Shown one piece after another: positions 1-20,000 of a stretch of DNA of 20,000 bases. The notes under the pieces were generated by a model. The model did not search any database. It worked only from the letters and a program-made list of their open reading frames with translations, and was not told where the DNA came from. The position numbers and the translations under genes were made by a program. How positions within the stretch are numbered: position 1 is the stretch's first letter; every line of letters starts with the position of its first letter. Source of the DNA: Psammoneis japonica (Eukaryota); assembly GCA_008632985.1 (NCBI GenBank), contig QPGO01000204.1, forward strand, positions 113,248 through 133,247, given 5' to 3'.

Positions 1-1050
1 TTGTCTGTTTGTGAGACAACATAGAGCGCACATGTGACGGTTGCGACCATGCGCGACATGTGGCTTGACAACTGCAGACATGTCTGTGGCCAGTCAAATG
101 CCAATCATTGGCATTTCCTGGAAAGATGTGGCTTGTCTGTCTGCCACAACAGCCCAATTTTGGCGGAAAGTGGCGGTTTGTTGCATGTGACAACCAAGGC
201 AAGCACAACAATTGGTGTTTGAAGGTCAATGCGTGTAGTTCACATGAAGGTCTAACAGCCCTGATGGGGGCTGGACACACTCATGTGTTTTTGGGGGTGC
301 TCAGAGGCTTCGCAAAACAACACGGGCAAAGCACAGGGAAATTTGAAAATCACGAGCCATTTAAAAGAACAGCAATGGGAGTGAAAATGCAGAATGAAGT
401 TGGCGTGCGGTTCAAGAAAAAAAGTCAAACACAAATCCCTCTGGCAATGGCATGAGACAAATGATGCGGTTGCAGCCCTGCGAACAGGGTGTGGCAGAAG
501 ATCATGCGATCAGTCGGTCAACGCGCCGCTTTGCAGCAATGCGCACCAGAGATAAAAGGTCAAGGAAAAATTGCACCAGAATGAGATCATTGCTTTCTTT
601 TGGAGAGGATTTAATGCACCCAAACCGCCACAGCAAGGACAATCACGTTAAGTGGAGAATTCAAAGTCAGTGCAACCTCTGAGAGAAAATCTTTGCCTCT
701 GAGGGAGAATCTTGTCTTCAACAAAGACTGACAGAATTTCACAATTGCATGGACCAGAACAACAGCATGCAGTTCACTGCTTGGAACAGTGATCTTGGTG
801 GGCCAGCAAGTGGAAAAGGGAATGTTCAGGACTTGCAAGGATGAAACAGGAAGTTGTGCTGATGTGACAAGAAGGTCGTTGGAAGAAATGTCATTCTCGT
901 GTAGAATTGACACTGAATCTTGCACAGAAAAGCCAATCCACGCAGCAAAAGGACGGTCGTCAGGTGATGCCAATGGTTCACCACAACAGGGACTGTGCTT
1001 TCACCACATGCACAAAGGAGACATGTTAGAAGCCATGCAAAGATAAAGTG

Positions 1051-1156
1051 GTGAGTTTGTGTTATGATTTTGCTCACAGTTGTTGACTCATCTTGAAATC
1101 TGTGTCTCAGATGTTCTCACTGCTTACACCCTCCCGTCTCTTTTGGCCTTCTACAG
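1051..1156 (+). other. Putative intron of a degraded host gene in the left flank
   Basis: GTGAGT donor, pyrimidine-rich 3' end, CTACAG acceptor, 106 bp. Confidence 0.45.
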
Positions 1157-1727
1157 CAACTGGCTTACAATCACCTGCCAGCATGGCAGTTTTTGGTGAT
1201 TGATGAACTGTGCAACAAACATTGGGTGTGTTGCCCTGACCATGGCAACGAACAAGGAGAGCCAGCATTCAATGTGTGGCTGGCTCGATCGAGCCGAGAG
1301 AAAGGATCAACATGTCCAATTGCAGGGTTCTGTTGTGGTGTGCTCAAAACGTCCCAACAAAAGATTCATTTTACAGTGTTGGATGGCCTTGGGAGTCGTT
1401 CATGCCGACAACCGCAATGGCTGCGAAACGATGGAGAGTGCCAGCTCTAGGAACAGCCAGGTCTGCTCTAGAGAGGCGCGCAGCCCATCATGCGGCAGTC
1501 TGTGTCCCGCGCCCCGGTGCGTGCTTGAAGACAATGGACAAAGCATGCCAACAACAACAAAAATGGCGAGAACGAAGAACCATCGATCATCGTTTGTGCG
1601 ATGGCGCACACGCACACACAAGAGCAGCAATTGCACCTGGAGAGCATCTAAAAACAACATTGGAAACATGTGGTAAGTTGACAACGCTCTGACTTTCAGT
1701 GACAATGCCATTTTTGAAGTTGCACCC

Positions 1728-1732
1728 CTCAA
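1728..1732 (+). repeat. Target-site duplication CTCAA (left copy; right copy 9153-9157)
   Basis: Identical 5-mer immediately flanking both LTR ends. Confidence 0.93.
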
Positions 1733-1987
1733 TGTCAATGTTCTGGGTTTCAATCGGAACTCGTGCGCGATCTCATGCGCGTCTCTGCTTCAAGACACAC
1801 ACCAAGACTGGCTCTTGTGTGCTGCAGTTTTTCATTCGATTTTCTCCTCACAATTTCAAGATGACAACAGTGCAACAACACCTTTTTTTTGGTCTCATCA
1901 CCTTGATCTGCCTCTGCCCAGCCAGATCAACCTCTCTTCGACCTCTTCACGTCGAAATCCCAATTGCTCCGTTCCTGAGTCATTGCA
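1733..1987 (+). repeat. 5' LTR (255 bp, contains no TpA)
   Basis: TGTCAA...TTGCA; aligns end to end with 8892-9152 (about 27 substitutions, one 7-bp and one 1-bp indel). Confidence 0.96.
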
Positions 1988-2000
1988 GGTTATGAGCCCA
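1988..2000 (+). other. Primer-binding site complementary to the anticodon arm of initiator tRNA-Met (half-tRNA priming)
   Basis: GGTTATGAGCCCA directly after the 5' LTR, complementary to GGGCUCAUAACC; same type as the Drosophila copia PBS GGTTATGGGCCCAG. Confidence 0.85.
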
Positions 2001-2115
2001 AGTGTCATGCTTGCGACTCTGCCGCATTGCGCCATCGTTTCCTCAAGAAGCGAATTCTCACCCCAGCACATCTAGGTGCATTTCCATGCACCACGTCGAC
2101 ACATTTCAGACGCTC

Positions 2116-2601
2116 ATGACAGAGACGCCATCTCTGGCAATGGACGAACTCATCACTCAACCAAACAACCTTCAGCTTCAGAGTGCTGAACTCCTGCGAC
2201 AAATCGAGGAAGAACGAGAATGGCCAGCCCACAATCCTCCTCCGACTGCCCCTTGAGAAGACACTTCAAGGGGAGAACTCACCACCCAAGACTTTCACGC
2301 AGGAGACCGCGTGTGCATCACGAACGAAATCCGTGGTGTCCGGTTCAGACAAGCAAACGTCCAAGACCGCCAGGCCACAGTCACTCAAATCACTGCCAAA
2401 CACGTCTTCGTACGCACGGACAACGGCAGCACAACAAATTGTCATCCAAAGAACCTTGTTTTCCTTGCCCAATCTCAAGATGACTACGAACGCTGCTCCA
2501 GTCTCTGCTCCCGACTCTGCCAAGACAGGGACGACTCCTCCTCCTTCGGTTGCGCAGACCAAGCTTGGCCAGGCCACTCCAACGACGACCGTCACGATTA
2601 A
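2116..2601 (+). pseudogene. Extra ORF upstream of gag (about 161 codons; N-terminal helix plus putative KOW/SH3-like beta domain), one in-frame TGA
   Basis: Track ORFs 2002-2256 and 2311-2601 share a frame and are split only by TGA 2254-2256 (likely CGA->TGA): MDELITQPNNLQLQSAELLRQIEEE...DFHAGDRVCITNEIRG...ATVTQITAKHVFVRTDNG...PKNL. Confidence 0.6.
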
Positions 2602-4027
2602 CGGCCGCACTGTTCAAGTTCGGAAACAGCCAGAAAACTCACTCTCAGATGACCTCAGCCCTGCACACGAAGAAGCAGAGGGAGACGCTTGCTCCAGACA
2701 AGCTCAACGACATCTTCTCTCATGCCACAGCACCCAAGCAGCAAACCAAATTTGACCTTCTTGACATCAACATCGCCGATCCTGACAAGTCAGAGGACAC
2801 CTGCGACTTCTCCATGTCGATCCAGACCATGCGCGCAAATCACATCAAGTGCAACATGGACGACATTTTCCAGGTCGTCGATCATGTCACCCTCAAGACT
2901 CGCAACTTGCACACCAACTGTTCGACTGTCACCGTTGCTGAAGTCACTGCGAGCAACAAGTGGCACTCCACCATGCTCGACAACCCGATGGCAAGTGGGC
3001 TTCTCAGAATCTGAACCTCACCTGTGATTGCGCCATCAAGCACGCTTCTCCACCTTTGACCAAGAAAGTCAACGAGACTTGCCTGCGTCATTCTAACGAA
3101 GAGCGCGGTGGACCGCTCCACTTCATCATCATGATGAAACTCCTTCAGAGCGACTCTGAAGAAGCCGCACTTTATCTCGTCAAGCTGCTCTCATTGATCA
3201 AAATCACCGATTTTGATGGCAAAGACATCAGCAAGGTTGTCTCGCTCATCCGTGGTGGTGTTTCTCGCCTCGAGAATCTCAAGGACCCCACCGGCAAGAC
3301 TTGCATCCCAACCGATTTTCTTGCTCAGCTGACAAAGGTCTTCCAGACTTCCAGCATGGCCAAATTCAACGGACTCTTTGATCATCTCTCCAAAAAGTCC
3401 AAACTCAAGAAGTTTGTTTCTGTGGCTGCTTCAACTTCTGCTTCTGTGCCTGTCGAATCGATTGCGAACCTCCTTGACATTGCCGAGCGCAAATGTCATG
3501 CTCTGTGCGCACGCGACAAGTGGTCCGGCGTGACCACCAAGGCCAATGCCTCCTCCTTTGTCGCGAGCATCCTCAGCAAGTGCTTTGGTTGCGGCACCGA
3601 AGGATGCTCTGTGGACAAGTGTCCCAAGCCTTGCGATGAAGCTCGCATCAAGGCCAACAAGAAGCTTTGTTTCGACACCAAGCACAACAAGTCCAAAGCC
3701 GCCTCACCGGGCAAGCCTGCCAAACAGCCCCCAGCGAAGTGGAAGCCTCCGACCGACGAGGAACGCAAGAACAAGAATCGCCGTGACATCGACGGCAAGG
3801 ATTGCTTTTGCCATTTCAAGACCAAACGTTGGAAGCCTGTCAGCGCCAACGTCGCTGCGCCGCCTCCTGCATCAGCTCCTCCAGCTCTTCCGACACCTCC
3901 TGCAGCTCCGACACCGGGTGCCGATGCTCGTGTCGCCGCCACTGAGGCAGCAAAGGAGCTCGCCATCGCTGACGCGACTCAGGCCATGCAAGACACCTTC
4001 CGTGGTCTCCTGGGCGCCTTCACTTGA
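2480..4027 (+). pseudogene. gag: gag, frameshifted
   Basis: ATG 2480 (MTTNAAP), frameshifts near 2660 and 2985; zinc-knuckle-like CFGCGTEGCSVDKC, basic/Pro-Ala-rich C-terminus, TGA 4025-4027; lies between PBS and pol. Confidence 0.8.
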
Positions 4028-4989
4028 CTTCCCGGGCGCGCCACTGCCCTGCTCCCCACTTGGCACACAGCCCACCCTCAACCACCCGATCCTGGAAGGG
4101 ACACCCAGGTTTGGCTCCATTGTTTGTGTCTGTGGTTTGTTGTTTCGTTTCTTCAAGAGGGTGATTTCGGACATTGCGTGCCATCTGACTGTTTTCAGCT
4201 GTTGTCTCCAGCAGTCATGGGATTGTCTTTCACATGCTGTTCTTTGCAAAGAAACCCACAATGCTGCACTTCTCCAAGCAACCTGCACACGCTGACTTCA
4301 TCTTCGAGCCAACCCCACAACCTGCTTCACCAACTCCAAATCGCCGACTGCCTCGAGCGAAGCAGCATCCACTGCATTTGTGTCATGCGGCGTCCTGTCC
4401 TGCATCCAACAAGGACTCCTCCAGTCTGTCTCTGGAAACCCTGGACTTGGACGTTCAAGCGCAGGACTCCAGCTCCTCCTCGAAATCTGGATCCCGAACC
4501 AGACAATCCCTCAAGACGTCTCACATTGCGCCATCGCCGACACTCAAGACGCTACAAGCGCCCAAGAGGGCACTGCTCCAATCGCTCCTGTCGGAACCCT
4601 CAATGTGAAAACCAGATCTTCATGCAAGGATTCAAACAACTGGTCCTCTGAACCAGATGACAATCCTGGCAACAAAGAATTCGCCCGCATTCGTCATCGA
4701 TTGCTCCATCAATCATGGATCATGCATGATCTACAATTTGGCATCAATCTGGACTCTTTTGTCAAGTCCATTGACCCACTGCGACAGCTCTGTTGCTGGA
4801 GAATCTTGACTGCTCCTGAAGTCCTCGAATCCATCAACAATCGCGATCCGTTTTGCTGTCTCACCACCACCTTGAGCAACAACGAGCGCCAAATTGTCAC
4901 CTCACCTCAGTTTGGTGGAATTGCCATGTTTTCAAAACAGGCAAAACACATTCAGACCGCTGGAACACCAAGGAAGAAAGAACATTTTC

Positions 4990-7900
4990 AAGCTTGCCTT
5001 TCTTCCACAAAAACGGACACTCCAATCATCCCAGATGCCGGCGCTTCATCCTCTTTAACCCCGCACATCTCACCAACTTCATTGGACCTCTTGAACCAGC
5101 TTCGCATGCCGAGATCAAGGGCCTTGCATCCAGTGCCCGCGTTGTTGGAAAAGGCACCGTCAAATGGGACATTGTCGACTGCTGGAACGTCACTCGCACC
5201 GTTCGGACAACTGCCTGTCACGTCCCTGACTGCTCAATCAGACTCTTCAGTCCTCAAACCCATTTCCAAGAGAATGAGAACAATGGATGCTGCCACATCT
5301 GTGGCAACAAGTCCATCCTCGAGCTGGCAAATGGCAACAAACTTGAGTTCCCCTGCAATGCTGGGAATGACTTGCCTCTCATGCTCACTGCTCATCCTTT
5401 CAAAGGCGGCATTGACTCCTGTCATGTTGCCCCACTTTTGGATTCTAACTGTTCATTTTTGTCAGTTGCTGCTCAGACAAATCAGAACATGACACCAGCT
5501 CAAAAGGAGCTCCTTCTCCTTCACCAGAAATTCGGACATGCTGGATTCCAGTGGATCCAATGCCTTTGCAAGATTCCCTGGAGTGAACAGCACAGCCAAG
5601 TGCTCAAGCCGCGAAACCCAACAACCAATTCATGCGATGCACCTCTCTGTGCAGCTTGCCAACTGGCAAAGCAACAACGACGCAATCCCGACCATCGCAG
5701 CACATCCAAACCTCAAGAAATGACCCTTCGTTCCAAGGATCTTTGCCCCGGACAAGGTGTCTCCATTGACCAGTGCATCAGCCATCTCCCTGGCTGCTTG
5801 CCCAAGTCAAAAGGAAAGGAAGCCCCAAGAACAAGTGCAATGGCGGCACACTTTTTGTCGACCATGCATCGGGCTACGTCCATGTCAACCATCAAGTTGG
5901 ACTCACTGCTGGCGAGATGCTTCATGCCAAGCAACGCTTTGAACAGCACTGCAACACCTTTGGAGTCCAGGTGCAGCACTGCCATGCTGACAACGCATCC
6001 TTCGGTTCCAAGGCATTCCAAAGTCACATCAATGACAACGGGCAGAAACTCACCTTTTCTGGCGTTGGAGCTCATCATCAAAATGGGGTTTCCGAGCGTG
6101 CACACAAACCATGACCTCATGGGGTCGAGCTCTGTTGCTCACGCCATCCTCATGTGGCCTGATCAAGCCAATCTCGAACTGTGGCCTTTCGCCATGGAAC
6201 ACGCCGCTTGCATTTGGAATCATTTGCCCCGTCAAGATTCCCGACTTGCTCCTGTCGAGATTTTCTCCGGCCAACGCTTGTGTGGGGTTGTCCCGCGTAC
6301 GTTCTCGACCCGAAACTACAAGACAACAAAAAGATCCCAAAGTGGAACGCACGATCTTGTCGTGGACAGCATCTGGGCGTCTCCTCAGATCACTCCATTG
6401 GCATCGGACGGATCCTGAATCCAAACACCGGTTTCACAAGTCCACAGCATCACGTGGTCCATGATGACCATTTTGCTTCAGTCCCAAATGCTGATTCCGG
6501 CGGCATCTTTCACAATGCTCCGTTTGACGCTGGATCCTTCTGACAATCCAAGACACGGCCAACCATGCCTCCACGATCATTGGTTGACTGCGCGCGAACG
6601 TGCGCATCGCAACTGCCACCGCCAGTGACAAAAAGCCAACAAATCCGCTGCCAAGAATGCCCAACCCGCCACCCAGGACATTTCTGACTCCTCTTCTGTC
6701 TCTGCTCCAGAGGAGTGACAACACCAAAACATCAAACTGACGATGATGCAGTGGACGTGGGAGCATTCACTCCAGAGGGAGCCAAACCTCCAGAGGAAGA
6801 GACAGACTCTCTGCCTCCACCGGAACCACCGGATGACAACGAGTTGTCTCTTGTGGATCATTTTGATCTGCCAGACGACGATGATGCCGTCGCAAGCAAC
6901 AACACGCCACAGCCATCACCTCCACTGCAAGATGTGCAACCACGACGACCACTCAGAGTGGCCGCACAAGTGGAAACCGTCACGTTTTATCAAATCGATG
7001 ATGGCTCACATGTCCTTCCCAAACACTGAGTCTCCACAAGCTCACAAGAACCCGAAACGGACGGTCAAGGCTGAATCCTCTGAACCAGCAATTCTTGATG
7101 TCCTTGCAATGGGAAAAGATCACTCACACTCTCCAATCTCGTGACCTCAGTGCAATGTTCAACATTCTGCGTGCCAATGCCGACATTGACCACAACACAG
7201 TTGAAGAATTTCACCCTTTGGCCTTCGCAGCAAAGGCAAACTCGGGGCTGACAACCCTGCTTGGGACCAAGCAATGAACGGACCAGACCGTGCAGCCCAT
7301 TTGAAGGCTTGCGACGTCAAACTGGATGCTTTGGCAAAAGGCAAAGACGCTTGGGATGTTGTGGATTGTGAAGATTGGATGAACGTCCTGCCATCTGCTT
7401 GGGCGTTCAAATGCAAACGATTTCCAGACAGTCGCATCAAGAAACACAAGGCTCGATTTTGTGTTCATGGCAACAAGCACTCGAAGGCATCGACCACTTT
7501 GACACCTTTGCTCCAGTGGCAAATTGGACAACTGTGCACCTCATGCTCATTCTGTCTCAAATCTTGCAACTCTCTACAAAACAGGTCGACTGTGTTACGG
7601 CTTTCGTACATGCTCCGATCGACAAGGACCCCGACTTCGACAAGTTGTCGCCAGAGGAACAAGCTCGTTCCGGCGTCTACGTTGAAATGCCTCGTGGCTT
7701 TGCGGAACCTGGGAAAGTCCCAAAGCTCAAGAAATCCGTCTGTGGACTCAAACAAGCACCGCGAAACTTCTTTTTGCACCTCAAGTCCAAACTAGAAGGT
7801 GCCGGATTCACCGCTCAAGACGACGTCGATCCGTGCCTCTTCATCTCGGACAAAGTCATCTGTCCAGTCTACGTCGATGACACCCTCTTCTTCTCTCCCA

Positions 7901-8864
7901 AGCAAGAGCACATCGATGAAGTCATTGAAAAGATTCGCCTTTCTGGACTCGCCATCGAAGAAGAAGACTCAGTCGCGGGATTTCTCGGCGTGCACGTCAA
8001 GCGCGACACCGATTCAGGTGCTGTCAAGCTCACCCAGAGCGGCCTGGCCCGCCGTGTCGTGGAAGCCCTGAACATGCCTCATCTCCCAAAGAAATGTGCA
8101 CCAGCAACTGCCACTCCACTCATTCAAGATGCCGACGGCGACCCTCCTGCAGGCGCCTGTGACCATGCAAGCGTCATTGGCATGTTGCAGCATCTCGCCG
8201 GCCACTCTCGGCCGGACATCTCGTGTGCAGTGAGTTCCGCTGCCCGCTTTGTTCACTCACCTGAACGCTCGCACGAAATTGCTTTAGAGCGGATTGGACA
8301 ATGTCTCAAAGGGACCCTCGACGAAGGTCTCATTTTGCGCCCAACCGGAAATCTCGATGTCGACGCACACGTCGATTCTGACTTCGCCGGTCTGTGGCCA
8401 CACGAAGACAAGCAAGACCCTGCGTGTGTCAAGAGCCGCTCATTTGTGTCTCCAACTGTCCCATCATCTGGACAAGTAAACTCGCTCCCGAAATCGCACT
8501 CTTGACGATGGAAGCCAAGCACAACGCTCTGTCCTTCTGTGTGAAGAGCGTTCTTCCGTTTCAACGCGCCGTGTGCTGCATCTCTGAGTGCACCGGCATT
8601 GGCACCTGCATGTCTGCCACCTTCAAGACTGCTGTCTGGGAGGACAATGCCGGAGCTCTGACTCTCGCGAACATGGAACCTGGTCGGATCACTCCGCGAT
8701 CCAAGCACTGTGCTGTCAAGTGCCGCTGGCTCCGGTCCCATCTCAAGCCCAACGATGTCACTGTCCAGAAGATCTCTACCGATCTGCAAAGGGCAGATTG
8801 CCTAACCAAAGGGCTTACAAGGGACGCATTCGAGTCCATTCGCAAACTACTCTGTGGATGGTAA
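4990..8864 (+). pseudogene. pol: pol (protease, integrase, reverse transcriptase, RNase H), multiply frameshifted
   Basis: PR IIPDAGAS (~5025-5050); HHCC LHQKFGH...CAACQLAK; IN core SIDQ/ADN/HHQNGVSERA, WGCPAYVL; RT KARFCV, FAPV, GLKQAPR, VYVDD (7867-7881), SRPDI; RH DSDFAG, WEDNAGA, QRADCLTK; stop 8862-8864. Confidence 0.95.
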
Positions 8865-8882
8865 TTGATCTCTCACTCGTTC

Positions 8883-8891
8883 GAGAGGGAG
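8883..8891 (+). other. Polypurine tract
   Basis: GAGAGGGAG immediately before the 3' LTR. Confidence 0.88.
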
Positions 8892-9152
8892 TGTCAACAT
8901 TCCGGGTTTCAATCCGAACTCGTGCGCGATCTCGCGCGTATCTCTACTTCAAGATACACATCAAGACTATCTCTTACGTACTACAGTTTTTCATTCGATT
9001 TTCTCCTCACAATTCACAATTTCAAGATAATAACAGTGTAACAACACCTTTTTTCAGTCTTATCACCTTGATCTGCCTCTACCTAGCCAGATCAACCTCT
9101 CTTCGACCTCTTCACGTCGAAATCCCAATTGCTCCGTTCCTGAGTTATCGCA
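8892..9152 (+). repeat. 3' LTR (261 bp, 14 TpA)
   Basis: TGTCAA...TCGCA, preceded by the PPT and followed by TSD CTCAA. Confidence 0.96.
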
Positions 9153-9859
9153 CTCAACATGCTTTCATCGGTTGCTGCTGCAGACGAATTCTGGCGACGC
9201 TTCCAAAGGTCCTGCATCGAATTTGCGTCTCCTCTACCAGCTGCCACAGTCAATCACGGGTATGTTTTGCAGTTCCAATGGAGAATTCGCTGCTGCTTGT
9301 CAAGTAGTAACGCCGTCACCAACATTGGTACCGTCGGCGGCAACCAGCAGTAGCCTGTATGGCTCTGCTTGTCTTGTCATGCGGGTTTATGCCATTGCAA
9401 CGAGTTTGTTCATGGTCTTTACTACAATGGTTTGAACCATTGCTAACGAGCGGAGCAGGATTGGGGAAAAACTAATGGTCAATTTCTCAAAGTATTGAAA
9501 GGGGACGTGAAGAGGGATCGAGACGCAGACACATGAACAGGCGGTTTCAGAGCAGTTAAATTTGTTTGTTCGATTGCAATGGCGGCCAAAAATACACGAG
9601 GCCCGAAAGGAACGTTCAAAGACGAAATCGAGGGGAAAAAGGGTGCCGTAGTAGCCTCGATGATGCACGAATGTCTACCACAAACAGCTGGACTCGAAGG
9701 CAGCATGGTTAAGTATCATATATGGAGAAAATTGTGTCATGCTTCTCTACTGGCACCGGTAATTTGGATAATGCTCAATCCGAGTAAGAAAATGGCGATG
9801 AATTCGACGAGAGCTTGCCAAGAATATTCCCCTCTCCAAGTTTGAATGGAAGTTACGTT

Positions 9860-10708
9860 ATGTGGCGAAGAAGGGAACTGCTTTCGGTCGACTCTTTTGC
9901 TTTACTTTAAGATACCGTACGACACCAGTGACGAGCATTGTCTGAATCGAATGGTGATGATGTAATGTACGGGTGTTTCTCGCACGTCCCGTGGCGAGAA
10001 TAATCCATACTTAAACTGTAAGCTTGGTCTCAAATATGGGAATCTCAGTTTGGGTATGAGAAAGTTTGCAAAATGCAGGCCTCAGCGAGAAAAGGGAAAA
10101 GGCTGGGGGCTCGTTGCCGTCAACGGTGCAGAATGGGGTGAGCTCATTCAGGAGTACACTGGTTAAGTTATCGACGAAGAAAGAACGAAGAAACGCCTTG
10201 AAGCATGGGCTAGAGACCGTCCAAACGACGCCATTTTCTACGTGATGTATCTTGACACCGGCTGGTACATTGATGCGAGCAATGAGGCCAACAGAGTTGA
10301 TTCGTTAATCATTCGTTTGATCCAACCTGCAAACTGGTCCGAGTCAATGTTGGAGGGTACTTGCACGTTGCCATCAAATCCTGTATGAACATTGTTCCTG
10401 GAGAATTTCTGATTTACGACTACCAGTTTGATACAAGGGATATTTACAAGTTTCTCTGTAGATGCGGTGCTGCTAAACGTCAAGGCACCTTGGTGGGAAA
10501 GGAGTTCCAAGATTGTGCCGAGCAGAAAACAAAGGGACAGGAATGAGGAGGTGCGAGGGTACGCTTGTACCGCGACAAGACATTTCTTGAGGACCTTAAG
10601 AGACACGCAGCACACAGACGTTTGCATGTTTCAGATCTTGTGCCGTGTACTACCAAGACGAGACCGTTGCGAGTGGACCGCAAGATTGCGATCGAGAGTT
10701 TGCAGTGA
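9860..10708 (+). pseudogene. AWS-SET-postSET histone lysine methyltransferase (Set2/NSD/ASH1-like, H3K36 class) pseudogene
   Basis: CLNRMVMM*CT...GKGWGLVA...ELIQEYTG*VID...FYVMYLDTGWYIDA...FVNHSFDPTC...GEFLIYDYQF...FLCRCGAAK; TAA at 9963-9965 and 10164-10166, frameshift ~10295, TGA 10544-10546. Confidence 0.9.
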
Positions 10709-11008
10709 AAAGCAGGCTGTTCTTGTGTCGTAATGTCGTTCTGGGGGCTGACTTCTCGGCAAGGTGCTTATCACTGGAGAAAGCTTGCAAAAAGTCTTGA
10801 TATACATGAAACAATGAAGCGATAGGCATCTTTTCTCTCTTCGAAAGGGCGTCTTAGTGGAGGTTCTTGTGAACACTCCCTGTACCGAGTGTTTTGTACA
10901 TTCAGAAAAGTTGAATGTGCTCTGTATCCTTATCTTCTACATACTGGTGGCGCGATTGGAGGTGACGCTGCTTCTTGGGATGGTACAGTAGTGATAGATA
11001 CCTGGAGT

Positions 11009-11228
11009 GGCGGCGGCGGTTGCGGCGTACCATAACGAAGAAGAAGTTGGGATGGACCTGCTGCTGCTAACCTTGGACCTTCTGCTGCTAACCTTGGACC
11101 TACGAAAGTAATATAGTAATTTGTGGTGATGCTTGGCGGCGGCGGCGGAGCATAACGAAGAAGAGGAATTTGGGATGGACCTGCTGCTGCTAACTTTGGA
11201 TCTACGAAAGTAATTGGTGGTGATGCTT
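11009..11228. repeat. Imperfect tandem repeat (about 126 + 94 bp units, internal 21-bp duplication); also in copy 2 (~14494-14713)
   Basis: GGCGGCGGCGG...CATAACGAAGAAGA...GGGATGGACCTGCTGCTGCTAAC...TACGAAAGTAAT...GTGGTGATGCTT occurs twice. Confidence 0.85.
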
Positions 11229-11730
11229 ATGGGCCACGAAGCATTGCAGAGCATAATAGACCTGGACCAAGAATACACGGTGACGACACGTACGGCCCTG
11301 CTTCTCTAGCATTCTAGGAACCCCTGTGGATACCCGAGATGGTCTGGACACGTATTGAGCATGGGCCTGGACCTTACGCACGCCGAAGTGTTGGGAACAC
11401 GTACGGACCCGGGCGTGGAATGAGTGCAGATCGATTTCGCCTCCTAGACTAAGTGAGGTGATTCGTACGGACCATCACAGCCACACGCACCTCGTGTCCT
11501 ACCACACACTCATACGGTTTGGTGTAAGGTATGCTCTCTAGAACAAAAATCCCGAGCTTACTGCCGCTGCTCGCTCTTGCGATCGCAGCTTCTCTTGCAT
11601 TATGTGGTACTCGTACAGAAGGGCGAGTAGCGATACCACAGAATTCAAAATCACCTTGCTACCTGTCTCTATTTTAGCAAATTACAAAAATAGTATAAGT
11701 ACAAGTGCTACAAGTGCCGCACATTTTGAC

Positions 11731-11850
11731 TTTCCCGAATATTGCATGTCGTATTTCCTGAATAATGCATGTCGTATTTTCCGAATACTACATCTTGCAT
11801 TCCCAAAGGTTTTTCGTTGCATTCCCCGAACATTGCACGGTGCATTCCCC
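11731..11850. repeat. Degenerate ~23-bp tandem array (about 5 units); also at ~15224-15343
   Basis: TTTCCCGAATATTGCATGTCGTA / TTTCCTGAATAATGCATGTCGTA / TTTTCCGAATACTACATCTTGCA / TTCCCAAAGGTTTTTCGTTGCA / TTCCCCGAACATTGCACGGTGCA. Confidence 0.75.
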
Positions 11851-13474
11851 TTTCCCAAACACATCACATGGTCATTGTTGCTCATGATGCCCGAGCCTCC
11901 CTGGCTGCCACCCATGACATGGACAACATTGTTGAGCACCTGCAGGTAAAGTGCATCCGTCGCCTTGGTCCTGTCGCAACCACCTGATCGACTCAGAATG
12001 CCAAGAAATTATAGAGGAGGGGTTGTTCAAGGAATTAGAGAGCCCGTCTATGTAACAAAGGAAGCTGCTATGGGCAATACAAGGAAACAAAAGAGCAATT
12101 CAAGGACGTGAGGACCCGCAAGCATGTGGACTCAGACTTCTGTGAATCTTGCACCTGTAGCCAAATCGATGCAAAGCACAGTTGCACCCCTCGTTTGTAA
12201 CTCAAAGGGGCTTTATCGAGTCCCTCATACCATCATAATCGAAATGTAACTATGACCAGTAGAGAACAGATGTTGATGCGAGTGTTTTCTCGGCATGCTG
12301 GGGTTTGCCAGTTCAATCTGTCGTGGCATGTTGCCTCTCCTCGAGGTCGTGGCATGTAGCTCCTAGTCGCAATTAACCATTAACAGCACTAGACTATATT
12401 ACTTTGTCAAATTACTCATTGATAAACCCATTCTCACCATTGCAGCAATGATTTCTAGCGCTTGGAGCCTTGCAGAGAGAACCACCTGCACACACCAAGT
12501 TCCGGATCAATCCTGCTTTCGGGCCTCAATGTCACTAATTGTGTTTGTTGACTTTTGACATTGCTTATATTCAATGCACTCCTATGTGTTAGATGCTTCC
12601 TGGACTATTGTAAAGTATTCAATCTATATTGATAACGAACTACGCATCTTTCCGTGCATGCAAAACGATGGAAACAGGTGTCCGACAAAAGGGTTCCGGC
12701 CAGCTATCGTCATTTACCTGTCGCTGGCAGCATTTTCTACAGTTTGATCCCGATCTTAGAAACATTGACCGTTTAAAAACGCCTCTTTGCAGACAATATG
12801 AACAATTTAAGCCGTGCTCCGAATCGATTTGGTTGGAGCTAGCACGTTCGTGGGATCCGAGGTGGAACTGCTTGAGGCTCCTCAGAAACTCGCATGGACT
12901 TTTGACACCTGATAACCACCCAGGATCGTCTCACTTAGTCATATAGGGAGGCGTTTGAGCCATTAATTGAAACTTTTGGATGGTTTAACACAGGCATTGA
13001 GTCGATTTGATTGTCGCAAATGATCGTGACAAGCAAGAATTGCCGCGCTTGCTTTTGTTTTTGACACGGAAAACACTGCCAAAGAAAGAGCTTATCCCTT
13101 TAAAAGTCATCTTTATCGAGTATATCGTCCATGACATGGGTACCTACATAATGCATTACATTTTAGACCTCCAAAACATTTGCTGTCGTGCCGGATGCAG
13201 AGGAAACAAAGAAATTGAGTGAAAAGTTCAGATGATGATCAAAGGCATTGAATGAAGATAACATGCTTTATTACCCATACCTTATGATCATAATGAGGTT
13301 TAAACATACTCTCCAGGTGATTCTTACACTTGGTGTTAAATATTGCCGCCGCCGCAACCGATCCCATGGTCGACTTCAGTTGCGTCGCGTGTCGCGTTTT
13401 GGAAAGAAGAAGTTGATTTTATGGGTTATGAGCGTTTTAGTCGAAACGCGCGGACGTGGCCCAAAAGCATCGTG

Positions 13475-13529
13475 ATTGTCCCATAATTGTCCCATAATTG
13501 TCCCATAATTGTCCCACAATTGTCCCACA
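13475..13529. repeat. 11-bp minisatellite x5
   Basis: (ATTGTCCCATA)3(ATTGTCCCACA)2. Confidence 0.95.
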
Positions 13530-13665
13530 CCCTCCATGCCGAATGCCGACACGCCGACACCGAGATAAAGAGTAATTTGAGAAATGCCCAAGTCACGACC
13601 ACAACGAGGATTCAAAGGTCAGGTGAGCCAATCATACCACTCAACCCTTGTTCCTGCCAACAAAA

Positions 13666-14194
13666 AAAGAACGAAGAAACGCCTTGAAGCATGGGCTAGA
13701 GACCGTCCAAACGACGCCATTTTCTACGTGATGTATCTTGACACCGGCTGGTACATTGATGCGAGCAATGAGGCCAACAGAGTTGATTCGTTAATCATTC
13801 GTTTGATCCAACCTGCAAACTGGTCCGAGTCAATGTTGGAGGGTACTTGCACGTTGCCATCAAATCCTGTATGAACATTGTTCCTGGAGAATTTCTGATT
13901 TACGACTACCAGTTTGATACAAGGGATATTTACAAGTTTCTCTGTAGATGCGGTGCTGCTAAACGTCAAGGCACCTTGGTGGGAAAGGAGTTCCAAGATT
14001 GTGCCGAGCAGAAAACAAAGGGACAGGAACGAGGAGGTGCGAGGGTACGCTTGTACCGCGACAAGACATTTCTTGAGGACCTTAAGAGACACGCAGCACA
14101 CAGACATTTGCATGTTTCAGATCTTGTGCCGTGTACTACCAAGACGAGACCGTTGCGAGTGGACCGCAAGATTGCGATCGAGAGTTTGCAGTGA
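13666..14194 (+). pseudogene. Duplicated C-terminal fragment of the SET-postSET pseudogene
   Basis: FYVMYLDTGWYIDA..., GEFLIYDYQF...CRCGA; same frameshift as copy 1, but CGA where copy 1 has TGA. Confidence 0.85.
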
Positions 14195-15357
14195 AAAGCA
14201 GGCTGTTCTTGTGTCGTAATGTCGTTCTGGGGGCTGACTTCTCGGCAAGGTGCTTATCACTGGAGAAAGCTTGCAAAAAGTCTTGATATACATGAAACAA
14301 TGAAGCGATAGGCATCTTTTCTCTCTTCGAAAGGCGTCTTAGTGGAGGTTCTTGTGAACACTCCCTGTACCGAGTGTTTTGTACATTCAGAAAAGTTGAA
14401 TGTGCTCTGTATCCTTATCTTCTACATACTGGTGGCGCGATTGGAGGTGACGCTGCTTCTTGGGATGGTACAGTAGTGATAGATACCTGGAGTGGCGGCG
14501 GCGGTTGCGGCGTACCATAACGAAGAAGAAGTTGGGATGGACCTGCTGCTGCTAACCTTGGACCTTCTGCTGCTAACCTTGGACCTACGAAAGTAATATA
14601 GTAATTTGTGGTGATGCTTGGCGGCGGCGGCGGAGCATAACGAAGAAGAGGAATTTGGGATGGACCTGCTGCTGCTAACTTTGGATCTACGAAAGTAATT
14701 GGTGGTGATGCTTATGGGCCACGAAGCATTGCAGAGCATAATAGACCTGGACCAAGAATACACGGTGACGACACGTACGGCCCTGCTTCTCTAGCATTCT
14801 AGGAACCCCTGTGGATACCCGAGATGGTCTGGACACGTATTGAGCATGGGCCTGGACCTTACGCACACCGAAATGTTGGGAACACGTAGGGCCCTACGGA
14901 CCCGGGCGTGGAATGAGTGCAGATCGATTTCGCCTCCTAGACTAAGTGAGGTGATTCGTACGGACCATCACAGCCACACGCACCTCGTGTCCTACCACAC
15001 ACTCATACGGTTTGGTGTAAGGTATGCTCTCTAGAACAAAAATCCCGAGCTTACTGCCACTGCTCGCTCTTGCGATCGCAGCTTCTCTTGCATTATGTGG
15101 TACTCGTACAGAAGGGCGAGTAGCGATACCACAGAATTCAAAATCACCTTGCTACCTGTCTCTATTTTAGCAAATTACAAAAATAGTATAAGTACAAGTG
15201 CTACAAGTGCCGCACATTTTGACTTTCCCGAATATTGCATGTCGTATTTCCTGAATAATGCATGTCGTATTTTCCGAATACTACATCTTGCATTCCCAAA
15301 GGTTTTTCGTTGCATTCCCCGAACATTGCACGGTGCATTCCCCTTTCCCAAACACAT
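13666..15357 (+). repeat. Direct segmental duplication, copy 2 (1692 bp)
   Basis: Matches 10180-11864 (offset 3486 to 3493). Confidence 0.97.
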
Positions 15358-15383
15358 TGAGGACGAGTCGTATCGATTCGAAA

Positions 15384-16552
15384 TCAAGGCAAAGGGAGTC
15401 CGGCCTTCTTGCGTTGGGAACGAGTCATACGGGCCGGAGTCTCGGCAGCCTTCTTGCGCGGGGTCTCGAACGCAGTATCACCTGCAACAGTGACCTTCTT
15501 CTCGGGGGTGACATCGGTGCTGGGCTCTGGGGTAGTAGCGCCATTCGCCACATTTTCCTTGGCCGCGGTGGCGCCGCTGTCCTTCTTGCTCCAGCTCATA
15601 CGACGAGGCCACCAAGAGCCGCCATTGGCAGTTCCGTCCTTGTTGGCAACGTTGGTTCCTTCCGAGACGGCAGCGACGGTAGACGTCTTCTCCTTCTTTT
15701 TCTCCTTCTTATCTACTTTGAGTTGAAGAAGCCCGCTGGCAACAGAGAAACAGAATCGACGTTGTGAGCACAACAAAGGACAATGGACTGTGGAGGCTGG
15801 CATGGCACTTACAGCTCTTCAGTGATCACCGCCTCTTTCTTTTTTGTCTGTAGACTTTCCATCCGAGCTTCAATGAGATCTTTCTCTGCGGCCTTTTCAT
15901 CCCTGATGAGGCTGACATGCAAGTCGGTCCCCTTCTGGGCTTGTGCCGCAAAGACAGACGCAGAGTCGAGGTGCTTCTGCTCATTTTCCACGAGCTTCTC
16001 GCGCAGCTCTTTGTTTTCCTTCGCATTTTGCACGGAGACTTTAGCCATCTCTCGCATCAAATCATTGTTGGCCTTGAGCTCTGGTTTCGCGTCTTTCCGA
16101 CGACCGACCGCGTTGAGGTTGGCCTCGATCAAGAGAGCTTCCGTCTGCTTCTGCAACTCAGCCTCCGTGGCAAGTCTATCCTTCTTGAGCTTCATTTTCG
16201 CAAGCTTGGTGTCGGTGTCGTCGGAGGCTGCACTCTCCGGGGTACCATCAGCATCATGGTTGGTGGCAGCTATGGCGGCCGCCTTGGGCCCCGGCGTGAC
16301 GACCTTGGCGGGAAGAGAAGGCATGCACTTGTCACGAGCAACCTTCCAGCGGGGCTTGCTCTTGGATAGCCATCTTCCCACCTTCGCTTCCTCGCCCGGA
16401 AATTCATCGTGGAGCTCAGGAATCATCGCATACAATTCCGACGCTGGGAAGCCGGGCACGAAGATGTAATCCAACTCTCCACGAATGGCGGGATCGACCA
16501 CTAACCTGCGCATCGTAGGGTTCTTAGAGTATTTACAGGATGAAGTACTCAT
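15384..16552 (-). CDS. Two-exon hypothetical protein, about 363 aa, central coiled coil and Lys-rich C-terminus; join(16552-15813, 15735-15384)
   Basis: ATG 16552 (MSTSSCKY); 77-bp intron 15812-15736 with GTAAGT donor and CCAG acceptor joins ORFs 15809-16648 and 15384-15803 in frame (EEL|GLLQLKV); 1092 nt, no internal stop. Confidence 0.82.
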
Positions 16553-16699
16553 CTTGGAGATAGATACAGTGATCGTAGTCGTAGGAACCGAAAGAGCAGG
16601 GACCGAAAGAGCAACAACGTTTGATACGCCGCAACAATGACAGGTCATCGAGGACTCGTTTTCGATCGTTCCATCTCCCGAGCGCCGGCCTCGGCGACG

Positions 16700-16930
16700 T
16701 TATTTTTGAACAGAATATGAAGAAATATTAATGAAGTGAGTATAATGATATGGAAATCAAGCTGGCCGGATGATTTATATATTAGTCCCTTTCGGTTGTA
16801 TATGGATTTTGAATTATTTGTAAACCTTCATGGTACAAGGATTGAAAAATAACATTATCTATGGACTCTAAGGTAGTTTAATTATGAATATTGCAGTAAA
16901 GCTTCCTATAAGAAATCACGTAGGTAGACA
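16700..16930. promoter_or_regulatory. AT-rich intergenic region between divergent genes (possible bidirectional promoter)
   Basis: AT/TA-rich stretch between ATG 16552 (-) and ATG 17042 (+); position-based inference only. Confidence 0.35.
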
Positions 16931-17041
16931 AGCTACTCAGATACACGCATCGATCGAGAACGGCACGACTATCAACGGAAAAAACAAATATTGGAACCTG
17001 CGCGCGACACGCCCCATGCATCCCATCCGAATCCATTCACA

Positions 17042-17570
17042 ATGTCACTTCTGGAAGTGCTGCGACGACGGAAAATGACGACGACACCCGGCGCTGTGCC
17101 TCCTCAGATCCTATCTGCGTTGGAGGAGCTTCGCACACCCTCGAGCTACTTCAATTCAGAAGAAGCAGCAGCCGATCTTGTCTTGTTCTGCGCATGTGAG
17201 GACGAAATCTCTCAGTCGCTCACCGAAGCCGGATTTCTTGAGACAATCATTGGTGCAATGGATCACGATGGGCAAAGCAACTCCTTTTGCTTGTGTGTCA
17301 TTCATGTGCTCAGCAAATTTGTGCAGTCAAAGGAGGACAATGCAGAAGAAATCCTTGGAAAGAAAGGCGGTCTCAAAAGAACAGTTTGTCTGATGGACAC
17401 ATTTGAGGAGAGAGTCTGACAAAGACATTCAAATGCTGGGAGTTTTGTGCCTCTTTCATCTCACAAAAGAAACCAGAGGAAAAAGCATGGTTGAAATGGT
17501 GGCAAGCATCATGGAGTGCATTGCCACAGCCACAGAAACTCACAAAGACCCTGTCTTGATTGCTGGTTTT
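17042..17570 (+). pseudogene. Armadillo/ARM-like helical-repeat protein, decaying toward its 3' end
   Basis: MSLLEVLRRRK...EAGFLETIIGAMDH...VIHVLSKFV...GGLKRTVCLMDTF, frameshift ~17410, then SDKDIQMLGVLCLFHL; ARM-like GG/AG-hydrophobic helix pattern. Confidence 0.55.
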
Positions 17571-20000
17571 GGTCTTTGTTTTTGTTTTTGTTTCATGATC
17601 ATTGCTTCAATGCTTCGGTGCAAAAGACATCTTGAGTTTTGCCTCTTGAGCCACCCACTTGATGTTGAGGTTTCTGCAAAGAACTGCTTGTGCTGTGGCT
17701 GGTTGAAAGGTTGCCCACACTCTTGTGGCTCACAGCTTGAGGCATGATGGAGTCAGCAGTTCTCTGTGCTTGACCTTTGCCCATCAGACTCGCTGTCACA
17801 ATGTGCCTTCTCCTGTTGACACCATTGTCTCCATCAAAGTCCAGAGTCCAGACTGCCCCAGCCATTGGCAAAACAGGAGCTTCTGTGGAACTTTTCTGCC
17901 TGCTTCACTGCCACAAAGCAGCTCTTGGCAACAATGCCACCCCCACATCATGCCTGGCTGCAGCAAAGGACTGTCTTCCAAGCTGCCATCTGAGATGCCC
18001 AACTTGGGTTTGTGCTGAACTCTTCACTCTTCCCGTCACAAAAACAAGGTGTTTCTGGTTCTGATGGCAATGTGCTGGAGCCTTCCTGCACAGCTTCCCA
18101 GGTGCACACCAGTGCCTCCAGAGTGCCAGCCCAGCCACAACAGCTGCACCATCTTTGCTGGGGCTTTGCCAGCAGGTCGCTGTGCCAAGGCTGCCACAGT
18201 CTTGGACAACAGCAAGTCAAAGCCGATGCAGCCATGACAGTGCTTTGTGGTGCCATCAGCATGGAGTGGTGTGAGCTTGCTGGACTGCCCGACCCTGCAT
18301 GCCACATCCCCTTGCAGTTGAGTGCCAACCTGAGAGACACAGTCATGAAGAATCCCTGCCCAAGCCAAAGCTGGAGCTGGCATGTGAGCCCCTGTTGGCA
18401 CCCCATGCTGCACTGCTGCAAAATGGCACAAGCTTCCTGAAGCTTGCTTGTGTTGGTGCTGCTGCCATGGGCCAACTTGTCAACACACCACTCTGCCCCC
18501 CAACACAAGCAAGATGGTGCGCACTTTTCTGCAGCTCTGGCTGGGATGACAGATGTGCACTCCAAGCAAACTGCAGTGCATGCTCCCAAACAACAGCCCG
18601 TTGAAGGTGCTTCTCATGTCTCTGGCTGATGCCAGCCTGTGGTTGGCTGTCAAAAAAGCAGGGGTCAAGAAGGACAGATCATCAGCTGCAGGAGAGCATG
18701 AGTTCCCTGCCATGTGCTCAGCAACAAGGCACTGGCACATTGGAAGCACCACAGTTGTGTGGGTGTGGGTGGGGGGGCATGACACCACTTGCAAGTGTGG
18801 CTGCTCAGGTCAAGTGACCCACCTGAGACATGTGCGCATCCACAAACGGCTGGGAAATGCTGCTGGCAAGAAGGGCCTCTTGGAGGTGCAGCCACCCTTG
18901 GTCACAAAGAAGCTTGCAAAACTCTGGCTCTGGCTGTGTGTTTAAAAAGTGAAAAAGCTTTGAGTGAAGTTTGGTTTGAGAGTCATCAAGCATGCAAATG
19001 ACAGCTGCTTCCTGCACAGCAGACTGCTGCCTCTCATTTTTTCTCAAGAGCTTGCTCAGAATGCAGGGTCCAAAGCAAGCAGTCAAGCTGGCAAGTGTTT
19101 TCTTCTCCCCAGCCCTGTGCAAATGCAATGGCACAACTTGAACAGCCAAACTGTGCTGCCAGAGGAGCACACGTGGAGTTGGCAGCTGGCCTGGGGCTGC
19201 CAAGCTGGCAAGGTGCTCCGCTTGGTGGCGCACAGCACACTCAGTTGCTCTCACATTGTCACCCTGCAGCTGCACCATGCACACCCACCCTTTGAACCAG
19301 CAGCAACCACCCCAGTCAGTGAAGAAGATGCCAACAAATCTCTGGCCCTGCTTCTGTGGTTGATTTTGTGTGCGTTCTCAATGGCTTCAATCCCCTCCTT
19401 TTTCCTTCTTCCTTTTTCCCTTTGGTCTGGCCAGGAACATGAAAAAATTGCCAACAAAATTTGAACCATTCACAATTTTTGGCATGCAAACAAATGTGTC
19501 TTCAGAGCTGATGGTGACAAGAGGTGCTCACAATGAGACCCAATGGAGCAAGACAGATGCTCTGGTGCAAAAGCTTAAAAGATGATGGATCATTTCATGC
19601 AAGGCAAAAAGTCATCAGACATTGCAAGATGTTTGCAGCAGTGCTTGTGGTGGCAACTTTTGGTGGGTGGGTGTGCTTTGATGCTGCTTTTCAGTCTGGG
19701 GTTGGCTCTTGTCATCCTCTGGTCCAGCAGCTGCAGCTGCACATTGTCCCACACACAAGAAAGTCTTTCATGCTGAAGTGCTGCCAGCACAAGAAGCAGG
19801 TCTGACCGTCTGCAAGCACACAAAAAATCAAGCCCAGCTGCTGGCTGCCCGCCCCTCTCATCATCCAAGCAGACAAGGCATGAGGCTCTGTGTTTGGCAT
19901 CTCTTTTTGCCACCTTTCAAGAAGCCAGTGCCAGCATTGCACACATGTTGGAACACTCCGTTGGTTCTTTCAGGCACCAAGAAATGCCCATCATCTCCAG
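17150..20000. other. TpA- and CpG-depleted, TG/CA-rich hypermutated domain; original identity unrecognisable beyond ~17570
   Basis: Only 2 TA dinucleotides (18943, 19576) in about 2850 bp; under 20 CG in 17400-20000 by manual count. Confidence 0.9.

Follow-up and report, generated by a model that had tools for sequence, protein, structure and literature searches.

In Neurospora and other fungi, RIP changes CpA to TpA, so that TpA becomes enriched in the sequences affected. Another relevant activity is that of ADAT2/ADAT3, enzymes of the TadA family whose natural target is an adenine preceded by U or T; we know of no ADAT that has been shown to act on chromatin-defined domains of double-stranded DNA. 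For the ADAT2 of amphioxus, both A-to-I and C-to-U activity on DNA have been reported (PMC10354150). The closest described case is that of the chlorarachniophyte Bigelowiella natans, in which de novo mutations from A to G or from T to C were reported only at TpA (Mettrop et al., bioRxiv 10.64898/2026.01.13.699255). In this organism, reverse transcriptase and DDE domains are over-represented in clusters poor in TpA and rich in CpA and TpG, and the hypermutable region reaches about 21 kb beyond an annotated viral insert (bioRxiv 10.64898/2026.01.13.699255). Only some of the lines mutate de novo, and the viral target is transcriptionally silent and single-copy (bioRxiv 10.64898/2026.01.13.699255). 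The same preprint proposes an ADAT2 candidate, and its Discussion refers to a 5' U preference that ADAR shares with the ADAT-dependent editing of mRNA in fungi (bioRxiv 10.64898/2026.01.13.699255). In our search of the literature, TpA-specific hypermutation of integrated DNA was found only in this 2026 chlorarachniophyte preprint, and none was found for diatoms. Here we describe a locus at which, as we judge with some confidence, a locally confined process acting after the insertion of a retrotransposon has converted nearly every TpA to TpG or CpA across a chromosomal domain.

TpA depletion and anatomy of the window

The window, that is, the whole stretch of 20,000 nucleotides that was analysed, contains a TpA-depleted domain with an abrupt end, an observation that is confirmed here. 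Direct counts gave 19 TA in 1-1732 (o/e 0.16), 23 in 1733-8770 (o/e 0.06), five in 8777-8864 and 14 in the 3' LTR (8892-9152), against none in the 5' LTR (1733-1987). The four nonzero figures are exactly those of the preliminary description, which had also claimed a normal TA density up to about 17150; this was borne out as well, since TpA o/e is 0.06-0.23 to the left of about 8750, 0.68 (0.679) over 8777-17147, and 0.012 from 17148. Between 8477 and 8777 there is not a single TA. Positions 1-8776 hold 42 TA, whereas in 200 mononucleotide shuffles the count averaged 507 and never fell below 463, and the Poisson P of the deficit, computed against the baseline o/e of the window itself, is 1e-11 for 1-978, 9e-6 for 979-1732, 1e-5 for the 5' LTR and 2.5e-77 for 1988-8722, where the loss is near saturation. 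CpA and TpG reach o/e values of 1.4-1.9 alongside a TpA o/e of 0.06, and in raw counts CA and TG number 185 and 177 in 1-1732, and 323 and 328 in 17150-20000. The residual TAs have a weak context trend, with a deficit of ATA/TAT (3 of the 42 are in ATA, compared with 102 of 386 outside). The features of the window are collected in Table 1.

Table 1. Features of the window in order of position, with TpA and CpG observations.
Feature	Position	Strand	Observation
Apparent multi-copy repeat of unknown class	1-978		8 TA, o/e 0.12; CpG o/e 0.53; continues past left window end
Lower-copy spacer between repeat and copia insertion	979-1732		partly depleted: 11 TA, o/e 0.23
Normal-TA island within spacer	1027-1166		6 TA in 140 bp; scan-statistic P 0.012
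Target-site duplication CTCAA, left copy	1728-1732	+	read from sequence; identical to 9153-9157
5' LTR, TG...CA ends	1733-1987	+	0 TA, fully converted; 86.6% identity to 3' LTR
Internal region, gag-pol with several frameshifts	1988-8722	+	23 TA, o/e 0.062
Right edge of mutated domain, in pol C-terminal coding sequence	8723-8777		last polarised conversion at 8721; first kept TA at 8777
Unmutated 3' end of internal region, last pol codons	8777-8891	+	5 TA, o/e 0.69
pol stop TAA	8862-8864	+	read from sequence
Polypurine tract GAGAGGGAG	8883-8891	+	read from sequence
3' LTR	8892-9152	+	14 TA, o/e 0.66 (normal TpA); 15 CpG
Target-site duplication CTCAA, right copy	9153-9157	+	read from sequence
TpA-normal stretch	9158-17147		TpA o/e 0.68; CpG o/e 0.95
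1.7-kb direct duplication	10174-11864 and 13660-15357		inside TpA-normal stretch
High summed contig depth, TpA-normal	~12007-13340		from depth
Second mutated domain, low-copy by depth	17148-20000		2 TA in 2853 bp; runs off right window end

The element is a dead Ty1/copia LTR retrotransposon. In accordance with this class, its LTRs have TG...CA ends, the target duplication is 5 bp long, a polypurine tract is present, and an integrase lies upstream of an RVT_2 reverse transcriptase. By Pfam, RVT_2 lies in the ORF 7372-8505 (E 4e-22), and gag_pre-integrs, a weak match below the Pfam cutoff (E 3.7e-4), in the ORF 4820-6418. Full-length relatives align by tblastn in the order integrase, reverse transcriptase and C-terminus, with frame switches at about 5065, 5820-6280, 7560 and 8440, the closest named relatives of the reverse transcriptase are diatom proteins (55-58%), and those of the element are diatom copia elements. 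Besides the two copia domains, the Pfam search of 25 ORFs gave one chance-level hit only, and the ORF 15809-16699 of the minus strand is without a homologue at E<=0.01. For the ORF 17042-17416, an atlas look-up gave an ARM/HEAT-like lead; for the reverse transcriptase it yielded no usable taxonomy, and a look-up of the clusters of 10 homologues gave no names. Scans of the window for tRNA and Rfam families gave no hits, so that neither edge of the mutated DNA carries a tRNA-type barrier. The 1.7-kb direct repeat was considered as a pair of LTRs of a young element and rejected, because it is without TG...CA ends; its two copies differ by seven substitutions, all of them transitions, five at CpG sites, with no TA-type change among them.

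Direction, timing and chemistry of the conversions

The LTR pair gives both the direction and the timing of the change. Wherever the 3' LTR has TA, which it does at 14 sites, the 5' LTR has TG (seven), CA (six) or CG (one), and changes at TA sites make up 15 of the 27 LTR substitutions. Since the two LTRs were identical at insertion and now differ at every one of the 14 TA sites, the change postdates integration; given the perfect CTCAA target duplication, the two ends cannot stem from different insertions joined by unequal recombination. At two other sites (8898-8899 and 9055-9056, in 3' LTR positions) the 5' copy reads TG and the 3' copy CA, which may mean two hits in the 3' LTR as well; the contrast is of 14-16 converted sites out of 16 in the 5' LTR against 0-2 out of 16 in the 3' LTR. 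An exact 40-nt word of the LTR had no match among the metagenome contigs. Selection or codon bias against TA was also considered and is ruled out by the complete conversion of these 14 non-coding sites.

The coding region was polarised codon by codon, with 18-33 TA-normal relatives per site. The 79 related metagenome loci were used in this codon-wise manner because, with at most about 65-73% DNA identity, they are too distant to serve as nucleotide outgroups. Up to position 8722 there are 17 sites with TA in at least half of these relatives, and the window reads CA at eight of them, TG at six, TA at two and something else at one; conserved Tyr has become Cys at six sites and His at four. By arithmetic from the composition counts, about 260 conversions are estimated in the element interior (1988-8722). 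Over all polarised sites the products are 13 TG, 14 CA and one CG, and this balance means that both strands were hit. Strand-coordinated runs of TG or CA numbered 7 against about 9 expected in a hand count of 18 ordered sites, which is not significant.

These results bear directly on the possibility that ADAR- or ADAT-type A-to-I editing of the element RNA, or editing of its cDNA, took place before integration and was fixed by reverse transcription. A preference for a 5' U, which ADAR and the ADAT-dependent editing of fungal mRNA typically show, would agree with such an origin. However, reverse transcription would have equalised the LTRs, which differ at every TA site; the products are strand-symmetric; and DNA of the flank and of a domain outside the element is affected too. 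We regard editing before integration as extremely improbable. The preliminary description had rejected it on the same grounds of LTR asymmetry and strand symmetry, and had asserted that mutation came after integration, acted on double-stranded DNA and left TG and CA in about equal numbers; all of this stands, with TA always in the 3' copy and TG, CA or CG in the 5' copy.

According to the reading favoured here, A:T was changed to G:C, with a restriction to TpA, on either strand and after the copia insertion. The first domain spans the older repeat (1-978), the spacer (979-1732), the 5' LTR and about 6.7 kb of the element interior, and a second domain of the same kind begins at 17148. The agent would be a DNA adenine deaminase requiring a 5' T, whose inosine product is presumably copied as G; an ADAT2/TadA-like enzyme might fit as the candidate because A34, its natural tRNA target, follows U33. 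Targeting would follow a silent chromatin state that is heritable and CpG-methylated, not element sequence or copy number, and the hits would build up over many generations, as measurements of this signature in B. natans show for that organism. Since TA is its own reverse complement, A to G is indistinguishable from T to C, and the pattern does not separate adenine deamination from a route through modified thymine. In this other chemistry, of the same geometry, a TET/JBP-like oxygenase would modify or oxidise the thymine of TpA in silent chromatin to a base of the type of 5-hydroxymethyl- or 5-formyl-uracil; miscopying of this base as C would then turn T into C with no deamination of adenine. 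Because TA is palindromic, every change can be read in this way on one strand; besides, 5-formyluracil miscodes, and 5-hydroxymethyluracil is enriched at TpA in dinoflagellates. On the other hand, a requirement for a 5' U or T is native to the substrates of ADAT/TadA. Moreover, such thymine bases find no support in the window or in the B. natans preprint, and adenine deamination is the only proposal that has been published. For the amphioxus ADAT2, deamination of A as well as C in DNA has been reported (PMC10354150). An activity of this kind would be compatible with the CpG decay seen on the mutated side too. We consider the thymine route quite unlikely.

Domain edges, copy number and CpG decay

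A likelihood change point for TA, an approach proposed in the preliminary description, falls at 8777 (support interval 8735-8803) and matches the sharp end claimed there at about 8775. From left to right, the polarised conversions end with two Tyr to Cys changes, at 8709 and 8721, and the first retained TA is at 8777, which places the right edge within <=55 bp (8722-8777), inside pol and 115-170 bp upstream of the 3' LTR; the last 375 bp or so of the element and the right flank are untouched. An edge inside the element and confined to 55 bp argues for a positional (chromatin-type) signal, against recognition of sequence or copy number. The second domain has its TA change point at 17148 (support 16990-17205), and no motif common to both edges rose above shuffled controls. 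Neither the spacer 979-1732 nor 17148-20000 has recognisable mobile-element features; the copia element is selfish DNA, and the repeat 1-978 is apparently multi-copy. What the cell seems to single out for mutation is a piece of chromosome and not an element.

A different account of the right edge is that the mutator was bounded by the element or repeat, and that sequence of an unmutated paralogue or of the other allele later replaced the last 400 bp or so (8777-9152) through gene conversion or mitotic recombination. Possible donors exist, as a depth of 90-210 for the copia family and other letters at 7548/7549 reveal further copies; the unmutated right flank would fit a tract ending at the element end, and the two LTR sites with TG against CA could stem from a lightly mutated donor. 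In addition, after 8730 there are zero differences from the residues conserved in relatives, against five differences of neither TA nor CpG type in 8439-8730, although the comparison (0 of 43 versus 5 of 97 differing codons) is not significant (P estimated at about 0.1-0.2). Such an overwriting needs an extra event with an arbitrary left end and a right end that happens to coincide with that of the element. Furthermore, a strictly element-bounded process does not predict the depletion of the spacer 979-1732, and the second domain begins in low-copy, gene-like sequence without a recognisable element end. We consider this account unlikely.

The contig matches bear on a possible artefact and on the nature of the left flank. 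Contigs of run X1, possibly the sample from which the window was assembled, match 2193-2680, 2733-3286, 5655-6202 and 17265-19280 (the latter with one contig of 2016 bp) with zero other letters, and the mutated letters are therefore real bases and not miscalls. A second run, X2, whose kind was guessed as DNA, covers parts of 9339-17342 and is blank on 2002-8671 and 17343-20000, a blank to which we attach no meaning. None of the runs listed was on record as RNA. An assembly chimera would have joined a hypermutated copy or haplotype (to about 8750) to an unmutated one of the same family (from about 8777). The family has several copies, none of the matches listed bridges 8750, and the depth of the exact-match contigs, 34-37 in the mutated parts versus 81 in a normal part (15765-16247), would fit haplotype-specific sequence. 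Nevertheless, the same 5-bp duplication lies on both sides, the pol frame and homology cross the junction with no indel (frame 3 is unbroken over 8439-8861 and continues to the C-terminus of the relatives), and a second sharp edge exists at 17148 in unrelated sequence; a chimera would still need hypermutated and unmutated versions of one insertion at one site. It is, in our opinion, very unlikely.

For a chromosomal process, the left flank carries less weight than it was given at first. Summed contig depth in the bins of 1-1334 is 40-70 times that of the exact-match contigs (1480-2550 versus about 35), and is 129 in the bin 1335-2001. Among the matches listed, at least nine contigs diverge after 978, and among the differences listed, other copies read TA at 79, 285, 318, 332 and 654, and CG at 328, 335 and 1169, where the window has CA or TG. 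The flank 1-978 appears to be another multi-copy repeat, so that only the spacer of about 750 bp (979-1732, o/e 0.23) supports a spread into low-copy DNA, and most of the flank could have been targeted in its own right, as a repeat. The assertion that the domain ignores element boundaries consequently stands for the edge inside pol and for the depleted spacer, and is weakened for the first 1 kb or so of the flank. As for depth, the four combinations occur: high and mutated (1-978), high and unmutated (12007-13340), low and mutated (17148-20000), and low and unmutated (9153-10173). In the window, mutation state is not set by copy number alone, with the reservation that summed contig depth is not the same as copy number.

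CpG decay accompanies the loss of TpA. Five of the 15 CpG of the 3' LTR read TG or CA in the 5' LTR, against 0 of 15 on the other side (p=0.042), and CpG o/e is 0.53-0.80 inside the first domain, 0.135 in the second and 0.95 outside. This extra decay on the mutated side gives a hint, the sole one, of a possible chromatin-like domain. CpG transitions also dominate the differences in the unmutated 1.7-kb duplication (5 of 7), so the link between CpG and the domain rests on a small count.

Occurrence elsewhere and comparison with described systems

Traces of the same signature exist in other data. In 5 of 242 homologous proteins, conserved Tyr is replaced by His or Cys, and one of these five (P0028) has no Tyr in 555 aa; 2 of the 79 related metagenome loci are TpA-depleted, with a copia contig (L049) that has 0 TA in 3085 bp. 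The recurrence of this signature in related elements of unrelated public assemblies suggests that the process may be widespread in marine protists. A bolder proposal, which we put forward tentatively, is that silenced DNA is stripped of TpA, and at a slower pace of CpG, by a heritable DNA editor that chromatin domains guide, and that this editor works also outside Rhizaria, probably in diatoms and in the uncultured organisms behind L049 and P0028. Its domains would have nucleosome-scale edges (within 55 bp) that are independent of transposon termini and copy number and that kept their place during the rewriting of about 260 sites. If true, this would be an ancient and widespread eukaryotic genome defence by base editing of chromosomal DNA, and the locus would be a ready-made assay for what sets the domain boundary. 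The LTR pair of the locus is a built-in clock and control for chromosome-level action after integration, on both strands and to saturation; TpA loss is tied here to CpG decay; and two defined boundaries make the guidance and the stopping of the mutator directly testable. In practical terms, domains of this kind are left without TAA and TAG stops and without any Tyr codon, which leads to long false ORFs and odd, His/Cys-rich 'proteins', a hazard for annotation.

The comparison with RIP is instructive. In both cases there are heritable, post-integration, dinucleotide-specific transitions in double-stranded DNA, with transposon inactivation and leakage into adjacent sequence, but the chemistry is the mirror image, because TpA is destroyed here and the LTR pair polarises TA as ancestral. 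RIP is also limited to duplicated sequence. In the window, summed contig depth, which is not copy number, does not track mutation, and the viral target of B. natans is single-copy (bioRxiv 10.64898/2026.01.13.699255). The CpG decay of methylated transposons is similar in that CpG becomes TpG or CpA inside the mutated domains (5 of 15 in the 5' LTR; o/e 0.135 in the second domain); however, deamination of 5-methylcytosine cannot explain the loss of TpA, and the CpG and TpA edges of the second domain are about 120 bp apart. ADAR hyperediting and APOBEC3 share with this locus a deaminase-based inactivation of retroelements, and a 5' U is preferred by ADAR. In both cases the substrate is RNA or cDNA, the changes are strand-biased and the LTRs are left alike, and the window differs on all these points; moreover, APOBEC does not produce A to G but C to T or G to A. 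For ADAT2/ADAT3, the dual activity on A and C reported in amphioxus would fit the joint loss of TpA and CpG (PMC10354150).

As read from the letters, the signature of the window is that of the TpA hypermutation in the B. natans preprint. Both consist of A:T to G:C changes at TpA that yield TpG and CpA, and both are confined to several kilobases with a very large contrast to the neighbouring DNA, here as an accumulated pattern only (bioRxiv 10.64898/2026.01.13.699255). The targets differ, since integrated viral DNA is affected in B. natans and a Ty1/copia element with an adjoining repeat, spacer and gene-like DNA in the window, and so does the extent, which is near-saturated here (o/e 0.01-0.06) against a Rho of 0.45 in the viral region (bioRxiv 10.64898/2026.01.13.699255). 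The organism is probably a different one too, to judge from the diatom relatives of the reverse transcriptase. LTRs, copia and boundaries go unmentioned in the portion of the preprint available to us. In the window, the LTR pair dates the change after integration, and an edge defined to within 55 bp lies inside the element, with CpG decay on the same side.

Strand-symmetric TpA conversion after integration

After the integration of the Ty1/copia element, this locus underwent A:T to G:C conversion that is restricted to TpA, symmetric between the strands and near saturation, and that sits in sharp-edged domains which ignore the termini of the element and show extra CpG decay. The TA counts of the preliminary description were reproduced (19 in 1-1732, 23 in 1733-8770, 5 in 8777-8864 and 14 in the 3' LTR), and 1-8776 holds 42 TA, where 200 mononucleotide shuffles averaged 507 and never fell below 463. 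By segment, the Poisson P of the depletion relative to the window's own baseline ranges from 9e-6 to 2.5e-77, and CpA + TpG lie above expectation in the depleted parts (o/e 1.4-1.9).

Features of the window, with TpA observed/expected (o/e) and summed contig depth
Feature	Position	TpA o/e	Remarks
First part of left flank	1-978	0.12	high depth, mutated
Spacer	979-1732	0.23	
Target duplication CTCAA	1728-1732 and 9153-9157		5 bp, perfect
Ty1/copia retrotransposon	1733-9152		
LTRs	1733-1987 and 8892-9152	0.00 (5' LTR)	TG...CA ends, 86.6% identity to each other
Interior	1988-8722	0.062	
Between the domains	8777-17147	0.679	
Polypurine tract	8883-8891		
Right of the element	9153-10173		low depth, unmutated
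1.7-kb direct duplication	10174-11864 and 13660-15357		99% identity, 1.8 kb apart, without TG...CA ends
Apparent common repeat	12007-13340		high depth, unmutated
Second domain	17148-20000	0.012	low depth, mutated

The direction and timing of the process can be read from the LTR pair. Since LTRs are identical at integration, their differences (27 substitutions and two indels) arose afterwards, and every TA site of the 3' LTR is changed in its 5' counterpart, which bears out the earlier claim of post-integration action. Fifteen substitutions fall at the 14 sites that are TA in the 3' LTR; there the 5' LTR carries TG at 7, CA at 6 and CG at 1. Another five are CpG in the 3' LTR and TG or CA in the 5' LTR, none being reversed (Fisher p=0.042); four make up two sites where TG of the 5' LTR faces CA of the 3' LTR, and the remaining three are of other kinds. 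The simplest reading of the two TG/CA sites would be an ancestral TA converted on both sides. Thus, the 3' LTR, earlier described as spared, has kept 14 TA, but 2 of 16 sites may have been converted. In the single CG (1780-1781, against TA at 8939-8940) both positions of a TpA step were altered; because TG or CA no longer offers a TpA context for a second change, this site hints at occasional simultaneous two-strand hits, and suggests that both adenines of a step may occasionally be hit together.

The interior was polarised up to 8722 at sites where 50% or more of 18-33 TA-normal relatives have TA, a panel from which two related metagenome-contig loci, L049 and L023, were left out, being depleted themselves. 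At the 17 conserved-TA sites so defined the window has CA (8), TG (6), TA (2) or another dinucleotide (1). Over all polarised non-overlapping sites the products are 13 TG, 14 CA and 1 CG, so that both strands were hit equally, as the near-equality of TG and CA had indicated before. Editing of RNA or cDNA, the alternative that the preliminary description had set aside, is contradicted and can hardly be entertained. In the protein alignment, 112 of 531 conserved columns differ in the window; by single-step reversion they correspond to TA>TG (14), TA>CA (6), CG>CA (11) and CG>TG (5), together with about 16 other transitions, about 32 transversions and 28 columns needing more than one step. Conserved Tyr has become Cys at six sites and His at four. 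Arithmetic from composition counts puts the estimated number of conversions in the 7-kb interior at about 260, or about 92% of the original TA. Four TA survive in the 104 bp of 7575-7678, one of them in a conserved Tyr codon. At 7548-7549, three contigs of other copies have TG and the window has CA, which would imply that different copies were independently converted at one ancestral TA.

Pfam recognised RVT_2 in the element (E 4e-22), its match to gag-pre-integrase being weak, and full-length relatives from an HMMER search align as integrase, RT and C-terminus with several frame changes; to judge from these, the element is dead. Erasure of TAA and TAG leaves long ORFs in all frames, without meaning. 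In 1-8776 and 17148-20000, TGA is the sole remaining stop in any of the six frames, and the translations of such ORFs abound in Cys, His, Gln and Trp. The false ORFs of TA-less domains are a trap for gene prediction.

Domain edges, left flank and copy number

The sharp right edge proposed near 8775 was recovered by likelihood change-point detection, which places it at 8777 (support interval 8735-8803). The stretch from 8477 to 8777 lacks any TA; the final polarised conversions lie at 8709 and 8721 and the first kept TA at 8777, so that conversion falls from about 100% to about 0-12% in at most 55 bp. From this step it is 115-170 bp to the start of the 3' LTR and about 375-430 bp to where the element ends. 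After 8730, no departure from the relatives' conserved residues was found. The pol coding sequence is uninterrupted through the edge, since homology in frame 3 spans 8439-8861 and ends exactly with the relatives' C-terminus, a stop codon coming next at 8862-8864. An assembly chimera within the family is quite improbable as the origin of this edge, and it is unlikely that the last ~400 bp were overwritten by gene conversion from an unmutated copy or allele. Base-calling artefacts are also an unlikely cause of the depletion, as contigs of X1 (a public sequencing run matching the window, possibly the assembly's own source) show no difference from the window over at least four mutated stretches.

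The left flank is more complex. Summed X1 contig depth is 2550 over 1-667 and 1480 over 668-1334, contig depth not being equal to copy number and statements on this flank being provisional. Among the matches listed, at least nine contigs diverge past 978, and within 1-1334 other copies have TA where the window has CA or TG at at least five places and CG where it has CA at at least three, with at least one transversion. On these comparisons, the first ~1 kb looks like a further multi-copy repeat that was itself converted, not host DNA invaded from copia. On the other hand, the spacer, of lower depth, is nevertheless depleted (11 TA, P 9e-6). The earlier statement that the domain enters the left flank is supported by the spacer; the first ~1 kb may have been converted in its own right. 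The depleted spacer, together with the right edge inside the element, indicates that the process tracks the domain and not the element. Inside the spacer, TA density is normal over the 140 bp of 1027-1166 (6 TA; scan P 0.012). This island overlaps a short GT...AG intron-like sequence and may have been protected, overwritten by conversion or inserted later. Overall, the interpretation in the preliminary description was largely right, with qualifications on the left-flank repeat and the possible 3' LTR hits.

The second domain, which runs to the window end, has 2 TA in 2853 bp, CpG o/e 0.135 and 323 CA against 328 TG. Its TA edge lies at 17148 (support 16990-17205) and its CpG edge at 17267 (support 17231-17297), about 120 bp further in. 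Pfam searches of the ORFs and their inspection recognised no mobile-element feature, and neither a tRNA gene scan, an Rfam scan nor a shared-motif search revealed anything marking this edge or the one near 8750. The domain starts ~100 bp inside ORF 17042-17416, which the protein Atlas likens to ARM/HEAT-type proteins, a lead only. Just upstream of and across this start sit a TA-rich stretch (21 TA in the 190 bp of 16801-16989) and then a CpG-dense one (30 CpG between 16919 and 17368), with the ORF downstream; the arrangement at 16801-17266 looks promoter-like.

The mutation seems not to be simply repeat-induced, to judge from summed contig depth, which pairs with mutation in all four ways. At 12007-13340, summed depth is 950-2150 and TpA is normal, so a common repeat 3 kb from a mutated domain can stay unmutated. 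The copies of the 1.7-kb duplication differ by seven transitions (five at CpG, none of TA type) and two small indels. X1 contigs exactly matching mutated parts (2193-6202 and 17265-19280) have a depth of about 34-37, and an unmutated contig at 15765-16247 has 81. Contig depth, a poor measure, gives only a hint that the mutated domains are haplotype-specific (diverged or hemizygous) in a diploid.

A possible mechanism

The conversion could be explained by adenine deamination by an enzyme requiring a 5' T, the resulting inosine then being copied as G. The tRNA adenosine that ADAT2/TadA-type enzymes modify, A34, has U33 as its 5' neighbour. Amphioxus ADAT2 is reported to act on DNA, deaminating A as well as C (PMC10354150), and an ADAT2 homologue is the agent proposed for Bigelowiella natans (bioRxiv 10.64898/2026.01.13.699255). 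The enzyme would be drawn to chromatin in a silent, methylated and heritable state, where hits would build up slowly. From counts in the available text of the B. natans preprint (bioRxiv 10.64898/2026.01.13.699255), a rate of ~1e-5 per TpA per generation was computed, which would imply saturation within a few hundred thousand generations, far below the time implied by the LTRs' ~1.2% background divergence. Because TA is its own complement, the sequence leaves room for a thymine-modification route, a less likely alternative to adenine deamination.

Spread of the signature and precedent

Among the matches listed, the RT has its closest named relatives in diatoms, with proteins from Seminavis, Cylindrotheca and Nitzschia (55-58%), proteins of other assemblies reach 70%, and the best 120 include no named B. 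natans protein. By this comparison the source is more probably a diatom or other ochrophyte than B. natans. In 242 homologous proteins that each cover at least five of the seven columns of conserved Tyr, the median protein has lost no conserved Tyr, and five have Tyr replaced by His or Cys. Tyr is kept at 0/7 columns in P0028 (with 0 Tyr across 555 residues), 0/5 in P0206, 1/7 in P0076, 1/7 in P0132 and 2/5 in P0136; P0132 has 6 Cys and 0 His, a possible strand bias. Regarding metagenome loci, L049 (1-3085) has 0 TA in 3085 bp and His or Cys at all seven Tyr columns, L023 (1-1693) has a TpA o/e of 0.21, and the other 77 of 79 lie at 0.45-0.89. By these comparisons, other copia elements in public assemblies bear the same signature.

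In a full-text literature search, the TpA signature was found reported once (bioRxiv 10.64898/2026.01.13.699255). In mutation-accumulation lines of B. natans, two integrated viral regions took up 231 of 302 nuclear mutations; with one exception these were A->G or T->C, every such transition being at TpA (bioRxiv 10.64898/2026.01.13.699255). That genome has 124 clusters, TpA-poor and CpA+TpG-rich, its TpA-poor genes are enriched for RT and DDE domains, and its giant-virus (NCLDV) region is silent and single-copy (bioRxiv 10.64898/2026.01.13.699255). The available text of the preprint makes no mention of LTRs, copia or boundaries (bioRxiv 10.64898/2026.01.13.699255). The phenomenon is of a kind described once, very recently, and this locus is an unusually informative further case.

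Follow-up and report, generated by a model that had tools for sequence, protein, structure and literature searches.

The 20,000-nucleotide stretch of DNA analysed here (the window) contains a Ty1/copia LTR retrotransposon, assigned as such from LTR ends of the form TG...CA, a 5-bp target-site duplication (TSD), a primer binding site (PBS)-like sequence (GGTTATGAGCCC) at position 1988 at the start of the internal region, a polypurine tract and an integrase region located upstream of RVT_2 (Table 1). The LTRs are direct repeats that align in three collinear blocks with 86-93% identity, and the identical CTCAA flanks, together with the TG...CA ends and the purine tract, indicate that they belong to one insertion. 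The gag_pre-integrs and SH3_retrovirus matches fall below threshold, yet they lie in the expected copia order, and frame changes were found along the element body when it was laid out by tblastn against a 1627-aa relative. Two relative searches returned 1749 and 592 copia-type relatives of the element, with a best identity of no more than 71% to any relative among the matches listed.

Pfam scans of the left flank gave no family over threshold; contig depth, when summed, reaches very high values at positions 1-1334, suggesting that the flank is probably another repeat. No Pfam match reached any cut-off in the 26 ORFs of the left flank and the right-hand domain, and no Rfam family was present in the window at the gathering threshold. 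Among the 33 ORFs of the TA-normal part, the SET-domain exon was the only family detected; the relative search with the ORF at 15809-16699 in this part was without match, and the ORF at 16928-17416 gave just two weak relatives, one of them ZER1/ARM-like. This ARM-like ORF extends into the right-hand TA-poor domain.

Table 1. Features of the window (positions refer to the window; o/e, observed/expected).
Feature	Position	Strand	Remarks
Left flank of insertion	1..1732	.	TA-poor; CA/TG excess
Target-site duplication CTCAA, left copy	1728..1732	+	identical to 9153-9157
5' LTR	1733..1987	+	255 bp, TG...CA; 0 TA, 11 CpG
Ty1/copia internal region	1988..8891	+	order gag, integrase, RT/RNase H; broken reading frames
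gag_pre-integrs	~5486-5675		Pfam 20.7 bits, under cut-off
SH3_retrovirus	~6280-6472		Pfam 25.9 bits, slightly under cut-off
RVT_2	~7480-8104		Pfam 79.3 bits, over cut-off
Right boundary of first TA-free domain	8711..8777	.	last converted Tyr codon to first retained TA
TA-normal domain, internal control	8777..17149	.	387 TA, 4.6% of dinucleotides
Polypurine tract GAGAGGGAG	8883..8891	+	adjoins 3' LTR
3' LTR	8892..9152	+	261 bp; 14 TA (o/e 0.66), 15 CpG; within TA-normal domain
Target-site duplication CTCAA, right copy	9153..9157	+	identical to 1728-1732
Direct repeat pair, 1.7 kb	10174-11864 and 13660-15357		99.06% identical; carries SET-domain exon
Second hypermutated domain	17150..20000	.	2 TA in 2.85 kb, expected 131.7

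TA dinucleotides are nearly absent from position 1 to about 8760 and again from 17150 to 20000, and are of normal frequency between. In 500-bp windows, TA o/e was 0.00-0.28 across 1-8500 and 17001-20000, and it was 0.5-1.0 over 9000-17000; CA and TG o/e were mostly 1.3-2.4 in the TA-poor windows, with some windows of the element body below 1.52. The TA-poor regions hold 23, 19 and 2 TA against 313.0, 80.0 and 131.7 expected, the second pair of figures being that of the left flank (1-1732; TA o/e 0.16, CpG o/e 0.55). The internal region retains 28 TA in 6904 bp (o/e 0.07), five of which lie in its final 115 bp, and the 5' LTR retains none (o/e 0.00), a saturated loss in line with the original prediction. 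The median TA o/e of 79 related loci is 0.62 (range 0.21-0.90) versus 0.06 in this element, and the element family is therefore not natively TA-poor.

Situated just beyond the TA-free domain, the 3' LTR has kept its ancestral TAs, so that the LTR pair records the process. The alignment of the two LTRs contains 27 substitutions, a 7-bp indel (TCACAAT, 9007-9013) and a 1-bp indel in a T run. None of the 254 dinucleotides of the 5' LTR is TA, versus 14 in the 3' LTR, and at these 14 sites the 5' LTR reads TG seven times (3' LTR positions 8945, 8968, 8975, 8979, 8982, 9028 and 9080), CA six times (8955, 9031, 9039, 9061, 9084 and 9146) and CG once (1780-1781 versus 8939-8940), together making up 15 of the 27 substitutions. 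Of the 15 CpG in the 3' LTR, five are TG or CA in the 5' LTR, with no change in the reverse direction; two sites are CA in one LTR and TG in the other (8898-99 and 9055-56), and three substitutions remain (1756, 1802 and 1811). All of the LTR counts given in the original prediction were thus reproduced. At the TA frequency of the normal part of the window (4.6%), the 5' LTR should contain 11.7 TA (Poisson, 8e-6), and the 14:0 asymmetry between the LTRs gives p = 1.2e-4 in a sign test. Because TA reads the same on both strands, a single hit removes the target from both, which explains why 13 of the 14 sites are singly changed; the TA>CG site requires either a further hit, in a CA/TG context, or an opposite history. 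An LTR pattern scan of metagenome contigs for further copies returned 0 matches. Two further causes, biased gene conversion and selection against UpA at the RNA level, were considered and rejected: neither is TA-exclusive, neither leads to an o/e of 0, and neither accounts for the LTR asymmetry.

Two sequences by themselves give no polarity. Taken alone, the LTR pair would also accommodate a 5' LTR in its original state and a 3' LTR that gained its TA by RIP-like or other C>T mutation (CA/TG>TA), and fungal RIP does make TA from CA: in ascomycetes it is triggered by duplication and converts C:G to T:A, mostly CpA to TpA, creating TA and lowering GC. The direction of change can be read from codons conserved in 71 full-length (intact) relatives. 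At the 19 conserved Tyr columns the element encodes Cys at nine, His at seven and Tyr at only three, whereas other residue classes are retained in 55-100% of their columns, mostly in more than 80%. In the control set of 79 related metagenome loci, seven conserved Tyr positions comprised Y 497, F 46, C 3, N 3, V 1 and H 0, and across all conserved Tyr columns of 78 loci, 1031 of 1201 cells were Tyr, 6 Cys and 10 His. The Tyr to Cys/His replacement, 16/19 in the element versus 16/1201 in the controls (Fisher p = 5e-25), demonstrates that TA was the starting state in the element body, contradicting there the ancestral TG/CA state that the original prediction had itself set against its reading. 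One metagenome contig from elsewhere, L024, carries a milder version of the signature.

The same codons reveal the dependence on the neighbouring base. A>G at codon position 2 occurred in 9/19 TAY codons versus 2/147 CAN, AAN and GAN codons (p = 2e-8). Among 608 conserved columns, 120 differ; 28 of these are TA-type changes (18 A>G after T and 10 T>C before A), 16 are CpG-type and 7 are other A:T>G:C changes. The ratio of TA-type to other A:T>G:C changes is 28:7 in the element and 100:301 in the pooled controls (p = 1e-10). Lys>Glu was found at 0/30 conserved Lys codons, though some T|AAR junctions would be expected, a marginal result of about 3% by estimate.

With this polarity, a RIP-like origin of the TA in the 3' LTR becomes very improbable. 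The TA o/e of that LTR is ordinary, being near that of its surroundings and of the 79 related elements, with no excess; the conserved Tyr codons of the upstream element body were lost to Cys/His; the flank is depleted of TA as well; and the 1.7-kb repeats show no TA versus TG/CA difference. TA was thus lost from the 5' LTR rather than gained by the 3' LTR, and, as had been claimed, the process is TA-specific and runs opposite to fungal RIP, depleting TA rather than enriching it. It resembles RIP in its in-place, saturating, dinucleotide-specific transitions that disable mobile DNA, in its fairly sharp edges and in its spill into neighbouring sequence; unlike RIP, it destroys TA and raises GC, and it has left a linked 99%-identical repeat untouched. 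The seven differences within this repeat pair include five at CpG, and, as the repeats are unaffected, duplication is not the trigger.

Both strands are affected, again as predicted, with TG:CA outcomes of 9:7 at the Tyr sites and 7:6 at the LTR sites. Runs tests gave no strand tracts of TG versus CA outcomes (z = 0.48 and -0.85) and no processivity clustering. Edited retroelements are known, and APOBEC3/ADAR hypermutation likewise inactivates retroelements through deaminase-type, context-dependent transitions, acting on RNA or single-stranded cDNA, with strand bias and with both LTRs alike. It might accordingly be supposed that the element was edited before integration, by ADAR-type A-to-I conversion of its RNA or by deamination of reverse-transcription intermediates that were then fixed, and ADAR does favour a 5' U, as is also noted in the Discussion of a recent preprint (Mettrop et al. 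2026, bioRxiv 10.64898/2026.01.13.699255). However, one template serves both LTRs, which are then expected to be alike, while all 14 TA sites differ; both strands are changed equally; the TA-poor state runs past the TSD into the flank; the change ends within the element rather than at its ends; and the T-before-A rule (9/19 versus 2/147) is far stricter than a mere preference. Editing before integration is accordingly scarcely credible, and the change took place in the DNA after insertion.

The last proven converted Tyr codon lies at 8709-8711, with a likely further conversion at 8721, and the first TA that was kept is at 8777, which places the boundary within about 70 bp. Contrary to the original prediction, the mutated unit is not the transposon itself. 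It is a domain that takes in the left flank and ends within the element, some 115-130 bp short of the 3' LTR. The sharpness at about 8760 may come from a haplotype switch or a gene-conversion tract.

The very sharp edges would also suit an artefact, in the form of systematic base-calling error at modified bases in unpolishable repeats, or of an assembly that switches between mutated and unmutated haplotypes or copies at about 8760 and 17150. To this can be added that the library type of public run X1 is not on record, that X1, X2 and X3 derive from one sample, and that word depth was 34-57 in the listed TA-free contigs versus 81-84 in two contigs of the normal part, which could mean that just one haplotype carries the TA-free sequence, contig depth not being usable as copy number. 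On the other hand, contigs from a 31-mer assembly of X1, built separately from the window, match 4.3 kb of TA-free DNA with 0 substitutions, unlike noisy long reads. The five contig pieces concerned (2193-2680, 2733-3286, 5655-6202, 17265-19280 and 19265-19998) have 1, 0, 3, 0 and 0 gaps and no other letters; the LTRs, 8700-8900 and both boundaries lie outside all 16 contig pieces listed. X1 is possibly the source data of the window, so this read support is not fully independent, and X2 and X3, in which most TA-free parts are without cover, carry no weight either way. Further points against an artefact are that the TSD match joins left and right sides as one insertion, that the Tyr to Cys/His changes and the CpG decay have the form of ordinary heritable mutations, that L024 carries its milder version, and that the same signature was called in Bigelowiella natans from Illumina data of mutation-accumulation lines (10.64898/2026.01.13.699255). 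A haplotype switch, moreover, would alter the boundary only and not the process. We regard an artefact as quite improbable.

CpG>TpG/CpA decay accompanies the TA loss within the same domain, as evidenced by the CpG lost in the 5' LTR only (5/15), the 16 CpG-type codon changes and a CpG o/e of 0.04-0.14 in 17251-20000, where CA/TG o/e is 1.7-2.4 from about 17250 onwards. This suggests that the domain is, or was, cytosine-methylated silenced chromatin. Decay of silenced repeats by methyl-CpG deamination is therefore present as a second component; it leaves TA untouched, however, and the main TA signal is unexplained by it.

Taken together, these data argue that, after the copia insertion, an in-place process at the DNA level replaced nearly all 5'-TA-3' sites of a bounded domain by TG or CA, a reading to which we assign a probability of roughly 0.8. 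The converted domain begins at or before position 1 of the window and extends to about 8760, with a second one starting at 17150, and each conversion is a single A:T>G:C transition per site, with either strand equally probable. Mutation data alone do not separate adenine deamination from thymine-directed chemistry, as the spectrum is equally well put as T before A turning into C. A TET/JBP-type oxidase could produce 5-hydroxymethyl- or 5-formyluracil at the T of TpA, which would mispair with G and cause T>C, seen as A>G in the opposite strand; 5-formyluracil is known to induce T>C mutations, and 5-hydroxymethyluracil is abundant in some protists, with a TpA preference reported in dinoflagellates. 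We nevertheless consider this unlikely, since the deaminase model can point to an existing enzyme family whose preference for a 5' T is documented (PMC13431901).

As the enzyme we prefer, at somewhat below even odds, a deaminase of the ADAT2/3 (Tad2/Tad3) type that would turn adenine in DNA into hypoxanthine. The preference of the ADAT2/3 family for A after U or T would account for the TA rule. According to PMC13431901, fungal mRNA editing by Tad2-Tad3-Ame1 strongly favours T before the edited A, and A-to-I editing by Tad2-Tad3 (ADAT2/3), including that of fungal sexual-stage mRNA, strongly requires a T/U directly 5' of the edited A, matching the rule found here. The known substrates of Tad2-Tad3 are RNA; activity on DNA is reported for the amphioxus and trypanosome enzymes only (as cited in 10.64898/2026.01.13.699255). 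APOBEC3/ADAR hypermutation differs from the process in the window, where the LTRs differ, both strands are affected and the flank is included. We infer that the process may serve defence; its main target is the copia element, and the flank and the right-hand domain, which gave no family over threshold, are without recognisable mobile-element genes.

The original prediction took the process to be undescribed, a view that no longer holds. Mettrop et al. (2026, bioRxiv 10.64898/2026.01.13.699255) measured TpA-only A:T>G:C hypermutation directly in mutation-accumulation lines of B. natans, where 230 of 231 de novo mutations were A>G or T>C, all 230 on TpA, and likewise proposed an ADAT-like deaminase. 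They reported an episodic de novo rate of about 1e-7 to 1e-6 per site per generation, 124 TpA-depleted, CpA+TpG-enriched clusters, and enrichment of RT and DDE Pfams among low-TpA CDS (10.64898/2026.01.13.699255). The targets in B. natans are inserts of a giant virus (186 kb) and of a virophage (25 kb), which retain many TpA (Rho 0.45; 3.3% and 9.2% of dinucleotides), and the main text of the preprint contains no mention of LTR, copia, retrotransposon or diatom (10.64898/2026.01.13.699255).

The two cases agree in the A:T>G:C change at TpA, giving TpG or CpA by strand, in its confinement to regions, in the TpA-depleted, CpA+TpG-rich clusters, in the reverse-transcriptase domains among TpA-poor sequences and in the type of deaminase proposed. 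They differ in that B. natans provides a measured rate on viral inserts, whereas the window holds a historical, saturated record (o/e 0.00-0.07) on an LTR retrotransposon and its flank, and the window alone carries a built-in clock in its LTR pair, has an edge placed to within about 70 bp or less and is clearly marked by CpG decay as well. Our result is thus a second, independent sighting of the B. natans type of reverse-RIP process; an LTR retrotransposon as target, the saturation, the boundary of no more than about 70 bp and the coupling with CpG decay are new here. The named relatives among the 240 listed are diatom elements, and none bears the name Bigelowiella; as the nearest of them are diatom elements, the host is possibly one other than B. 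natans.

We tentatively suggest, at odds clearly below even, that TpA erasure extends beyond one chlorarachniophyte and is a wider protist genome defence, active in the host of the window too, which may be a diatom by the relatives of the element. Such a defence would single out a chromatin domain and not repeats as such, with edges sharp to within a nucleosome, would operate alongside cytosine methylation, and would be hindered where TA abuts an intact CpG, as in the surviving TACG/CGTA.

Targeted A:T>G:C mutation of nuclear DNA in eukaryotes is a very recent discovery, with one description in the literature searched, a 2026 preprint. The window offers a clean natural experiment in which two LTRs of one insertion flank a domain edge, and the pair reveals a process that acted post-integration, to completion, with strict TA specificity and on both strands, its extent being set by position and not by the ends of the element or by duplication, and coincided with CpG decay. 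If the host is a diatom or belongs to another lineage, the system would be widespread among marine algae, and TA-free, stop-codon-poor 'orphan' regions in such genomes would then best be interpreted as mutated mobile or viral DNA. The enzyme may be a natural DNA adenine deaminase, which would be of interest to base editing, and, if the wider protist defence is real, a comparison of genomes that bear the signature with genomes that lack it could reveal its identity.

The two LTRs, joined by three collinear direct-repeat blocks in a repeat search of the window, belong to one insertion, since both have TG...CA termini and the 5-bp flank CTCAA is identical at both sides. A PBS-like sequence directly follows the 5′ LTR and the purine tract GAGAGGGAG directly precedes the 3′ LTR. 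Pfam searches detected RVT_2 above its cut-off (79.3 bits), preceded by a gag_pre-integrase and a retroviral SH3-like domain, both slightly under their cut-offs, which is the order of Ty1/copia elements. The reading frames are broken, with nine segments in three frames needed to follow a 1627-aa relative by tblastn. Protein relatives (1749 of similar length and 592 longer) share at most 71% identity with the element. Among the 240 relatives listed, the only eukaryote names are those of the pennate diatoms Seminavis robusta, Cylindrotheca closterium and Nitzschia inconspicua; one unnamed MMETSP transcript and one entry labelled as a bacterial MAG were also present, and the name Bigelowiella was absent.

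Pairwise alignment of the LTRs gave 27 substitutions, one 7-bp indel and one 1-bp indel, and reproduced all the counts on which the original prediction of a directional TA to TG/CA hypermutation ('reverse-RIP') had been built. At the 14 TA sites of the 3′ LTR, the 5′ LTR reads TG (seven), CA (six) or CG (one) and has no TA of its own (14:0, p = 1.2e-4), compared to 11.7 expected at the TA frequency of the normal part of the window (8777-17149; Poisson 8e-6). Five of the 15 CpG in the 3′ LTR are TG or CA in the 5′ LTR, with none in the reverse direction; two sites are CA in one LTR and TG in the other, leaving three other substitutions. No A>G change was observed in the pair outside a TA or CpG context, in agreement with the lack of AA to AG changes noted originally.

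This asymmetry marks the border of a larger pattern, as TA is missing far beyond the 5′ LTR. Only 23 TA were observed in 1988-8760 against 313.0 expected, so that the saturation first proposed from the TA-less 5′ LTR extends through the element body; the corresponding values are 19 (80.0 expected) for the left flank and 2 (131.7 expected) for the right-hand domain. Wherever TA is missing, the observed/expected ratios (o/e) of CA and TG show an excess of 1.3-2.4, with CA/TG of 1.7-2.4 in the second TA-free domain (17150-20000). Six-frame stop codons are distributed accordingly, with 381 TGA, 28 TAA and 26 TAG in 1-8740 and 266, 174 and 150, respectively, in the normal part.

TA content and features of the window
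Feature	Positions	Observation
Left flank, outside element	1-1732	TA o/e 0.16; 19 TA; CpG o/e 0.55
5′ LTR	1733-1987	TA o/e 0.00; 0 TA
Internal region	1988-8891	TA o/e 0.07; 28 TA, 5 of these in last 115 bp
3′ LTR	8892-9152	TA o/e 0.66; 14 TA
Normal part	about 9000-17000	TA o/e 0.5-1.0
Right-hand domain	17251-20000	TA o/e 0.00-0.04; CpG o/e 0.04-0.14
CpG-adjoining surviving TA	2411, 2485, 5875, 6298, 7596, 7607, 7678, 7870	every conserved Tyr codon that survives (three) is among these
Direct repeats of normal part	10174-11864, 13660-15357	pair carrying C-terminal exon of SET-domain gene
Segment between the repeats	12007-13340	very high summed contig depth; TA content normal
ORF at right-hand edge	16928-17416	weakly ZER1/ARM-like, via 2 distant relatives

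Outside the element, the left flank probably consists of a high-copy repeat that received the copia insertion, because the summed contig depth over 1-1334 in X1, a public sequencing run, lies far above the rest. The second TA-free domain has 2 TA in its 2.85 kb and yielded no protein family. The target there may not be a mobile element, given that the ZER1/ARM-like ORF begins in normal DNA and extends into this domain.

The LTR pair alone, being two sequences, is unpolarisable, and the coding region was used for polarity instead. Alignment of 71 full-length relatives to the element by tblastn, taking columns with ≥70% agreement, gave 608 conserved codon columns, of which the window is identical in 488. 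The 19 conserved Tyr columns read Cys in nine, His in seven and Tyr in three, whereas Lys (30/30), Trp (19/21), Pro (43/47) and Gly (46/53) are largely kept. Tyr to Cys and Tyr to His correspond to TAY>TGY and TAY>CAY, exactly both products of TA>TG and TA>CA. At seven conserved Tyr positions, 79 related copia loci from metagenome contigs have Y 497, F 46, C 3, N 3, V 1 and H 0; at all conserved Tyr columns, Cys and His together account for 16 of 1201 residues in 78 control loci (Fisher p = 5e-25). The copia family is not natively TA-poor, with a median TA o/e of 0.62 in the related loci (range 0.21-0.90) and 0.06 in this element. The alternative that TG/CA is ancestral and the 3′ LTR gained its TA is therefore contradicted for the element body by the Tyr columns and controls, and by extension for the 5′ LTR, because the latter lies within the same TA-free tract. 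TA was lost on the 5′ LTR side, as the original prediction had it.

NAN codons provide a four-way test of the base preceding the A. Second-position A>G was found in 9 of 19 TAY codons versus 2 of 147 CAN, AAN and GAN codons (p = 2e-8), supporting the predicted TA specificity. Sorting the 120 differing conserved columns by the single change restoring the consensus residue gave 18 columns with A>G preceded by T, 10 with T>C followed by A, 16 of CpG type, 4 with A>G preceded by another base (C, G or A), 3 with T>C followed by T or G, and 10 with other single transitions (C>T or G>A, not at CpG); 33 columns showed transversions and 26 needed two or more changes, many of these last two classes lying at frame-shifted ends of alignment segments. 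TA-type against other A:T>G:C changes thus stand at 28:7 in the window and 100:301 in the 78 control loci (p = 1e-10). TG and CA outcomes are strand-symmetric at both Tyr codons (9:7) and LTR sites (7:6), as expected from the proposed action on both strands, and show no strand clustering (runs tests, z = 0.48 and -0.85).

Of the 23 TA surviving in 1733-8740, eight directly adjoin a CpG (TACG or CGTA), compared to a background of 9.8% (p = 0.001) for related loci and 12.7% (p = 0.008) for the normal part; each of the three conserved Tyr codons that survive reads TAC, with G as the next base. Surviving TA could be protected by a neighbouring methyl-CpG, although few sites are involved and conversion did take place at two CpG-flanked TA sites of the LTR. 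A further TA-poor sequence was encountered in one of the related copia loci (L024:1-1693; TA o/e 0.21 overall and 0.12 in the first kb, CA/TG 1.47), in which 3 of 9 conserved Tyr columns hold Cys or His and five of 30 differing columns show TA-type changes; it may be an environmental organism's copy that was hypermutated in part.

The Tyr codon at 8709-8711 holds the last proven conversion before the right edge of the TA-free domain. A further conversion at 8721 is probable, and TA is first retained at 8777. The apparent edge is therefore at most ~70 bp wide and falls within the element, 115-130 bp short of the 3′ LTR. What was mutated is a length of chromosome rather than the transposon. The right-hand domain has a similar edge: after TA at 17112 and 17147, none occurs until 18943. 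The process is not triggered by duplication, because the direct repeats of the normal part are 99.06% identical without any TA versus TG/CA difference among their seven mismatches, all of which are transitions, five at CpG; the segment of very high summed contig depth between them (12007-13340) likewise keeps a normal TA content.

Sequencing artefact was weighed using Logan contigs aligned over the whole window, the stretch being contained in three runs of one sample. X1, whose library type is unrecorded, may be the window's own source. Its contig pieces listed in TA-free DNA (2193-2680, 2733-3286, 5655-6202, 17265-19280 and 19265-19998) match with no other letters and 1, 0, 3, 0 and 0 gaps, respectively; the LTRs and domain edges are covered by none of the X1 pieces listed. 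As these are 31-mer assemblies with a word depth of 34-57, the match speaks against systematic miscalling in noisy long reads. Two X1 contigs in TA-normal DNA (11036-11672 and 15765-16247) have a word depth of 81-84; from the lower depth in TA-free DNA, the mutated sequence may lie on one haplotype only, depth not being equal to copy number. X1 contigs also differ from the window by paired adjacent CA>TG changes at 206-207, 7548-7549 and 12675-12676, the pattern expected if copies or haplotypes differ in how one ancestral TA (or CG) was resolved.

The process in the window is an in-place, post-insertion, TA-exclusive, strand-symmetric, saturating and domain-limited A:T>G:C change, coincident with CpG decay; the observation is confirmed and the earlier reading of it supported. 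The claim that such a process was undescribed has been overtaken: full-text literature, diatoms included, yielded a single description, a 2026 preprint on Bigelowiella natans (bioRxiv 10.64898/2026.01.13.699255). In mutation-accumulation lines, it reports 231 of 302 nuclear mutations in integrated giant-virus and virophage regions, 230 of the 231 being A>G or T>C and every one of those on TpA, together with 124 TpA-depleted, CpA+TpG-enriched clusters in the genome and enrichment of reverse-transcriptase and DDE domains in low-TpA CDS.

Because TA is palindromic, a single hit would abolish the target on both strands, in keeping with the 13 single hits at 14 LTR sites. We tentatively prefer, at somewhat short of even odds, a candidate ADAT2/3 (Tad2/Tad3)-type adenine deaminase acting on DNA; substrates of this family are described with U or T before the edited A (PMC13431901), and an ADAT2-like protein was proposed for the B. 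natans process (10.64898/2026.01.13.699255). A thymine-oxidation route giving T>C at TpA is kept as a rival and fits the mutation spectrum equally well. The co-occurring CpG decay (5/15 lost in the 5′ LTR versus 0 in the 3′ LTR, and 16 codon-level events) suggests that the TA-free domain is cytosine-methylated heterochromatin. LTR, copia, retrotransposon and diatom are not mentioned in the main text of the preprint, whose supplements may list such elements; with that reservation, the locus represents the same kind of process as in B. natans and adds a target class and anatomical detail that are new, as the host lineage may be too.

Follow-up and report, generated by a model that had tools for sequence, protein, structure and literature searches.

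Probable TpA-confined hypermutation after integration in a chromosomal block that carries a diatom-type Ty1/copia retrotransposon

The dinucleotide TpA has been nearly erased from two blocks of the window, as we call the whole 20,000-nucleotide stretch of DNA analyzed here. The changes ran from TA to TG or CA, were specific to TpA, struck both strands, stopped at sharp regional limits, and took place after a retrotransposon had integrated in the first block. Most probably, a CoDi-type copia element inserted at this site, and the chromosomal block then underwent regional hypermutation of A:T to G:C that was confined to TpA.

Results

The observed/expected ratio of TpA is about 0.00 to 0.15 at positions 1 to 8760 and 17100 to 20000 and 0.6 to 0.9 in between, with ordinary TpA throughout 8777 to 17000. 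Each 1-kb interval from 1501 to 7001 has a ratio of 0.00 to 0.10. A preliminary description of this DNA had reported the loss for positions 5025 to 8760; this part is indeed erased (TA observed/expected = 0.07; CA/TG 1.35–1.57), but the block runs from the start of the window to ~8760 and erasure recurs from 17100 to 20000. Between 1733 and 8760, only 23 TA are left, against 390 predicted from base composition by itself and ~242 from the median ratio of related elements (0.62). In the erased DNA, G+C has risen, TpA has been destroyed, and TAA and TAG are gone: counted in six frames, these two stop codons amount to 3.8 per kb in 1733 to 8760 versus 39.0 per kb in 8777 to 17000, and open reading frames persist in every frame. 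These values support the earlier proposal that the proteins were destroyed without any need for stop codons.

The limits of the first block are regional and are not those of the element, since the flank at 1 to 1732 is erased too, and erasure does not reach the 3′ LTR or the final ~90 bases of pol. Block edges are less than 150 bases wide, and the right edge, at 8709 to 8777 in the terminal, RNase H part of pol, spans less than 70. Here, the last altered conserved tyrosine codon lies at 8709 (TGT), no TA occurs from 8477 to 8777, and TA then appears at 8777, 8803, 8816, 8848, 8862, and onward. The TA that survive in the element touch a CG in 8 of 23 cases, compared with 49 of 385 in unmutated DNA.

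The left flank of the insertion (1–1732) retains 19 TA (observed/expected 0.12–0.19), has a CpG ratio of ~0.5, and yielded no Pfam family. Its first part, 1 to 1334, belongs to a high-copy repeat, with a summed contig depth of 1041 to 1888 versus ~35 to 40 for single contigs in sequencing run X1. The second erased block (17100–20000) has a TA ratio of 0.00 to 0.03, a CA/TG ratio of 1.7 to 2.1, and, from 17501, a CpG ratio of 0.09 to 0.12, so that the block with the least CpG is also the block with the least TpA. Searches of this block gave no Pfam family above threshold and no match to a retroelement protein. The open reading frame at 17039 to 17419 gave a feature-level lead to ARM/HEAT-type repeats in the Protein Atlas (score 0.96), and the reading frame next to it a weak ZER1-like Pfam match below the cut-off (E = 0.0024); the frame at 18964 to 19461 was not recognized by the Protein Atlas.

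The unmutated stretch between the blocks holds a 1.3-kb high-copy repeat (12007–13340) and two direct repeats of 1.6 kb (10174–11800 and 13660–15294) that are ~99 to 100% identical over the 300-nt stretches compared. Erased DNA also includes multicopy sequence, namely the copia element and positions 1 to 1334, and yet the repeat at 12007 to 13340 and the 1.6-kb pair are untouched. That high-copy and near-identical repeats were left unmutated indicates either that repetition alone does not trigger the process or that these copies are too young. Among 91 open reading frames outside the element, Pfam recognized only a SET fragment, which lies inside the duplicated 1.6-kb segment; the corresponding reading frame (13787–14194) had no match in a search against longer proteins.

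Within the first block, a complete Ty1/copia element, read on the forward strand, is bounded by two direct LTRs of the form TG...CA and by a 5-bp target-site duplication, CTCAA, read directly on both sides (1728–1732 and 9153–9157). The 5′ LTR (1733–1987), delimited by alignment to the 3′ LTR, is fully erased with no TA, and the 3′ LTR (8892–9152) is essentially unmutated, with 14 TA and 15 CG. A putative primer-binding site, assigned by position, lies directly 3′ of the 5′ LTR (1988–1999), and the polypurine tract GAGAGGGAG (8883–8891), read directly, abuts the 3′ LTR; in the related locus L016, an identical tract stands just ahead of the LTR. The region from 2100 to 4300, with open frames at 2120 to 2755 and 2942 to 4027, is presumed to be gag from its place between LTR and pol, and in it we found no Pfam family and no tblastn match to homologues.

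The frameshifted pol gene, encoding protease, integrase, reverse transcriptase (RT), and RNase H, spans 4382 to 8864 and ends in a TAA stop at 8862 to 8864. By tblastn, 70 full-length relatives are colinear with the window over 4382 to 8861, the domains running from protease through integrase and RT to RNase H, and the frame changes near 5070, 5790 to 6300, 7045, 7245, 7480 to 7558, and 8440. The GAG-pre-integrase (integrase zinc-binding) domain at 5486 to 5674 scores below the cut-off (PF13976, E = 3.7e-4, 20.7 bits), similar to the 20.8 to 24.3 bits of intact relatives. The SH3-like C-terminal domain of integrase (SH3_retrovirus; PF25597, E = 9.4e-6, 25.9 bits) lies at 6280 to 6471 and holds a Tyr-to-His change at 6460. 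The RT core (RVT_2, PF07727; 7486–8103) scores 78.5 bits versus 107.5 to 127.9 in all seven intact relatives scanned, and the tyrosine of its YVDD motif, at 7870, survives. This score gap and the test of conserved columns below address the question behind the earlier suggestion to revert TG and CA to TA and rescore.

RT and RNase H share 54 to 60% of their residues with named copia polyproteins of diatoms, and identity to unnamed environmental polyproteins reaches 71%. The named relatives of the RT are diatoms only, with no Bigelowiella natans among the few named ones of the 240 homologues listed, and viral contigs gave no relative of this RT. By its sequence, then, the element is a diatom CoDi-type Ty1/copia retrotransposon.

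The direction of change can be read from the columns of pol that are conserved across the 70 full-length relatives. Tyrosine is encoded only by TAY, and the products expected from loss of TA are cysteine (TGY) and histidine (CAY). The window keeps 418 of 480 conserved columns but only 2 of 13 conserved tyrosines (6 became Cys and 5 His), versus 416 of 467 columns for all other residues (Fisher p = 4.6e-9). The 62 altered columns comprise 21 changes of TA to TG or CA, 13 of CG to TG or CA, 8 other transitions, 10 transversions, and 10 columns with several changes. Beside the loss of TA, a second, weaker decay of CpG to TpG or CpA took part (13 of the 62 altered columns), and the element has several frameshifts. 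Only 3 changes of A to G or T to C fall outside TpA, compared with the 21 that fit TA to TG or CA, and in 5 of 5 Thr-to-Ala changes the codon is preceded by T. With several frameshifts, an altered protease active site, and 11 of 13 conserved tyrosines lost, this copy of the element is dead.

The motif readings of the preliminary description were checked against the 70 full-length relatives, or against 34 or 60 where fewer align. The catalytic triplet of the protease, at 5034 to 5042, reads D-A-G instead of D-T-G, where all 34 relatives have Asp and Gly and 31 of them have Thr; the alanine codon GCC follows a T, as expected for T|ACC to T|GCC. Tyrosine likewise occupies the altered position in 70 of 70 relatives for both KSVCGLKQ and CLKGT, in 68 and 69 of 70 for the two positions of HASVIGMLQHL, and in 53 of 60 for the second histidine of SPQHHVVHDD (6460); the proline codon CCA of PVYVDD stands where 53 of 70 relatives have leucine. 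Three other readings fit a tyrosine ancestor without proving it: GIDHF (Tyr in 36, Phe in 31), RPDISCAV (Phe in 34, Tyr in 27), and AHVDSDFAG (Tyr in 43, Phe in 25). A Leu-to-Pro change at the first residue of PDAG is possible at a position that is Ile in 21 relatives, Leu in 7, Val in 4, and Phe in 2. The reading of KHKAR, one of the ten motifs, as Tyr-to-His is unsupported: relatives have leucine in 61 of 70 and tyrosine in 4 of 70, and in this family the position does not belong to tyrosine.

Intact relatives lack Cys and His at the converted positions: of 216 homologues examined at seven conserved tyrosine columns, 206 keep six or seven, 5 keep five, and 2 keep four. The lowest three are P0239, P0076, and P0028, which keep 3, 1, and 0, and the choice of Cys or His per column differs between P0028 and P0076. 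The TpA ratio is 0.43 to 0.90 (median 0.62) in 79 of 80 related metagenome loci and 0.21 in L016, and the density of TA in the RT region is 7.3 per kb here versus 20.7 to 85.0 in 77 relatives. Normal TpA in related loci indicates that the depletion is not the ordinary composition of this copia family. A further trait of the coding strand is its C fraction, 0.31 versus 0.12 to 0.29 in relatives, whose third-position C varies widely (0.11–0.38); this C-richness is not explained by TpA loss alone and may reflect a codon bias of the family or host.

The two LTRs place the change in time. All 14 TA sites of the 3′ LTR are altered in the 5′ LTR (7 to TG, 6 to CA, and 1 to CG), and over ~255 bases the pair differs at 6 of 15 CpG and by only 3 substitutions outside TA, CG, or CA/TG sites. 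With TpA saturated and other changes few, the TpA rate must have been some two orders of magnitude above background. The U3 regions of both LTRs are copied from one stretch of RNA, so editing before integration could not give this difference: the TpA change came after integration. Together with the loss of tyrosine at 11 of 13 columns where relatives keep it, the 14 of 14 sites in the LTR pair indicate that TA is ancestral and TG and CA derived, as had been proposed. On a single strand, TG and CA stand at 7:6 in the LTR and at 6:5 among tyrosine codons, and such near-equality indicates that both DNA strands were hit. In a hand count of the order of TG and CA events over 21 sites, a small sample biased to changes of amino acid, we found 13 runs versus ~10 expected, and thus no sign of strand-coherent bursts.

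Gene conversion is in principle another source of the LTR asymmetry, if an unmutated copy overwrote the 3′ end. Exchange between elements is disfavored by the intact target-site duplication, which does not bear against internal conversion.

Contigs from run X1 (depth 34–37) match 2193 to 2680, 2733 to 3286, 5655 to 6202, and 17265 to 19280 with no base differences, although two carry one and three gaps; a single contig reproduces all of 17265 to 19280, and contigs reach 2016 bases. Run X1 may be the data from which the window was itself assembled, and these matches are hence not independent proof.

Discussion

In the scheme that we favor, a CoDi-type Ty1/copia element inserted here, duplicating 5 bp of its target and carrying LTRs that were identical at that time. 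Hypermutation confined to TpA later covered a chromosomal block that starts outside the window, takes in the upstream repeat, the 5′ LTR, gag, and almost the whole of pol, and ends sharply at ~8710 to 8777. The change was A:T to G:C, such that TA reads TG if the A of the upper strand changed and CA if that of the lower strand changed, with both strands hit about equally and ~90 to 100% of sites converted. Its consequences were the replacement of Tyr by Cys or His, of T|ACN Thr by Ala (including that of the protease DTG), and of CTA Leu by Pro, along with the loss of TAA and TAG stops. A slower decay of CpG to TpG or CpA, the usual mark of cytosine methylation, ran alongside. By analogy with B. 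natans, the agent was probably an enzyme-driven defense against foreign or repeated DNA. As to chemistry, adenine in DNA would be deaminated to hypoxanthine, which the following round of replication would read as G.

The same regional, postintegration process might instead act on thymine, with the T of TpA oxidized to 5-hydroxymethyl- or 5-formyluracil by a TET/JBP-type enzyme to give T to C. Oxidized thymines mispair with G, and TET/JBP enzymes are linked to transposons. Because TpA is self-complementary, T to C before A leaves exactly the TG and CA products of A to G after T, and the sequence of the window gives no discrimination between the two chemistries. In the accessible part of their preprint, the authors of the B. 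natans study favor adenine deamination and name an ADAT2-like candidate, by prediction only (Mettrop et al. 2026, bioRxiv 10.64898/2026.01.13.699255). We consider thymine oxidation improbable.

If old, silenced, and unrepaired DNA slowly lost TpA by neutral decay that depends on sequence context, this would require no dedicated machinery and would suit the slow CpG decay in the same blocks, of which that at 17100 to 20000 is poorest in both dinucleotides. However, this reading is very unlikely: TpA change is saturated in an LTR (14 of 14) that has lost 6 of 15 CpG and gained three other substitutions, the edge at 8709 to 8777 spans less than 70 bases, and adjoining DNA has a normal TpA ratio.

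Slightly less likely still is that the RNA or cDNA of the element was hyper-edited by an ADAR/ADAT-like A-to-I activity or a cDNA deaminase and then inserted. ADAR-type enzymes do prefer U before the edited A (Mettrop et al. 2026), and APOBEC-edited retroelements have been fixed in vertebrate genomes (PMC4866542), both according to the accessible text of these sources. Editing of one strand, however, gives either TG or CA, whereas both are present at 7:6 and 6:5; the two LTRs share a template, yet only the 5′ one is fully changed; erasure crosses the intact target-site duplication and continues for 1.7 kb into the upstream flank; and the second block is without a retroelement protein or Pfam match. 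Least likely of all are an artifact, in which modified bases were misread and polished into the assembly, and selection for TA avoidance: the library type of run X1 is unrecorded and the run may be the assembly's own data, but read-derived contigs of up to 2016 bases at depth 34 to 37 lack base differences, the same trace occurs in independent public data (P0028, P0076, and L016), and the destruction of catalytic and conserved residues together with frameshifts is the opposite of what selection would give.

TpA-directed hypermutation of chromosomal DNA, our favored reading, has practical consequences. Since erased blocks lack TAA and TAG, gene finders call long false open reading frames in them, and public databases already contain tyrosine-less "proteins", P0028 among them. 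The building of repeat-family consensus sequences and the dating of insertions by LTR divergence would be badly misled. To our knowledge, there is essentially no precedent for a natural enzyme that mutates adenine in the double-stranded DNA of chromosomes, and the responsible enzyme, if found, would be of interest to base-editing technology.

The element resembles the Ty1/copia CoDi elements of diatoms in type, in its 5-bp target-site duplication, and in its TG...CA LTRs, as far as the accessible text describes them (Maumus et al. 2009, PMC2806351). That text makes no mention of RIP, dinucleotides, hypermutation, or point mutation, and the accessible text of a 2025 preprint on diatom transposons (10.1101/2025.10.24.684338) none of RIP, dinucleotides, hypermutation, deamination, or TpA. 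A literature search for TpA or RIP-like hypermutation in diatoms or algae, in which subscription journals were thinly covered, found only the B. natans preprint.

Hyper-editing by APOBEC and ADAR, as the accessible accounts describe it (PMC4866542, PMC8586724), likewise cripples retroelements by clustered transitions of deaminase type, and ADAR shares the preference for U/T before A. It acts, however, on one RNA or cDNA strand before integration and with a single polarity, whereas the window has both polarities, LTRs that differ, and a mutated flank. RIP in Neurospora and other Ascomycota is, in the accessible sources, closer in kind, being a postintegration hypermutation of DNA by dinucleotide-specific transitions on both strands that inactivates transposons in place and whose limits may differ from those of the element (PMC7296669, PMC2621366). 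Yet it turns CpA into TpA (C:G to T:A), creating TpA and stop codons, and its direction and target are thus opposite to those of the window, which loses TpA, TAA, and TAG and gains G+C. RIP is also triggered by duplication; in the window, multicopy DNA occurs both in the erased sequence and, as with the near-identical 1.6-kb repeats, in the untouched. The TpA excess that RIP leaves is absent here: the direction is opposite, the TpA ratio is 0.07, and Tyr became Cys or His.

TpA hypermutation as such has already been described in B. natans, and the window is probably a further case, saturating and on a diatom-type retrotransposon. According to the accessible text of that preprint, A to G or T to C made up 230 of the 231 mutations that two viral inserts gained in mutation-accumulation lines, all of these on TpA and at ~1000 times the background rate, and the hypermutation was active in only some lineages (Mettrop et al. 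2026). The giant-virus insert has a TpA ratio of 0.45, the virophage insert is undepleted in TpA, and domains of reverse transcriptase and transposase are overrepresented among coding sequences poor in TpA. As far as that account goes, the two cases are alike in showing only TpA to TpG and TpA to CpA on both strands, in being limited to separate blocks of foreign or mobile DNA, with ordinary nuclear DNA around them, and in a long-term footprint of TpA depletion with gain of CpA and TpG. They differ in that the B. natans mutations arose de novo in mildly depleted viral inserts, whereas the window is a saturated fossil (ratio 0.00–0.15) whose target is a Ty1/copia element with named relatives that are all diatoms.

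To the B. natans case the window adds an LTR pair with an intact target-site duplication for timing, a sharp edge inside an element, and co-occurring CpG decay; the LTR pair and target duplication are clean natural evidence for action on integrated DNA and on both strands. With a saturated case on a retrotransposon of diatom type, the phenomenon would reach a second group of organisms, one that is ecologically dominant. We offer tentatively, as a conjecture with somewhat less than an even chance, that TpA-directed A:T to G:C hypermutation is a widespread and ancient genome defense of microbial eukaryotes rather than the peculiarity of one chlorarachniophyte. Here it would have worked in a diatom or other stramenopile host, to saturation, against LTR retrotransposons and over silenced blocks rather than repeats as such, with a neighboring, possibly methylated CpG partly shielding TpA; it would then be the mirror image of fungal RIP, brought about by a DNA adenine deaminase.

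Two blocks of the window are nearly devoid of TpA

When judged by TpA content, the window is composed of three parts that are poor, ordinary, and poor. The first erased block runs from position 1 to about 8760 and retains 19 TA dinucleotides in 1–1730 and 23 in 1731–8500, with TpA observed/expected ratios of 0.00 to 0.10 in each of the 1-kb windows from 1501 to 7001. The stretch from 8777 to about 17000 is ordinary (observed/expected 0.5 to 0.9; 366 TA in 9166–17050). The second erased block, spanning about 17100 to the window end (20000), carries only 4 TA. In this block, the CpG ratio is also low (0.09 to 0.12 from 17501 on), and CA and TG are present at 1.7 to 2.1 times expectation. The stop codons TAA and TAG together occur at 3.8 per kb in 1733–8760 versus 39.0 per kb in 8777–17000. 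Because both contain TA, TGA is the sole stop left in the erased blocks, and the depletion of the other two causes ORFs of at least 100 residues to crowd both strands.

Contigs built from the sequencing run X1 (depth 34 to 37) show no base differences over 2193–2680, 2733–3286, 5655–6202, and 17265–19280, where X1 is possibly the assembly's own data. When the window is compared with paralogous contigs, 128 to 145 places differ by each type of transition and 16 to 37 by each type of transversion. The 29 differences listed within the erased blocks include four CA-versus-TG pairs and three sites with TA opposite TG or CA.

Block limits differ from those of the copia element

A complete Ty1/copia insertion occupies 1733–9152, with a 5′ LTR (1733–1987) and a 3′ LTR (8892–9152) that each conform to TG...CA, and with the polypurine tract GAGAGGGAG adjoining the 3′ LTR. 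The 5-base target duplication CTCAA is identical on both sides and lies directly outside each LTR. Because this duplication is intact, the two LTRs belong to one insertion. Seventy full-length relatives align colinearly over 4382–8861 with several frame changes, and Pfam matches include RVT_2, an SH3-like integrase tail, and a weak GAG-pre-integrase. Among the 240 homologues listed, the nearest are unnamed environmental sequences (at most 71% identity), and those with names all come from pennate diatoms (copia polyproteins of Seminavis, Cylindrotheca, and Nitzschia; 54 to 60%). A database search with a host gene gave no hit, and the host is probably a diatom or a related organism.

The first erased block does not respect the borders of this element. 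It takes in 1.7 kb of upstream flank, of which 1–1334 is a high-copy repeat as judged by contig depth, and its right edge falls between the last altered Tyr codon at 8709 and a dense series of TA from 8777. This edge is about 90 bases upstream of the pol stop and 115 bases upstream of the 3′ LTR. At the second block, TpA gives out near 17150 and CpG does not thin out until about 17270, and therefore the two depletions do not share an edge. Exactly at this transition, 17001–17270 holds 22 CpG in about 270 bases. The block begins within or just past a plus-strand ORF (17039–17419) whose features resemble those of ARM/HEAT-repeat proteins, a high-scoring Protein Atlas match that serves only as a lead. 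The remainder of the block gave no Pfam match above threshold, and one of its ORFs (18964–19461) was not recognised by Protein Atlas.

Repeats 1–1334 and 12007–13340 have summed X1 contig depths of 500 to 1900 versus about 35 to 40 for single contigs, and the former is TpA-erased whereas the latter is not. The unmutated stretch also holds direct repeats of about 1.6 kb (10174–11800 and 13660–15294, spaced by about 3.49 kb) that have normal TpA ratios and are about 99 to 100% identical over the 300-nt stretches compared. A C-terminal SET-domain portion (PF00856, E = 2e-5), apparently interrupted by a frame change, is encoded in each copy. Evidently, repetition alone is insufficient to trigger TpA loss, or the unmutated copies are too recent.

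The LTR pair places TpA loss after insertion

The LTRs of a single insertion are identical when made. All 14 TA of the 3′ LTR are changed in the 5′ LTR (7 to TG, 6 to CA, and 1 to CG), which itself has no TA. Of 15 CpG in the 3′ LTR, 9 are kept in the 5′ LTR and 5 appear as TG or CA. At two more sites, the LTRs differ as CA versus TG, and the remaining sites differ by just three substitutions and two indels. These LTR differences therefore indicate that TpA was changed on the chromosome, after insertion. The change outpaced ordinary substitution by a factor of at least about one hundred.

The two strands were hit about equally, with TG:CA ratios of 7:6 in the LTR and 6:5 at Tyr codons. A double change to CG occurs once among 27 polarised sites (14 LTR sites and 13 Tyr columns). 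By our reasoning, such rarity is expected if a site ceases to be TpA once it is hit and the two strands segregate at replication.

These patterns are best read as the product of a DNA-level hypermutation that would be specific for TpA and targeted regionally. Slow neutral decay of TpA is unlikely given that the change is saturated, that it contrasts in rate with other substitutions, and that the edges are sharp. Pre-integration editing of RNA or cDNA is excluded because the LTRs are asymmetric, both polarities occur, and the flank is erased. With regard to the proposed DNA-level process, adenine and thymine chemistries leave identical products in the window because TpA is self-complementary.

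An exploratory, post hoc comparison of the surviving TA sites hints at a flanking-base preference or at shielding by methylated CpG. A pyrimidine precedes 36 of 46 survivors versus 166 of 385 TA in unmutated DNA. Survivors in the element (e.g., 7678 and 7870) adjoin a CpG in 8 of 23 cases, versus 49 of 385 for unmutated DNA (p = 0.008). Both surviving conserved Tyr codons share one octamer, GTCTACGT, which could be a shielding context.

Conserved pol residues are altered at TpA

Residues of the 70 full-length relatives were mapped to window codons, and the better-supported frame was taken where frames overlap. A column was considered conserved if at least 30 relatives were represented with at least 80% agreement. 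The window keeps 418 of the 480 columns that pass. Tyr is lost disproportionately, with just 2 of 13 conserved columns kept (6 are Cys and 5 are His), versus 416 of 467 for all other residues (p = 4.6e-9). The 62 altered columns comprise 14 TA>TG, 7 TA>CA, 13 CG>TG or CG>CA, 8 other transitions, 10 transversions, and 10 that need more than one change. In all five Thr>Ala changes, including protease DTG>DAG, a T precedes the codon.

The preliminary description had proposed that pol motifs lost Tyr to Cys or His, Leu to Pro, and the protease DTG to DAG. The residues of relatives bear this out for DTG>DAG, KSVCGLKQ, CLKGT, PVYVDD, both His of HASVIGMLQHL, and the second His of SPQHHVVHDD (6460). 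GIDHF, RPDISCAV, and AHVDSDFAG are plausible examples for which relatives are divided between Tyr and Phe, and the Leu>Pro change proposed for the first residue of PDAG is only possible. KHKAR was misread as Tyr>His, as 61 of 70 relatives have Leu at that position. The Cys and His residues are not a property of intact relatives, as all or all but one of the 7 conserved Tyr are present in 206 of 216 RT-aligned homologues.

Related sequences appear to have been struck by the same process

TA density across the RT region is 7.3 per kb for the window and 20.7 to 85.0 per kb for 77 relatives. Of the 7 conserved Tyr, the database protein P0028 lacks all 7 and P0076 lacks 6, and the choice of Cys or His differs column by column. 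Both are independent victims of the process that affected the window element. The RVT_2 score is 78.5 to 79.3 bits for the window, 91 to 92 for P0028 and P0076, and 107.5 to 127.9 for intact relatives (7 of 7 scanned). P0028, P0076, and another homologue, P0239, are "proteins" whose predictions derive from further hypermutated copia copies, and not a single Tyr occurs among the 555 residues of P0028. Evidently, erased blocks give rise to long false ORFs, and these reach public protein sets.

Eighty related metagenome loci have TpA ratios of 0.43 to 0.90 (median 0.62), with L016 as the sole outlier at 0.21. This related copia fragment (1–1693) has a polypurine tract and LTR start as in the window. 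Its TpA ratio is 0.12 to 0.14 up to about 1500, through the end of pol, and becomes normal from about 30 bases inside the 3′ LTR. L016 has very few TA, yet it keeps 4 of 7 conserved Tyr, unlike the window, which could reflect selection acting during mutation pressure.

The RT coding strand at 7480–8442 is 31% C (the maximum of 77 relatives is 0.293), and C occupies 41% of third positions versus 0.11 to 0.38 in the 26 relatives tabulated. This C-richness exceeds what TpA loss explains.

Relationship to known hypermutation systems

The process resembles fungal RIP in that mobile DNA is mutated in place on both strands. However, its direction and target are opposite, and we therefore reject RIP as its identity; it is akin to the mirror image of RIP.

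The closest precedent is a process in Bigelowiella natans described in a 2026 preprint, which the window matches in every feature testable from sequence. Across two integrated viral regions in mutation-accumulation lines, A>G or T>C changes are reported to make up 230 of 231 mutations, all at TpA according to the authors, with a rate about 1000 times background (bioRxiv 10.64898/2026.01.13.699255). Reverse transcriptase and transposase domains are described as overrepresented among TpA-poor coding sequences of this alga, and the authors propose, as a prediction only, that an ADAT2-like protein deaminates DNA adenine (bioRxiv 10.64898/2026.01.13.699255).

In the literature searched, whose coverage is incomplete, we found no report of TpA hypermutation in diatoms. 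We rate the window as a further case of the recently described TpA hypermutation, here saturated and on an LTR retrotransposon. It probably represents a second major algal lineage for the phenomenon, and its internal evidence on timing and direction is unusually clean.

Follow-up and report, generated by a model that had tools for sequence, protein, structure and literature searches.

The right-hand end of the window (the 20,000-nucleotide stretch of DNA analyzed here), which we refer to as domain 2, is probably nuclear DNA that has undergone hypermutation at TpA plus transition at CpG, both leading into TG/CA. We put the probability of this reading at roughly 0.7. The composition of domain 2, which extends past the window end, is extreme. 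Only two TA dinucleotides are observed between 17148 and 20000, where 116.4 are expected (Poisson P about 2e-47), at 18943 and 19576 and each within TTAAAA. In the core of the domain (17371-20000), 17 CG are observed versus 163 expected (P about 2e-48), and the same number is counted after 17400. These expected counts were derived from the baseline observed/expected ratios (o/e) of the normal-composition middle of the window (9153-17147), which are 0.68 for TA and 0.94 for CG. Over its 2.6 kb, the core thus has a CG o/e of only 0.10, while the minimum among the 1-kb bins of the middle is 0.72. Conversely, TG and CA, which stand at 78 and 66 per kb in the middle, reach 117 and 115 per kb in domain 2, and the two strands are alike in this respect (328 TG and 323 CA). 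The number of pyrimidine-purine (YR) steps is nevertheless kept (239 per kb versus 244 per kb in normal DNA), the TG+CA gain being equal to the missing TA+CG. This bears out the collapse of TA and CG into TG/CA that a preliminary description had placed after position 17150. The two losses do not share a border, since the last TA before the depleted stretch is at 17147, while CG density stays normal up to 17266 (7 CG in 119 nt) and is thinner beyond, an offset of about 120 nt.

The clearest view of how TA is lost comes from the other TA-poor domain of the window, domain 1, which is occupied by a Ty1/copia LTR retrotransposon with TG..CA LTR ends, a 5-bp target-site duplication, and an RVT_2 reverse transcriptase (RT) whose named relatives, from Seminavis, Cylindrotheca, and Nitzschia, are 54-58% identical. 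As had been noted in the preliminary description, this element has lost its TA yet remains rich in CG (o/e of 0.06 and 0.80, respectively, over 1988-8770). Its two LTRs, 86.6% identical, differ by 27 substitutions in 253 columns, of which merely three are neither TA- nor CG-type, and at two sites one LTR has TG where the other has CA. At the 14 sites where the 3′ LTR has TA, the 5′ LTR has TG seven times, CA six times, and CG once; among the 15 CG sites of the pair, five are now TG/CA. Moreover, when the RT open reading frame (ORF) was compared with 40 homologs, three of eight conserved Tyr columns had become Cys (TGT), three had become His (CAT/CAC), and two were still Tyr, while Leu was changed to Pro (CCA) twice. 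Because the LTR pair differs at TA and conserved Tyr codons are now Cys/His, the TA loss is mutational. The suggested funneling into TG/CA by transitions is therefore upheld by the LTR pair, by the Tyr replacements, and by the YR-step count, which is kept in all domains of the window.

Since the two LTRs of a single insertion are different, these changes came after integration. The edited domain 1 ends at about 8770-8890, and the 8-kb middle, with its TA o/e of 0.68, separates it from domain 2, which begins at 17147/17148. Given the perfect CTCAA duplication on both sides of the element, the two flanks, of which the left is edited and the right is normal, must have formed one uninterrupted sequence until the insertion. 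In this left flank (1-1732), translations read through in all six frames matched nothing in Pfam, and a period-3 signal was absent. With the flank and the 5′ LTR edited but the 3′ LTR spared, the target is a stretch of chromosome rather than repeat homology or the RNA of the element. The TA process in domain 1 is thus a post-integration process, which acts on both strands and has borders independent of the element. Concerning the TA that survive in the element, CTAC/GTAG contexts are modestly enriched, making up 8/23 of them versus 54/367 (P 0.018), while none lies in ATAC or ATAT. Protection by context was nonetheless rejected because the sites are too few and all three cTAc sites in the LTR are edited.

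Table 1. Coordinates of the features discussed in the text (window positions)
Feature	Position	Strand	Description
Copia left flank	1..1732	.	Partly TA-depleted: 19 TA, TA o/e 0.16, CG o/e 0.55
Target-site duplication, left copy	1728..1732	+	CTCAA; right copy at 9153-9157
5′ LTR, copia	1733..1987	+	Inside TA-free domain, 0 TA
Copia internal region	1988..8770	+	TA o/e 0.06, CG o/e 0.80; frameshifted gag/integrase/RT
RVT_2 reverse transcriptase	7372-8505	+	Within copia internal region; E 4e-22
3′ LTR, copia	8892..9152	+	Mostly outside edited domain; 14 TA, TA o/e 0.66; internal unedited reference
Middle between domains	9153..17147	.	Normal composition, baseline; TA o/e 0.68, CG o/e 0.94
Armadillo-like repeat ORF	17042..17416	+	125 aa; begins in normal DNA, enters domain 2
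Domain 2	17148..20000	.	TA-free (2 TA), TG/CA excess on both strands; extends past window end
Domain 2 shore	17148..17370	.	0 TA, CG o/e 0.67
Domain 2 core	17371..20000	.	TA o/e 0.01, CG o/e 0.10

The same state is found in unrelated public records. A metagenome locus, L041, has no TA in 3085 nt at a CG o/e of 0.92, and its 451 aa include no Tyr. All six of its conserved Tyr columns are changed (five to Cys and one to His), whereas Tyr is kept in 50/51 columns of nine control loci. Similarly, the deposited protein P0028 has no Tyr in 555 aa, the sole such case among 120 homologs, and its YVDD box shows an Asp to Gly change, which corresponds to A to G outside TA. A further locus, L044, has a TA o/e of 0.21 with a CG o/e of 0.54. 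No unedited DNA relative of at least 85% identity was found among 79 loci for L041, L044, or the copia element of the window.

These loci also bear on the proposal that TA loss saturates first and is followed by CpG decay, as stages of one silencing-linked process. In the LTR pair, where both losses can be timed on one element, TA loss is indeed much faster (14/14 TA versus 5/15 CG), which supports TA being lost first, but a fixed order for all loci is not supported. Nor is a single coupled process supported, since the left flank and L044 (TA/CG o/e of 0.16/0.55 and 0.21/0.54) show less TA loss and more CG loss than the copia element and L041 (0.06/0.80 and 0.00/0.92). The o/e values of TA and CG are not positively correlated across 79 related copia loci (rho -0.30), and over 391 1-kb windows of the same loci rho is -0.08, CG o/e falling below 0.4 in 12 windows, all 12 with normal TA; because this sample spans several species, it is no measure of TA/CG coupling within one genome. 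The offset of about 120 nt between the borders in domain 2 likewise speaks against coupling. As for CpG retention serving as a clock, it is not supported in its present form, for CG o/e per kb ranges from 0.53 to 0.98 within a single copia element, all parts of which are of the same age.

What was domain 2 before it changed? Its start appears, judging from the predicted protein, to be a host-type armadillo (ARM)-repeat gene, with no obvious transposon or virus. The 125-aa ORF that crosses the border was used in an exhaustive HMMER search, which returned three matches, one of them useful. This protein, P0122, is 29% identical over 102 aa (pairwise E 1e-10) and has itself weak ARM/ZER1-like Pfam matches. 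The sole Tyr codon of the ORF (TAC, 17147-17149) contains the last TA, and the thinning of CG takes place inside the ORF, not where two sequences join. There is a weak continuation in another frame at about 17406-17552, which is ZER1-like (E 0.065). Beyond this, tblastn of the three HMMER matches found no further unit in domain 2, Pfam searches of its six read-through frames gave nothing above noise, and a period-3 coding signal is absent. ORF lengths in domain 2 are at chance level because TGA is the only stop. Within the window, no unedited relative of domain 2 was detected by blastn or by 32-mers in a purine/pyrimidine alphabet. With no unedited ancestor or paralog found, the case for a mutational loss of TA and CG in domain 2 rests on comparison with domain 1 and on the YR count, and it is on this basis that we infer that domain 2 underwent the changes seen in domain 1.

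It also follows that the CpG poverty of domain 2 could be partly ancestral. In the strongest form of this alternative, only the TA collapse is hypermutation and there was no second stage, the scarcity of CpG being largely inherited from an AT-rich, CpG-poor, and TA-rich ancestor similar to the sequence just upstream (16700-16899), which has 24 TA and 2 CG in 200 nt. YR counts cannot tell TG/CA derived from TA from TG/CA derived from CG, and L041 illustrates full TA loss without CpG loss. Furthermore, when a saturating TA+CG funnel was simulated on the normal middle, TG/CA came to 128/116 per kb, versus 117/115 in domain 2, but the simulation misses other features: domain 2 is lower in the AT step (40 per kb versus 66 in the simulation) and higher in the GC step (92 versus 64 per kb) and in G+C (51% versus 47%). 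This mismatch reflects either a different ancestral composition or some further process. Against a largely ancestral origin, CpG transitions are common in this DNA (5/15 in the LTR pair and 4/7 between two 1.7-kb duplicates), the core CG o/e lies far under the lowest 1-kb bin of the middle, and CG fades within the ARM-like ORF, where there is no junction. We therefore regard this alternative as unlikely, although it is the one that survives best.

The preferred reading, hypermutation at TpA together with CpG transition, would involve two processes. In the first, a local, DNA-level hypermutation would convert A:T of TpA to G:C on either strand, turning TA into TG or CA, and would continue until nearly no TA remains. 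In the second, CpG would become TpG/CpA, the simplest route being that 5-methylcytosine (5mC) is deaminated at presumably methylated sites. Because both processes keep the YR step, all four YR dinucleotides would end as TG/CA. The target would be a silenced chromatin domain, and the outcome would be irreversible inactivation, with Tyr replaced by Cys/His and with TAA/TAG stops, TATA, and AATAAA signals erased. The likeliest chemistry would be that of an ADAT2/TadA-type adenine deaminase acting on DNA. Enzymes of this type by nature edit an A preceded by U. ADAT2/ADAT3, TadA, and the TadA-derived adenine base editors deaminate A after U/T, which resembles the TpA editing seen here, although any link of theirs to this locus is conjectural. 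The CpG changes in the LTR pair (5/15) and the 1.7-kb duplicates (4/7) are like those of 5mC decay, which, unlike the process acting on TA here, leaves TA alone. Diatom transposons are CpG-methylated. PMC4247016 describes diatoms as having DNA methylation.

The closest parallel comes from Bigelowiella natans, in which integrated viral DNA is hypermutated specifically at TpA, as presented in the main text of a recent preprint (Mettrop et al., bioRxiv 10.64898/2026.01.13.699255), the only work on a TpA-to-TG/CA signature that we found in the literature. There, local domains undergo conversion of TpA into TpG/CpA, whichever strand is hit. In mutation-accumulation lines, 230/231 mutations in two hypermutable regions were A to G or T to C, the GC-biased mutations are described as all being on TpA, and de novo mutation is about 1000 times the background rate. 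The B. natans genome is reported to hold 124 TpA-depleted, CpA+TpG-enriched clusters, and its low-TpA coding sequences are enriched in reverse-transcriptase and DDE domains. An ADAT2-like candidate is put forward, with adenine deamination as the proposed chemistry, and activity of amphioxus ADAT2 on DNA is cited (10.64898/2026.01.13.699255). Our window resembles this system, so far as the main text describes it, in that A:T becomes G:C at TpA, giving TG or CA by strand (as seen in domain 1, and probably also in domain 2), in that local domains adjoin normal DNA and TpA loss goes with CpA+TpG gain, and in that RT/transposase genes are among the depleted coding sequences. A low-TpA subset of B. 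natans coding sequences has a TpA frequency of 0.0018, which is comparable to the 0.7-3.4 TA/kb of the TA-poor domains of the window. However, B. natans is a chlorarachniophyte (Rhizaria), while the host here, judging from the named relatives of the RT, is probably a diatom, a stramenopile. In contrast to integrated viral DNA, the targets here are, first, an LTR retrotransposon plus the adjoining flank and, second, a stretch starting in what is probably a host-type ARM-repeat gene. The evidence also differs in type, being historical here (LTR pair and codons) and drawn from de novo mutations in B. natans. CpG, LTR, and diatoms have no occurrence in the main text of the preprint, from which its supplements may differ. 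In the literature on diatom retrotransposons and methylation, Maumus 2009 (PMC2806351) nowhere uses the terms RIP, dinucleotide, deamination, or point mutation.

Since TA is palindromic, the sequence cannot separate deamination of A from T-to-C chemistry. A TET/JBP-type oxidation or other modification of T in TpA, producing 5-hydroxymethyl- or 5-formyluracil that pairs with G, would yield identical TG/CA products, because TA is self-complementary. In favor of such a route, the 5-hydroxymethyluracil of dinoflagellate DNA is found preferentially at TpA and TpC, while 5-formyluracil causes T to C mutations. We know of no such modification of T in diatoms or chlorarachniophytes, however, and the sole published treatment proposes, in its main text, adenine deamination (10.64898/2026.01.13.699255). 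Thymine as the modified base thus seems to us improbable.

We consider it very improbable that the changes arose either by ADAR-like A-to-I hyperediting of RNA before reverse transcription or by a process induced by repeats, as in ascomycete RIP. Retroelements hyperedited from A to G are indeed described in animals (PMC4866542 and PMC3197674), and the Asp to Gly change in P0028 is A to G outside TA. Editing of RNA is, however, contradicted for domain 1, in which the LTRs of one insertion differ and editing reaches the flank beyond the element but misses the 3′ LTR. The near equality of the strands (7 TG/6 CA in the LTR, 3 Cys/3 His in the RT, and TG 328/CA 323 in domain 2) argues against it as well. 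RIP and the process seen here do have traits in common, in that their transitions are dinucleotide-specific and almost saturating, destroy transposons where they sit, may extend into flanks, and can be read from TpA/CpA/TpG indices. But RIP turns CpA/TpG into TpA, while TA is lost rather than gained here, and RIP needs duplicates and mutates both copies, whereas here the 3′ LTR is spared. Moreover, two 1.7-kb direct repeats in normal DNA of the window, 99% identical, are untouched, since their seven substitutions include four CpG transitions and none of TA type, which shows that duplication alone does not trigger editing. Elsewhere in the window, an ORF at 15809-16699 (minus strand) has no homolog, and Rfam and tRNA scans were empty.

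Domain 2 is also recovered from sequencing reads. Contigs derived from run X1, which is probably the source sample yet was assembled independently of the assembly to which the window belongs, match 17265-19280 and 19265-19998 with no differences, at depths of 33.7 and 56.5. They contain 98% of the sampled 31-mers and show no TG/CA branching; the same 31-mers are almost absent from runs X2 and X3, and the runs found to contain such sequence include no RNA run. Separately, one alternative contig of run X1 carries TG at 17148, plus five other differences, and another contig of this run skips 17278-17365. An artifact introduced by sequencing, by modified bases, or by polishing of the assembly is the least probable explanation of all: modified bases can give systematic miscalls, and run X1, which may be the assembly's own sample, would then not be an independent one, but the read-derived contigs agree with the window throughout 17265-19998, L041 and P0028 are in the same state, and the edits form a coherent pattern of codon changes.

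These findings have a practical consequence. TA-free domains lack TAA/TAG stops and Tyr codons, so that gene callers predict long false ORFs, as exemplified by L041, with no stop in 451 codons, and by the deposited, Tyr-free protein P0028. The ancestors of such sequence, in turn, are missed by homology searches.

More broadly, a single 2026 preprint, on one chlorarachniophyte, is so far all that has been printed on TpA-specific DNA hypermutation, which here is probably combined with ordinary CpG decay. The window offers evidence beyond that work. An LTR pair that straddles a domain border proves that editing is post-integration and on both strands, yields relative rates of TA and CpG loss, and shows that what is targeted is a domain of the chromosome and neither a repeat nor a transcript. 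Our results suggest that a second, ecologically dominant lineage, probably the diatoms, has a process of the B. natans type, acting on retrotransposons. It is possible, although we offer this only tentatively, that distant SAR lineages (diatoms and chlorarachniophytes) have in common a defense by DNA adenine deamination that is targeted to chromatin domains, a kind of reverse RIP. Such a defense would be saturating, would cross element borders into flanks and host-type genes, and would stop sharply close to promoters. Acting alongside CpG decay, it would leave silenced DNA with neither TA nor CG as its end state. If so, relative TA/CG loss in LTR pairs would date silencing genome-wide.

By per-kb counts, TA is nearly absent from two parts of the window, from 1 to about 8770 (domain 1, which comprises a left flank and most of a copia element) and from 17148 to the end (domain 2). 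Expected values were taken from the intervening DNA of normal composition (9153-17147; TA o/e 0.68, CG o/e 0.94). Domain 2 contains two TA (18943 and 19576, each within TTAAAA) vs 116 expected, and its core (17371-20000) contains 17 CG vs 163 expected, the Poisson P on this baseline being about 1e-47 in both cases; the CG count after 17400 is also 17. The TA collapse after 17150 and the CG scarcity noticed in the preliminary description are thus real. TG and CA reach 117 and 115 per kb in domain 2, vs 78 and 66 in the normal middle. The sum of the four pyrimidine-purine (YR) steps is nevertheless constant, at 239 per kb in the domain 2 core compared with 244 in normal DNA, 236.5 in copia and 251 in the left flank, as predicted for transitions confined to YR steps. 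The core has few AT steps (40/kb) and many GC steps (92/kb), its most enriched trinucleotide is TGC/GCA (o/e 2.48), and GCTG/CAGC and TGCA stand at 3.6-3.8. A short (GTTTTT)-like microsatellite lies at 17560-17603.

Annotated features of the window (positions in nt)
Feature	Position	Description
Ty1/copia element	1733-9152	LTR pair, TSD, RVT_2
5' LTR	1733-1987	86.6% identical to 3' LTR; TG..CA ends
3' LTR	8892-9152	86.6% identical to 5' LTR; TG..CA ends
Target-site duplication (TSD)		CTCAA, 5 bp, perfect
RVT_2, reverse transcriptase of copia		E 4e-22
gag-like ORF	2942-4027	copia
Integrase part	4820-6418	copia
RT	7372-8505	copia
Direct repeats	10174-11864 and 13660-15357	1.7 kb, 99% identical, normal composition
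Armadillo-like repeat ORF	17042-17416	starts in CpG-rich normal DNA; domain 2 begins about 105 nt inside

The copia element records how TA was lost. Its 5' LTR, within the TA-free domain, has no TA, while the 3' LTR, mostly outside, has 14. We classed the 27 substitutions between them as 3' LTR state against 5' LTR state: TA stands against TG at seven sites, against CA at six and against CG at one (two substitutions); five of the 15 CG in the 3' LTR stand against TG or CA; CA stands against TG, where the ancestor could be either, at two sites (four substitutions); and three are of other kinds. At these last two sites, TG in the 5' LTR (1739-1740, 1890-1891) faces CA in the 3' LTR (8898-8899, 9055-9056), which is consistent with opposite changes in the two LTRs at an ancestral TA (or CG), so that the 3' LTR would be partly edited and the border graded. 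Where the 3' LTR reads TA at 8939-8940, the 5' LTR (1780-1781) reads CG, a double change that creates a new CpG, and TA editing can therefore feed the CpG pool.

The direction of change is given by the protein. When the RT ORF was aligned to 40 homologs, the eight columns of conserved Tyr held Cys (TGT) in three cases, His (CAT/CAC) in three and Tyr in two, and Leu had twice become Pro (CCA). Since conserved Tyr became Cys or His, TA is the state that was lost. Together, the LTR pair and the codons show that TA was converted to TG/CA after integration, about equally on both strands and to saturation. Judged from the LTR pair, CpG loss was slower, about one third being gone over the same time. 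The named relatives of this RT are from the pennate diatoms Seminavis, Cylindrotheca and Nitzschia (54-58% identity), with marine records reaching 70%. A diatom or related ochrophyte is the likely host, and the chlorarachniophyte Bigelowiella natans an unlikely one. The coding region (1988-8890) is split over several frames, with a frame change on either side of RT; TA edits aside, the element is dead.

What is targeted coincides with neither the element nor a transcript. As the shared TSD shows, insertion split a single sequence into the left flank (1-1732, TA o/e 0.16) and the normal right flank. Editing extends from the flank through the 5' LTR into the interior as far as about 8770, and then fades: TA returns at 8777, 8803, 8816, 8848 and 8862, and the 3' LTR is rich in it, so that two equally repeated LTRs had unlike fates. 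The two direct repeats, with a start-to-start spacing of about 3486, differ by seven substitutions (four CpG transitions, none TA-type) and two indels, one of 1 nt and one of 8 nt; each copy contains 123-nt-spaced repeats starting GGCGGCGG. In direction and trigger the process differs from RIP, while its timing, its strand symmetry and its extent set it apart from RNA hyperediting. The simplest target would be a chromosomal (chromatin) domain.

The same state is found elsewhere. An RT-alignment scan of metagenomes yielded 79 loci. One of them, L041, is an independent, wholly TA-erased copia fragment that retains CpG: it has no TA in 3085 nt and 225 CG (o/e 0.92) at 57% G+C, and its RT frame runs for 451 codons with no stop and no Tyr, all six conserved Tyr columns holding Cys (five) or His (one). 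A second, L044, shows a partial effect (TA o/e 0.21, CG o/e 0.54), with Cys in two of six Tyr columns; in nine control loci, 50 of 51 such columns still hold Tyr. A 555-aa protein in a public ENA record (P0028) has no Tyr, the one such case among the 120 RT homologs listed. The TA-erased state therefore recurs in independent public records. In P0028, the YVDD box reads VCVGG, with Tyr to Cys and Asp to Gly, the latter an A-to-G change outside a TA context, which hints that A-to-G editing in that record may be broader than TA.

The preliminary description had proposed that TA and then CpG are funnelled into TG/CA as stages of a single silencing-linked process, with CpG retention as a clock. The funnel, as a mutational collapse, is borne out by the constant YR sum, the LTR pair and the Tyr to Cys/His replacements, and the precedence of TA by the LTR pair, the sole case with a shared start (14/14 TA vs 5/15 CG). 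The series L041, copia, domain 2 also fits "TA first, CpG later." Coupling and a clock, however, are not supported. In the left flank (TA 0.16, CG 0.55) and in L044, weaker TA loss goes with stronger CpG loss, CG o/e ranges from 0.53 to 0.98 per kb within the single copia element, and in domain 2 about 120 nt separate the TA border (17147/17148) from the CpG border (after 17266). The correlation of TA o/e with CG o/e is rho -0.30 (P 0.0065) over the 79 loci and -0.08 over 391 1-kb windows; all 12 windows with CG o/e < 0.4 have normal TA, and five of six with TA o/e < 0.3 have CG of 0.82 or more, which, as the sample mixes species, shows no more than that either depletion can be present alone. 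A naive application of the LTR rate to domain 2, where about 88% of the CpG has disappeared, would make it about five times as old as the insertion of copia.

The sequence of domain 2 is not an assembly artefact. In the public run X1, probably from the source sample, 98% of sampled 31-mers are present, and read-derived contigs span 17265-19280 and 19265-19998 with no differences and no branching, the 2-kb exact contig having a depth of 33.7, haplotype-level only. Near 17148 there are two variants of similar depth (34 and 38), as in a diploid; the second (depth 34 of 72) has TG for TA at 17148 and five further differences within 17148-17175. Other contigs lack 88, 133 and 109 nt (17277-17366, 17947-18081, 18249-18359). 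Domain 2 therefore has alleles or paralogs.

As for its content, the armadillo-like ORF, whose sole Tyr codon contains the last TA, has three matches in an exhaustive HMMER search. One protein, P0122, which has weak ARM/ZER1-like Pfam matches, aligns pairwise at 29% identity over 102 aa (two alignments, E 1e-10 and 8e-06); a continuation in another frame is weak (E 0.065). Beyond about 17750, domain 2 has no Pfam match in six read-through frames and no period-3 signal (0.2-2.1 vs 7-12 in copia gag/RT and the 15600-16500 ORF), and a purine/pyrimidine alphabet revealed no relative within the window. Its ORFs of 160-220 codons are of chance length, because TGA is the sole remaining stop. Of the whole window, the 296-codon ORF at 15809-16699 (-) gives the highest period-3 value (12.0), but it has no Pfam match and no homolog down to E 1e-3. 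It resembles an orphan coding gene, and a CpG-rich spacer lies between it and the armadillo-like ORF, which is divergently oriented.

From domain 1 and the YR count, we infer that domain 2 lost its TA and CG by mutation. A simulated saturating TA+CG double funnel, applied to the normal middle, matches TG and CA (128 and 116 vs 117 and 115 observed per kb) but misses the AT step (66 vs 40), the GC step (64 vs 92) and G+C (47% vs 51%); nor does it yield the enrichment of TGC/GCA, GCTG/CAGC and TGCA. The misfit points to an ancestor of other composition, CpG poverty that was partly ancestral, or an extra bias.

Within the mutational reading, the most likely mechanism, at a probability of about 0.5, is that an ADAT2/TadA-type enzyme is recruited to silenced domains and deaminates the adenine of TpA in DNA: the resulting I would be replicated as G, while CpG would be lost separately, via 5-methylcytosine deamination. 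Thymine-directed chemistry at TpA is a possible alternative, as it would have the same outcome in sequence because TA is palindromic; flanking-base preferences at TA sites in the window are too few and inconsistent for use.

Hypermutation at TpA has a precedent. Our literature search on the TpA-loss signature found one relevant work, that of Mettrop et al. (bioRxiv 10.64898/2026.01.13.699255). As far as its accessible text goes, two integrated viral regions in Bigelowiella natans mutation-accumulation lines mutate about 1000x as fast as the rest of the genome, with A to G or T to C accounting for 230 of 231 mutations there; mutations with a GC bias are described as all on TpA, reverse transcriptases and DDE transposases are overrepresented in a CDS subset with low TpA, and an ADAT2-like DNA adenine deaminase is proposed. 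This kind of signature is therefore already known. CpG, LTR, copia, retrotransposon and diatom do not occur in the main text of that work, and a term search of the study of retrotransposons in diatoms by Maumus et al. 2009 (PMC2806351) brought up no such signature. The feature described here is best regarded as a new case of the TpA hypermutation lately described in a chlorarachniophyte, with ordinary CpG decay superimposed, and probably one in a new host lineage and with new targets.
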